DNA of 64,000 bases from Flectonema sp. DT1601 (GCA_964019425.1 OZ025805.1:1-64000); one strand, 5' to 3'; counted from the first letter of the stretch, positions 1 to 64,000 are shown. Notes: generated from the letters alone by a model not told the origin. Numbers and translations are program-made.

Positions 1-3000
1 GTTTGCGGGTTTGCGGGTTTGCGGGTTTGCGGGTTTGCGGGTTTGCGGGTTTGCGGGTTTGCGGGTTTGCGGGTTTGCGGGTTTGCGGGTTTGCGGGTTT
101 GCGGGTTTGCGGGTTTGCGGGTTTGCGGGTTTGCGGGTTTGCGGGTTTGCGGGTTTGCGGGTTTGCGGGTTTGCGGGTTTGCGGGTTTGCGGGTTTGCGG
201 GTTTGCGGGTTTGCGGGTTTGCGGGTTTGCGGGTTTGCGGGTTTGCGGGTTTGCGGGTTTGCGGGTTTGCGGGTTTGCGGGTTTGCGGGTTTGCGGGTTT
301 GCGGGTTTGCGGGTTTGCGGGTTTGCGGGTTTGCGGGTTTGCGGGTTTGCGGGTTTGCGGGTTTGCGGGTTTGCGGGTTTGCGGGTTTGCGGGTTTGCGG
401 GTTTGCGGGTTTGCGGGTTTGCGGGTTTGCGGGTTTGCGGGTTTGCGGGTTTGCGGGTTTGCGGGTTTGCGGGTTTGCGGGTTTGCGGGTTTGCGGGTTT
501 GCGGGTTTGCGGGTTTGCGGGTTTGCGGGTTTGCGGGTTTGCGGGTTTGCGGGTTTGCGGGTTTGCGGGTTTGCGGGTTTGCGGGTTTGCGGGTTTGCGG
601 GTTTGCGGGTTTGCGGGTTTGCGGGTTTGCGGGTTTGCGGGTTTGCGGGTTTGCGGGTTTGCGGGTTTGCGGGTTTGCGGGTTTGCGGGTTTGCGGGTTT
701 GCGGGTTTGCGGGTTTGCGGGTTTGCGGGTTTGCGGGTTTGCGGGTTTGCGGGTTTGCGGGTTTGCGGGTTTGCGGGTTTGCGGGTTTGCGGGTTTGCGG
801 GTTTGCGGGTTTGCGGGTTTGCGGGTTTGCGGGTTTGCGGGTTTGCGGGTTTGCGGGTTTGCGGGTTTGCGGGTTTGCGGGTTTGCGGGTTTGCGGGTTT
901 GCGGGTTTGCGGGTTTGCGGGTTTGCGGGTTTGCGGGTTTGCGGGTTTGCGGGTTTGCGGGTTTGCGGGTTTGCGGGTTTGCGGGTTTGCGGGTTTGCGG
1001 GTTTGCGGGTTTGCGGGTTTGCGGGTTTGCGGGTTTGCGGGTTTGCGGGTTTGCGGGTTTGCGGGTTTGCGGGTTTGCGGGTTTGCGGGTTTGCGGGTTT
1101 GCGGGTTTGCGGGTTTGCGGGTTTGCGGGTTTGCGGGTTTGCGGGTTTGCGGGTTTGCGGGTTTGCGGGTTTGCGGGTTTGCGGGTTTGCGGGTTTGCGG
1201 GTTTGCGGGTTTGCGGGTTTGCGGGTTTGCGGGTTTGCGGGTTTGCGGGTTTGCGGGTTTGCGGGTTTGCGGGTTTGCGGGTTTGCGGGTTTGCGGGTTT
1301 GCGGGTTTGCGGGTTTGCGGGTTTGCGGGTTTGCGGGTTTGCGGGTTTGCGGGTTTGCGGGTTTGCGGGTTTGCGGGTTTGCGGGTTTGCGGGTTTGCGG
1401 GTTTGCGGGTTTGCGGGTTTGCGGGTTTGCGGGTTTGCGGGTTTGCGGGTTTGCGGGTTTGCGGGTTTGCGGGTTTGCGGGTTTGCGGGTTTGCGGGTTT
1501 GCGGGTTTGCGGGTTTGCGGGTTTGCGGGTTTGCGGGTTTGCGGGTTTGCGGGTTTGCGGGTTTGCGGGTTTGCGGGTTTGCGGGTTTGCGGGTTTGCGG
1601 GTTTGCGGGTTTGCGGGTTTGCGGGTTTGCGGGTTTGCGGGTTTGCGGGTTTGCGGGTTTGCGGGTTTGCGGGTTTGCGGGTTTGCGGGTTTGCGGGTTT
1701 GCGGGTTTGCGGGTTTGCGGGTTTGCGGGTTTGCGGGTTTGCGGGTTTGCGGGTTTGCGGGTTTGCGGGTTTGCGGGTTTGCGGGTTTGCGGGTTTGCGG
1801 GTTTGCGGGTTTGCGGGTTTGCGGGTTTGCGGGTTTGCGGGTTTGCGGGTTTGCGGGTTTGCGGGTTTGCGGGTTTGCGGGTTTGCGGGTTTGCGGGTTT
1901 GCGGGTTTGCGGGTTTGCGGGTTTGCGGGTTTGCGGGTTTGCGGGTTTGCGGGTTTGCGGGTTTGCGGGTTTGCGGGTTTGCGGGTTTGCGGGTTTGCGG
2001 GTTTGCGGGTTTGCGGGTTTGCGGGTTTGCGGGTTTGCGGGTTTGCGGGTTTGCGGGTTTGCGGGTTTGCGGGTTTGCGGGTTTGCGGGTTTGCGGGTTT
2101 GCGGGTTTGCGGGTTTGCGGGTTTGCGGGTTTGCGGGTTTGCGGGTTTGCGGGTTTGCGGGTTTGCGGGTTTGCGGGTTTGCGGGTTTGCGGGTTTGCGG
2201 GTTTGCGGGTTTGCGGGTTTGCGGGTTTGCGGGTTTGCGGGTTTGCGGGTTTGCGGGTTTGCGGGTTTGCGGGTTTGCGGGTTTGCGGGTTTGCGGGTTT
2301 GCGGGTTTGCGGGTTTGCGGGTTTGCGGGTTTGCGGGTTTGCGGGTTTGCGGGTTTGCGGGTTTGCGGGTTTGCGGGTTTGCGGGTTTGCGGGTTTGCGG
2401 GTTTGCGGGTTTGCGGGTTTGCGGGTTTGCGGGTTTGCGGGTTTGCGGGTTTGCGGGTTTGCGGGTTTGCGGGTTTGCGGGTTTGCGGGTTTGCGGGTTT
2501 GCGGGTTTGCGGGTTTGCGGGTTTGCGGGTTTGCGGGTTTGCGGGTTTGCGGGTTTGCGGGTTTGCGGGTTTGCGGGTTTGCGGGTTTGCGGGTTTGCGG
2601 GTTTGCGGGTTTGCGGGTTTGCGGGTTTGCGGGTTTGCGGGTTTGCGGGTTTGCGGGTTTGCGGGTTTGCGGGTTTGCGGGTTTGCGGGTTTGCGGGTTT
2701 GCGGGTTTGCGGGTTTGCGGGTTTGCGGGTTTGCGGGTTTGCGGGTTTGCGGGTTTGCGGGTTTGCGGGTTTGCGGGTTTGCGGGTTTGCGGGTTTGCGG
2801 GTTTGCGGGTTTGCGGGTTTGCGGGTTTGCGGGTTTGCGGGTTTGCGGGTTTGCGGGTTTGCGGGTTTGCGGGTTTGCGGGTTTGCGGGTTTGCGGGTTT
2901 GCGGGTTTGCGGGTTTGCGGGTTTGCGGGTTTGCGGGTTTGCGGGTTTGCGGGTTTGCGGGTTTGCGGGTTTGCGGGTTTGCGGGTTTGCGGGTTTGCGG

Positions 3001-6000
3001 GTTTGCGGGTTTGCGGGTTTGCGGGTTTGCGGGTTTGCGGGTTTGCGGGTTTGCGGGTTTGCGGGTTTGCGGGTTTGCGGGTTTGCGGGTTTGCGGGTTT
3101 GCGGGTTTGCGGGTTTGCGGGTTTGCGGGTTTGCGGGTTTGCGGGTTTGCGGGTTTGCGGGTTTGCGGGTTTGCGGGTTTGCGGGTTTGCGGGTTTGCGG
3201 GTTTGCGGGTTTGCGGGTTTGCGGGTTTGCGGGTTTGCGGGTTTGCGGGTTTGCGGGTTTGCGGGTTTGCGGGTTTGCGGGTTTGCGGGTTTGCGGGTTT
3301 GCGGGTTTGCGGGTTTGCGGGTTTGCGGGTTTGCGGGTTTGCGGGTTTGCGGGTTTGCGGGTTTGCGGGTTTGCGGGTTTGCGGGTTTGCGGGTTTGCGG
3401 GTTTGCGGGTTTGCGGGTTTGCGGGTTTGCGGGTTTGCGGGTTTGCGGGTTTGCGGGTTTGCGGGTTTGCGGGTTTGCGGGTTTGCGGGTTTGCGGGTTT
3501 GCGGGTTTGCGGGTTTGCGGGTTTGCGGGTTTGCGGGTTTGCGGGTTTGCGGGTTTGCGGGTTTGCGGGTTTGCGGGTTTGCGGGTTTGCGGGTTTGCGG
3601 GTTTGCGGGTTTGCGGGTTTGCGGGTTTGCGGGTTTGCGGGTTTGCGGGTTTGCGGGTTTGCGGGTTTGCGGGTTTGCGGGTTTGCGGGTTTGCGGGTTT
3701 GCGGGTTTGCGGGTTTGCGGGTTTGCGGGTTTGCGGGTTTGCGGGTTTGCGGGTTTGCGGGTTTGCGGGTTTGCGGGTTTGCGGGTTTGCGGGTTTGCGG
3801 GTTTGCGGGTTTGCGGGTTTGCGGGTTTGCGGGTTTGCGGGTTTGCGGGTTTGCGGGTTTGCGGGTTTGCGGGTTTGCGGGTTTGCGGGTTTGCGGGTTT
3901 GCGGGTTTGCGGGTTTGCGGGTTTGCGGGTTTGCGGGTTTGCGGGTTTGCGGGTTTGCGGGTTTGCGGGTTTGCGGGTTTGCGGGTTTGCGGGTTTGCGG
4001 GTTTGCGGGTTTGCGGGTTTGCGGGTTTGCGGGTTTGCGGGTTTGCGGGTTTGCGGGTTTGCGGGTTTGCGGGTTTGCGGGTTTGCGGGTTTGCGGGTTT
4101 GCGGGTTTGCGGGTTTGCGGGTTTGCGGGTTTGCGGGTTTGCGGGTTTGCGGGTTTGCGGGTTTGCGGGTTTGCGGGTTTGCGGGTTTGCGGGTTTGCGG
4201 GTTTGCGGGTTTGCGGGTTTGCGGGTTTGCGGGTTTGCGGGTTTGCGGGTTTGCGGGTTTGCGGGTTTGCGGGTTTGCGGGTTTGCGGGTTTGCGGGTTT
4301 GCGGGTTTGCGGGTTTGCGGGTTTGCGGGTTTGCGGGTTTGCGGGTTTGCGGGTTTGCGGGTTTGCGGGTTTGCGGGTTTGCGGGTTTGCGGGTTTGCGG
4401 GTTTGCGGGTTTGCGGGTTTGCGGGTTTGCGGGTTTGCGGGTTTGCGGGTTTGCGGGTTTGCGGGTTTGCGGGTTTGCGGGTTTGCGGGTTTGCGGGTTT
4501 GCGGGTTTGCGGGTTTGCGGGTTTGCGGGTTTGCGGGTTTGCGGGTTTGCGGGTTTGCGGGTTTGCGGGTTTGCGGGTTTGCGGGTTTGCGGGTTTGCGG
4601 GTTTGCGGGTTTGCGGGTTTGCGGGTTTGCGGGTTTGCGGGTTTGCGGGTTTGCGGGTTTGCGGGTTTGCGGGTTTGCGGGTTTGCGGGTTTGCGGGTTT
4701 GCGGGTTTGCGGGTTTGCGGGTTTGCGGGTTTGCGGGTTTGCGGGTTTGCGGGTTTGCGGGTTTGCGGGTTTGCGGGTTTGCGGGTTTGCGGGTTTGCGG
4801 GTTTGCGGGTTTGCGGGTTTGCGGGTTTGCGGGTTTGCGGGTTTGCGGGTTTGCGGGTTTGCGGGTTTGCGGGTTTGCGGGTTTGCGGGTTTGCGGGTTT
4901 GCGGGTTTGCGGGTTTGCGGGTTTGCGGGTTTGCGGGTTTGCGGGTTTGCGGGTTTGCGGGTTTGCGGGTTTGCGGGTTTGCGGGTTTGCGGGTTTGCGG
5001 GTTTGCGGGTTTGCGGGTTTGCGGGTTTGCGGGTTTGCGGGTTTGCGGGTTTGCGGGTTTGCGGGTTTGCGGGTTTGCGGGTTTGCGGGTTTGCGGGTTT
5101 GCGGGTTTGCGGGTTTGCGGGTTTGCGGGTTTGCGGGTTTGCGGGTTTGCGGGTTTGCGGGTTTGCGGGTTTGCGGGTTTGCGGGTTTGCGGGTTTGCGG
5201 GTTTGCGGGTTTGCGGGTTTGCGGGTTTGCGGGTTTGCGGGTTTGCGGGTTTGCGGGTTTGCGGGTTTGCGGGTTTGCGGGTTTGCGGGTTTGCGGGTTT
5301 GCGGGTTTGCGGGTTTGCGGGTTTGCGGGTTTGCGGGTTTGCGGGTTTGCGGGTTTGCGGGTTTGCGGGTTTGCGGGTTTGCGGGTTTGCGGGTTTGCGG
5401 GTTTGCGGGTTTGCGGGTTTGCGGGTTTGCGGGTTTGCGGGTTTGCGGGTTTGCGGGTTTGCGGGTTTGCGGGTTTGCGGGTTTGCGGGTTTGCGGGTTT
5501 GCGGGTTTGCGGGTTTGCGGGTTTGCGGGTTTGCGGGTTTGCGGGTTTGCGGGTTTGCGGGTTTGCGGGTTTGCGGGTTTGCGGGTTTGCGGGTTTGCGG
5601 GTTTGCGGGTTTGCGGGTTTGCGGGTTTGCGGGTTTGCGGGTTTGCGGGTTTGCGGGTTTGCGGGTTTGCGGGTTTGCGGGTTTGCGGGTTTGCGGGTTT
5701 GCGGGTTTGCGGGTTTGCGGGTTTGCGGGTTTGCGGGTTTGCGGGTTTGCGGGTTTGCGGGTTTGCGGGTTTGCGGGTTTGCGGGTTTGCGGGTTTGCGG
5801 GTTTGCGGGTTTGCGGGTTTGCGGGTTTGCGGGTTTGCGGGTTTGCGGGTTTGCGGGTTTGCGGGTTTGCGGGTTTGCGGGTTTGCGGGTTTGCGGGTTT
5901 GCGGGTTTGCGGGTTTGCGGGTTTGCGGGTTTGCGGGTTTGCGGGTTTGCGGGTTTGCGGGTTTGCGGGTTTGCGGGTTTGCGGGTTTGCGGGTTTGCGG

Positions 6001-9000
6001 GTTTGCGGGTTTGCGGGTTTGCGGGTTTGCGGGTTTGCGGGTTTGCGGGTTTGCGGGTTTGCGGGTTTGCGGGTTTGCGGGTTTGCGGGTTTGCGGGTTT
6101 GCGGGTTTGCGGGTTTGCGGGTTTGCGGGTTTGCGGGTTTGCGGGTTTGCGGGTTTGCGGGTTTGCGGGTTTGCGGGTTTGCGGGTTTGCGGGTTTGCGG
6201 GTTTGCGGGTTTGCGGGTTTGCGGGTTTGCGGGTTTGCGGGTTTGCGGGTTTGCGGGTTTGCGGGTTTGCGGGTTTGCGGGTTTGCGGGTTTGCGGGTTT
6301 GCGGGTTTGCGGGTTTGCGGGTTTGCGGGTTTGCGGGTTTGCGGGTTTGCGGGTTTGCGGGTTTGCGGGTTTGCGGGTTTGCGGGTTTGCGGGTTTGCGG
6401 GTTTGCGGGTTTGCGGGTTTGCGGGTTTGCGGGTTTGCGGGTTTGCGGGTTTGCGGGTTTGCGGGTTTGCGGGTTTGCGGGTTTGCGGGTTTGCGGGTTT
6501 GCGGGTTTGCGGGTTTGCGGGTTTGCGGGTTTGCGGGTTTGCGGGTTTGCGGGTTTGCGGGTTTGCGGGTTTGCGGGTTTGCGGGTTTGCGGGTTTGCGG
6601 GTTTGCGGGTTTGCGGGTTTGCGGGTTTGCGGGTTTGCGGGTTTGCGGGTTTGCGGGTTTGCGGGTTTGCGGGTTTGCGGGTTTGCGGGTTTGCGGGTTT
6701 GCGGGTTTGCGGGTTTGCGGGTTTGCGGGTTTGCGGGTTTGCGGGTTTGCGGGTTTGCGGGTTTGCGGGTTTGCGGGTTTGCGGGTTTGCGGGTTTGCGG
6801 GTTTGCGGGTTTGCGGGTTTGCGGGTTTGCGGGTTTGCGGGTTTGCGGGTTTGCGGGTTTGCGGGTTTGCGGGTTTGCGGGTTTGCGGGTTTGCGGGTTT
6901 GCGGGTTTGCGGGTTTGCGGGTTTGCGGGTTTGCGGGTTTGCGGCGGTTTGCGGGTTTGCGGGTTTGCGGGTTTGCGGGTTTGCGGGTTTGCGGGTTTGC
7001 GGGTTTGCGGGTTTGCGGGTTTGCGGGTTTGCGGGTTTGCGGGTTTGCGGGTTTGCGGGTTTGCGGGTTTGCGGGTTTGCGGGTTTGCGGGTTTGCGGGT
7101 TTGCGGGTTTGCGGGTTTGCGGGTTTGCGGGTTTGCGGGTTTGCGGGTTTGCGGGTTTGCGGGTTTGCGGGTTTGCGGGTTTGCGGGTTTGCGGGTTTGC
7201 GGGTTTGCGGGTTTGCGGGTTTGCGGGTTTGCGGGTTTGCGGGTTTGCGGGTTTGCGGGTTTGCGGGTTTGCGGGTTTGCGGGTTTGCGGGTTTGCGGGT
7301 TTGCGGGTTTGCGGGTTTGCGGGTTTGCGGGTTTGCGGGTTTGCGGGTTTGCGGGTTTGCGGGTTTGCGGGTTTGCGGGTTTGCGGGTTTGCGGGTTTGC
7401 GGGTTTGCGGGTTTGCGGGTTTGCGGGTTTGCGGGTTTGCGGGTTTGCGGGTTTGCGGGTTTGCGGGTTTGCGGGTTTGCGGGTTTGCGGGTTTGCGGGT
7501 TTGCGGGTTTGCGGGTTTGCGGGTTTGCGGGTTTGCGGGTTTGCGGGTTTGCGGGTTTGCGGGTTTGCGGGTTTGCGGGTTTGCGGGTTTGCGGGTTTGC
7601 GGGTTTGCGGGTTTGCGGGTTTGCGGGTTTGCGGGTTTGCGGGTTTGCGGGTTTGCGGGTTTGCGGGTTTGCGGGTTTGCGGGTTTGCGGGTTTGCGGGT
7701 TTGCGGGTTTGCGGGTTTGCGGGTTTGCGGGTTTGCGGGTTTGCGGGTTTGCGGGTTTGCGGGTTTGCGGGTTTGCGGGTTTGCGGGTTTGCGGGTTTGC
7801 GGGTTTGCGGGTTTGCGGGTTTGCGGGTTTGCGGGTTTGCGGGTTTGCGGGTTTGCGGGTTTGCGGGTTTGCGGGTTTGCGGGTTTGCGGGTTTGCGGGT
7901 TTGCGGGTTTGCGGGTTTGCGGGTTTGCGGGTTTGCGGGTTTGCGGGTTTGCGGGTTTGCGGGTTTGCGGGTTTGCGGGTTTGCGGGTTTGCGGGTTTGC
8001 GGGTTTGCGGGTTTGCGGGTTTGCGGGTTTGCGGGTTTGCGGGTTTGCGGGTTTGCGGGTTTGCGGGTTTGCGGGTTTGCGGGTTTGCGGGTTTGCGGGT
8101 TTGCGGGTTTGCGGGTTTGCGGGTTTGCGGGTTTGCGGGTTTGCGGGTTTGCGGGTTTGCGGGTTTGCGGGTTTGCGGGTTTGCGGGTTTGCGGGTTTGC
8201 GGGTTTGCGGGTTTGCGGGTTTGCGGGTTTGCGGGTTTGCGGGTTTGCGGGTTTGCGGGTTTGCGGGTTTGCGGGTTTGCGGGTTTGCGGGTTTGCGGGT
8301 TTGCGGGTTTGCGGGTTTGCGGGTTTGCGGGTTTGCGGGTTTGCGGGTTTGCGGGTTTGCGGGTTTGCGGGTTTGCGGTTTGCGGGTTTGCGGGTTTGCG
8401 GGTTTGCGGGTTTGCGGGTTTGCGGGTTTGCGGGTTTGCGGGTTTGCGGGTTTGCGGGTTTGCGGGTTTGCGGGTTTGCGGGTTTGCGGGTTTGCGGGTT
8501 TGCGGGTTTGCGGGTTTGCGGGTTTGCGGGTTTGCGGGTTTGCGGGTTTGCGGGTTTGCGGGTTTGCGGGTTTGCGGGTTTGCGGGTTTGCGGGTTTGCG
8601 GGTTTGCGGGTTTGCGGGTTTGCGGGTTTGCGGGTTTGCGGGTTTGCGGGTTTGCGGGTTTGCGGGTTTGCGGGGTTTGCGGGTTTGCGGGTTTGCGGGT
8701 TTGCGGGTTTGCGGGTTTGCGGGTTTGCGGGTTTGCGGGTTTGCGGGTTTGCGGGTTTGCGGGTTTGCGGGTTTGCGGGTTTGCGGGTTTGCGGGTTTGC
8801 GGGTTTGCGGGTTTGCGGGTTTGCGGGTTTGCGGGTTTGCGGGTTTGCGGGTTTGCGGGTTTGCGGGTTTGCGGGTTTGCGGGTTTGCGGGTTTGCGGGT
8901 TTGCGGGTTTGCGGGTTTGCGGGTTTGCGGGTTTGCGGGTTTGCGGGTTTGCGGGTTTGCGGGTTTGCGGGTTTGCGGGTTTGCGGGTTTGCGGGTTTGC

Positions 9001-12000
9001 GGGTTTGCGGGTTTGCGGGTTTGCGGGTTTGCGGGTTTGCGGGTTTGCGGGTTTGCGGGTTTGCGGGTTTGCGGGTTTGCGGGTTTGCGGGTTTGCGGGT
9101 TTGCGGGTTTGCGGGTTTGCGGGTTTGCGGGTTTGCGGGTTTGCGGGTTTGCGGGTTTGCGGGTTTGCGGGTTTGCGGGTTTGCGGGTTTGCGGGTTTGC
9201 GGGTTTGCGGGTTTGCGGGTTTGCGGGTTTGCGGGTTTGCGGGTTTGCGGGTTTGCGGGTTTGCGGGTTTGCGGGTTTGCGGGTTTGCGGGTTTGCGGGT
9301 TTGCGGGTTTGCGGGTTTGCGGGTTTGCGGGTTTGCGGGTTTGCGGGTTTGCGGGTTTGCGGGTTTGCGGGTTTGCGGGTTTGCGGGTTTGCGGGTTTGC
9401 GGGTTTGCGGGTTTGCGGGTTTGCGGGTTTGCGGGTTTGCGGGTTTGCGGGTTTGCGGGTTTGCGGGTTTGCGGGTTTGCGGGTTTGCGGGTTTGCGGGT
9501 TTGCGGGTTTGCGGGTTTGCGGGTTTGCGGGTTTGCGGGTTTGCGGGTTTGCGGGTTTGCGGGTTTGCGGGTTTGCGGGTTTGCGGGTTTGCGGGTTTGC
9601 GGGTTTGCGGGTTTGCGGGTTTGCGGGTTTGCGGGTTTGCGGGTTTGCGGGTTTGCGGGTTTGCGGGTTTGCGGGTTTGCGGGTTTGCGGGTTTGCGGGT
9701 TTGCGGGTTTGCGGGTTTGCGGGTTTGCGGGTTTGCGGGTTTGCGGGTTTGCGGGTTTGCGGGTTTGCGGGTTTGCGGGTTTGCGGGTTTGCGGGTTTGC
9801 GGGTTTGCGGGTTTGCGGGTTTGCGGGTTTGCGGGTTTGCGGGTTTGCGGGTTTGCGGGTTTGCGGGTTTGCGGGTTTGCGGGTTTGCGGGTTTGCGGGT
9901 TTGCGGGTTTGCGGGTTTGCGGGTTTGCGGGTTTGCGGGTTTGCGGGTTTGCGGGTTTGCGGGTTTGCGGGTTTGCGGGTTTGCGGGTTTGCGGGTTTGC
10001 GGGTTTGCGGGTTTGCGGGTTTGCGGGTTTGCGGGTTTGCGGGTTTGCGGGTTTGCGGGTTTGCGGGTTTGCGGGTTTGCGGGTTTGCGGGTTTGCGGGT
10101 TTGCGGGTTTGCGGGTTTGCGGGTTTGCGGGTTTGCGGGTTTGCGGGTTTGCGGGTTTGCGGGTTTGCGGGTTTGCGGGTTTGCGGGTTTGCGGGTTTGC
10201 GGGTTTGCGGGTTTGCGGGTTTGCGGGTTTGCGGGTTTGCGGGTTTGCGGGTTTGCGGGTTTGCGGGTTTGCGGGTTTGCGGGTTTGCGGGTTTGCGGGT
10301 TTGCGGGTTTGCGGGTTTGCGGGTTTGCGGGTTTGCGGGTTTGCGGGTTTGCGGGTTTGCGGGTTTGCGGGTTTGCGGGTTTGCGGGTTTGCGGGTTTGC
10401 GGGTTTGCGGGTTTGCGGGTTTGCGGGTTTGCGGGTTTGCGGGTTTGCGGGTTTGCGGGTTTGCGGGTTTGCGGGTTTGCGGGTTTGCGGGTTTGCGGGT
10501 TTGCGGGTTTGCGGGTTTGCGGGTTTGCGGGTTTGCGGGTTTGCGGGTTTGCGGGTTTGCGGGTTTGCGGGTTTGCGGGTTTGCGGGTTTGCGGGTTTGC
10601 GGGTTTGCGGGTTTGCGGGTTTGCGGGTTTGCGGGTTTGCGGGTTTGCGGGTTTGCGGGTTTGCGGGTTTGCGGGTTTGCGGGTTTGCGGGTTTGCGGGT
10701 TTGCGGGTTTGCGGGTTTGCGGGTTTGCGGGTTTGCGGGTTTGCGGGTTTGCGGGTTTGCGGGTTTGCGGGTTTGCGGGTTTGCGGGTTTGCGGGTTTGC
10801 GGGTTTGCGGGTTTGCGGGTTTGCGGGTTTGCGGGTTTGCGGGTTTGCGGGTTTGCGGGTTTGCGGGTTTGCGGGTTTGCGGGTTTGCGGGTTTGCGGGT
10901 TTGCGGGTTTGCGGGTTTGCGGGTTTGCGGGTTTGCGGGTTTGCGGGTTTGCGGGTTTGCGGGTTTGCGGGTTTGCGGGTTTGCGGGTTTGCGGGTTTGC
11001 GGGTTTGCGGGTTTGCGGGTTTGCGGGTTTGCGGGTTTGCGGGTTTGCGGGTTTGCGGGTTTGCGGGTTTGCGGGTTTGCGGGTTTGCGGGTTTGCGGGT
11101 TTGCGGGTTTGCGGGTTTGCGGGTTTGCGGGTTTGCGGGTTTGCGGGTTTGCGGGTTTGCGGGTTTGCGGGTTTGCGGGTTTGCGGGTTTGCGGGTTTGC
11201 GGGTTTGCGGGTTTGCGGGTTTGCGGGTTTGCGGGTTTGCGGGTTTGCGGGTTTGCGGGTTTGCGGGTTTGCGGGTTTGCGGGTTTGCGGGTTTGCGGGT
11301 TTGCGGGTTTGCGGGTTTGCGGGTTTGCGGGTTTGCGGGTTTGCGGGTTTGCGGGTTTGCGGGTTTGCGGGTTTGCGGGTTTGCGGGTTTGCGGGTTTGC
11401 GGGTTTGCGGGTTTGCGGGTTTGCGGGTTTGCGGGTTTGCGGGTTTGCGGGTTTGCGGGTTTGCGGGTTTGCGGGTTTGCGGGTTTGCGGGTTTGCGGGT
11501 TTGCGGGTTTGCGGGTTTGCGGGTTTGCGGGTTTGCGGGTTTGCGGGTTTGCGGGTTTGCGGGTTTGCGGGTTTGCGGGTTTGCGGGTTTGCGGGTTTGC
11601 GGGTTTGCGGGTTTGCGGGTTTGCGGGTTTGCGGGTTTGCGGGTTTGCGGGTTTGCGGGTTTGCGGGTTTGCGGGTTTGCGGGTTTGCGGGTTTGCGGGT
11701 TTGCGGGTTTGCGGGTTTGCGGGTTTGCGGGTTTGCGGGTTTGCGGGTTTGCGGGTTTGCGGGTTTGCGGGTTTGCGGGTTTGCGGGTTTGCGGGTTTGC
11801 GGGTTTGCGGGTTTGCGGGTTTGCGGGTTTGCGGGTTTGCGGGTTTGCGGGTTTGCGGGTTTGCGGGTTTGCGGGTTTGCGGGTTTGCGGGTTTGCGGGT
11901 TTGCGGGTTTGCGGGTTTGCGGGTTTGCGGGTTTGCGGGTTTGCGGGTTTGCGGGTTTGCGGGTTTGCGGGTTTGCGGGTTTGCGGGTTTGCGGGTTTGC

Positions 12001-15000
12001 GGGTTTGCGGGTTTGCGGGTTTGCGGGTTTGCGGGTTTGCGGGTTTGCGGGTTTGCGGGTTTGCGGGTTTGCGGGTTTGCGGGTTTGCGGGTTTGCGGGT
12101 TTGCGGGTTTGCGGGTTTGCGGGTTTGCGGGTTTGCGGGTTTGCGGGTTTGCGGGTTTGCGGGTTTGCGGGTTTGCGGGTTTGCGGGTTTGCGGGTTTGC
12201 GGGTTTGCGGGTTTGCGGGTTTGCGGGTTTGCGGGTTTGCGGGTTTGCGGGTTTGCGGGTTTGCGGGTTTGCGGGTTTGCGGGTTTGCGGGTTTGCGGGT
12301 TTGCGGGTTTGCGGGTTTGCGGGTTTGCGGGTTTGCGGGTTTGCGGGTTTGCGGGTTTGCGGGTTTGCGGGTTTGCGGGTTTGCGGGTTTGCGGGTTTGC
12401 GGGTTTGCGGGTTTGCGGGTTTGCGGGTTTGCGGGTTTGCGGGTTTGCGGGTTTGCGGGTTTGCGGGTTTGCGGGTTTGCGGGTTTGCGGGTTTGCGGGT
12501 TTGCGGGTTTGCGGGTTTGCGGGTTTGCGGGTTTGCGGGTTTGCGGGTTTGCGGGTTTGCGGGTTTGCGGGTTTGCGGGTTTGCGGGTTTGCGGGTTTGC
12601 GGGTTTGCGGGTTTGCGGGTTTGCGGGTTTGCGGGTTTGCGGGTTTGCGGGTTTGCGGGTTTGCGGGTTTGCGGGTTTGCGGGTTTGCGGGTTTGCGGGT
12701 TTGCGGGTTTGCGGGTTTGCGGGTTTGCGGGTTTGCGGGTTTGCGGGTTTGCGGGTTTGCGGGTTTGCGGGTTTGCGGGTTTGCGGGTTTGCGGGTTTGC
12801 GGGTTTGCGGGTTTGCGGGTTTGCGGGTTTGCGGGTTTGCGGGTTTGCGGGTTTGCGGGTTTGCGGGTTTGCGGGTTTGCGGGTTTGCGGGTTTGCGGGT
12901 TTGCGGGTTTGCGGGTTTGCGGGTTTGCGGGTTTGCGGGTTTGCGGGTTTGCGGGTTTGCGGGTTTGCGGGTTTGCGGGTTTGCGGGTTTGCGGGTTTGC
13001 GGGTTTGCGGGTTTGCGGGTTTGCGGGTTTGCGGGTTTGCGGGTTTGCGGGTTTGCGGGTTTGCGGGTTTGCGGGTTTGCGGGTTTGCGGGTTTGCGGGT
13101 TTGCGGGTTTGCGGGTTTGCGGGTTTGCGGGTTTGCGGGTTTGCGGGTTTGCGGGTTTGCGGGTTTGCGGGTTTGCGGGTTTGCGGGTTTGCGGGTTTGC
13201 GGGTTTGCGGGTTTGCGGGTTTGCGGGTTTGCGGGTTTGCGGGTTTGCGGGTTTGCGGGTTTGCGGGTTTGCGGGTTTGCGGGTTTGCGGGTTTGCGGGT
13301 TTGCGGGTTTGCGGGTTTGCGGGTTTGCGGGTTTGCGGGTTTGCGGGTTTGCGGGTTTGCGGGTTTGCGGGTTTGCGGGTTTGCGGGTTTGCGGGTTTGC
13401 GGGTTTGCGGGTTTGCGGGTTTGCGGGTTTGCGGGTTTGCGGGTTTGCGGGTTTGCGGGTTTGCGGGTTTGCGGGTTTGCGGGTTTGCGGGTTTGCGGGT
13501 TTGCGGGTTTGCGGGTTTGCGGGTTTGCGGGTTTGCGGGTTTGCGGGTTTGCGGGTTTGCGGGTTTGCGGGTTTGCGGGTTTGCGGGTTTGCGGGTTTGC
13601 GGGTTTGCGGGTTTGCGGGTTTGCGGGTTTGCGGGTTTGCGGGTTTGCGGGTTTGCGGGTTTGCGGGTTTGCGGGTTTGCGGGTTTGCGGGTTTGCGGGT
13701 TTGCGGGTTTGCGGGTTTGCGGGTTTGCGGGTTTGCGGGTTTGCGGGTTTGCGGGTTTGCGGGTTTGCGGGTTTGCGGGTTTGCGGGTTTGCGGGTTTGC
13801 GGGTTTGCGGGTTTGCGGGTTTGCGGGTTTGCGGGTTTGCGGGTTTGCGGGTTTGCGGGTTTGCGGGTTTGCGGGTTTGCGGGTTTGCGGGTTTGCGGGT
13901 TTGCGGGTTTGCGGGTTTGCGGGTTTGCGGGTTTGCGGGTTTGCGGGTTTGCGGGTTTGCGGGTTTGCGGGTTTGCGGGTTTGCGGGTTTGCGGGTTTGC
14001 GGGTTTGCGGGTTTGCGGGTTTGCGGGTTTGCGGGTTTGCGGGTTTGCGGGTTTGCGGGTTTGCGGGTTTGCGGGTTTGCGGGTTTGCGGGTTTGCGGGT
14101 TTGCGGGTTTGCGGGTTTGCGGGTTTGCGGGTTTGCGGGTTTGCGGGTTTGCGGGTTTGCGGGTTTGCGGGTTTGCGGGTTTGCGGGTTTGCGGGTTTGC
14201 GGGTTTGCGGGTTTGCGGGTTTGCGGGTTTGCGGGTTTGCGGGTTTGCGGGTTTGCGGGTTTGCGGGTTTGCGGGTTTGCGGGTTTGCGGGTTTGCGGGT
14301 TTGCGGGTTTGCGGGTTTGCGGGTTTGCGGGTTTGCGGGTTTGCGGGTTTGCGGGTTTGCGGGTTTGCGGGTTTGCGGGTTTGCGGGTTTGCGGGTTTGC
14401 GGGTTTGCGGGTTTGCGGGTTTGCGGGTTTGCGGGTTTGCGGGTTTGCGGGTTTGCGGGTTTGCGGGTTTGCGGGTTTGCGGGTTTGCGGGTTTGCGGGT
14501 TTGCGGGTTTGCGGGTTTGCGGGTTTGCGGGTTTGCGGGTTTGCGGGTTTGCGGGTTTGCGGGTTTGCGGGTTTGCGGGTTTGCGGGTTTGCGGGTTTGC
14601 GGGTTTGCGGGTTTGCGGGTTTGCGGGTTTGCGGGTTTGCGGGTTTGCGGGTTTGCGGGTTTGCGGGTTTGCGGGTTTGCGGGTTTGCGGGTTTGCGGGT
14701 TTGCGGGTTTGCGGGTTTGCGGGTTTGCGGGTTTGCGGGTTTGCGGGTTTGCGGGTTTGCGGGTTTGCGGGTTTGCGGGTTTGCGGGTTTGCGGGTTTGC
14801 GGGTTTGCGGGTTTGCGGGTTTGCGGGTTTGCGGGTTTGCGGGTTTGCGGGTTTGCGGGTTTGCGGGTTTGCGGGTTTGCGGGTTTGCGGGTTTGCGGGT
14901 TTGCGGGTTTGCGGGTTTGCGGGTTTGCGGGTTTGCGGGTTTGCGGGTTTGCGGGTTTGCGGGTTTGCGGGTTTGCGGGTTTGCGGGTTTGCGGGTTTGC

Positions 15001-18000
15001 GGGTTTGCGGGTTTGCGGGTTTGCGGGTTTGCGGGTTTGCGGGTTTGCGGGTTTGCGGGTTTGCGGGTTTGCGGGTTTGCGGGTTTGCGGGTTTGCGGGT
15101 TTGCGGGTTTGCGGGTTTGCGGGTTTGCGGGTTTGCGGGTTTGCGGGTTTGCGGGTTTGCGGGTTTGCGGGTTTGCGGGTTTGCGGGTTTGCGGGTTTGC
15201 GGGTTTGCGGGTTTGCGGGTTTGCGGGTTTGCGGGTTTGCGGGTTTGCGGGTTTGCGGGTTTGCGGGTTTGCGGGTTTGCGGGTTTGCGGGTTTGCGGGT
15301 TTGCGGGTTTGCGGGTTTGCGGGTTTGCGGGTTTGCGGGTTTGCGGGTTTGCGGGTTTGCGGGTTTGCGGGTTTGCGGGTTTGCGGGTTTGCGGGTTTGC
15401 GGGTTTGCGGGTTTGCGGGTTTGCGGGTTTGCGGGTTTGCGGGTTTGCGGGTTTGCGGGTTTGCGGGTTTGCGGGTTTGCGGGTTTGCGGGTTTGCGGGT
15501 TTGCGGGTTTGCGGGTTTGCGGGTTTGCGGGTTTGCGGGTTTGCGGGTTTGCGGGTTTGCGGGTTTGCGGGTTTGCGGGTTTGCGGGTTTGCGGGTTTGC
15601 GGGTTTGCGGGTTTGCGGGTTTGCGGGTTTGCGGGTTTGCGGGTTTGCGGGTTTGCGGGTTTGCGGGTTTGCGGGTTTGCGGGTTTGCGGGTTTGCGGGT
15701 TTGCGGGTTTGCGGGTTTGCGGGTTTGCGGGTTTGCGGGTTTGCGGGTTTGCGGGTTTGCGGGTTTGCGGGTTTGCGGGTTTGCGGGTTTGCGGGTTTGC
15801 GGGTTTGCGGGTTTGCGGGTTTGCGGGTTTGCGGGTTTGCGGGTTTGCGGGTTTGCGGGTTTGCGGGTTTGCGGGTTTGCGGGTTTGCGGGTTTGCGGGT
15901 TTGCGGGTTTGCGGGTTTGCGGGTTTGCGGGTTTGCGGGTTTGCGGGTTTGCGGGTTTGCGGGTTTGCGGGTTTGCGGGTTTGCGGGTTTGCGGGTTTGC
16001 GGGTTTGCGGGTTTGCGGGTTTGCGGGTTTGCGGGTTTGCGGGTTTGCGGGTTTGCGGGTTTGCGGGTTTGCGGGTTTGCGGGTTTGCGGGTTTGCGGGT
16101 TTGCGGGTTTGCGGGTTTGCGGGTTTGCGGGTTTGCGGGTTTGCGGGTTTGCGGGTTTGCGGGTTTGCGGGTTTGCGGGTTTGCGGGTTTGCGGGTTTGC
16201 GGGTTTGCGGGTTTGCGGGTTTGCGGGTTTGCGGGTTTGCGGGTTTGCGGGTTTGCGGGTTTGCGGGTTTGCGGGTTTGCGGGTTTGCGGGTTTGCGGGT
16301 TTGCGGGTTTGCGGGTTTGCGGGTTTGCGGGTTTGCGGGTTTGCGGGTTTGCGGGTTTGCGGGTTTGCGGGTTTGCGGGTTTGCGGGTTTGCGGGTTTGC
16401 GGGTTTGCGGGTTTGCGGGTTTGCGGGTTTGCGGGTTTGCGGGTTTGCGGGTTTGCGGGTTTGCGGGTTTGCGGGTTTGCGGGTTTGCGGGTTTGCGGGT
16501 TTGCGGGTTTGCGGGTTTGCGGGTTTGCGGGTTTGCGGGTTTGCGGGTTTGCGGGTTTGCGGGTTTGCGGGTTTGCGGGTTTGCGGGTTTGCGGGTTTGC
16601 GGGTTTGCGGGTTTGCGGGTTTGCGGGTTTGCGGGTTTGCGGGTTTGCGGGTTTGCGGGTTTGCGGGTTTGCGGGTTTGCGGGTTTGCGGGTTTGCGGGT
16701 TTGCGGGTTTGCGGGTTTGCGGGTTTGCGGGTTTGCGGGTTTGCGGGTTTGCGGGTTTGCGGGTTTGCGGGTTTGCGGGTTTGCGGGTTTGCGGGTTTGC
16801 GGGTTTGCGGGTTTGCGGGTTTGCGGGTTTGCGGGTTTGCGGGTTTGCGGGTTTGCGGGTTTGCGGGTTTGCGGGTTTGCGGGTTTGCGGGTTTGCGGGT
16901 TTGCGGGTTTGCGGGTTTGCGGGTTTGCGGGTTTGCGGGTTTGCGGGTTTGCGGGTTTGCGGGTTTGCGGGTTTGCGGGTTTGCGGGTTTGCGGGTTTGC
17001 GGGTTTGCGGGTTTGCGGGTTTGCGGGTTTGCGGGTTTGCGGGTTTGCGGGTTTGCGGGTTTGCGGGTTTGCGGGTTTGCGGGTTTGCGGGTTTGCGGGT
17101 TTGCGGGTTTGCGGGTTTGCGGGTTTGCGGGTTTGCGGGTTTGCGGGTTTGCGGGTTTGCGGGTTTGCGGGTTTGCGGGTTTGCGGGTTTGCGGGTTTGC
17201 GGGTTTGCGGGTTTGCGGGTTTGCGGGTTTGCGGGTTTGCGGGTTTGCGGGTTTGCGGGTTTGCGGGTTTGCGGGTTTGCGGGTTTGCGGGTTTGCGGGT
17301 TTGCGGGTTTGCGGGTTTGCGGGTTTGCGGGTTTGCGGGTTTGCGGGTTTGCGGGTTTGCGGGTTTGCGGGTTTGCGGGTTTGCGGGTTTGCGGGTTTGC
17401 GGGTTTGCGGGTTTGCGGGTTTGCGGGTTTGCGGGTTTGCGGGTTTGCGGGTTTGCGGGTTTGCGGGTTTGCGGGTTTGCGGGTTTGCGGGTTTGCGGGT
17501 TTGCGGGTTTGCGGGTTTGCGGGTTTGCGGGTTTGCGGGTTTGCGGGTTTGCGGGTTTGCGGGTTTGCGGGTTTGCGGGTTTGCGGGTTTGCGGGTTTGC
17601 GGGTTTGCGGGTTTGCGGGTTTGCGGGTTTGCGGGTTTGCGGGTTTGCGGGTTTGCGGGTTTGCGGGTTTGCGGGTTTGCGGGTTTGCGGGTTTGCGGGT
17701 TTGCGGGTTTGCGGGTTTGCGGGTTTGCGGGTTTGCGGGTTTGCGGGTTTGCGGGTTTGCGGGTTTGCGGGTTTGCGGGTTTGCGGGTTTGCGGGTTTGC
17801 GGGTTTGCGGGTTTGCGGGTTTGCGGGTTTGCGGGTTTGCGGGTTTGCGGGTTTGCGGGTTTGCGGGTTTGCGGGTTTGCGGGTTTGCGGGTTTGCGGGT
17901 TTGCGGGTTTGCGGGTTTGCGGGTTTGCGGGTTTGCGGGTTTGCGGGTTTGCGGGTTTGCGGGTTTGCGGGTTTGCGGGTTTGCGGGTTTGCGGGTTTGC

Positions 18001-20835
18001 GGGTTTGCGGGTTTGCGGGTTTGCGGGTTTGCGGGTTTGCGGGTTTGCGGGTTTGCGGGTTTGCGGGTTTGCGGGTTTGCGGGTTTGCGGGTTTGCGGGT
18101 TTGCGGGTTTGCGGGTTTGCGGGTTTGCGGGTTTGCGGGTTTGCGGGTTTGCGGGTTTGCGGGTTTGCGGGTTTGCGGGTTTGCGGGTTTGCGGGTTTGC
18201 GGGTTTGCGGGTTTGCGGGTTTGCGGGTTTGCGGGTTTGCGGGTTTGCGGGTTTGCGGGTTTGCGGGTTTGCGGGTTTGCGGGTTTGCGGGTTTGCGGGT
18301 TTGCGGGTTTGCGGGTTTGCGGGTTTGCGGGTTTGCGGGTTTGCGGGTTTGCGGGTTTGCGGGTTTGCGGGTTTGCGGGTTTGCGGGTTTGCGGGTTTGC
18401 GGGTTTGCGGGTTTGCGGGTTTGCGGGTTTGCGGGTTTGCGGGTTTGCGGGTTTGCGGGTTTGCGGGTTTGCGGGTTTGCGGGTTTGCGGGTTTGCGGGT
18501 TTGCGGGTTTGCGGGTTTGCGGGTTTGCGGGTTTGCGGGTTTGCGGGTTTGCGGGTTTGCGGGTTTGCGGGTTTGCGGGTTTGCGGGTTTGCGGGTTTGC
18601 GGGTTTGCGGGTTTGCGGGTTTGCGGGTTTGCGGGTTTGCGGGTTTGCGGGTTTGCGGGTTTGCGGGTTTGCGGGTTTGCGGGTTTGCGGGTTTGCGGGT
18701 TTGCGGGTTTGCGGGTTTGCGGGTTTGCGGGTTTGCGGGTTTGCGGGTTTGCGGGTTTGCGGGTTTGCGGGTTTGCGGGTTTGCGGGTTTGCGGGTTTGC
18801 GGGTTTGCGGGTTTGCGGGTTTGCGGGTTTGCGGGTTTGCGGGTTTGCGGGTTTGCGGGTTTGCGGGTTTGCGGGTTTGCGGGTTTGCGGGTTTGCGGGT
18901 TTGCGGGTTTGCGGGTTTGCGGGTTTGCGGGTTTGCGGGTTTGCGGGTTTGCGGGTTTGCGGGTTTGCGGGTTTGCGGGTTTGCGGGTTTGCGGGTTTGC
19001 GGGTTTGCGGGTTTGCGGGTTTGCGGGTTTGCGGGTTTGCGGGTTTGCGGGTTTGCGGGTTTGCGGGTTTGCGGGTTTGCGGGTTTGCGGGTTTGCGGGT
19101 TTGCGGGTTTGCGGGTTTGCGGGTTTGCGGGTTTGCGGGTTTGCGGGTTTGCGGGTTTGCGGGTTTGCGGGTTTGCGGGTTTGCGGGTTTGCGGGTTTGC
19201 GGGTTTGCGGGTTTGCGGGTTTGCGGGTTTGCGGGTTTGCGGGTTTGCGGGTTTGCGGGTTTGCGGGTTTGCGGGTTTGCGGGTTTGCGGGTTTGCGGGT
19301 TTGCGGGTTTGCGGGTTTGCGGGTTTGCGGGTTTGCGGGTTTGCGGGTTTGCGGGTTTGCGGGTTTGCGGGTTTGCGGGTTTGCGGGTTTGCGGGTTTGC
19401 GGGTTTGCGGGTTTGCGGGTTTGCGGGTTTGCGGGTTTGCGGGTTTGCGGGTTTGCGGGTTTGCGGGTTTGCGGGTTTGCGGGTTTGCGGGTTTGCGGGT
19501 TTGCGGGTTTGCGGGTTTGCGGGTTTGCGGGTTTGCGGGTTTGCGGGTTTGCGGGTTTGCGGGTTTGCGGGTTTGCGGGTTTGCGGGTTTGCGGGTTTGC
19601 GGGTTTGCGGGTTTGCGGGTTTGCGGGTTTGCGGGTTTGCGGGTTTGCGGGTTTGCGGGTTTGCGGGTTTGCGGGTTTGCGGGTTTGCGGGTTTGCGGGT
19701 TTGCGGGTTTGCGGGTTTGCGGGTTTGCGGGTTTGCGGGTTTGCGGGTTTGCGGGTTTGCGGGTTTGCGGGTTTGCGGGTTTGCGGGTTTGCGGGTTTGC
19801 GGGTTTGCGGGTTTGCGGGTTTGCGGGTTTGCGGGTTTGCGGGTTTGCGGGTTTGCGGGTTTGCGGGTTTGCGGGTTTGCGGGTTTGCGGGTTTGCGGGT
19901 TTGCGGGTTTGCGGGTTTGCGGGTTTGCGGGTTTGCGGGTTTGCGGGTTTGCGGGTTTGCGGGTTTGCGGGTTTGCGGGTTTGCGGGTTTGCGGGTTTGC
20001 GGGTTTGCGGGTTTGCGGGTTTGCGGGTTTGCGGGTTTGCGGGTTTGCGGGTTTGCGGGTTTGCGGGTTTGCGGGTTTGCGGGTTTGCGGGTTTGCGGGT
20101 TTGCGGGTTTGCGGGTTTGCGGGTTTGCGGGTTTGCGGGTTTGCGGGTTTGCGGGTTTGCGGGTTTGCGGGTTTGCGGGTTTGCGGGTTTGCGGGTTTGC
20201 GGGTTTGCGGGTTTGCGGGTTTGCGGGTTTGCGGGTTTGCGGGTTTGCGGGTTTGCGGGTTTGCGGGTTTGCGGGTTTGCGGGTTTGCGGGTTTGCGGGT
20301 TTGCGGGTTTGCGGGTTTGCGGGTTTGCGGGTTTGCGGGTTTGCGGGTTTGCGGGTTTGCGGGTTTGCGGGTTTGCGGGTTTGCGGGTTTGCGGGTTTGC
20401 GGGTTTGCGGGTTTGCGGGTTTGCGGGTTTGCGGGTTTGCGGGTTTGCGGGTTTGCGGGTTTGCGGGTTTGCGGGTTTGCGGGTTTGCGGGTTTGCGGGT
20501 TTGCGGGTTTGCGGGTTTGCGGGTTTGCGGGTTTGCGGGTTTGCGGGTTTGCGGGTTTGCGGGTTTGCGGGTTTGCGGGTTTGCGGGTTTGCGGGTTTGC
20601 GGGTTTGCGGGTTTGCGGGTTTGCGGGTTTGCGGGTTTGCGGGTTTGCGGGTTTGCGGGTTTGCGGGTTTGCGGGTTTGCGGGTTTGCGGGTTTGCGGGT
20701 TTGCGGGTTTGCGGGTTTGCGGGTTTGCGGGTTTGCGGGTTTGCGGGTTTGCGGGTTTGCGGGTTTGCGGGTTTGCGGGTTTGCGGGTTTGCGGGTTTGC
20801 GGGTTTGCGGGTTTGCGGGTTTGCGGGTTTGCGGG
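1..20835 (+). repeat. Giant 8-bp tandem satellite (GGGTTTGC)n, about 2600 units, running off the left edge of the window
   Basis: Read directly. Only three irregularities were seen (near 6945, 8378 and 8674). It ends at ...tttgcggg|gaaccgctcgg. Confidence 0.99.
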
Positions 20836-21132
20836 GAACCGCTCGGCATTCTCAGTGAAGTACTGTTGAAAAGGAAAAGTCATAAAGGAGAGTCTGATAA
20901 AAACAATCACACGAATTAACCACATAACAAGATACTAGCATCATAAGCCTCATGTCGTCTTAGCTTTCCCATTTTCTCAGCTGAATAAAATGATGATGAG
21001 AAAGACAAAGGAGAACCAAGTTAACACGAAGCAACTCATTCACGAAGGGGTAATGGGAAAACGGCACGGCATGCTTGTACAATTGCATGTTCGACCACGG
21101 CCTAAAATCGGCCAGGGGAAAGGTTGGCACCG

Positions 21133-23952
21133 TCACACCACCACCACATCGCGAGTCAGAAAGGCCCTCACCGCAAGTTCAACTTCCCGCTGATGCTCCG
21201 ATGAGCCTATAACTCCTGGATCCACCCTCGGTGGCAAGTCTGCTGGGTTCAGCGCTGACTTCACATAAGCAATACAGAAACTAACCTTTCTGTCTGCCAG
21301 CACATCGATGGCCTGCACGACCGCATCGTTCAGCCGTTGCGATCGGACTGACATCTTCTTCCGTGCTACGCCAATGACTGACGTGTTGTCGATCCAGATG
21401 GACATTCGCTTGCCATCACAGCAAACCGGCATCCCCGAGACCGTGTTCCTGAACGCCATCCCCTCGAGAACATTGATGTGGAGCGACTGTTCCGAAGGAC
21501 CCCACGCATCCCCCAAGACAGTAACCTCGGCCGTCCTGTCGTTCACAACCACTCCACCCCAACCTCTCAACGACGCATCCACGAACGTCGTGAACCCATC
21601 TTGATCTGGCTCCCGCGCAACCACCCTCCTCGTCACAGCGGCAGCCGACCAACTGCGCAACTCCATCGCGACCGAAACAGGGACCGACACTACATCATGC
21701 ACCTGCCTCACCCCGCGGTTCAAACCGTTCGACAACCTCCGCAAGAACTTCAAGGCATACCAGTATTTCCCCGGAGACGCCGCAGCGATCGCCGACGCAT
21801 GCATCAGCCTCCCAGCCATCGACTCCAACTGACTCGCCGTCACAGACGACAAGTCCACCGCCGCCAACTTCCGCCGGATCTTCGCTGACGGCATGACCGA
21901 CGACGCCTCGTGGTCAAAGTCCACACCCAAAAATGTGTACTTGCTCACCGCCGTATTCGAGTCAGACGGCTTCCATGTAAGACGGAAATCCGCCGCCGCA
22001 GCATCGAGATTCACCGTCGCCGCCAACACCGCGCCTTCCGTCCCCGTGTACCGAATGTTGTCGATGAACACGTCAACGCCAACATCCCTGGCAGCCCACT
22101 GACGTCGCACGTAAGCTGGATCCCCCGCAGCCGCCGCTGCCAAAGAGTGCATCAGCTCCGGCGCGCAGACATGCCCCATCGGTAAACGGCACAGCTCGAA
22201 CCATTCACCCTCCGTCGTCTTGAATCGGAAGAGATCTCTCGCTTCCTCCGGGATTTCAATAGCATAAAAACCTGTCTTGAAATCCCGTGTCGAGCCAACC
22301 TCGGTCAGAACCCGATCCAAATATTTTGAGATGTGGAACAGCGGGACGTGAGCTTCGTAAGCTTCTTCGGCCCAACCATTCGCATCCCTCGTCCAAAGGA
22401 TGAACCGCTGCCGCAGTCCCTCCGGCTTCTCCTCCACCACGGTGAATGGAACGTTCACCGCTCTCCCCGGTCCACTCGCAGCTCGCGCGATCCCGTTCCT
22501 CAGCAACTCCGCAGCGTGCCTCCCAGCGAAAGATGAAGTAGACGACGAGCGACTCAACTTCCCCACCTCCGGATAAAAGGTCAAGTTCCACACCTGATCG
22601 AACCTATCCCTCGCAACATCAGTCATCCTACGTCTGAGTCCGTCAACATCCATCGTCTCAACGCCACTCACATGCAAAGGCGACGAACGTTCCTCCGCCG
22701 TCGACGGCAGTCTTGTCCGCTTGCCCCTCCTGATGATGCTGTGCGTCGTGCACGGAGACAGCCGCGCCACCGCTTCCATCGCCTCACCTTCGTCGTCAAC
22801 GTCCTCCGCAACTACAGCAGGATGGTGACCTTCCACGTTTGCAGCGCTCGGGCGGTGTCCACGAAATCCGACGAATACCTGATCGTTGTTGCAGAGATGT
22901 TGGTTCCGTCTTCGGCGTGCTTCAACAGTCGTGATACCAGGTACCCTTCTGTGAGCCTTCCCTCGGCCATCGCTCGCATCAAAGCCGCGGCGGCGCCTCG
23001 TTTTATCGAGTGGCCCGTAAAACCCCGCATTCCCGGAGTCCCCCGCCACAACTCTGCCAACCGCTCGGTGGTGACATCCGTCAGCCGATCGAAAGGAGCC
23101 AGCTCCCGAAACAAGCTTGCGATCTCCCCGACCAGATCCCCCCGCAAGACCGCCCAACGGGACGGCACGAACGGGTTTGCTCTCCGGTGTTTTGGCGACG
23201 TCCCCCAGTCCACGATCACTTCCGCGTCCTCCACCAGAACGAAATGCGCCGACGTCAGCACGTGCACTTCTCCCCACCGGGAAGCCGACTTCCAACACAC
23301 CAACGCCGCGAGCCTCAAACGTCCCGTTAGACTTCTCGCCCAACCCAACAGCTGCTCCTTTGACATGGGAACTGCTTGCGAACGCGGAACGGCCGCCCCT
23401 TTTGCCCTCAGCGCGCTTGCCAGGCTGAGGAGCGGTTGGTTTTCCAGACCAAGGCGCCGGTAGATCCCGGACAGCGCCTTTGCGTATTGCAGCTGTCCCT
23501 GCGGTCTCACGTCTGTGGCCAGCACGAACAACGCAGCTGTTTCGGCAGACATTGGCAGACGCTGAGCCAACGCCCATTGTTCCAACCGACCCCAGAGGTT
23601 TCTGCGCTTCGACGAGGTTTCGTCCGCCCACATCGACGCGACGACCACCCCCAGACGCTCCAACGCTGTGTCGTGGTCCACCCTTACTTCCATCGTGTCT
23701 CCACGGTGTCGATCGTCCCTCCGGATGTGTTCGAGGACCACCTTCCCGAAAACCGACGGAACTTCCACCTGCGCAGCGCATCTTCGTTTTCGGAATCCCT
23801 CTTGCGTACTCGCGCAAGGTTCCGGTGCGACGACACTCGTTGACCCACGTCGCATTCCAGCTGGCACCGCGCCGACCAGGAGAGGCCGCGGCCCACTTGC
23901 CGCCCCTCCTCCCGCGACGCCCTCTACGGGTTTGTTTACGGCCAGGATTCAA
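21133..23952 (-). CDS. Reverse transcriptase + RNase H (Pol). RT/RH core from about 22779; the upstream part of the frame overlaps the YR ORF
   Basis: RT motifs RDFKTGFYAI, RLPMGHVCAP, VFIDN and TFLGVDF. DIRS-type RNase H motifs FVDASLRGWGG, HINVLEG, WIDNTSV and NPADLP. Confidence 0.93.
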   Translation of the reverse strand: MNPGRKQTRRGRRGRRGGKWAAASPGRRGASWNATWVNECRRTGTLREYARGIPKTKMRCAGGSSVGFREGGPRTHPEGRSTPWRHDGSKGGPRHSVGASGGGRRVDVGGRNLVEAQKPLGSVGTMGVGSASANVCRNSCVVRAGHRRETAGTAAIRKGAVRDLPAPWSGKPTAPQPGKRAEGKRGGRSAFASSSHVKGAAVGLGEKSNGTFEARGVGVLEVGFPVGRSARADVGAFRSGGGRGSDRGLGDVAKTPESKPVRAVPLGGLAGGSGRGDRKLVSGAGSFRSADGCHHRAVGRVVAGDSGNAGFYGPLDKTRRRRGFDASDGRGKAHRRVPGITTVEARRRRNQHLCNNDQVFVGFRGHRPSAANVEGHHPAVVAEDVDDEGEAMEAVARLSPCTTHSIIRRGKRTRLPSTAEERSSPLHVSGVETMDVDGLRRRMTDVARDRFDQVWNLTFYPEVGKLSRSSSTSSFAGRHAAELLRNGIARAASGPGRAVNVPFTVVEEKPEGLRQRFILWTRDANGWAEEAYEAHVPLFHISKYLDRVLTEVGSTRDFKTGFYAIEIPEEARDLFRFKTTEGEWFELCRLPMGHVCAPELMHSLAAAAAGDPAYVRRQWAARDVGVDVFIDNIRYTGTEGAVLAATVNLDAAAADFRLTWKPSDSNTAVSKYTFLGVDFDHEASSVMPSAKIRRKLAAVDLSSVTASQLESMAGRLMHASAIAAASPGKYWYALKFLRRLSNGLNRGVRQVHDVVSVPVSVAMELRSWSAAAVTRRVVAREPDQDGFTTFVDASLRGWGGVVVNDRTAEVTVLGDAWGPSEQSLHINVLEGMAFRNTVSGMPVCCDGKRMSIWIDNTSVIGVARKKMSVRSQRLNDAVVQAIDVLADRKVSFCIAYVKSALNPADLPPRVDPGVIGSSEHQREVELAVRAFLTRDVVVV
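22812..23867 (-). CDS. Tyrosine recombinase (phage-integrase fold); true start uncertain
   Basis: Catalytic R...K...HxxR...H...Y set is visible: SASRWGE, TSPK, TGHSIKRG, LLKHA, TTIRYS. Same frame as ORF1, separated from it only by TGA at 23949-23951. Confidence 0.92.
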   Translation of the reverse strand: MPAGMRRGSTSVVAPEPCASTQEGFRKRRCAAQVEVPSVFGKVVLEHIRRDDRHRGDTMEVRVDHDTALERLGVVVASMWADETSSKRRNLWGRLEQWALAQRLPMSAETAALFVLATDVRPQGQLQYAKALSGIYRRLGLENQPLLSLASALRAKGAAVPRSQAVPMSKEQLLGWARSLTGRLRLAALVCWKSASRWGEVHVLTSAHFVLVEDAEVIVDWGTSPKHRRANPFVPSRWAVLRGDLVGEIASLFRELAPFDRLTDVTTERLAELWRGTPGMRGFTGHSIKRGAAAALMRAMAEGRLTEGYLVSRLLKHAEDGTNISATTIRYSSDFVDTARALQTWKVTILL

Positions 23953-23979
23953 TTCCCCCGACCACGCCCCCCGTTTTTT
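23938..23979 (-). other. Predicted -1 programmed ribosomal frameshift signal (A AAA AAC + 7-nt spacer + hairpin)
   Basis: Minus strand reads CCA AAA AAC GGGGGGC GTGGTCGGG-GGAATTGAAT-CCTGGCCGT. The heptamer is in the correct phase of ORF1, and the -1 frame is the open RT frame. Confidence 0.7.
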
Positions 23980-25985
23980 GGAAAGTGTTGTGGCTGTTGT
24001 CCGGTCGTTGTCGTCCCCCTCACCAAACCGGCTGGCCTGCTACCCTTCAACGCTACCTTCCTCGCCGCAGCGGTGGTGGGGTCCTCCCAGCTCTCAGCCA
24101 GCGCCTTCAGGTACAAGTCGCCACTCCTGCTCCCGTGCTCCCCCCGAATCAGTTGGAACTCCAGCATCTCGTGAAGCAACCCTAAGGTCACTTCCTCCCC
24201 ACCGTTGATGGTCGCCTCCACCGTCTTCGCCAACAGACCTACCATCTGCTTCGCAACTTGCGAACCACCCTCTCCGAACTTCTCCGTGATCGCCCGCCGG
24301 AGGAGGGACATCTCCACGTCACCTCGCCCACCGTAGCCAGCCCACAACGTATGCTGCGCCGCTGCCTGTTCCAATGGCACCTGCACCGCAGGCACCTCCG
24401 CATTCCAATGGGCCAACAGCCAACCTTCTTCTTTAAATTGTTCAGGCGTGAGCACAAAGAATGACTCCCGCCTACCAATCAATCCCAGGACCACCTCCCC
24501 GGTCACACCGTCGAGATCCACCACGAATCCCTTGTCCGACCCGCGCTTCACCTTCGATCCCCTGCACATACCTGCCGGGAAAGCGACCACCTTCGTCTTC
24601 GGTACTAGGTGGTGGAGCGTTGTCGCCATCTGCGATAACACCGTGCTCAGCCCGTCCTGCGCTGTCGGTGCTTGCCGTTGTTGAAGCAGCAGACCCTGCT
24701 GCTGTAGCGCCTGCTGCTGCAGCGCCTGCTGTTGTTGAGTCATCTGCTGTTGCTGTGCGTTCAGACTCTCCTCCAACCTCCGTTGTTCCTGTTGCTGAAA
24801 CTTGTTCTGCTCCTGTTGCAGCAGCTGCTGTTGCTGGAGCTGCTGCTGCTGAAGCTGCTGCTCGTTGCTCTTCGCTTGTTCCGCCAGCTTGTGCTGGTCC
24901 AGCTGGCGTTGCTGTTCCTGTTGTTGCACTTGTTGTTGCTTCAGCAGCTCGTCCCGAAGCCTTAACTGCTCCTCCAACTTCCGTTGATCCTCTTGGAACT
25001 GTTGTTGCTGAGCTTGCTGTTGTTGAATCTGCTTCTGTTGCTGTTCTTGTGCCAATTGACTCTGCAGTTCTTGCTTTTGTTGCTGCTGCTTCTGTAATTC
25101 CTGCTCCTCCCTCTGTTGGTCCAGCAGGTTTTGCTGCAGCTCGAGTCGCTGCCGCAACTCCTCCCGCTTCTGCTGCTCGGTCTTCAGCACCCCGTCCTGT
25201 CTGGCCTTTTCCTTCGCCATCTGCATCACAGCCTCCCCGAGCTCTTCCTGCCTATCCGCTACGGAGTTGAAAGCCTCTTCGGCCGCACCTTCAACCATGG
25301 CGGTGTGTTCTTCCGCCTTCACCTGCCTCCGGGCTTGCTCGTTGATCACCTGGGCCACCCGGCTCACGGTGACTTCCAGGTTCTCCCCGGCCGTCGTGCG
25401 TTGTGCTTGGCGAGCAGCCAACTGCTCCGTCACCGATTGGTGGGCCACAGCCTGACCCTTCAGCTCCCGGTAGGCCATGCCTCCCGCGCGAGCCAACCCC
25501 TCCAAACTGGGGTTCGTTCCCGAAACCGGTTCCGCGAAAACCGGCGGTGGCACCTGTTCCATCGAGTCCACCTCCATCACCATGAGGGTCGACCTCCCCC
25601 CCGTCATCGGCGACGGAACCGAGGGTGCCGAGCCCGTCATCGTCCCCAGCCTTCTCATCCTCTCCTTCACCGCATCGGCGTTGACCTCGACCAGGCCCGT
25701 CAACAGCACGAACACAGTCCGTGCCGACAGCGTTCTCGCCAACCCCACCGGGATGTCGAGACACAGAGCTAACAACTTGTCGTTGCCAGCTCTGCGGGAT
25801 GAATTGCTGTCCTCCCGACAGGTGGGCATCCAAATGCTGTCCCCACCGGACAGCCCCATCGCTTGTTGGAACCTGCGGTTCCTTGCCTCCAGGGACACCT
25901 TCATGCGCCCCACCTCCCCTAGTATCGCCTTCGCCTTCCCGGCGATACTAGCGGGCACCGAAAAATCATAATAATGATCCGGCAT
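23949..25985 (-). CDS. ORF1, gag-like protein with long Gln-rich coiled coil (678 aa)
   Basis: ATG-initiated first ORF of the element, Q/E-rich coiled-coil centre, RG-rich C-terminus. Gag identity is inferred from position only. Confidence 0.75.
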   Translation of the reverse strand: MPDHYYDFSVPASIAGKAKAILGEVGRMKVSLEARNRRFQQAMGLSGGDSIWMPTCREDSNSSRRAGNDKLLALCLDIPVGLARTLSARTVFVLLTGLVEVNADAVKERMRRLGTMTGSAPSVPSPMTGGRSTLMVMEVDSMEQVPPPVFAEPVSGTNPSLEGLARAGGMAYRELKGQAVAHQSVTEQLAARQAQRTTAGENLEVTVSRVAQVINEQARRQVKAEEHTAMVEGAAEEAFNSVADRQEELGEAVMQMAKEKARQDGVLKTEQQKREELRQRLELQQNLLDQQREEQELQKQQQQKQELQSQLAQEQQQKQIQQQQAQQQQFQEDQRKLEEQLRLRDELLKQQQVQQQEQQRQLDQHKLAEQAKSNEQQLQQQQLQQQQLLQQEQNKFQQQEQRRLEESLNAQQQQMTQQQQALQQQALQQQGLLLQQRQAPTAQDGLSTVLSQMATTLHHLVPKTKVVAFPAGMCRGSKVKRGSDKGFVVDLDGVTGEVVLGLIGRRESFFVLTPEQFKEEGWLLAHWNAEVPAVQVPLEQAAAQHTLWAGYGGRGDVEMSLLRRAITEKFGEGGSQVAKQMVGLLAKTVEATINGGEEVTLGLLHEMLEFQLIRGEHGSRSGDLYLKALAESWEDPTTAAARKVALKGSRPAGLVRGTTTTGQQPQHFPKNGGRGRGN

Positions 25986-26204
25986 ATTTTCTAAAACGCT
26001 TTGCGTTAAGACCCCTTCCTAGCCTGAATAAATGAGTACAATGAAATAATGATAAGAGAAACAGTGAAATGATAATTCTGAAATAAAGACAAGAGAACAG
26101 AAATAATACTTAAACAACATTTAATATTGATCAATGAAAAGGAAAATATTATAAGAGTATATCGTACTTCACTTGCCTTTTGTGCAGTTCCCAGTCTGAG
26201 TGTT

Positions 26205-26238
26205 GGTTTGCGGGTTTGCGGGTTTGCGGGTTTGCGGG
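26205..26238 (+). repeat. About 4 units of the GGGTTTGC satellite between two element insertions
   Basis: Read directly. Confidence 0.97.
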
Positions 26239-26767
26239 GAACCGCTCGGCATTCTCAGTGAAGTACTGTTGAAAAGGAAAAGTCATAAAGGAGAGTCTGA
26301 TAAAAACAATCACACGAATTAACCACATAACAAGATACTAGCATCATACGCCTCATGTCGTCTTAGCTTTCCCATTTTCTCAGCTGAATAAAATGATGAT
26401 GAGAAAGACAAAGGAGAACCAAGTTAACACGAAGCAACTCATTCACGAAGGGGTAATGGGAAAACGGCACCGCATGCTTGTACAATTGCATGTTCGACCA
26501 CGGCCTAAAATCGGCCGGGGGAAAGGTTGGCACCGTCACAGGGGTAGGGCGGGTGGGAAAACGCTTTGCGTTAAGACCCTTCCTAGCCTGAATAAATGAG
26601 TACAATGAAATAATGATAAGAGAACAGTAAAATGATAAATCTGAAATAATAACAAGAGAACAAAAATGATACTTAAACAACATTTAATGTTGATCAATGA
26701 AAAGGAAAATATTATAAGAGTATATCGTACTTCACTTGCCTTTTGTGCAGTTCCCAGTCTGAGTGTT
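26239..26767 (-). mobile_element. 529-bp non-autonomous derivative (SIRE-like) of the adjacent YR retrotransposon
   Basis: 26239-26540 nearly matches 20836-21137 and 26558-26767 nearly matches 25993-26204. They are joined by the 17-nt GGGGTAGGGCGGGTGGG. Satellite junctions are identical to the full-length element. Confidence 0.85.
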
Positions 26768-27041
26768 GGTTTGCGGGTTTGCGGGTTTGCGGGTTTGCGG
26801 GTTTGCGGGTTTGCGGGTTTGCGGGTTTGCGGGTTTGCGGGTTTGCGGGTTTGCGGGTTTGCGGGTTTGCGGGTTTGCGGGTTTGCGGGTTTGCGGGTTT
26901 GCGGGTTTGCGGGTTTGCGGGTTTGCGGGTTTGCGGGTTTGCGGGTTTGCGGGTTTGCGGGTTTGCGGGTTTGCGGGTTTGCGGGTTTGCGGGTTTGCGG
27001 GTTTGCGGGTTTGCGGGTTTGCGGGTTTGCGGGTTTGCGGG
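26768..27041 (+). repeat. About 34 units of the GGGTTTGC satellite
   Basis: Read directly. Confidence 0.98.
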
Positions 27042-27509
27042 GAAACGCTTGGCATTTAATTCTGGCACCCTGATTTTAAGAGGAAGGAAATAAAGAACAC
27101 GTTAACACAGGAAAGAAAGAATTGGCGAAGTTAAATCCGCACTATGTCTACTGATCCTGACATGTCTTGTCAAACTGGCAAAAATACGAAAAATGAAAAC
27201 AAACTAACATCAGATATTCAAGTCTCAAGGTTGTTCATCCGCGATGGGGTAAACTGTAGTGTGGTACTCGAGCCTCGGAAGAGGCCCCACGGTAGTTAGC
27301 ACAGTCTACCACCAAAGAACTTGGCACACTGAAGTCGTAATAGACTTCGGCCATTGTTTTTCCTTTATCCTGTACCACAAACTACAGAAGAATGAACATT
27401 AAGAGAGAGGTAGAGTGAACGCAAAGCAAACACAAAGCTAAGATGTAAATGGATAACGCAGAACATCAAAGGCGCCGAATACCATTGAGCAGTTCCCTGT
27501 GAAAAGATA
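27042..27509 (-). mobile_element. 468-bp diverged non-autonomous relative of the same family
   Basis: Left end gaaacgcttggcatt vs gaaccgctcggcatt. GCAGTTCCC lies exactly 12 nt from the right end, as in the other two elements. Collinear internal blocks (ggggtaa, ttggcac). Same satellite phase at both junctions. Confidence 0.72.
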
Positions 27510-27618
27510 GGTTTGCGGGTTTGCGGGTTTGCGGGTTTGCGGGTTTGCGGGTTTGCGGGTTTGCGGGTTTGCGGGTTTGCGGGTTTGCGGGTTTTGCGGG
27601 TTTGCGGGTTTGCGGGTT
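27510..27618 (+). repeat. About 13 units of the GGGTTTGC satellite, plus a 2-unit remnant near 27743-27757
   Basis: Read directly. Confidence 0.97.
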
Positions 27619-27642
27619 CACTATTACCTAGCCATCGTTTTA

Positions 27643-28260
27643 AGTTTTGCATGCTTAGGCAAAGGAAAAACAAGCTTAATTCAGAAAAACAAAAAATAAA
27701 TAACTTTGCGCAAGCGAAGCGAGCCTGATGGGTATCTCTAGTGCGGGTTTGCGGGTTTTTTTACATTTGATTGTAGTTTCATAGTACTGGATGGAAGTGC
27801 TCGACTTCCAGCCTCCACCTTGCCCAGAGGCTAACAGGTTGTAAACAACTAAAGAAAATAAAAGAGAAATGATCTGAAGGTGAAAAAAATAAAAAATCTT
27901 CTTTCTTTCATATACATCTTTCTTTATAATACGACCACATGTGCCATATGCCCACACTCCACGAAAGAAAATAGAAAACCCCGGAACAGTACCGAGGATC
28001 GTTCACCCCCAGTTGCCCAAAGCATTATAATTGTACTGTGGGCTTACCGAAAAGCTTTAGAAACGTACCACAAAAGATTTGGGCAGCACATAACCATATC
28101 ACTCAGCAAGAAATGAAAATCAAAAGGATCAGGTAAGATGACAGCCAGCTTAATGTCATAACTGCGCCGGACCTTGGATTTTAGCATACTTAAGCAACGG
28201 AAAAACAAATTAAATTCAAAATAACACAAAATAAATAACTTTGCACGAGCGAAGCGAGTC
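27643..28260. repeat. Diverged ~80-bp direct repeat pair (about 27643-27725 and 28178-28260) ending in GCGAAGCGAG
   Basis: gcatgcttaggcaaaggaaaaacaa...aaataaataactttgcgcaagcgaagcgag vs gcatacttaagcaacggaaaaacaa...aaataaataactttgcacgagcgaagcgag. Confidence 0.8.
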
Positions 28261-28291
28261 TTGCCCCTTCTTTTATTTATTTATTTTTGAG

Positions 28292-28436
28292 ATTTTCGCT
28301 ATTGGGGTGCCTGATAATGTCATTTTCGCTATTCACTAAAAGCAGTAACTTTTTTTTCGCTGTTCACTAGAAGTGATAATTTTTTTTCGCCGTTCAGTAA
28401 AAGAAAATTTTTTTTTTCGCTGTTCACTACAAGTTA
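28292..28436. repeat. About 30-bp degenerate tandem repeat x5 (TTTTCGCTRTTCACTA core)
   Basis: Core recurs near 28293, 28323, 28354, 28384 and 28414. Confidence 0.75.
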
Positions 28437-30624
28437 CAACTTTTTCCCCAAAAAAAAATTTTTCCCCCCCTTTTTTTTTTTTTTTTCTTTTTCTTCTTTG
28501 CTGGGAACATGCTGGTACCTTGAACAATTTTATTTGTCACTTGGACAAAAGCTTTGTGCCGTTTTACTTTCTATTCAGCACATCTGTGGATTTATGATAA
28601 TGGATTGATTGAAAGCCAATAACACAAACGGTCAAAGATGTGATGACTTGGGAAATGATAAAAGTAATCTTTCTGGAACTTCTGCTCAGTACATGCAAAT
28701 GCATCTTGACACGCGGGAACCCTTCGGGCAGTACTGCGCTCTTGATAATTCAAAGTAGCCTTAAAAAAGCTCCCATGCCTGCATGAGTTAGATACCCTGA
28801 TAACCCGGTCAGAAACAGGAGTGTCGCTTGCGACCAGGCTGTCTGTAACTCGCAGGTGCCTTGACTTTGAAATTCGGTTGGAATGATGTGTAAGAGGACA
28901 ACAGTTCTCTGTAAGGTGACCCTGCACACATACCGTTCTTTGCATGCACCCATTTTTCAGAGGCTGAGCACACTATCAGGACCTGACGAACAACCCAACC
29001 TTTCCGTGAGTACTTGTCTTTGCTAATCTCGTCAAGCCAGATGAACATCATACAAACGTTATCTCAACATCCGTGTGCGGGTGTTATCTTCCTCATCTCG
29101 GTTTAGCCCTGCACCATCTGCGGATTCTCGAAGGAAACTGGTCGGCTACGATGCTTCGTTCGGTAAAACGTACAAGTTCCTAATCATAAACGTTTTTCTT
29201 TCTCTCTATGCTTTTACTCTTTTACTACGAACTCTTATTCCCAATCTCTAAGATGCCCGGAAACATAGTTGAAACTCAACCTGCTGCCACTGAAACTCAG
29301 CCTGCCTCAGCTTTGGCTGACACAAGACCTAGTATTGAGGGAACCTTTCAATCCTTTGATGCACTTCGTGCGAGGGTAACCCTCGCTTTTTGTTCTTCGT
29401 GGGGAAAAGGGTGAACATTCACGTGCACAAACGCATGTGGGTGGAAAGTATGTGCCACAGCAACAGACGAAGGTTGCTACCACAAACGCGTGTGGTTCTC
29501 CGGCACGACAGCACGTGTGCTGCTGGAGAAAGCAGCTCCTACGGTATGAAGAATACTGTCATACCTTGCTGCTGAAAAGTGTAGGTATGCCTGCCTGCCT
29601 CATAATTATTCTGGTTGGTTACTATTAGTTTTTGCCACAACACTAAACATGTCTCTAGGAGAGAAATACACCGCGGCGTGTTTAATCGCAGGCATGAAGG
29701 AGAAGGGGGTCGTGATAAAGAAGGACACCACCTATCGCGATCATACACCGACTACTCATGCCGACAACATAACCCACCCATCACATAACCGTGAAGCTGC
29801 AAGGAAGAAAAATAAGAATTAACACAGGTATCACATAGAACGGCATGCCAACCGATGCCGACATAGCCTCCAGGTTCATATCCTCCAGAACTTATTTGCG
29901 TCATGCACTGGCTTGTTGTTACTGGTCTTATTTACCCTCTTTTCATCTGACGTCACAGACTGCTGGGAAATAACGCATCCTTAGGTTATGTGATTGCTGT
30001 TGACTTCACATATCGTGTATCTGTGAGAACTGTAGCCCGTTGTCCAAATGAATGTTGTTTAAAAACATTATGTTCGGCATTTAGATCCTTGTTTCCTGTG
30101 GTTGGGGAAATGATTATACTATAGGGAGGGGCTGCTTTTTACCGTACTAATTCATTTCCAATCTGGCTCCGAAGATAAAAGAGGGGTCGGGGTGAGTGGT
30201 GTGTGTGGGGAGTTTTTTGTTGACCGCGGGTAGTGGGGATGGGTGCAAAATATGTTTCAAACAGTGTTTGCTTTTTTTTAAGGTCATCCACACAAACTTT
30301 GAAGGACTTCCTTAAATCTATTGGGAATTTCTTACTTTCGACTCGTTCTAAAACTCTCTTGGTGGGTATTCATTTTCAGCTAACACAGAAGTTGAGGAAA
30401 AAAAAGAAAAAACTGCTAATAGAAAGTCGTGCGGGGTTTCATTTTTTTTGTTGTTGAACCTTTATCCCTCTCTACACTGTGGTAAGGTCCTTCCGCCGAG
30501 GGGTACGGGCAGATTATTGTACTAAAATGGCTGTACGGGAGGGGTACGGGTTTGGAGGTGGTAGGGTACGGGAGGTATACGGGAGGGGTATACGGGTCAA
30601 GGTAAGAACTTACAACTGTGTACG

Positions 30625-32875
30625 CTACAACATTCTACAGATTCTGCGGAGCATTCTTGGAGGTCTCTGGAACTTTACTTGTGGTGGTAACCAATTCATA
30701 GGACGATGCCTGAGCAAGGATGAACTTGGGTAATTGACTTTTGGTAAACCAAGTTTGCTCAACCACTTCTCCATGGAATCTTTTGTGAACCAAATACCAT
30801 TCCGCTTGGCAGTCTGAAGCTTTGGTGTGTGTGTGGTGAAATAAAGACCATGTACATTAAGTGGTACCTTCTCTTCCGTTGCCCAAGCCTGGAGTTTCTG
30901 GACAGCTGGAATTTCCACAGCCTTCGTTTCTACTTCTTGGAGGTTAGCGACTTTCTTTGCTAGTTTGCACTGGGCACAGAATAGGTAGAGCGTTGCCTCT
31001 TTATCTCCTTTGGAGAGCGTCAAAGGGATCAGAATGTCAACACCCTCTTCGACGATATTTTTCGAGTAAACAGCTTGTCCAGATTGGAGCATGTTGTAAA
31101 GTTCTCTGGATTCCAGGATGTTAAGGGATGAAGGTTTTTGCACTTTTGCAACTGGCCTGGGGTGAACAATCAATTCTCTTATGGTTTCCTGGATATGGTC
31201 AGCCCCATTAAAATATACACTCAACTTTGGTGTAATTCCCAGCTGTTTGTATGCGTGGTTCAGAAGCCCTTCAAAGTAGATTGTTGTCTCTTCAAATGTT
31301 TTGGGGTTCATGTTTGCATCACTGCCAAGATATTCAATCAGCCAATTCCCAACAAGCTCTGATCGGTTTTTATCTGCCCATGCCCAAACCAAACTTGGAT
31401 TTAAGCATTCAACACCGTTTGAGAGTTTGTGGAGAACACCTCTGGTTCTTAATGCATCCTCTGTGGAAATGTCGAGTGACTCTGTGAGAACTGCAGCGAG
31501 GTGGTCCTTAACATATGACGTGTGAAGCGGTTGAAACATGCATGCACCATGAATCCCACTAGCTATGCGTGAAGCAAGACCAGCTGTACCATGACGCTTT
31601 GCTTCAGCAATCACACTGGAGAGACCCACAATTGCACGGGGATTACCAGCACACATGTTCAATGACCACTCAGTTACCAGATCCCCTGCCCCTTTAAGCT
31701 CGTCACTCAATAGATTCAGGGCATTTTCATGAGATAGGTTTGTTAATGGTATGTGAACGATCCGACGAAGACTACCTACAGACTCGGTCACTTCGTTATC
31801 AAACAACTCGGTGAGTGCTGTCCAGACAAATCGTATCTCAGGTAAATTGGTATTGGTACACAAGTCCTGATAGGCCATCAGGGCAGTTCTCAGCGCTTTG
31901 CATCTATTTGTTGCACGACTCTTGAGTTCTGATTTATCCACACTTTGTTTCTGAAGCTCTATAATGTGATGTTCACGCAATTTAATAAGTTCATCAATAC
32001 AGACAATCAAAGGGGTCTCATCAGATAGGCCAAGCTTCTGTCGAAAGGCTGTGATCACCACATCGAAGTCTACAATGCGGTTGAAATCAACGTCTCTTCT
32101 TCTGAAGCTGTTTGTTTGGACAAGCTGACGAGCAAAGGCAACAAGCGGATCCATCTTTCCATCATCGATAATCTGTGCATCTTCATTATAGGTCATCATA
32201 ATACTTCGATCAGGATACCATTCATTCATAATCCCTTTACGTAGCAGGAAGGTCTTCCCTGAGCCTGGAATTCCTACAGTTGTGATGACATGCCACCTAT
32301 CATTTATACGTTTTTGATGCAACACCACATCAAGTGCATTGCGTGCATTTTCCCTATCAAGGAGTGGCTTATTTGCAACAACAGTCTCCATCTTCATTTT
32401 TGAAGGGTCCAAAAGCTTCTCTACCTCCTCTACTGTGTATGGTACAACATCAGGCGTCTGTGTGGATGATTGTTTTTCTTTTGGTGAACAAGTAATTTCA
32501 ATAATCAATCCGAAGGGCTGTACTGTGACCAATACAAAAAAAGGTTGGACCTGTTCAGACAGGTTTCCTCCGAAATGCGTTACAAAGAAAAAGTAAAAGG
32601 TATACCTCAGAAGACTTCTCCAACAACCCGATGTATCTAATCTTCTCTGCCTCCAGTTTCTGTAACCGAGCGAACTTCTTCTTCGCAAGCTCTTGTCTTT
32701 TTGTTAAAGAGGTTGCTGTTTCCAATAGTAGTTCGAATTCGTCAACATCGGGTACTTCTTCTTCTTCAGCAATCTTCTTTATTTCACTCTTTTTTACATC
32801 AATCTCCGCTACGGTCACATTCCATTGTTTTCTATAATCCTGGTCACCCTGCAGGTCACTTGGTGGAGTTGTCAT
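30625..32875 (-). CDS. P-loop NTPase with C-terminal restriction-endonuclease-like domain (Crinkler/RHS-type architecture), two exons, about 731 aa
   Basis: Walker A GIPGSGKT, Walker B LIVCIDE, sensor-like CAGNPRA, and C-terminal GVD...AQCK. A 55-nt GTATAC...AACAG intron (32551-32605) joins ORFs 32555..32875 and 30625..32688 in frame. Confidence 0.75.
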
Positions 32876-33127
32876 GGTTTTTGTTTTGCTTTTGGGTGTT
32901 GTTGTTGTTTTTTGAGGAGGGTATCCTGTGGGAAATAGATCGTTAAACCTGGGTTACCTGTATTAAATCTCCTGCATGAGACTGCTTCCTTGCATCAGCA
33001 TAATTAACTGATTTCTTTTTCGAGCTTTGCCAACAATCTCTTTGTCCTCTCCATGTTTCCCTCTGACCAGTCTAAATGTATGTAGATCTAAAGGTGAAAC
33101 TGTGGATGAAATGATTTTCTATCTGTT

Positions 33128-33252
33128 CAGCACTACCCAAAAGTATAGAAGGAGATGTGCCTGTCACAGCACTACTCAAAGTAGAAATAATCGCAATGCC
33201 TGTCATAGCACTATTCGAAGTAGAAAGAGATATATGCCTGTTACAGCACTGC
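33128..33252. repeat. About 39-bp tandem repeat, ~3.3 copies (cagcacta..aagtagaa..tgcctgtca)
   Basis: Read directly. Confidence 0.75.
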
Positions 33253-34104
33253 TCTGTTGTTAGATACTAAAGAAAAAAAATAGAACGAGTATCCAAGCCT
33301 TGGACGAAGTACACACCTACCACCCAAGAAGCCGATGGCAGACCTTCTTTAGGGTAGGGCATACCAATAAGTCCAACAGAATGGCCACAAAAGGAAGTCG
33401 AGAAAAACGGAATTGGTTTCTTTTTTGTTTTGCATCCGCTTTTTTCTTGTTTGGAATGTTAATCTTTTTTCGACTTGTAAAAATATGGGAGGTAATAAAT
33501 AATTAGCGGATCGATATTAGTATTGGTAAAATGGATGAATCATAACTACTAGTCAGATTCTTCGGATTCCTCGAATTCTTCTGAGTAGGTGTCGTCTTCA
33601 GTAGGGACTGATCTAGTAGAGTCCTGACTGTCCAGACTACAATCCGAATCATCGTCACTCTCGGATTCGAGCAAGTCCTTACTCTTCGCACCTTTTTGTT
33701 TTTAGTTGCGATATGTTGCGACATCAGATAGCATCTCCTGTTTTCGAAATGAATGAATAAATACAGCACAACTTGGTTTGTGAATCCTGTTAAAGGGTTA
33801 AAAATGCTAACTCGAATTTTACAAGTTTAGGAACCTATCACTCAACCCAAAATACAGGGAATCATCGGTGTACCATAGTTTGTGTGTATGCACTGCTGGA
33901 TCAAATGTGTAACCGCTTCCCACATGCGATAAACCTGTTAATGTACCACGAAAGTCATCTTTCTCAACTGGAATACCCACGACATCACCTGAAACAAAGA
34001 AACGTAGATCGGACGAATATGTGTGTGTGATTGAAGTAATCCAACCTACTTTGCCTGTACTGTAAATGTATGTGATCTCAATTGATTCGCCCTTGATACC
34101 AAGA

Positions 34105-34420
34105 GGCATTACCACCCATGGGTATCCCTTTTGTTTGACGGTAGCATTGATGACTTCCAATCGGTTGGATTAAAGAATAGTCGATACGCATGTCAATTAG
34201 TTTACCAATCATTTCAGAAGTGTATTCCTTTGTGTTTGCATTAACTCCGTCTGTGAAAAAGAAAGTCTTGGACTCTCCACGCGCTCTGCTATTTCGTGCA
34301 ATATGTTTCTTAACGGAAAATCTAAAAGCTTCATCTACTGTTTCTTTGCAATTTCGTTTAAGTACCTCATGCTTCAGGTTGCTGTACATGGTGGTGAAGT
34401 CATAAGTTTTGGGTTCGTCA
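34105..34420 (-). pseudogene. Fragment of a second Penelope-like RT
   Basis: TYDFTTMYSNL and YRQTKGIPMGGNAS parallel THDFTTMYTRL and QVVGTPMGGNAS in the RT at 35924-37189. Truncated on both sides. Confidence 0.8.
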
Positions 34421-34434
34421 TCAAAAGGGTAATA

Positions 34435-34943
34435 GAATATGTAGTTTCAGGAGCCTTAATCTTATACTACTCGTCCCTATACTACTCGTCCCTTTTTAGT
34501 CCTTCATCAGTACGTTCTAAGGGACTTCATTCTATGTTGAAGTTGCTATCGTTCAAAGATAAAAATCCATCGGAGCTCGCCAGGATAGGGCTAGCAATGT
34601 TTATTTGCTTTTGCTCAATTTGAATTTTTGACGTCTCCTGTGAAATCTGAAAGTTAGTTAGAATATGAGTTTGTTATAAAAAAGTGCACTAAAATAAAAT
34701 ATAAAAAAGAAAAGTTATAAAAACACATTGTTCTGCTGTTCCATAATATACTGTGGAATACGTAGTTTCAGGCCTTAATCTTATACTACTTGTCCCTCTT
34801 AGGCCTTCATCAGTAAGTTCTAGGGACTTCATTCCAGTTAAATAATAAATCGGATCCATCAATTGGTCTATTTCAAAAGAACTGATTTCTTAATGTCCAT
34901 CGGAGCTCGCCAGGACGGGCTAGCATATATTTGCTTTTGATCA
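34435..34943 (-). repeat. Two ~185-bp diverged direct repeats (34435-34618 and 34755-34943), pLTR-like, each with a hammerhead-like core
   Basis: Shared blocks gtagtttcagg..ccttaatcttatactac..gtccct..ccttcatcagta..gggacttcattc..tccatcggagctcgccagga. On the minus strand: CTGATGA-AGGCCT...AGGCCT-GAAAC. Confidence 0.7.
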
Positions 34944-37900
34944 GCGTTCTATCTCTTCTACATCTGTTCGTTTTATTACGAGTGCGAGTTCTCCTTCATC
35001 GGAGCTGTAGTCGTCTTTCTTGCGCTTTTCCTTAGTGTTGGTGAGGAGTAGAATTCCTTCATTCGAGGGTGCCATGGTACAGTCGTTATCATTATTATTA
35101 CCCTGCAGAGTTTTTCTTAAAATCATGTGAAAACAATATTCTGGGCGTTTAAAATGTCTGTCAAAATGGTCGAATGATAATCGTCGGTCTGTCGCTCCTT
35201 TGAGAATGTCTCTAACAATAATGGAATCAAAGGAGACAAGGGCCACCATGTAGTGTGACATTCTAGCACCAGCTTTGTTTAAAATGAATGCGGCGGCTAT
35301 TGTTGGGTAGTCCATAGAACTGGGATCTACATATTGGTGGATTTCCCTGTTGAGTTTATGTTTACTTGCTACCCCCAGAACGGTTAAAGAGAACCAGCCA
35401 TCGGGGATGGTTTTTGCTCGTTGCTGCCAGGTTCTACTTTTTGATGTTCTTCGTAGAATGTTTGTTGTAGTTCTTGCAAATAGCTGAAATTAATTCGGTC
35501 AAGATAAAGATGGTCTGCAACAAAATTCAGCGATGCCCATCCACACTCACCTCCAATTAGACCTTCCCCTGAAGATTGATGTGATTGTATTGGGAATCGT
35601 TTGTCTAAGGTGTGAAGTGTGGAACTTTTATGATTAATGGTGTCTTTTTCGTCGCTTACAGGGATACCATGATTAAACTTTTCGGAAGTAATATTTAGTC
35701 GTCTTCGAATTGCAGCTGCAACATTGCCATCGTCAATATATAAGTTGATAAAGCTGTGACAAGCTACTGCGAGGTTCTTAAACTTGTATCCTCGGTTGAG
35801 TAGTCTGTATGTTACGAACTCGAGCTCTTGTAGAAGATCTGCCTGATTATTACATATTCTGAGTGCTCGTAGGAGCATGGTGGTGAAGATACCAGTACCC
35901 ATCGATTCTTGAGCAGCTGAGTGCTAGTGGGTGAATCTTGTTGGTATGATATGCCAACCACGCGCTTTGTCGTTCACGCTAAGACGTATCCACCTGCTGT
36001 TTGATCTGGTGGTTTCGATTCGGATTCTAATTCCAATGTATGAAACATCATCAATACCATTAGAGGTCTCGGTGTAGTTCATGGAGTATAATTCTGCTGG
36101 TGGTGGGTTGCAGTTCCATGTAAGGAAATCGTCTATGTACCGGCAAGAGTAGTCGTGTTTGCGTGCTAAATCTAACTCTCCTTTTGCTACAAGGTCATCC
36201 ATAAATTTAGATTCGATTCTGTAACAGTAGAGATTAGCTATATCGCTACTTGCGTTGCCGCCCATGGGAGTGCCAACTACTTGTCTCCATAGTTTTCCTC
36301 TCATTGAAATTAGAGAATTATCCACACAAAAGCCTAGAAGCGCTCTACATTCCAACTGTGATAAAGCACGATAGGTCGCAGGGTCATTAGATTCAAGTCG
36401 CATAATATTCTTGAATTCGAATGCTTCTTTAATTGCTTCATTCACTTTATCTTTGATCTCCTGGTGGGGTAGTCGTGTATACATCGTAGTGAAGTCGTGT
36501 GTCTTGGGAGATAGGCCTTTTAGTCGAGTTGTGTTTAATTTAATATCAGCAGCTATGTCTTTATCAGATTCGACTATCCAATAACGTTTGTATTTTGAAT
36601 TCATATCTTTTTCTTTTAGTAAAGCCATCACATTTTTAAGAATACTTGATAGATGCAGATGGGCGTGTGTTGTGGCTGTTGCGGGTGCCGTTTTGTGCTC
36701 CTTGTCTAATTGACGCTGCTTCTCCGTTCCTGTGAGTGAAGAGGCTCCCGAAATCCATCTCATCCCAATAGCTGACTTGTGCAATTTAATCATGCCGTAG
36801 AGATGTGGTAGCCTATCTGCATGCTTGTTTCCTAAGATTTTATTATTCTCAGCTAAGAAGGCTAGAGTGATTTCCTCTGTTGCTTTCAATTGTTGATAGG
36901 CTGGACCTCCTAATTGTTTGCTGAGGAGACTCAGGTAGAAGGATTTACAGATGAAACCAATATCATGTTGTCCTTTGTCTACTTTTAAGAGAACCATCGA
37001 ATTTTGTAGTGAAGAAAGTTCTTTGAGAGCTTTGCTTGACAGCGGGGAGTCAAGGAATGAAAGGTCTCGGCTCAGTTTGGTGTGGAGATGCTTAAGAATT
37101 ACGTTTTTGAAGCGAAGTTTAATATCGTCAGTGGTGTTTCTGTAAGCTTTATCTACGTAAACTGCTATGTCGCTTTCGAGCGAGTCCATTGCTGCAGCGG
37201 GGTGCTTTGGAACTCTGAATTTCTGTCCTCGTGCAAAGAAATCTCGTAATTCGGCAGATACGGGAAGATTTACTGCTAGACCGCAGGCGTGGCCATCGAA
37301 TTTAATACTTCCTGGAACGAGAGTACAACAGGGACATGGTGAACAGAGGGGTTCATCGCATCCATTCCCAACAGAAGTGGCGTTTAATACAATATCTCCT
37401 ACACTCGCCGTTACTGGGAGAATCGCTGTTGCTTTCTTTTCCTGTGCTGAGTGATATGCTTAAGTTCAGCACGTAGATCTTCAACTGCTGAGGTCGGTAA
37501 GAAGTAAATCGCAATCACATTGGCCTGCCGTAAGACGAGTCCCACAAGACCGACCACGTGTGGTCGCTCAAAGGTCCGAGGACCCTAACCTTAAGTAGAG
37601 GGGACGTCAGAAGAAATCAGTTGTACCCAGTTTGTGACAGATTCTAGTTCTGCTTAAGGTTTTTAAATTTGGACAGACTGCCTTAACTTCGTCACTGTGT
37701 AGAATTGCTCCTAGATTCAATCTATCTAAGGCCTTGTGGCTGACGTTCAGTTTAAGCCAGTAGCTGTTTGCTTCCTTTTTGTTTTTGAGACGGCGTAGTG
37801 TTGCTGGATTCAATCTTTCCATAAAGCAGCTCTCGAGGTACTTTACACGGGCTGTGTAACGTTCTTGGTGGAAATTAGAACGAAGGAATTGAAGTACCTT

Positions 37901-38203
37901 TGTAGTTGTATTTGTTTGCCAACGAGTAAAGTCGTAGTTCGAAAACTCGTCTTCAAGCATAGCAAATAAAAAGTTGAGCTTCGATGGCAACCATTTGTAG
38001 GAAGTCTCAACTTCAAAGGACACACCATTTTCTAATGTAATTGTTGCGGTTGGTTTCGATTGTTGGAATAATTCAAAGTCCTCGCCATCATCGTTAACTT
38101 CACTGAAATAAAACCTGTTCTGCTCGTATACATTCTGTGACTTGAAAGATGGCATCTGTTGTTGGCGAACAGGGCTGTGAATCGAACCAGATAAATACAA
38201 CAT
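34755..38203 (-). mobile_element. Degenerate Penelope-like retroelement (Naiad/Chlamys-like RT) with C-terminal Josephin-like domain
   Basis: PLE RT motifs KVDKG, PHLYGMIKLHK, DFTTMYT, GTPMGGNAS and RYIDD. Upstream CPC...GH...GQKFR block. Disrupted by a break at about 37400-37620, an in-frame TAG at 35924-35926 and a frameshift near 35400. Confidence 0.82.
35384..37400 (-). pseudogene. Penelope-like reverse transcriptase with in-frame premature stop
   Basis: ORFs 35924..37189 and 35384..35902 share a frame (RFTH*HSAAQESMG). The RT core and thumb-like region continue across the stop. Confidence 0.85.
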
Positions 38204-38206
38204 CTC

Positions 38207-38490
38207 CAGTCGATAGGGTGGCTATCTCTGCTTCATAAGCAGGATCTTGTTTCAGTAATCCGCACCCATTTCAGTTACAAAGGGGCAACCGCCGGAGCCA
38301 TCGCATTCGCTCGTGATGTGATCCACAGCAAGGCAACCAACAGCGGACGAATCATTTTGTATTTTTTTATTTTTGCACACAAGAACTGGTTGACAATAAA
38401 GTGACGGGAAGTTGCTACGCTTGCAAAGAACACACGTACGTGTTAAGAAAATAAAATAAAAAAGATACAAGTACTCAATGATAAATTCTA
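38207..38490 (-). pseudogene. Truncated, diverged copy of the 5' end of the large secreted-protein gene at 39516-43955
   Basis: gggtggctatctctgcttcataagcaggatcttg, cacagcaaggcaaccaacagcggac and caagaacacacgtacgt-like blocks are shared with 43817-44095. It breaks off where the PLE begins. Confidence 0.85.
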
Positions 38491-39515
38491 ATCCCAGACC
38501 TGGGGACAGATCGAGGCCCTCATTTAGATAAAAATAATTTTGTAATTCGCATGATTCAAATACCGCGTTGGGGTTGGATAACTATTAACCATGATGGCTA
38601 AGTTATAGTGAGTGATTGCACATGAGTACTGCCTTCTGGGGAAGAGAGAACAGATCAGTAGTGTATTGTCTATGAAAGAAGCCTCTGACAATAATCCCTT
38701 TCTTGAGGGGTGAAGAGCAAAAATAGGGTTAAAGAATCACTTTCATAGGACTTGGTGCTGCTACTCAGAAATCAGAAAACCCTTTACGAACAAAACATTT
38801 TTGCTATTTCACAGTCGCTGAGACCAATTTAACCTAAAAGAAACAACTTGGGTTTGGTTTAGTTTCTGTGACGCAACTACAGAAAAAGGAAAATGGGAGA
38901 CAAACATTGCACCGGGTCAATTTTATTTCCTTCCATTTTGTATTTTGTGTTGTGTCCTTGTGTGGATGGGAAAAAATAAAATGATATCACTGATACGAGT
39001 GAGAGACTACTCTACACTCAACTGGGAGGATAGAAATACTTTAAAAAAAACAAAAACGGCAGGTTCTTCCAGTGGAAAATAGATAATTTGCATCTCAAAA
39101 CCTGCAAAACATTTCAAAATATTTTTTCTTATTCAGAGAGAGGAGGACAATTTTCTATCATTTCGATTCGTTGTTTTTTTTTTATTCATTTTTCTTTTTA
39201 TTTTTCTTCGTTTTCCTTTTTAATGAAACTTAACTTATTTTCAATAATAAATTAAGCAGTCATTGCGAACTTTTCGGAAAAAGGAAAAAAAGAAAAGAGA
39301 GGAAGGGAAAGGTTAAAAAACCAATAATTATTGGCTGCGAGAAAAACGGTTGAAAAAGGGCTTCTTCTAACATACACATACTAGACCCAGAGTAAAAGCC
39401 TAGAGAGAAAAACGTTTGTGGTTAGGAACCTGAACGTTTTACTGAAGCATCGTAGGCGACCAGTTTCCTTCGAGAATCCGCAAATGGTGCGGATTTATGG
39501 ACTCACGACCATAAA

Positions 39516-42500
39516 TCAAAGTTGCTGATTTCGTACAAGGTACTGCGGATGCACACTTGGATCAGTGGGAACTCTGGGATCAATGCTTGAGTAAAAGGGT
39601 GTTTTCAGCAGCCATTGGATAATTCTGTCAAAACCTTTCTCAGAGACTCCATACGTAACTGAGAGACCCGAAACTTGGTATCTGGCTACAGCGAATCCCG
39701 AAGTTCCCGCCAGATTCCTGACATCATCAGCCACAACGTAAGCTCCGATACATTCAAAAGCAAAATTGAACACGCGAACAAAAACAGAATCCTCCATAAT
39801 ACCACTTACAGCAAACCGATCAGTTCCAACTACCGACATACCAACGAATGGGTATGACGCGTACATTGCTGTTTCTAATGTACCTCCCTGCTTTTTAATG
39901 GTGATCTCCCCACCCAATCCGGACACCACGTAAAGTTGGCATTCGACAGCAGCGAAAACAGAACCAGCTTGCGCGTAGCAAACAACAACCTTGTCTCCGC
40001 CGACGTCGATCTTCGGCGAGTAAGCATTTGCACCCGATCCTGTGATGGCCACAGACTTCAGCACCACACCCGCAGTGCTCACAACTGACAGGTACAATTT
40101 TGCACCAGAAACACCCATAGAATTCGCCAATACGTAGTGACCACTAGAAAAGAACTCGAAATCATAATGAGTGAATGATTGCATTTCCGGGAATAGTGAA
40201 ATCTGCGTTCCAAGTGGATCACCGTATTTCTGAAAAAACAGACTAGCTCCAACAGTGTCATCCCCGTCTCGGTAAACTATGGCCATTTCACTTCTCCCTT
40301 CTGCTGCTAACCTGGGACTTGCAATTACTCCAACAGCAGGGATAGAGGTTGACAACTCTGTAGGAATACCTACACTGTCCAGGGGGAACTCGTAAAAATG
40401 GTACGTCGTTCCCTCGCGCAAGACCATGAAACCTAATTCGCCAACAACGGAAACATCAAATGACCGAATGCTATCAGAAACTGAAATACTTAAAGCTCCC
40501 TCCCCACGAACCTCAGTTTTGGTACCATCAGGTGCTGTCTTAGAGAGCGCAGGATATCTGTTATTATTTCTCCGAAAGTTGGAAAGGAAAAACGTCACAA
40601 CACCACCATCAGAGGTCGTCCTCGAAGTAGGCATCACAAAAGTGCTGCCCTCGAGTGTCGCACCTATCGTCTCCCGAGTTTCTAATTTCCCAAATGCTCT
40701 GGAGTATACTGACCAAGTACTTTCATCTTGCCGCCACTTACTAGCCCATGATACCAAGATAATGTTGTTCAAAACCGCTACCGTTGAGTCAAACTGCTTC
40801 CTGTGCGTGTAGCTGTTAATCAACACATCTTCCGTAGTCGGCACCATGTCGGAAGAGAACTTCCTAAAATAAGCATCCTGAACATCCCTCGACAAATAGT
40901 AATTCCACGAAACCACAAATGAATCGTCATCAAAGACGCAAATTGAAGAAGGGCGGTGGTTGCCTTTGGTGTTAACATTAACACGGAAGTCAGGAACAAC
41001 CTTGGTGTGCGCGGAATCGGAATCGAAAACCGCAGCCATCACATTAAACAGTGCCGCGGCGCTTGCCCATGTTACTATGAATCTAGAGTCCGAGAACAAA
41101 GCAACTTCAGGGAACGACTGACACCCCAACATCACAGTGTTTATTAAAAACTCAACTGGTTCCCTTGATGTGAAGTCTGCGGAATTATAAGTTCGTCCAT
41201 ACACACCGTAACGAGACCCATCCTGACCATAAGACTGCCAAACAACGACAATCAGGGTACCATCCATTGCAACAGACGGGCTCTTCTGCGTTGAAGCAGT
41301 GGTGATATGAACTACAACTTCGGATCCTTTGCCTGAGGTCGTGAAGGGAACCATGTGAATGTCTTCAAAAGTACTCGCATCCTCATCACTTTGCCAGACA
41401 ACTACATATTTATCGCCAACTTTATCAGTAGCAACGTCGGGTCTCGCATCCTTGCCGGCAGACTCCCCGACAGTTTGTGGCGGACTCGCAACACCATCCT
41501 TATTGAAATGGCGAACCCAGACCTGGACACCCGAAGCTAAGCTCGTCTGCCATGTCACGTAAAAACCTACCTCAGAACACGCCACACTCGGCTGGTCATG
41601 ATTGGACGACGGGTCTGATATCATGAATTCCGTGTTCCCAACGGGAGCTTCAGTTGTTTCCACTATCCTCCCGAAGATTGATGAATACCCACCAGAACCC
41701 ATCACCCACACAATTACAACTCGATCGCTTCCAATAGAACAAGACTCTGGTGAGTGTTGACTACCCTTGCGAGTACTTAAAGAAAACTCCGGTCCGCTAT
41801 CAAGAGCAAAGGGTTTAGCAATTACCCCTTCGACAACCATGACATGAGGCTCGGTCATTCGATAGACCAGTGACAGCACAGTTGGGGTGGCAATGAGAGT
41901 AGGACTACGGACGTTTCCCTGGAAGTAACTATTTGCAATTGGGTTGACATTATTCGATATTGCAGTACCAAACTTGTCCAAGTGACAGACACCGATGTTT
42001 TGCCCATGTGACGTATAATATATTCTGAACGCAACGTAAATCGAGTCATCAACGGGGGACGGAGCTATGGATAGTGAGTGGTGTTCCAGAGCTGGATAAT
42101 CATCTGTTCTATGGTAAAGTGTTATCCATTCTTTAAGAGCAGGGAATTCTGCTCTGAAGGAATAGATGAAGGACCCAACAAGATCTACGAACACAAGTAC
42201 ACTTTTGTCAGAAAACATGTGCGCAAATATTCGCCTATGTTTACTGGTAGTAGTATGAGTCTTCTCGGGACCTATGAATCCCTCTCTCGTGAATTCCCTG
42301 TAATTTACTATCGTCCTCTCTGAGTTGGAGTAAAAGACCACATTTTTCTCCCCATGACAAGCTAATTCTAAAGCCACAAAATCTCCGATACTTGTTGAGA
42401 GTGATACTTGGGTGGTGTTTCCAAAAAACGCTATGAGATTACCTGAGGAAGATGCATCAACAACACGAAGTTCATTACCACACACTTTACCCGCCAAACT

Positions 42501-43955
42501 AGATTGATACCCAAGTGTTAAGTACGGCACATTCTTCGCTGCTGAGCCAATTGTGATGTCGAATATTTTATAGCCATAATATACAAAAAGAATATCTGTA
42601 TTCGTCAAACTGCCCCATGTTATTGCATAATCGGAGTCAAACGTATTATTATACGTTGTTCGAACACCGTCTTTGACAAATTCATAATACATGAATCCCT
42701 TCACGGTAACTACACCTTCTTCATTCCTGATAGTCTTATTATTGTACAGAATCACTCTCCCACCTGTGTCAATTCTTGTTCCTGAAACCGTTGCCACATC
42801 CGACTCGCGACCACCACCAATTGAAACCTGAACTTCAGGAACGTTTTTGTAAGTAGCATATAGAGCAAGGGTGCTAGAATCTATATAAATTACGAACCAT
42901 CCCCCCTGCCCGAGCTGCGCTGCAGACACGCTTGTCACTCCTCCGTGGGAAATTCTATTATCGCGTCGGGAGTTGTAGTGATCAACAAAGTTTTCGTTTA
43001 CGTAGTCAAAGGTTTCTTTCCCAAACAATACAACAAGGCAATTGTTGTCTACATTACCAACACCGAGTGCCACGTGGGAGTCTAAAGGTTCAGTGTATCT
43101 CCCAGAAGTTTGAACCGCAAAGTCACTTGTCCACAATCTGAATTCAGAAGCAGAGGCGGAGTGCATTCCCAAAGTGATTAGCGGAGGATCTCTTCCGTAA
43201 GTTCTCGAAAACACTATTTGTAAGTAACCATCACTAGGGCCAGGATCAATATCCACAACGTCTTCCGTCCGCGTGAACGAAGAGTCAAGAATCATGTAAT
43301 GAGTGGAATTAGTTACCGATGTTGCGTATGCCACGACAATTCTATTTTCAGATGCTTCAACCATGTCGAAGACACTAGGCGTTGATGGTTGGAAAAGGTC
43401 CGTCTCCTCTGCGAAACCCGTCCCACCAACTTTGAAGAACGATGCATTCGTCCCACCCTTGAACAACAACACGACTTCCCCACTTCCCAAAGCGAGGATG
43501 CTGTGTCCATCTGAAATGTGCGGAGTACTCGTATTGAAGTTCGACACGTGGGTTGCCGCCCCCATGGGACTACCGTTGGAATCAAACTCTCGACAATATA
43601 ATTCATTTCCATCTTCATAGGCCACCATGAATCCTCCGTGAGATAATGCCGCCAGATCCCGACTCTTACGGTTGAAAACTACGTCGTGTGACGACATAGC
43701 TTGATATATTATGAAAGTCGGGCTGCTGACAGTCGGGTTGGTGTCGGTGAAAACCCGACCCTGTAATTGGAACAGGGTGGGATCGAACCAGACAACCACA
43801 ACGTCTCCCGTCGAAAGGGTGGCTATCTCTGCTTCATAAGCAGGATCTTGAGTTTCAGCAATCTGCACTCCCATTTCAGTTACGAACGGAATCGTCGGAG
43901 TCATCGCATTCGTTAGTGTGACCCACAGCAAGGCAACCAACAGCGGACAAATCAT
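39516..43955 (-). CDS. Large secreted beta-strand-repeat (propeller-like) protein, about 1479 aa
   Basis: Signal peptide MICPLLVALLWVTLTNA after an A-run. Repeats of the form EFxINT...Q..PxVA...FVVxWxS (e.g. QKSPSVAMDGTLIVVVWQSYGQDGSRYGVYGR). The 3' end may be spliced further. Confidence 0.8.
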   Translation of the reverse strand: MICPLLVALLWVTLTNAMTPTIPFVTEMGVQIAETQDPAYEAEIATLSTGDVVVVWFDPTLFQLQGRVFTDTNPTVSSPTFIIYQAMSSHDVVFNRKSRDLAALSHGGFMVAYEDGNELYCREFDSNGSPMGAATHVSNFNTSTPHISDGHSILALGSGEVVLLFKGGTNASFFKVGGTGFAEETDLFQPSTPSVFDMVEASENRIVVAYATSVTNSTHYMILDSSFTRTEDVVDIDPGPSDGYLQIVFSRTYGRDPPLITLGMHSASASEFRLWTSDFAVQTSGRYTEPLDSHVALGVGNVDNNCLVVLFGKETFDYVNENFVDHYNSRRDNRISHGGVTSVSAAQLGQGGWFVIYIDSSTLALYATYKNVPEVQVSIGGGRESDVATVSGTRIDTGGRVILYNNKTIRNEEGVVTVKGFMYYEFVKDGVRTTYNNTFDSDYAITWGSLTNTDILFVYYGYKIFDITIGSAAKNVPYLTLGYQSSLAGKVCGNELRVVDASSSGNLIAFFGNTTQVSLSTSIGDFVALELACHGEKNVVFYSNSERTIVNYREFTREGFIGPEKTHTTTSKHRRIFAHMFSDKSVLVFVDLVGSFIYSFRAEFPALKEWITLYHRTDDYPALEHHSLSIAPSPVDDSIYVAFRIYYTSHGQNIGVCHLDKFGTAISNNVNPIANSYFQGNVRSPTLIATPTVLSLVYRMTEPHVMVVEGVIAKPFALDSGPEFSLSTRKGSQHSPESCSIGSDRVVIVWVMGSGGYSSIFGRIVETTEAPVGNTEFMISDPSSNHDQPSVACSEVGFYVTWQTSLASGVQVWVRHFNKDGVASPPQTVGESAGKDARPDVATDKVGDKYVVVWQSDEDASTFEDIHMVPFTTSGKGSEVVVHITTASTQKSPSVAMDGTLIVVVWQSYGQDGSRYGVYGRTYNSADFTSREPVEFLINTVMLGCQSFPEVALFSDSRFIVTWASAAALFNVMAAVFDSDSAHTKVVPDFRVNVNTKGNHRPSSICVFDDDSFVVSWNYYLSRDVQDAYFRKFSSDMVPTTEDVLINSYTHRKQFDSTVAVLNNIILVSWASKWRQDESTWSVYSRAFGKLETRETIGATLEGSTFVMPTSRTTSDGGVVTFFLSNFRRNNNRYPALSKTAPDGTKTEVRGEGALSISVSDSIRSFDVSVVGELGFMVLREGTTYHFYEFPLDSVGIPTELSTSIPAVGVIASPRLAAEGRSEMAIVYRDGDDTVGASLFFQKYGDPLGTQISLFPEMQSFTHYDFEFFSSGHYVLANSMGVSGAKLYLSVVSTAGVVLKSVAITGSGANAYSPKIDVGGDKVVVCYAQAGSVFAAVECQLYVVSGLGGEITIKKQGGTLETAMYASYPFVGMSVVGTDRFAVSGIMEDSVFVRVFNFAFECIGAYVVADDVRNLAGTSGFAVARYQVSGLSVTYGVSEKGFDRIIQWLLKTPFYSSIDPRVPTDPSVHPQYLVRNQQL

Positions 43956-45924
43956 TTTTTTTTTTTTTTTTTTTGCACTACGAAAACTGATTAACAATAA
44001 AGTGACAGGAACTGCTGCACCATCAAGAACACACGTACGTATTGAGCGAAAAAATAAAAAAAAGATACAAAAGTACTCAATGATAAATACTAATAAAACT
44101 TGGTTCATATCTAGAGCCCAGAAACGACAACAGACGATGCTTTCGGCGTCGGCCGTGTGAAAGAATGATTTTATAAGGCAGCTTATGACAGGTATTACTT
44201 ATTCTGTTGAGAGATTGAGAAGTTGATCATTTTATTGTGCTGAAATAAAGGAAAATAACTGAGACGAACAGAAAAATAAAAAACCAAAAGCAGTCAAGCG
44301 ATCCATTAGAATCGGATATTTTACAAACGAAACGAATAAAAATAAACCGCAACTAAGCAACCTGTAGCAGTGTTTTATTTCAGTTCATCTTTTATTATCC
44401 CATCGAGGACTCCTTTTAGTTTGTTGGTAGTGACCAATGCTTAGGTTTTTCTTGTCTATCACAACACCAATCTGAACAACAATTTGAGACACATCAATGA
44501 TTAGGGAAGTGGAACCCTTTTTTTGTATTTTTTTCTGCCAAAGTAGTCCGTTTCCGGTGTTTCCATTCTCAAAAATACTGCAACGGCATTGTTGTTATTC
44601 GCACATTTTTTTGACTGCCGTTTGAAAAGAATATACGAAGTAGCATTCAGGCACTTTAACAAACATCCCGAAAACCCACAACTTGCGTACCTTCATTTCA
44701 TTCAGTAGTCACCTGTAAAAGAAGGTATTCGACTAACAAAATGAAAATGCCGCTCCTCAATCAATTAGCAGAGGTCTGAACGGATTTGCCAGATGCGTTC
44801 GCAGTGTTTTCGTTCAAAAAAAAAAGGGAACGTTTCTAAACACACGTAACGTTTGTCACCACCAGTAAAAGGAAAGGAAGAGTTGATAGGATAATGCTAT
44901 GTAGACGACCCCTCAAACCTTCTACAGGCGAAGAAGAGATATTTACTTTATTAGTTGCTTGAAAGAAAAAGCTAATTCTCGAAATCTACCGTAACAAACT
45001 GGTCTTGACGATCGCCGACACGTTCAACTATGGGTCGGCGCTAATTTCCCTCCGGTACTTGACAATGCTGCATTATTACTGAAATAGATTTAACAAGAAA
45101 CTGTAGCTTTGGAATCGTTGGTAGAGAGAACGGAAAAGTGAGAATAAAAAATAGAGATAAGCAAAAGAAAAGCATACATTTCTGCAGTTTCTTAACAATT
45201 TTTTTTTTTTTTTTTTTTTTTGTGTTATTATTAAAAAGAAAAAGAAGAAAGTATTCTTGACTGCGAAATGAAAATTAAATTTTAAAAATAATAATTAGAT
45301 TTATCTCAAAACTATACAGAAAGTAAGAACATAATAATTTGTGAACGTTTTGTTTATTTTGTTTGTGTCACGAAACCCGTGAACTGACTTAAACTGATAA
45401 AGCTAAAGAAGGTTTACGTGTGCTGCCCCCCCCCCCCAACATTATTTTTTCGTTCTTACAATACTCGTTAAATGTAAAAAAAAGAAAAAAAAGAAATTCG
45501 ACCATCATTCTAATCAAAGATTGATGAGAATCACTTTTCTTTCTTTCTTTTTTTTTTTTTTCATTATTTTATTAATTATTTTTTCATTACACAACAAAAT
45601 CCCTCGCTCGGGAAAGATGTGCGAGTTTTCCTTTTTCGAAGAAATATTTCATCATCAGCTACAGAAATTTATTTCAGTTTCACAAGTTCACAAAAATAAA
45701 ACATTTCCACAGAAAATAAAAACAAAAACAAAACTTCAAGAATCAATTCACCACTTTATCCTGAATGATCAATCGCTGCTTTCACAGACTCCTCAAAGAG
45801 AGCGCTATTACTTTCAGGCAGCTGCACAGATTCAAGAGCGTTGCATTTACTGAGAAAGCAATCACCAATAGTGGTGACTCTACTAAGACCTGAAAGGTCA
45901 AGAGAAGTGATTTGTGAACAACAA

Positions 45925-46624
45925 AAAAAAAATTAACCAGTGTTTAGGGGTTTGAATCCCATGGATCCCGTCGCTCAGGCGGTCCGGTGGAGAACCGGGT
46001 AGGGCACTGTGAACGAGTTGCGGTCCAGGTGGCGTCGGAAGGCCACCGCACCAACAGATTTGTTTCTTCGCACAACAGTAGCTTGGAGACCGTAAGAGAC
46101 CCAAGGTGGTTCACAACCGCTCGAACAACTGCGTGTGAAGGAACAAGATTGAAAAGAAAAGAATATAAGAAAAGAAATGCCACACACAAAAAACGACGTA
46201 GTAAAACAGAGAGGTAGGGGGAGGGATGGCCTCTTTCTCCACACATTGCATGGGAGCTCCCCGAGTAACTCGCGGGGCTGATACTGTTAATACATTTCAG
46301 GCGACCTGAACTTATAATCCCCCCATGCGTGAAAAGACTAAACGGGGGAAGTTTGAAGGAAATGGGGGTAAAGGGAAATCATGCCACTAAGGAAAAAATA
46401 AAAACCCGGTGGCCCCTGTGAGCTCTGGGTGCCTGAGTATCCCGGGCCGGATCACCTGACCTTCTGCTATGTTGTCCTTTTTTTTTTAAAGGTTAGGCTA
46501 CCGGAAAATAAAACGGGGGTAAAAGAATACACAGCAACAACAACAATACGTCAGCACTCTAGTTACACACAAGGTGCATCCAGGTAACACCACGAGGAGG
46601 CGCGCTATCCGAGTTTCGTTACCC
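45925..46624 (-). mobile_element. ~700-bp non-coding retroposon (SINE-like), copy 1
   Basis: Flanked by the direct repeat aagtgatttgtgaacaacaa (45905-45924 / 46625-46644). Near-identical to copy 2. HDV-like ribozyme at the 5' end. Confidence 0.85.
46552..46624 (-). ncRNA. HDV-like self-cleaving ribozyme, copy 1
   Basis: P1 GGGTAAC/GTTACCT, P2 TAGCGC/GTGCTG, P3 GCC/GGT with L3 TCCTCGT, P1.1 CC/GG, P4 TGCAC/GTGTA, J4/2 A-C-TAGA. G1 is the first base of the element. Confidence 0.78.
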
Positions 46625-46790
46625 AAGTGATTTGTGAACAACAAGACAAGAAACAATAACCAATAGCTGTGACACTACTAAGATTTGAAAGGTCAAGAGA
46701 AGTGATTTGTATGCCGGAAAACAAGAATTATTACCAATAGTGGTGACACTACTAAGACATGAAAGGTCAAGAGAAGTGATTTGTGAACAA

Positions 46791-47487
46791 TAAAATTAAC
46801 CAGTGTTTAGGGTTTTGAATCCTATGGATCCCGTCGCTCAGGCGGTCCGGTGGAGAACCGGGTAGGGCACTGTGAACGAGTTGCGGTCCAGGTGGCGTCG
46901 GAAGGCCACCGCACCAACAGATTTGTTTCTTCGCACAACAGTAGCTTGGAGACCGTAAGAGACCCAAGGTGGTTCACAACCGCTCGAACAACTGCGTGTG
47001 AAGGAACAAGATTGAAAAGAAAAGAATATAAGAAAAGAAATGCCACACACAAAAAACGACGTAGTAAAGCAGAGAGGTAGGGGGAGGGATGGCCTCTTTC
47101 TCCACACATTGCATGGGAGCTCCCCGAGTAACTCGCGGGGCTGATACTGTTAATACATTTCAGGCGACCTGAACTTATAATCCCCCCATGCGTGAAAAGA
47201 CTAAACGGGGGAAGTTTGAAGGAAATGGGGGTAAAGGGAAATCATGCCACTAAGGAAAAAATAAAAACCCGGTGGCCCCTGTGAGCTCTGGGTGCCTGAG
47301 TATCCCGGGCCGGATCACCTGACCTTCTGCTATGTTGTCCTTTTTTTTTTAAAGGTTAGGCTACCGGAAAATAAAACGGGGGTAAAAGAATACACAGCAA
47401 CAACAACAATACGTCAGCACTCTAGTTACACACAAGGTGCATCCAGGTAACACCACGAGGAGGCGCGCTATCCGAGTTTCGTTACCC
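46791..47487 (-). mobile_element. ~700-bp non-coding retroposon (SINE-like), copy 2
   Basis: Flanked by aagtgatttgtgaacaa (46774-46790 / 47488-47504). Near-identical to copy 1. Confidence 0.85.
47415..47487 (-). ncRNA. HDV-like self-cleaving ribozyme, copy 2
   Basis: Same sequence and fold as 46552-46624. Confidence 0.78.
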
Positions 47488-48782
47488 AAGTGATTTGTGA
47501 ACAACAAGACAAGAACTTACCTCCAATAGTACTCCAATAGTAGTAACCAGTGAGATGTGTGTGTTGTTGGAATTGCGGAAAGCAATCAGTTTGGCATCTG
47601 AAGGAAGCAGCTTACGGCTAACAGTGAGGCAACCATCTGCTGTGAATGTCGGAGTGTCCAGATATAAGTAATCCGTAATGTGGTCTCTCATCCAAAGAAG
47701 CAGCTTCTCCCGTTTTGCATCATCAACAAACCAGCTTTTACCGAATATCCTAAACTGCTTCTTCCACATTTCCAACTCGCTGTTTGCAACCACTCCATGA
47801 TCTGCCAGCCGATCAGTTTCGCAAAGGGTATCACCAGCAAACGAGAGTTCAACTTCATCCGGATCGACATCCCACTCCTCAGCCGCCGCCGTCAACACGT
47901 CGATCACAACCGAATCAGCACCAGCCGTCACTGTCACTGCGGGGAGTCCCCAATCAGGACACGTCACAAAAACTTGCATTGTTACTTTATTTTTTGAGTT
48001 ACGGGCTGTTAATATATGGCTGCTGTGTAAAGAATGTGTGGATGTTGTGTTCCAAACGCCAGGCGGCAACAATTATATAAATACGATCCCTACATTGAAT
48101 CATGTCTGGGTATCGAATACTACGAAGAATGAGACATGTTGTTAGATTCCTATGAAGGGATTTGAATACTGTTTTACAATCAATTATCTGTTTCAATAGA
48201 ATAGTCTTGCTTAGACTAAGCCTTGTGGCTGACTCAGATAAAGTATTGTTTTAACTTAAAAAAGAAAGAAGTTTGTTAAAAAAACACGGAGGGGAAAACA
48301 ACGAAAAAACAGAATTATGTATCCTTTCATATAAATCGCAGACAGAGAGAACAGATATCCATCATCATCAAAAAAGGTGAATAGAAATTTCGGATACGAA
48401 TTGCCACGAGGTCAACACTTTGATGATATACGAGAGCTGTTTGAGAACAACATCAACCGAAGCCAGCTAGCAGGGAAAAGGAATAAAAAAAAAAAAACTT
48501 TCAACAATTTCATTATTGTAGCACGAAATTGATTTAAAAAAACCTGCCAACCCCCCCCCCCCCCCCCCCCCCCCAAGCAACGAAAATCTCAAACAGAAAA
48601 ATCAAAAAAAAAAAAAAACACACACACGCTGTTGAAAGAACCAATCCAACAAGTCAAAAGAAACGTTTAAAGAAAGAAACAGAAAAAACAAAATAAATTT
48701 TTTATCAAAAAAATAAAATAAAAAAAAAATCTAACGAAGATTACTTATTTTCGAATTAATCTCATTTCCGATTCACAGAAAT

Positions 48783-48828
<46 letters not shown>

Positions 48829-48888
48829 CTTTGAAAGCTTGCCAACCAAAGAAACAAACAAAAAAAGAAAAATACTAAAACAAAAATC

Positions 48889-49962
48889 TCACATTAGAGT
48901 TAACAAACGATCACGTCCAAAAAAGGCTGCAATCCCCCCGAGCAGGAGGGCTGTAATCGCAGGCCTGTTGAGGAAAAAGTTTGTCGTCAACCGAGCGACG
49001 TAAAATGCAAGAATGACAGGAATGTAAAAAATACTGTAAGTACATCTTGGAAACAAACGAACTGAATAATCATAAAAATAAGCATCCGCACCAACCAGAA
49101 TACGAGTGTTCTTTCTCGCAGCGCCACCGATAATGATGCCAGCGGCCATGGATGCAGTTAGAGGAGCCTGTTCTTTGAAGGCGACACCGAGAGCTTTCTT
49201 GGCTTCCTCAGGAGTGTCGCAGTCAGGAAGTCTCACAATGTATTTAATTTTTTTGATTTTTTCTTTCCAATCATCTCCGAGAGGAATAGCACCAACTCCA
49301 TTTGTCAGAATATCTGTACCAACATGTCCAGGATGAACACAACTAACAACAACGTGTGGGTGAGAAACACCTAACTGAACCATCAACGACTCTGTAAATC
49401 CTCTGACTGCAAACTTCGCAGACACATATGGATTATTAGGTGAGTGCCTTCCAATACAAGAGTAGAATCCATTCATTGAAGAAAGTGTTATTATACCTGC
49501 TCCCTCTTCTGGTGTCGTGGCAGTCACGAAATCCAAGAAGTATCTCATGGTGTTCACAACTCCGTAGAAGTCGACGTTGAAGACTTTATCCCAATGAGCG
49601 TGTTCTGACTCATCAGTAAGGAAATGATTACCTCCGGCAATCCCAGCATTCGCAATAAGAAGATGAAGTTTGTCGCCGTGTTCTCTACGAAACTTTTCCG
49701 ACCATTTCGACACTTGACTTTTGTCTGAGACGTCAACCACATCACATGTGACGTGAACAGATGTATTCTCTTTAAGACAGATTCTCTTCGTCTCTTCCAT
49801 GGCTTCGACTGAAATGTCACAGATCGCTAATCCTTTGATTCCCGACTTTGATAACAAGATTGCCATCTCTCTTCCCATTCCAGTTCCTGCTCCAGTTATG
49901 ACAGCAGTGCGTCCTTGGTAGCGGTTCGAGAGGATTGTCTTCTCCGAGCGGAAGAAATTCAT
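48889..49962 (-). CDS. Short-chain dehydrogenase/reductase, copy 1 (357 aa)
   Basis: TGAGTGMG, NAG, catalytic S and YVSAK; hydrophobic C-terminus. Confidence 0.95.
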   Translation of the reverse strand: MNFFRSEKTILSNRYQGRTAVITGAGTGMGREMAILLSKSGIKGLAICDISVEAMEETKRICLKENTSVHVTCDVVDVSDKSQVSKWSEKFRREHGDKLHLLIANAGIAGGNHFLTDESEHAHWDKVFNVDFYGVVNTMRYFLDFVTATTPEEGAGIITLSSMNGFYSCIGRHSPNNPYVSAKFAVRGFTESLMVQLGVSHPHVVVSCVHPGHVGTDILTNGVGAIPLGDDWKEKIKKIKYIVRLPDCDTPEEAKKALGVAFKEQAPLTASMAAGIIIGGAARKNTRILVGADAYFYDYSVRLFPRCTYSIFYIPVILAFYVARLTTNFFLNRPAITALLLGGIAAFFGRDRLLTLM

Positions 49963-51258
49963 TTTTTTTTTTTTTTTAAAGGAAGGGAGAGTTTTTTTTT
50001 TTTTTTTTGAATGATACCCTGCGAAGTAAAGCTACACAACAAAAACAACCAAATCACCTCCCACCCACTCACATCAACACAACACAATTCATCTCATAAA
50101 TTGTCACCCCCCCGACAACCTAAACTTCCACCAGGTACAAGTGGGTGAGTCAATTTTTCACATCCCAGAAGTTAGAAGGAGCTGTCACACTAATTAAGAT
50201 CACAATGAAGTATAAAACAACTTTAACACAACACCCAAGAAAACAGGGCAGCTGGGTAGATTGGAAGATAGAATCCGACAGATGCCGGCGGATGTTAGAT
50301 GTGCAGGACAAAGAGAGGAAGAAAACAGGGGAATAGGGGATACAGTGCGCGAGTTAGAAGTGGTTTTTTTTTTTTTTTTTTTTTTTTGTTGGTTTTTTTT
50401 TCCCGCAATTTTATACATACTACTGACAGGAATATCGTACGACGCACACCCCCCACACTCCCCGTTGTTTGAAATTTTTTTTTGTACACATGAAAAAATA
50501 ACAACAACAATGCCACAACGACCATGGCAGCTAGATAAGGCACGGGGAATACGGGCACGGGAATAGGGGAACTCGGGAAAAAAAAGGAAATTCTCACCAA
50601 TAGAATAGTCTTGCTTAGAAAACTTAAAAAAGAGAGAAGTTTGTTTAAAAAACACGGAGGGGAAAACAACGAAAAAACAGAATTATGTATCCTTTCATAT
50701 AAATCGCAGACAGAGAGAACAGATATCCATCATCATCAAAAAAGGTGAATAGAAATTTCGGATACGAATTGCCACGAGGTCAACACTTTGATGATATACG
50801 AGAGCTGTTTGAGAACAACATCAACCGAAGCCAGCTAGCAGGGAAAAGGAATAAAAAAAAAAAAAAAAAAAAAAACTTTCAACAATTTCATTATTGTAGC
50901 ACGAAATTGATTTAAAAAAACCTGCCAAACCCCCCCAAGCAACGAAAATCTCAAACAGAAAAATCAAAAAAAAAAAAAACACACACACGCTGTTGAAAGA
51001 ACCAATCCAACAAGTCAAAAGAAACGTTTAAAGAAAGAAACAGAAAAAACAACATAAATTTTTTATCATAAAAATAAAATAAAATAAAATAAAATAAAAA
51101 TCTAGTACGAAGATTACTTATTTTCGAAGGCGAGTTCAGTTGTGTCATCTCATTTCCGATTCACAGAAATGAGATTTTTTTTTTTTTTTTTTTAAATTCT
51201 TTGAAAGCTTGCCAACCAAAGAAACAAACAAAAAAAGAAAAATACTAAAACAAAAATC

Positions 51259-52332
51259 TCACATTAGAGTTAACAAACGATCACGTCCAAAAAAGGCTGC
51301 AATCCCCCCGAGCAGGAGGGCTGTAATCGCAGGCCTGTTGAGGAAAAAGTTTGTCGTCAACCGAGCGACGTAAAATGCAAGAATGACAGGAATGTAAAAA
51401 ATACTGTAAGTACATCTTGGAAACAAACGAACTGAATAATCATAAAAATAAGCATCCGCACCAACCAGAATACGAGTGTTCTTTCTCGCAGCGCCACCGA
51501 TAATAATGCCAGCGGCCATGGATGCAGTTAGAGGAGCCTGTTCTTTGAAGGCGACACCGAGAGCTTTCTTGGCTTCCTCAGGAGTGTCGCAGTCAGGAAG
51601 TCTCACAATGTATTTAATTTTTTTGATTTTTTCTTTCCAATCATCTCCGAGAGGAATAGCACCAACTCCATTTGTCAGAATATCTGTACCAACATGTCCA
51701 GGATGAACACAACTAACAACAACGTGTGGGTGAGAAACACCTAACTGAACCATCAACGACTCTGTAAATCCTCTGACTGCAAACTTCGCAGACACATATG
51801 GATTATTAGGTGAGTGCCTTCCAATACAAGAGTAGAATCCATTCATTGAAGAAAGTGTTATTATACCTGCTCCCTCTTCTGGTGTCGTGGCAGTCACGAA
51901 ATCCAAGAAGTATCTCATGGTGTTCACAACTCCGTAGAAGTCGACGTTGAAGACTTTATCCCAATGAGCGTGTTCTGACTCATCAGTAAGGAAATGATTA
52001 CCTCCGGCAATCCCAGCATTCGCAATAAGAAGATGAAGTTTGTCGCCGTGTTCTCTACGAAACTTTTCCGACCATTTCGACACTTGACTTTTGTCTGAGA
52101 CGTCAACCACATCACATGTGACGTGAACAGATGTATTCTCTTTAAGACAGATTCTCTTCGTCTCTTCCATGGCTTCGACTGAAATGTCACAGATCGCTAA
52201 TCCTTTGATTCCCGACTTTGATAACAAGATTGCCATCTCTCTTCCCATTCCAGTTCCTGCTCCAGTTATGACAGCAGTGCGTCCTTGGTAGCGGTTCGAG
52301 AGGATTGTCTTCTCCGAGCGGAAGAAATTCAT
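51259..52332 (-). CDS. Short-chain dehydrogenase/reductase, copy 2
   Basis: Same protein sequence as copy 1. Confidence 0.95.
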   Translation of the reverse strand: MNFFRSEKTILSNRYQGRTAVITGAGTGMGREMAILLSKSGIKGLAICDISVEAMEETKRICLKENTSVHVTCDVVDVSDKSQVSKWSEKFRREHGDKLHLLIANAGIAGGNHFLTDESEHAHWDKVFNVDFYGVVNTMRYFLDFVTATTPEEGAGIITLSSMNGFYSCIGRHSPNNPYVSAKFAVRGFTESLMVQLGVSHPHVVVSCVHPGHVGTDILTNGVGAIPLGDDWKEKIKKIKYIVRLPDCDTPEEAKKALGVAFKEQAPLTASMAAGIIIGGAARKNTRILVGADAYFYDYSVRLFPRCTYSIFYIPVILAFYVARLTTNFFLNRPAITALLLGGIAAFFGRDRLLTLM

Positions 52333-53629
52333 TTTTTTTTTTTTTTTAAAGGAAGGGAGAGTTTTTTTTTTTTTTTTTGAATGATACCCTGCGAAGTAAA
52401 GCTACACAACAAAAACAACCAAATCACCTCCCACCCACTCACATCAACACAACACAATTCATCTCATAAATTGTCACCCCCCCGACAACCTAAACTTCCA
52501 CCAGGTACAAGTGGGTGAGTCAATTTTTCACATCCCAGAAGTTAGAAGGAGCTGTCACACTAATTAAGATCACAATGAAGTATAAAACAACTTTAACACA
52601 ACACCCAAGAAAACAGGGCAGCTGGGTAGATTGGAAGATAGAATCCGACAGATGCCGGCGGATGTTAGATGTGCAGGACAAAGAGAGGAAGAAAACAGGG
52701 GAATAGGGGATACAGTGCGCGAGTTAGAAGTGGTTTTTTTTTTTTTTTTTTTTTTTTTGTTGGTTTTTTTTTCCCGCAATTTTATACATACTACTGACAG
52801 GAATATCGTACGACGCACACCCCCCACACTCCCCGTTGTTTGAAATTTTTTTTTGTACACATGAAAAAATAACAACAACAATGCCACAACGACCATGGCA
52901 GCTAGATAAGGCACGGGGAATACGGGCACGGGAATAGGGGAACTCGGGAAAAAAAAGGAAATTCTCACCAATAGAATAGTCTTGCTTAGAAAACTTAAAA
53001 AAGAGAGAAGTTTGTTTAAAAAACACGGAGGGGAAAACAACGAAAAAACAGAATTATGTATCCTTTCATATAAATCGCAGACAGAGAGAACAGATATCCA
53101 TCATCATCAAAAAAGGTGAATAGAAATTTCGGATACGAATTGCCACGAGGTCAACACTTTGATGATATACGAGAGCTGTTTGAGAACAACATCAACCGAA
53201 GCCAGCTAGCAGGGAAAAGGAATAAAAAAAAAAAAAAAAAAAAAAACTTTCAACAATTTCATTATTGTAGCACGAAATTGATTTAAAAAAACCTGCCAAA
53301 CCCCCCCAAGCAACGAAAATCTCAAACAGAAAAATCAAAAAAAAAAAAAACACACACACGCTGTTGAAAGAACCAATCCAACAAGTCAAAAGAAACGTTT
53401 AAAGAAAGAAACAGAAAAAACAACATAAATTTTTTATCATAAAAATAAAATAAAATAAAATAAAATAAAAATCTAGTACGAAGATTACTTATTTTCGAAG
53501 GCGAGTTCAGTTGTGTCATCTCATTTCCGATTCACAGAAATGAGATTTTTTTTTTTTTTTTTTTAAATTCTTTGAAAGCTTGCCAACCAAAGAAACAAAC
53601 AAAAAAAGAAAAATACTAAAACAAAAATC

Positions 53630-54703
53630 TCACATTAGAGTTAACAAACGATCACGTCCAAAAAAGGCTGCAATCCCCCCGAGCAGGAGGGCTGTAATCG
53701 CAGGCCTGTTGAGGAAAAAGTTTGTCGTCAACCGAGCGACGTAAAATGCAAGAATGACAGGAATGTAAAAAATACTGTAAGTACATCTTGGAAACAAACG
53801 AACTGAATAATCATAAAAATAAGCATCCGCACCAACCAGAATACGAGTGTTCTTTCTCGCAGCGCCACCGATAATAATGCCAGCGGCCATGGATGCAGTT
53901 AGAGGAGCCTGTTCTTTGAAGGCGACACCGAGAGCTTTCTTGGCTTCCTCAGGAGTGTCGCAGTCAGGAAGTCTCACAATGTATTTAATTTTTTTGATTT
54001 TTTCTTTCCAATCATCTCCGAGAGGAATAGCACCAACTCCATTTGTCAGAATATCTGTACCAACATGTCCAGGATGAACACAACTAACAACAACGTGTGG
54101 GTGAGAAACACCTAACTGAACCATCAACGACTCTGTAAATCCTCTGACTGCAAACTTCGCAGACACATATGGATTATTAGGTGAGTGCCTTCCAATACAA
54201 GAGTAGAATCCATTCATTGAAGAAAGTGTTATTATACCTGCTCCCTCTTCTGGTGTCGTGGCAGTCACGAAATCCAAGAAGTATCTCATGGTGTTCACAA
54301 CTCCGTAGAAGTCGACGTTGAAGACTTTATCCCAATGAGCGTGTTCTGACTCATCAGTAAGGAAATGATTACCTCCAGCAATCCCAGCATTCGCAATAAG
54401 AAGATGAAGTTTGTCGCCGTGTTCTCTACGAAACTTTTCCGACCATTTCGACACTTGACTTTTGTCTGAGACGTCAACCACATCACACGTGACGTGAACA
54501 GATGTATTCTCTTTAAGACAGATTCTCTTCGTCTCTTCCATGGCTTCGACTGAAATGTCACAGATCGCTAATCCTTTGATTCCCGACTTTGATAACAAGA
54601 TTGCCATCTCTCTTCCCATTCCAGTTCCTGCTCCAGTTATGACAGCAGTGCGTCCTTGGTAGCGGTTCGAGAGGATTGTCTTCTCCGAGCGGAAGAAATT
54701 CAT
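53630..54703 (-). CDS. Short-chain dehydrogenase/reductase, copy 3
   Basis: Same protein from the ATG at 54703. The longer ORF-track call is a homopolymer-length artefact. Confidence 0.95.
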   Translation of the reverse strand: MNFFRSEKTILSNRYQGRTAVITGAGTGMGREMAILLSKSGIKGLAICDISVEAMEETKRICLKENTSVHVTCDVVDVSDKSQVSKWSEKFRREHGDKLHLLIANAGIAGGNHFLTDESEHAHWDKVFNVDFYGVVNTMRYFLDFVTATTPEEGAGIITLSSMNGFYSCIGRHSPNNPYVSAKFAVRGFTESLMVQLGVSHPHVVVSCVHPGHVGTDILTNGVGAIPLGDDWKEKIKKIKYIVRLPDCDTPEEAKKALGVAFKEQAPLTASMAAGIIIGGAARKNTRILVGADAYFYDYSVRLFPRCTYSIFYIPVILAFYVARLTTNFFLNRPAITALLLGGIAAFFGRDRLLTLM

Positions 54704-55463
54704 TTTTTTTTTTTTTTTTAAAGGAAGGGAGAGTTTTTTTTTTTTTTTTTGAATGATACCCTGCGAAGTAAAGCTACACAACAAAAACAACCAAATCACC
54801 TCCCACCCACTCACATCAACACAACACAATTAATCTCATAAATTGTCACCCCCCCGACAACCTAAACTTCCACCAGGTACAAGTGGGTGAGTCAATTTTT
54901 CACATCCCAGAAGTTAGAAGGAGCTGTCACACTAATTAAGATCACAATGAAGTATAAAACAACTTTAACACAACACCCAAGAAAACAGGGCAGCTGGGTA
55001 GATTGGAAGATAGAATCCGACAGATGCCGGCGGATGTTAGATGTGCAGGACAAAGAGAGGAAGAAAACAGGGGAATAGGGGATACCGTGCGCGAGTTAGA
55101 AGTGGTTTTTTTTTTTTTTTTTTTTTTTTTGTTGGTTTTTTTTTCCCGCAATTTTATACATACTACTGACAGGAATATCGTACGACGCACACCCCCCATT
55201 CCCCGTTGTTTGAAATTCTTTTGTACACATGAAAAAATAACAACAACAATGCCACAACGACCATGGCAGCTAGATAAGGCACGGGGAATACGGGCACGGG
55301 AATAGGGGAACTCGGAAAAAAAGGAAATTCTCACCCAAAACACGAACTCGTTTTACTTGTACTTTTTATGGGGAAGTTTTTGAAAAAAAATTAGGTGAAA
55401 CATCGTTCCAAAGAACGGAATAAAAGGCAAGGGATAATACTATATTAACAGGACTACTTCTGC

Positions 55464-56098
55464 TTACAAACCGAGAACAGATTTGAATTTCTGAATACAA
55501 GACTGGTGTCTAACCTCAGGGATGTCAGTGAGGTACTTCTTACGCTTCTTTGACTCGGTTTCCATAACCTCCATTCGCTGTTCAAGAGCAGTGTCGACAG
55601 CTTTTCTGAATGCAAAGTGAACGTTGTTTGCAGTCTTCGCACTGGTTTCGACATAATCCATATTGTATCTTGATGCGAATTCTTTGGCTTCTTCTGGTGA
55701 GACGGCTCTGTTAGGAAGATCTGACTTGTTGCCAACCAACATCATCGGAACTCCTATCTTGCCGTAGGTCTCAACTTCCTTCATCCAAAACTTAATATTA
55801 TCAAAAGACTCTTTATCAGTCATATCAAACACGAGAACAATACTGTGAGCTCCTCTGTAGTAGGCCGCACAGATGGTTTTGAATCTCTCTTGTCCAGCAG
55901 TGTCCCACATCTGTAACTTTACAATTTTTCCCTTTGTCTCAAAAGTATCAATCTTAAAATCAACACCAATAGTTGCGATGTAAGTTGGATTCCAATCTCC
56001 TTCAGTGTACTGATGCAGCAACGACGACTTACCAACACCTGAGTCCCCGATCACAATTGCCTTCATCAGAACATCATATTCTGTTGCTGCGTATTGTG

Positions 56099-56102
<4 letters not shown>
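55464..56102 (-). CDS. Rab1-like small GTPase (212 aa)
   Basis: GDSGVGKS, TIGVDF, WDTAGQERF, YYRGA, GNKSD and ETSAK. Confidence 0.93.
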
Positions 56103-56130
<28 letters not shown>

Positions 56131-56592
56131 AAAACTGTAAATTTAATAAAAATCACCAACTGAGAAAATCAACAACTACGGAAGGGTATCGAATCCATCG
56201 AGTCCCAAAAGCCATCCTGTTTGGGTTGCTATCCACTACTTTAATTGATTGTTGACAGGAAGTACAGATAGCCATTGAAGAGGATTTTCTGGAAGAAGAA
56301 GAAAAAGAAAGAAGAAAAAAATTGTGTTTGTGTTGTTATTCGAAGTCTACTTTGGAAAAAAGAAAATAACGACGAGAGAACCATTGAAGTCTCCCATTCA
56401 AATATGATGAAGTGGTATAACCACTTAGGCTAGAAAGAAAGAAAGAAAAAAAAAAACCAACTAAAAAAACAGCTCATTCTAAACGACTACTAAGTCGAGC
56501 TGACCTAAAAAAAACTGATTTAAAAAAAAAAAAAAGCTGAAGGTGGTGTTTGCTGCGAGAGTACAATTTCTTTACTTTAACTATGCCGATAA

Positions 56593-56626
<34 letters not shown>

Positions 56627-57112
56627 GAGGTCAACAAGAAAAAAAAAACAAAAAACAAAAAAATTCAGAGGTTCACACATGACAATTTCTTCATTCCTCC
56701 AAAAGCGGCAGTGCGCCTATTCTTTCCTTCTTAAAAGTGAATAGGGAGATTTTCGCTGATCAGCAGCAGAGGCAGAGCAGCAATCCAATAGCCCATAACT
56801 GCACATGAAAATAGCCGCATAGGGATCGGCGAATAGATGTTACTTTTAATTTTTTTTTTTTTTTTTTTTTTTTTTCCCCTTCTTCTTATATGGAGGAACT
56901 GATTGATTCATTCCCCCACCATTTGTGAATTTATTAAATTAATTTCCATCCTCAACGTCGTTACTTCACAAAAAATAAATAAAACTATCTCTCTGTCTGA
57001 GTGTCAGACTCTCTCACTTGGGTTGAAATTAAAAAAAAGTTTTATTTAGAAACAAGAAAATTAGACTTTTGAGCAGTATCCGCAAACAGTATCCACTTCC
57101 TTTCGTAATAGT

Positions 57113-57149
<37 letters not shown>

Positions 57150-57215
57150 CAACTCAAAACTCGTGTGAGTGGATGTCATTAATTAACAACAATTTTTTTT
57201 TTTCTGAGAAAGACT

Positions 57216-57809
57216 TTACCGTTTATCGTCATTTCCATATTTCTGATCGAGTTGAGCAAAGAAAGCTTTCTTCGGAAGGAAGTCTGGGTTCATTCCATGT
57301 TCGAACAATGGAGGTGGAGGAAGAAGTGGATACGCGACATTAGAAGCTGTAAAATATTGAGGATTGAAATCCAACTGAGTTGGAGGAAAATCAAGAAAAG
57401 GATGCACTGGAATCTGTCTATTGACGGGAAGTACAGGCATCCCCTCCATCATCCCTGGAGGAGGTTGTATTTCTGGGATTAATTTTCTTTCAGGAACACT
57501 TGTTGGCAACATTGAATGTCCATTTTGTGGAGTTGCTTCAACTGCTTCTGTCTGACGCTGTTCCAACTGTTGTTTTAAAGTACTGATAGTCGCAGTGACG
57601 GTCTTTATTGGTGCGAAAGTCTTCATAAAAAACGGTTCTTCCTTCAGTTCATCTCTCGTTAAGTTCATTAATACCATTCCGTTAATGTCTTCATCAATGA
57701 AAACTTGAACATATTTATCAGCGAGATTCATACTTCTCAAGTAGGCTCCAACTTCCTCATGAGTCCACGTGTGTGGATCCTTGTCTTTGGGAGGCATGTT
57801 ATCTTCCAT
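57216..57809 (-). CDS. SAM-domain protein with Pro-rich tail
   Basis: PHTWTHEEVGAYLRSMNL..YVQVFIDEDINGMVLMNLTRDELKE is a typical SAM pattern. Start placed at MEDNMPP; the 3' end could be spliced. Confidence 0.8.
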   Translation of the reverse strand: MEDNMPPKDKDPHTWTHEEVGAYLRSMNLADKYVQVFIDEDINGMVLMNLTRDELKEEPFFMKTFAPIKTVTATISTLKQQLEQRQTEAVEATPQNGHSMLPTSVPERKLIPEIQPPPGMMEGMPVLPVNRQIPVHPFLDFPPTQLDFNPQYFTASNVAYPLLPPPPLFEHGMNPDFLPKKAFFAQLDQKYGNDDKR

Positions 57810-57957
57810 ATTCGGTTGTATTTGTGTTTTTTTTGTTTTTTTTGTGTTACAATAAAATAAAAAAAAAAAAAGAAAGAAAGTATTCTTGACTGTGAAAATG
57901 ATATTAAAATAATTAATGTTCATCGGGGAAGCAGTGCAAATTTCTAATTCTGTGACA

Positions 57958-57990
<33 letters not shown>

Positions 57991-58558
57991 GAGATCCCTT
58001 TTTTTTTTTTTAAAAAATAATAATAAACCTCCTCCAGTTGCGCAATACCAAAAAAAATTGACAACGCAACGGATACAAAAACGATTCAAATAAAATAAAC
58101 ATCTTTTATTCTTTTATTACTAAAACAAGAGTAAGAAAAGCTTTTTTTTTTTTTTTTTTTTTGTCAAGACTGCCTTACAATATTTGATGCTCTCATTTTT
58201 TACAGATATCATCATCATCATTGTTATTATTATTATTTTTTTAAAAAAAATAAAAAAAAAAAAACTTACAATTTAAAACCACAAGATAGGATAGCTAGCG
58301 GTTATCTGTGTGTTTCAGTGGTACAAAAGAAATTCTCTTTATTTTATTTTTTTCAATTTAGTAGGGATGAGCATATCAAGCGGCTCTCATATTCTCTCAG
58401 GTGTGGCTACCATCTGAACAGTTGCTGACGTCAGACTCACACATTGTCATTCGCATCTCTCACTTCTTCAGGTGATGGCTCATCAGTTGTCTGTTTTTTT
58501 TTTTTTTGTTTTTTTTTGTTTAAATCTCATTAAAGTTGAAAAAAAACAACAATCTCAG

Positions 58559-59573
58559 TCACACCTGTTCTTTAATATCAAAGACGTCGAGTCCCTCTGA
58601 CGGGTCTTCAGGTTTTTGAGTACGAAGACGATCATTAAGTGCTTGAAGAGCAACTTGTCGTCTGCGATCAGACTCTGATGTGGGTGCAGTTCCAAAAAGA
58701 TTTTCTTCTTCAGCCTTACGAGCAGCTGCCTCTTCAGCTTCGATGAGATCTTTTCCAAATCCAGTGATGGAAACAGTTTTGAAAACAGCGTTTGCGATAC
58801 TTCCGACTACTGCCTTTGCTGGGTCGGGAAAGAATTCCTGAAATGCAAAAGTACTACTGGTGTCTCCAATCCCACCGTTAATCCGTTGGTAGAACCTTAA
58901 ATAAAACCACGACACAAACCACCCCAATAAGACATGCAATACGTGTGTTCCCCTTTGAGGAGCCCCACCAATTTCTGCATCCGTCGGTATGTGAGTTGGA
59001 AAAACCAACTCCCACAACAAACTAATAGTTACAAACAAAACAGGAATCCACTTTATACGAAGTGGTACCTGCGGTATTATGTTCGAGTCCGGGTTACCCT
59101 GTTTTACAGCCACGAAAAGGGCTGATACGGTACCCAGGGCTCCTCCAAAATACATATAGAATAAACCTTCAACACCTCCCATGTACATGAATAAAGTTAT
59201 TAAAAATAAACAAAAACTGCAAGCGGTGGTCACAATTAGAAGGAATCTAATCATTTCTCGTGTGCCCCACAATGGCTCAAGTTCTGATGAAGCCCATAGT
59301 GATACAGCAGCTGCGAAGATTCCAATTACAGGAGACGTTTCCACCACCCCGGTAGTTACTAAATTCCAAATATAAAGACTGCCAGTAATAGTACTGTTTT
59401 GGTGTGTGTGTTGTTGTGTGTTGTTGTGCGTTGTTGTGTTTTTTATTACCATTATTTTAAAACACATACTTAGCAGGTATCAAAGTATAAAATGAAATCA
59501 ACGATGGAACCGCCCAAGACAGCAGTGAAGTGGTTGCTATTACAACAGGTAGACCCTGCGCAACAGTCGCCAT
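58559..59573 (-). CDS. TMEM115: TMEM115-like rhomboid-superfamily membrane protein, two exons
   Basis: IWNLVT, LEPLWGTREMIRFL, VAVKQ, SWFYLRFYQ, GDTSSTFAFQEFFP and DRRRQVALQALNDRL. A 76-nt GTATGT...AACAG intron (59394-59469) restores the frame from the ATG at 59573. Confidence 0.88.
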
Positions 59574-59804
59574 TTTTTTTTTTTTTTTTTTTTTTTGACT
59601 TCAAAAAAAAAACCTGATGTAAGAAATGTCACGATAGAATTCATAAAAAAAACAACCACAAAATCTCTTACAGATGACAGGCGGCAGAAGCTACCTGAGA
59701 ATAGTTCTAAAAATTGTTATGGGATTGGTTACGAATATGTGTAAGTGAGGATTAGGTGTTTTGAGTACCAAATAAAAACCATTTTTAACAAAACAAAACA
59801 AAGC

Positions 59805-62800
59805 TCATCGATGATCTGCAACTGGAGGAAGAACAGTTTGTCGAACTTCCTTTTCAACAGGAAGGAGTAGAACGTATTTTGATGATCGAGACCCCCATCC
59901 AGATACCTTCGAACCCTTCACAGGAGGTATCAAATCAGAGAGACTACCTTTAAAGTATTCATCAATAAAGTTTGGAAGTGTTTGGGTTGATGATGTCCGA
60001 GCTCTGTCTGCAGACAAAGTGTAGTTCCGACCACGACTGACATCACACAAGAACGGCTGCGGAGGCAGCACCGCACTTGTCACAGGAGAAGCACAAACAT
60101 GAGTGTTTGCTACTAATAGCTGCATCCAGTTGTACCATTGAGTGTTTTTCTTCCCACAGTGTTTTTCTTTTTCCCAAGCACTGGGTTCAAAGTAATAAAA
60201 AGCACAGCGGTAGCGATACAGTTTCGCGGTTTCTAAAACCATCGATAATTGCTTCCCACGTTGCTCAACATTAATAGCTGAGATGGCAACGACTATAATC
60301 AAACTATGAAGTTTTATGTGTGAAGGATTAACGTCGTAAATATTACCGAGACCAGGTTCGATAGCTGAAATGGTTAACACCCCAGGAACTGATGTCTCTC
60401 TCGGAGTGTTTGGATTACTACCTTGACGAGACTGTCGATGAAGACGTCGATTCATAACCCGAGCAAGACGAGCCATAAAATCAGGTTCATGACTATTTCC
60501 CATTCCAGACCTCAACACGATAGTTGTTTGAATATAAGTAGTAACAGACATTGATAAGTGATATCCAACAATTAGTTCTATTTTTGAAATGTTAAAAACC
60601 ATCTCATCCTTAACAAGCTCTTCAATAGTTGGTGTGAACGGAGTACTACCCGACTGCAAGAAGAGATCATTGCTATGACAATCAGAAGGTCCTGAACACT
60701 CAGAATACTTCTCACAAATATCATTTGGTACTGAAATATACAACACTGCTCGGTGACGAACAATCTCAACTACGACACTCGTGACGGATATACTTCCCAA
60801 TGTCAGGGGATTTCGATAGCGAGAAGAGTCATCGCTGTTGGTGTGATTCTTCCAAAATGCTTCGACGGGTTTTTTTAAAAAGAAACCCTTTCCGGACCCA
60901 ACAGGAGGGACTAACGTGACTTTATAAACTCTCGTTGCGTCCACACCGCAAGGTGTTATTCTTCCTTGACATTGTGACATCAGCGTGAGGTATTCTGTGA
61001 CACTCTCCACAGATGGAATCTCATGAGTTGCAGTCCCTCCAGGAAGCAGTACTTTTACAACTGCAGTCCTCCTGGCACTGGAACCGTGAAAGTTAGCAGC
61101 AACACTCTTCCGAGGCAAGAATCCTCCAGCTTGATGTGAAACAATACTTCCTTTACTCTTCTGTTGTAGTGTTTCTGTTGTCTCAGTTGCCGCAGACATC
61201 GTATCTGCTGATGGATTTTGAGGTGAAACCAAAACTAAATAATCGATGTCTATACATGACCTGGCGAATTTCCATGGCTCACTCTGCAAAGCTTTCTGAA
61301 GTCGCATGTGTTCATGTTGACTGGTTAAGTCAAGTTGTCTGATGGCATGTTTTGCTCGTTTTATATCAACTACAGTCGGTTGTTCGTTTACTTGAAATCG
61401 TTGGTCTGTGGCGTGTGATTTAATCCCGTAGGTCTGAACCATTTCTGTGAAGATGTTTTTTATAACACCAGTGATAGTGATGTTTGATACCAATGGTGGT
61501 TGTATCTCTGCAATACTCTGTCTTTGACAACTATCAGTATCTTGTTCACGTAATGACTGAAGTAGTAATAAAGTCATCAATCCCTGTGGACGTTGTTCGT
61601 ACTTACTGACAGAGTAGTCGAACACTACTTCAGCTGATGATGTCGTTGATATTAATGAGAATCCGTTATCTTGACCTGGTTTTGGTGAGACTTCAACAAA
61701 CAAAGCTCTGCTTACTAAGGGACAGTCATAGTAACCAACTTGAACAGTTGGAATCAAATGAATAAGTTGTGTTAACGTCTCAAGTAACACAACAGAGTCG
61801 TGATGAGCTTTTAACGTTCTCATTGGATGAAGATATCGATGAACTGATCCCTCAGTACCCTGTTGTGAACTAACAGTCATTGACTTCTTTAACGTTGCTC
61901 TCAACCTTCCTCTTGGAGTTTGATTTGAATAAGCATTACCTGTGTGTGAAATGTTTGTTTGTTTGTTTTTATTTTTTGATACATTATTATTTCATATTAC
62001 ATTAAATTAATGAACATACCAAGAGTCTTCTTCGTCGGTACATACCCAGCCAATGATCCAGTTGCACCCCTACAGGCTACATACACAAATAAAAATTCAC
62101 TTTGTTGCCTCTCTTGCATAATTCTTTTTTGCTGATTAATCTGCAGTTTTACAGTGTCAGTTGGAAGTTTTTTTGGAGGGGGAGATTCCTGTTCGGTGGG
62201 TGGTACGAGAGTTGGACAATTCCAAAAGTAGGTAGACTCGTCAATGAGAGCCATGATGTTACTTTTTGTGGGTACTTTTGAGAGGTCCGTTGATCGTGGA
62301 TGCCAGCACTCGGTTATGAATCCTCGACTCCCAAGTAGTTTACATAATTCAAGTGATTCTGATGGGATGGCAGGTACTTCAGGAGTGTCAAGAGGATAGT
62401 CGTCAATTAATATTACGATTGCTCGCTTAGCTCTCCAATCTCTGAGACACCTTCTGCTCAATACAAAATTCCTGTGAAGAGGAATCACATGTCGGAATGC
62501 GAATTGAATCTTCCTGACCGCAGAAATAGTTCTCTCAGACTTATCAATCTTTTCTTCTTCAACTTTCCGAAGTTCCTCTTGTCGTGCCAATCTCGTCGCT
62601 TGTCTCTCCGCATATCTATAACGATATTGGTTGCCGTAGCACCACTCAATTCGTTTTTTTTCACACTTTTTACAGAGGCATCTCGGATCTATTAATCTAT
62701 CTAACATGTGTTCTTGTTCAACGTGATAAACATCAAATAGTTTTCGAAGGAAACTCGTAGCATCTTGAAGTTTTATTTCATACTTTTCTCCAGAACTCTT

Positions 62801-62815
62801 TTTTCGTTTACTCAT
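59805..62815 (-). CDS. Large hypothetical protein with IQ-like motif and a degenerate caspase-like region, two exons
   Basis: An 80-nt GTATGT...CACAG intron (61940-62019) joins ORFs 61997..62869 and 59805..61904 in frame. IQ-like VRKIQFAFR; caspase-fold-like AIVILIDDY, GF, PTKSNI and LFVYVACRG. Confidence 0.7.
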
Positions 62816-62906
62816 ATATAAGTAGTTCACTGACTGAGATGAAAATAATAAAAACAAACTTTTCAACAAAAAAAAACATCAAAAAGTAGAAAAAACCTCA
62901 ATTTAT

Positions 62907-64000
62907 TTACGCAGCTATAACCTTATCTGATATGAGTGAATCTATTTCACTTTCATTGAGTCCTAAAACATCTGTTAAAGTACTGCGTGTGTTCTGTGAG
63001 TATGTCGGAGCTGCTGTAAGTGTTTGCGAAGTATCACTCGATTCACAACTAGGAAACGATGCAGCAGACTGACGCAATCCTAGATACTCTCCTTCGGAAG
63101 ATCGAACAACAAGGTTACTAATCTCAGGAATAGTTGTGAAGACATCACCAACAGTGTTGATCGCACCAGCTGGAACAGATGCTGCTTGCAACTTAGAAAG
63201 CAGATCTGAACGCTCATATTTCTTAATAGCGGGGATCAGATGTGCTTTACATGATTCTCTGTTACGAACACGTTGAGGGTTAGTTTTGTGATCATCCAAG
63301 ACTGGTATTTGTAACGTTCTACAGAGCTCACTGTATTGTTTATCAGAACCAATTGCGAGAACAACTTGACTTCCTGTTTTCGTATCAAAAACAGTTCCAT
63401 AAGGACATATTGAAGGATGGTCTGATCCAATTCGTTTTGGTTCTACACCACAATGAAGATAGCTAGCTGCCTGGTTTGTCAATGCAGAGACTGCTGACTC
63501 AATTAGTGAAACTGAAACATGAGATCCCAAACCAGTACGCTCACGATTCCACAACGCAAGTAGAATAGCTTGTTTGAGCTGATGACTTGAGAGGACATCC
63601 ATTAAGGCTACTGGTATCTTTGTAGGTTGACCATCAGGATAGCCATTTAAGTATTGAAAACCAGATTCTGCCTGAACTACAGCATCATAACCTGCCCTGA
63701 ACGTATCCTCTCCGTATCCTGTGACACTCGCATACACAATCTTTTGGTTTACAGCTTTAAGAGACTCGTAGTCCATGAATAACTTTTTAGCATCACCAGG
63801 TTTATAACTCGTGATTACTACGTCTGCCTGACCAATCAATTTATTTATTAATTCTCGTCCCTTCTTATGTTTCGCGTTAACTGAAATACACTTCTTTCCC
63901 ATATTTACGGATGTGTAGTACGCAGATATCGATGACGTCGGATCTTCAGAGGGTAATTTCCACGTCCGCGTGACATCTCCTCCTCCCGTAGTACTTTCAA
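62907..64000 (-). CDS. CoA-transferase family III (CaiB/BaiF), 5' end outside the window
   Basis: GDVTRTW...SAYYTSVNMGKK, ADVVITSYKPG, SVTGYG, AGYDAVVQAESG and HPSICPYG. The frame is open to the window edge. Confidence 0.93.
   Translation of the reverse strand, partial: ESTTGGGDVTRTWKLPSEDPTSSISAYYTSVNMGKKCISVNAKHKKGRELINKLIGQADVVITSYKPGDAKKLFMDYESLKAVNQKIVYASVTGYGEDTFRAGYDAVVQAESGFQYLNGYPDGQPTKIPVALMDVLSSHQLKQAILLALWNRERTGLGSHVSVSLIESAVSALTNQAASYLHCGVEPKRIGSDHPSICPYGTVFDTKTGSQVVLAIGSDKQYSELCRTLQIPVLDDHKTNPQRVRNRESCKAHLIPAIKKYERSDLLSKLQAASVPAGAINTVGDVFTTIPEISNLVVRSSEGEYLGLRQSAASFPSCESSDTSQTLTAAPTYSQNTRSTLTDVLGLNESEIDSLISDKVIAA

Follow-up and report, generated by a model that had tools for sequence, protein, structure and literature searches.

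The overlap between the YR (tyrosine recombinase) and RT genes of VIPER and TATE, the described elements closest to the one reported here, is already published. For VIPER of T. cruzi, the available part of one report gives a gag of 446, a YR of 335 and an RT/RNase H (RT/RH) protein of 942 amino acids and speaks of 'two overlapping genes' (PMC5146736), and a second source, likewise available in part, describes '2 overlapped ORFs' (PMC12278014). TATE, present in Leishmania braziliensis and other trypanosomatids, is a YR retrotransposon that forms tandem clusters and occupies one relative position in telomeric repeats, according to the available sections of its description (PMC6681497). Among DIRS1-like elements, extensive dual coding of pol and YR is reported for half of 28, in the portion of the survey at hand (PMC3266345). 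In the literature that we searched, we found no description of a recoding signal for the YR/RT overlap of VIPER and TATE. Gag-pol frameshifting, for its part, is textbook biology, and A AAA AAC or G GGA AAC with a downstream stem forms the gag-pol -1 site of HTLV, MMTV, MPMV and astrovirus. Gag-pol frameshifting and the VIPER/TATE overlap are each known separately; the present analysis joins them as one proposed mechanism, described nowhere in the literature searched.

Results

A VIPER-type element within an 8-mer array

We analyzed a window of 64,000 nucleotides from Flectonema sp. DT1601 (GCA_964019425.1 OZ025805.1:1-64000), which contains an intact VIPER-type tyrosine-recombinase retrotransposon (DIRS order), placed by its layout and domain content. 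The ORF table gives the minus-strand gene order as gag-like ORF1, YR and RT/RNase H, with the RT/RH ORF overlapping YR (Table 1). VIPER has the same order, with an RT/RH ORF of ~940-970 codons that covers the whole YR gene, and has split direct repeats, to which the duplicated repeats of the window element may correspond; by eye, it also shares with the window element the YR motifs WK/ITASRWGEV and HSIKRGA and the RT motif FTVVEEK..G.R.R. Unlike VIPER, the window element comes from a different host lineage, has a gag without a CCHC box, lies inside a tandem 8-mer array, and carries its repeats in the arrangement A-B-(8-mer x4)-A-ORFs-B rather than A1-ORFs-B1-A2-B2. TATE may resemble it in its tandem placement within a repeat, here (GGGTTTGC)n at a fixed phase, and has YR and RT motifs that, by eye, resemble those of the window less closely than VIPER's do. 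DIRS1-like elements share the long overlap of the pol and YR ORFs, but they place RT/RH/MT between gag and YR, and it is the 3' part of pol that overlaps the 5' part of YR, as far as the accessible portion of the survey describes it (PMC3266345).

Table 1. Positions of the element's genes, recoding signals and repeats in the window
Feature	Position	Strand	Remarks
8-mer array (GGGTTTGC)n, 2604 units, insertion target	1..20835	.	further copies 26768-27041 and 27510-27618
Terminal repeat B (3' end in sense orientation)	20836..21137	-	second copy 26239-26540
RT/RNase H core	21133..22779	-	548 aa, ATG 22779 to TGA 21135-21133; 73 homologues
-1 frame spacer, heptamer to RT Met	22780..23979	-	400 codons; overprints entire YR gene
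Tyrosine recombinase	22812..23693	-	293 aa from Met86 (ATG 23693); TAG 22814-22812
Predicted hairpin, 7 nt 3' of heptamer	23938..23965	-	8-nt loop 23955-23948 (GAAUUGAA) contains gag UGA
Gag stop codon TGA, then ATC	23949..23951	-	
ORF1, gag-like by position only	23949..25985	-	678 aa, Q-rich coiled-coil in middle part
Slippery heptamer A AAA AAC, then GGG	23973..23979	-	in phase with ORF1
Repeat A (5' end in sense orientation)	25993..26204	-	second copy 26558-26767
About 4 units of 8-mer, junction of head-to-tail units	26205..26238	.	between A and upstream B-A unit

Repeats A (families D4, D7 and D8) and B (family D3) each occur twice at 96-100% identity; the D3 copies, 20802-21101 and 26205-26504, are 300 nt long, 99% identical and include 34 nt of 8-mer. 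The element is inserted at a fixed phase of (GGGTTTGC)n and shows head-to-tail junctions, and its repeat arrangement in the window may represent a head-to-tail junction or a solo unit. One contig from sequencing run X1 links A, 270 nt and the B/RT end, and is such a head-to-tail junction. Diverged DNA copies were not found in runs X1-X3 at 80% likeness, where contigs were near-identical and of low depth. A literature search with the 8-mer gave no paper.

ORF1 runs from stop to stop over 26018..23949, with its first ATG at 25985. A Pfam search returned no match for it and no CCHC box was seen, a word-based search with its C-terminal 220 residues matched only the element's own family, and P0077 is identical to it across all 678 residues. 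An AF2 model of the same 220 residues, built without an alignment, reached a pLDDT of 35.6 and was unusable. Comparison with P0085 showed no similarity to the window gag. The D. papillatum gag P0250, read as protein sequence only, ends in ...GGKSWYGQGNGYGGK and has no obvious K-N.

The recombinase occupies the frame of ORF1 (23948..22812, 378 codons), which is open back to the gag TGA; this is the sole stop between the two genes, just as the original prediction had stated. Homology and fold begin only at about residue 86. The recombinase has 577 homologues, with conserved columns R139, K168, H228, R232, H259 and Y273 (numbered from Met86). Pfam gave no match to YR and a PDB sequence profile gave weak integrase matches alone (E 0.02-0.5), so its identity was settled by fold search: an AF2 model with a pLDDT of 93.3 matched Cre best (5u91_A, E 1e-6, TM 0.60), followed by XerA, lambda Int and Tn1549 Int.

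The RT/RNase H profile matches Ty3 RT/RH (4ol8, E 2.3e-5). The window's Pfam match to RVT_1 (E 0.026) is under the cut-off, and PF17917 or PF17919 is among the precomputed annotations of several RT relatives. Every named relative is a Diplonema papillatum protein, with an identity of 47-53%. We saw no protease domain.

The RT frame is open across the entire recombinase gene

From stop to stop, the RT frame spans 968 codons (24039..21133); since one of its codons begins at 23979, it is the -1 frame relative to ORF1. It had been predicted to stay open over the whole recombinase gene, and we indeed counted 400 stop-free codons up to the RT Met, rich in Gly (19%), Arg (14%) and Ala (11%). Across YR, none of the 378 codons of the -1 frame is a stop, compared with a mean of 8.15 stops in synonymous shuffles, and such a stop-free frame arose in ~1e-4 of 20000 synonymous shuffles and in 0 of 20000 codon-order shuffles; its openness is thus not due to chance. 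Control frames contained stops throughout, with 13 in the YR +1 frame, 10 in the 678 codons of the gag -1 frame and 14 in the 548 codons of the RT core -1 frame. Judged by these stop statistics, selection maintains a stop-free -1 frame across YR. Because that frame is open across the recombinase, RT is likely to be reachable after a one-base slip at the end of gag.

A phased slippery heptamer and a predicted hairpin lie at the end of gag

ORF1 ends CCA AAA AAC GGG GGG CGT GGT CGG GGG AAT TGA. The CCA codon supplies the first A of the heptamer as its third base, giving correct X XXY YYZ phasing, so that reading ORF1 confirmed the predicted phased slippery site at 23973-23979. In the window, an in-phase XXXAAAC within the last 30 gag codons was obtained in 0.46% of codon shuffles. 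In-phase XXXYYYZ sites numbered just four across six ORFs (2694 codons), and two of these four are XXXAAAC, located 28 and 31 nt from the two gag ends, that of the window and that of a metagenome relative described below.

A hairpin 7 nt downstream, with the ORF1 TGA in its loop, had likewise been proposed, and was recovered as a predicted fold with arms at 23965/63-23956 and 23947-23940/38 (the MFE structure has 8 bp and the centroid 9, with three G.U pairs). With -12.6 kcal/mol and a z of -1.1 (second estimate -1.49), it was equaled in stability by 25 of 200 shuffles and is therefore not beyond chance alone.

The same signals occur in a metagenome relative

An RT-alignment scan of metagenome contigs returned 49 loci, of which one, L001, has the order gag-YR-RT; at the other loci, YR, where present, lies downstream of RT. 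The same type of scan found 0 relatives in viral contigs and one irrelevant weak match in genome contigs. L001 is 34% identical to the window element in RT and 27% in YR, and its gag has no detectable similarity to the window gag (E 0.18). Its gag (1013-2518) ends in a TGA at 2516-2518, and YR continues in the same frame from 2519. Its -1 frame stays open from 2419 up to the end of the contig, with 0 stops in 306 codons and 4.81 expected (P 0.0033). An in-phase G GGA AAC at 2485-2491 is followed by GGG and stands 8 codons ahead of the TGA, with RNA structure beginning 5 nt past the heptamer (z -3.6, 0 of 200 shuffles as stable). The window and L001 thus have in common an in-phase XXXAAAC plus GGG, 7-8 codons ahead of a TGA gag stop. 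The HIV-1 heptamer is also followed by GGG, in the part of the source available (PMC4373837). When the two junctions were aligned with MAFFT, the heptamers fell out of register, and this alignment was set aside.

Protein relatives and alternative starts for RT

In a two-frame compatibility test, the N-terminal extension proved to be the -1 frame of a YR gene in 20 of 27 RT relatives, which scored 0.51-0.63, with reversed and shuffled controls at or below 0.40. The other seven have no YR beneath the extension and are gag-RT single ORFs. Two candidate lines of evidence were set aside. P0085 and P0236, which appear as stop-less Gag-YR(-RT) fusions, were dropped because they are D. papillatum NCBI gene models, which may bridge stops via predicted introns. 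In the AT-rich P0233, P0234 and P0238, K-K dipeptides are too common in the -1 frame to serve as slip-site markers and place a site from protein.

These relatives also bear on a different origin of RT, in which RT/RNase H would be translated separately from the AUG at 22779, 31 nt past the YR stop, via reinitiation or a spliced-leader sub-mRNA, and the open -1 frame would have no expression role. The window and 12 of the 20 relatives with a YR overlap have a Met 22-33 residues ahead of the conserved PLH motif, just past the YR stop, from which a free RT could begin. In D. papillatum, RT gene models span 505-562 aa, and some T. cruzi copies have alternative starts that give a shorter, non-overlapping ORF3, as the accessible part of that report has it (PMC5146736). 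Spliced-leader sub-mRNAs would be possible because essentially all diplonemid mRNAs are trans-spliced, in the sections of the source at hand (PMC10161547). However, the RT N-terminus lacks a nearby Met in seven of the 20 relatives with a YR overlap, and separate translation would leave without reason both the conserved in-phase heptamer at the gag end and a stop-free -1 frame (P ~1e-4 and 0.0033) retained by 20 of 27 relatives. We therefore consider separate translation unlikely.

Leaky-scanning overlapping genes are frequent in compact elements, and the RT frame could instead be entered by internal or leaky-scanning initiation at one of its own ATGs, at 23781 or 23577, to give an extended RT unfused to Gag. 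In L001, however, the 255 codons of the -1 frame past the heptamer contain neither a Met nor a stop, so AUG initiation cannot account for their openness. The open frame of the window reaches 87 codons upstream of its first ATG, ending 20 codons upstream of the heptamer, and the heptamer itself would go unexplained. Such initiation is very improbable.

Kinetoplastid VIPERs carry the same cassette

VIPER and TATE DNA from kinetoplastids was read by hand from the 60-nt lines in the supplement of PMC6681497. By this reading, T. cruzi VIPER has TCA AAA AAC, 9 codons and TGA ATG, with RT in the -1 frame and a perfect 10-bp stem starting 6 nt past the heptamer; its gag of 446 codons and YR of 338 codons match the published sizes. 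C. fasciculata VIPER reads CAA AAA AAA GGG, 6 more codons and TGA ATC, with YR in the frame of gag and a G/R-rich -1 frame leading into RT; this copy shifts frame at homopolymer runs upstream in gag. B. saltans VIPER reads AAG GGA AAC, 8 codons and TGA, with YR in the same frame and RT in -1, and no stop was met in the ~260 codons of the -1 frame read by hand. The T. cruzi and C. fasciculata hairpins both present UGAAU in an 8-nt apical loop on stems of different sequence. The gag of TATE ends TCA AAA AAC TAA and is followed by an ORF in the -1 frame, but in TATE, unlike in the window, the -1 frame past gag is the YR-containing ORF2 itself (~980 aa), with no spacer.

The cassette of heptamer, TGA and same-frame YR was therefore present in all five gag-YR-RT elements read as DNA (the window and L001 by computation, the three VIPERs by hand), and in each of the five a single TGA separates gag from YR in a shared frame. 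Stop contexts differ, with UGA AUC in the window, UGA CUG in L001 and, by hand reading, UGA AUG in T. cruzi. Retention of the heptamer and the open -1 frame in diverged relatives had been set in advance as the test that could refute frameshifting; L001 and the three VIPERs agree, and the outcome favored the claim.

Transcriptional slippage on the A run, which would add one A to some mRNAs and so put RT in the gag frame, has a precedent in potyvirus P3N-PIPO and could draw on the A6 of the window and the A8 of C. fasciculata VIPER (hand reading), but it is a most unlikely explanation, given that the GGGAAAC of L001 and B. saltans has three A only and that X XXY YYZ phase and spacing to the downstream stem, not run length, are what is conserved.

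Discussion

Synthesis of Gag-Pol by -1 frameshifting, as originally predicted, is supported by the stop statistics, the in-phase heptamer, 20 of 27 protein relatives, L001 and the hand-read VIPERs. On this evidence from sequence, we regard it as probable that RT is made as a Gag-spacer-RT fusion via -1 programmed ribosomal frameshifting at A AAA AAC, through ~400 stop-free codons over YR. Most ribosomes would end at the UGA and release Gag of 678 aa. A minority would slip at the heptamer, seven codons ahead of the gag UGA, and produce a fusion of ~1617 aa, comprising 671 Gag codons and 946 RT-frame codons. After the shift, the ribosome would read the ~400 Gly/Arg-rich codons that overprint the recombinase gene, a spacer whose sole role would presumably be that of an open and probably disordered linker.

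The recombinase, 293 aa long when counted from Met86, is predicted to come from ribosomes just at the UGA, by reinitiation or readthrough. Of the two, reinitiation is predicted to be somewhat likelier, given the UGA AUG of T. cruzi; a separate trans-spliced mRNA would be the least likely source. The recombinase would then integrate the element into (GGGTTTGC)n, as TATE is integrated in telomeric repeats.

Like retroviral and LTR-retrotransposon sites, the proposed site has an in-phase heptamer in the gag/pol overlap, a spacer of 5-7 nt, a predicted stem-loop and pol in the -1 frame. Unlike at those sites, the shifted ribosome would here cross a complete second gene, 340-400 codons long, before reaching pol; moreover, the apical loop of the predicted stem contains the gag stop, the zero frame continues directly behind that stop into YR, and a protease domain was not observed.

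A broader proposal, for and against which we would give even weight, is that all Euglenozoa VIPER-type elements, from diplonemids to T. cruzi, share a recoding hub of ~40-60 nt, made up of the heptamer and a hairpin with the gag UGA exposed at its apical loop. One mRNA would thereby give rise to Gag by termination, to Gag-RT by a -1 frameshift via a spacer of 340-400 codons overprinted on the recombinase gene, and to the recombinase by reinitiation or readthrough at the looped UGA.

If true, such a shared hub would explain the long-noted, unexplained YR/RT overlap of the VIPER-type group: the overlap would exist because a -1 slip takes ribosomes from gag to RT, and a whole gene must therefore stay stop-free in a second frame. 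That would amount to extreme selection on an otherwise meaningless frame, with ~1.1-1.2 kb of dual coding retained for passage alone. For annotation, 'RT' ORFs of 820-1140 aa and intron-bridged D. papillatum gene models likely misread this layout. The mechanism would extend to several hundred T. cruzi VIPER copies, and it offers a concrete, cheap test of how the balance between structural protein and enzymes is set in tyrosine-recombinase retrotransposons.

An intact YR element within an octamer array

The element encodes a gag-like protein (ORF1) and a tyrosine recombinase (YR) as well as a reverse transcriptase/RNase H (RT) between repeats A and B (see table). Because copies of the repeats are 96–100% identical and all three ORFs are intact, we regard it as a young copy. 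Its G+C content is 58–60%, versus 35–47% in the surrounding host region.

Positions of features in the window and, where marked, in L001, a metagenome contig carrying a diverged relative
Feature	Position (nt)	Strand	Remarks
Array of (GGGTTTGC)n	1–20835		2604 units, 99% matches; at least 20.8 kb
Whole element	20836–26767	minus	5.9 kb
Repeat B	21137–20836	minus	3' end in sense orientation
RT/RNase H stop, TGA	21135–21133	minus
YR frame stop, TAG	22814–22812	minus
ORF1 (gag) stop, TGA	23951–23949	minus
Heptamer A AAA AAC	23979–23973	minus
RT frame, stop to stop	24039–21133	minus	968 codons
ORF1 ATG	25985	minus	678 aa
Repeat A	26204–25993	minus	5' end in sense orientation
Four 8-mer units	26205–26238		upstream in sense, before a further B-A unit
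B-A unit without ORFs	26239–26767		upstream of full element
Shorter (GGGTTTGC)n arrays	26768–27041, 27510–27618		beyond element
30-nt tandem repeat	28323–28445		four copies (TTTTCGCTGTTCACTA...); A+T-rich spacer, long T and C runs after
Short-chain dehydrogenase genes	48889–50031, 51259–52401, 53630–54829	minus	three in tandem
L001: end of one RT/RNase H	3–821
L001: non-coding stretch			about 400 nt, between RT/RNase H end and gag coding region
L001: gag	1013–2518		stop to stop; ATG at 1226
L001: open -1 frame	2419 to contig end
L001: heptamer G GGA AAC	2485–2491
L001: gag TGA	2516–2518
L001: YR	2519 to contig end		gag frame

With respect to the 8-mer array, the full element is inserted at the same phase as the solo B-A unit (junctions ...TTTGCGGGG/AACC... 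and ...GTGTT/GGTTTGCG...), much as TATE, a kinetoplastid YR retrotransposon, sits in telomeric repeats. The G-rich strand of the array, read 5' to 3', points away from the left end of the window, which is not the chromosome-end orientation on that side. We did not find the 8-mer in the literature searched. One public contig of sequencing run X1 joins A, 270 nt and then the B/RT end; together with the ORF-less B-A unit, this junction points to head-to-tail arrays or circular forms. The B-A unit is reminiscent of SIRE, which in T. cruzi VIPER is the A2-B2 unit (section 6 of PMC6681497). Directly after the second 8-mer array, positions 27041–27100 (GGGAAACGCTTGGCATT...) are similar to the start of repeat B (GGGGAACCGCTCGGCATT...) and may be what is left of an older insertion that has decayed.

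The rest of the window holds unidirectional, intron-less eukaryotic genes, among them those for a SAM domain protein, a DUF1751 protein, a CoA-transferase III and three short-chain dehydrogenases. Every ORF of at least 250 aa between 30.6 and 64 kb lies on the minus strand, a layout similar to the polycistronic gene clusters of Euglenozoa.

Proteins of the element

The RT part had 73 homologues, the named ones all being hypothetical proteins of Diplonema papillatum (47–53% identity), and its profile matched Ty3 RT/RNase H 4ol8 (E 2.3e-5). YR had 577 homologues at E <= 1e-3, with homology beginning at about residues 87–106 of the stop-to-stop frame. Conserved in the alignment are R139, K168, H228, R232, H259 and Y273, numbered from Met86, and an AlphaFold model from that Met (pLDDT 93.3) best matched Cre recombinase (E 1e-6, TM 0.60). 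ORF1 is gag-like by position only: a Pfam search gave no match, relatives were found only within its own family, and fold prediction failed (pLDDT 35.6).

A probable recoding hub at the end of ORF1

The original prediction placed a slippery heptamer, a hairpin and the gag stop together at the end of ORF1, with RT in the -1 frame, and all of these parts were recovered. The heptamer stands in the correct X XXY YYZ phase for ORF1. Since a codon of the RT frame begins at 23979, this is the -1 frame, open over 968 codons from stop to stop, and YR shares the frame of ORF1, the TGA being the sole stop between them. The hairpin begins 7 nt past the heptamer and holds the UGA inside its 8-nt loop (GAAUUGAA); its stem counts 8 bp by the MFE structure, or 9 by the centroid. 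Taken alone it is unexceptional (z -1.1; 25/200 shuffles fold as well), and a 93-nt fold gave z -1.49, with 20/200 shuffles as good.

In the -1 frame there are no stops across the 378 YR-frame codons. When synonymous codons were shuffled, keeping the protein and codon usage, the mean was 8.15 stops, and of 20000 trials a fraction of about 1e-4 left the frame stop-free; when the order of the codons was shuffled instead, 0/20000 did so. As controls, the +1 frame of YR has 13 stops, and the -1 frame has 10 over the 678 codons of gag and 14 over the 548 of the RT core. The stop-free -1 frame over YR is not due to chance. Its translation from the heptamer to the RT Met spans 400 codons and is 19% Gly, 14% Arg and 11% Ala. 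In-phase XXXYYYZ sites (Y = A or T) occur only four times in the six ORFs of the window element and L001 (2694 codons), two of these being the gag-end sites. By chance, XXXAAAC would fall within the final 30 codons of gag with a probability of 0.0046 (window) or 0.0034 (L001).

The same cassette in diverged relatives

Among 49 metagenome loci, only L001 (3438 nt, 34% RT identity) had the order gag-YR-RT. Its YR is 27% identical to that of the window element, and its gag has no detectable similarity to ORF1 (best E 0.18). The 100-nt overlap of its frames contains GCG GGA AAC GGG, an in-phase heptamer 8 codons before the TGA, compared with 7 in the window (A AAA AAC GGG). Over YR its -1 frame is free of stops for 306 codons, where 4.81 would be expected (P 0.0033), and no Met occurs in the 255 codons past the heptamer; initiation at an AUG therefore cannot explain why this frame is open. 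A 93-nt stretch that begins 3 nt past the heptamer folds at -43.0 kcal/mol (z -3.6; 0/200 shuffles as good), with the first stem starting 5 nt past the heptamer and the TGA within an inner hairpin.

Complete copies of VIPER, another kinetoplastid YR retrotransposon, and of TATE were read from the supplementary text of PMC6681497, set in 60-nt lines, by eye only and with slips possible. In the first T. cruzi VIPER record, gag runs from an ATG at record nt 212 to a TGA at 1550, a hand count of 446 codons that equals the length in the available part of PMC5146736. It ends CGT CCA TCA AAA AAC GGC CGA GGG GCT GCC GCA CGC CGC TCA TGA ATG: an in-phase A AAA AAC, nine codons, the TGA and, immediately after, an ATG. 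By the same hand reading, YR lies in the gag frame and has 338 codons, as published; RT ends at a stop of the -1 frame, and its ORF (942–948 aa) starts upstream of the heptamer. Six nt past the heptamer, GGGGCTGCCG is perfectly complementary to CGGCAGCCCC, which lies 24 nt beyond it, and further pairing inside this stem reduces the apical loop to 8 nt, UCAUGAAU. A second copy, also read by hand, keeps the heptamer with varying adjoining bases.

The C. fasciculata VIPER, by hand, reads TTC CAA AAA AAA GGG AAG CGG GCC GGC TCG AAG TGA ATC GAG GCC after its CCHC box, so that an in-phase A AAA AAA precedes GGG and stands 7 codons before the TGA; the context TGA ATC..GGCC is common to the window element. 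YR is again in the gag frame, and the -1 frame is G/R-rich up to the RT motif (P K K R E A G R L E V N R G R, against S K K R G A W S G E L N P G R in the window). Upstream, the gag frame of this copy changes at C7 and T7 runs, probably through assembly noise. Section 6 of PMC6681497 reports no CH-box for C. fasciculata; in CfaC1_21 (Additional file 10, by hand) we read a perfect CX2CX4HX4C box (C-TH-C-RRYG-H-PTKD-C) just upstream of the heptamer, its frame offset from upstream gag through the T7 run. The B. saltans VIPER, by hand, has GCA AAG GGA AAC, 8 codons and TGA, with YR in the gag frame and RT in the -1 frame, where no stop was met in about 260 codons read.

The gag of L. braziliensis TATE (PMC6681497 Additional file 11, by hand) ends GGG TCA AAA AAC TAA, so that an in-phase A AAA AAC abuts the stop. 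Its -1 frame, by hand, is ORF2, about 1000 codons ending in a recombinase. By eye, the N-terminal half of ORF2 shows a His...Asp...Cys pattern (HWIAGLL ... DDCGLY), a possible resemblance to Ulp1-type cysteine peptidases.

The prediction had called for relatives to share the heptamer and open -1 frame, and the cassette was present in all five gag-YR-RT elements read at the DNA level (the window element, L001 and, by hand, the three VIPERs). Three of the five (the window element and, by hand, C. fasciculata and T. cruzi) have a hairpin whose 8-nt apical loop contains UGAA(U), while the sequence of the stem differs.

Traces of the overlap in RT proteins

Many RT homologues are 800–1140 aa long, with 270–600 junk-like residues ahead of the N-terminal motif that is conserved in RT. 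We compared such extensions with YR by a two-frame test, in which the amino acids possible for the +1-shifted codon were listed for each pair of adjacent residues and matches to real YR proteins counted along diagonals; the window's own RT-frame/YR pair scores 378/378. From 89 RT matches, 27 relatives were chosen by length, omitting the window's own family (P0004, P0005), the broken copies P0013 and P0023, and the gene models of D. papillatum from NCBI, since predicted introns may lie inside the latter. Twenty of the 27 extensions score 0.51–0.63, with reversed and shuffled versions at or below 0.40, and these extensions appear to be the -1 frame of a YR gene. A stop-free RT frame across YR has thus been kept down to about 41% RT identity, in A+T-richer elements as well.

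The other seven (P0033, P0065, P0070, P0075, P0231, P0232, P0242) score 0.36–0.38, equal to controls; their N-termini are protein-like and gag-like and are joined to RT with no intervening YR. Some of the single-ORF proteins P0033, P0065, P0075, P0231 and P0232 come from D. papillatum, and P0075 has a Cys/His cluster. These five may reflect an ancestral gag-RT form, or else a sister family whose YR lies elsewhere.

The D. papillatum models P0085, P0236 and P0251 present gag, YR and RT as one continuous protein (1190–1278 aa), with jumps where gag ends (after ...GGK) and at the Tyr of YR (...AQMT/TRLPKT...). The jumps are likely predicted introns papering over the stop and the frame change.

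Routes to RT and YR

We consider it probable, from the sequence comparisons, that RT is made by -1 frameshifting out of gag, as originally proposed. It accounts most simply for a heptamer conserved in phase, the stem that follows it, a pol in the -1 frame and the long, stop-free passage to it. Programmed shifting at the heptamer would yield a product of about 1617 aa in which Gag, the spacer and RT/RNase H are fused. Many copies could also make a free RT, started from a Met after YR, which may coexist with the fusion: both the window element and 12 of the 20 YR-overlap relatives have a Met 22–33 residues ahead of the PLH motif, which seven lack (P0006, P0007, P0008, P0010, P0030, P0035, P0235; P0020 was not counted). 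Such a start, however, leaves the open -1 frame and the heptamer unexplained. Internal AUG initiation within the -1 frame explains less and fails for L001, and transcriptional slippage, which also explains less, fails at the GGGAAAC sites.

For YR, termination-reinitiation seems slightly ahead of readthrough. The T. cruzi UGA AUG, the L001 ATG 12 nt past its TGA and the start of the window recombinase fold at Met86 all favor reinitiation; readthrough of the UGA into a Gag-YR protein, slightly behind, is favored by the shared frame of gag and YR across one TGA. YR may also come from a spliced-leader sub-mRNA (available part of PMC10161547).

Relation to known elements

In the accessible parts of these papers, VIPER is described as having "two overlapping genes" (PMC5146736), VIPER and TATE as having "2 overlapped ORFs" (PMC12278014), DIRS1-like elements as having long pol/YR overlaps (PMC3266345), and D. 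papillatum as containing TATE-like ORFs (PMC10161547); where "frameshift" appears in the accessible text of PMC6681497, it denotes mutations only. The literature searched gave no link between YR retrotransposons and ribosomal frameshifting, and nothing that joined VIPER, Trypanosoma cruzi and ribosomal frameshifting; Lorenzi et al. 2006 and Poulter and Goodwin's reviews may bear on this. Judged by its genes, the window element appears to be a new element of the VIPER kind, of a diplonemid lineage. The YR/RT overlap of VIPER and TATE is thus already in print; what is new here is the recoding hub of heptamer, hairpin and gag TGA, which would be gag-pol frameshifting in a new form.
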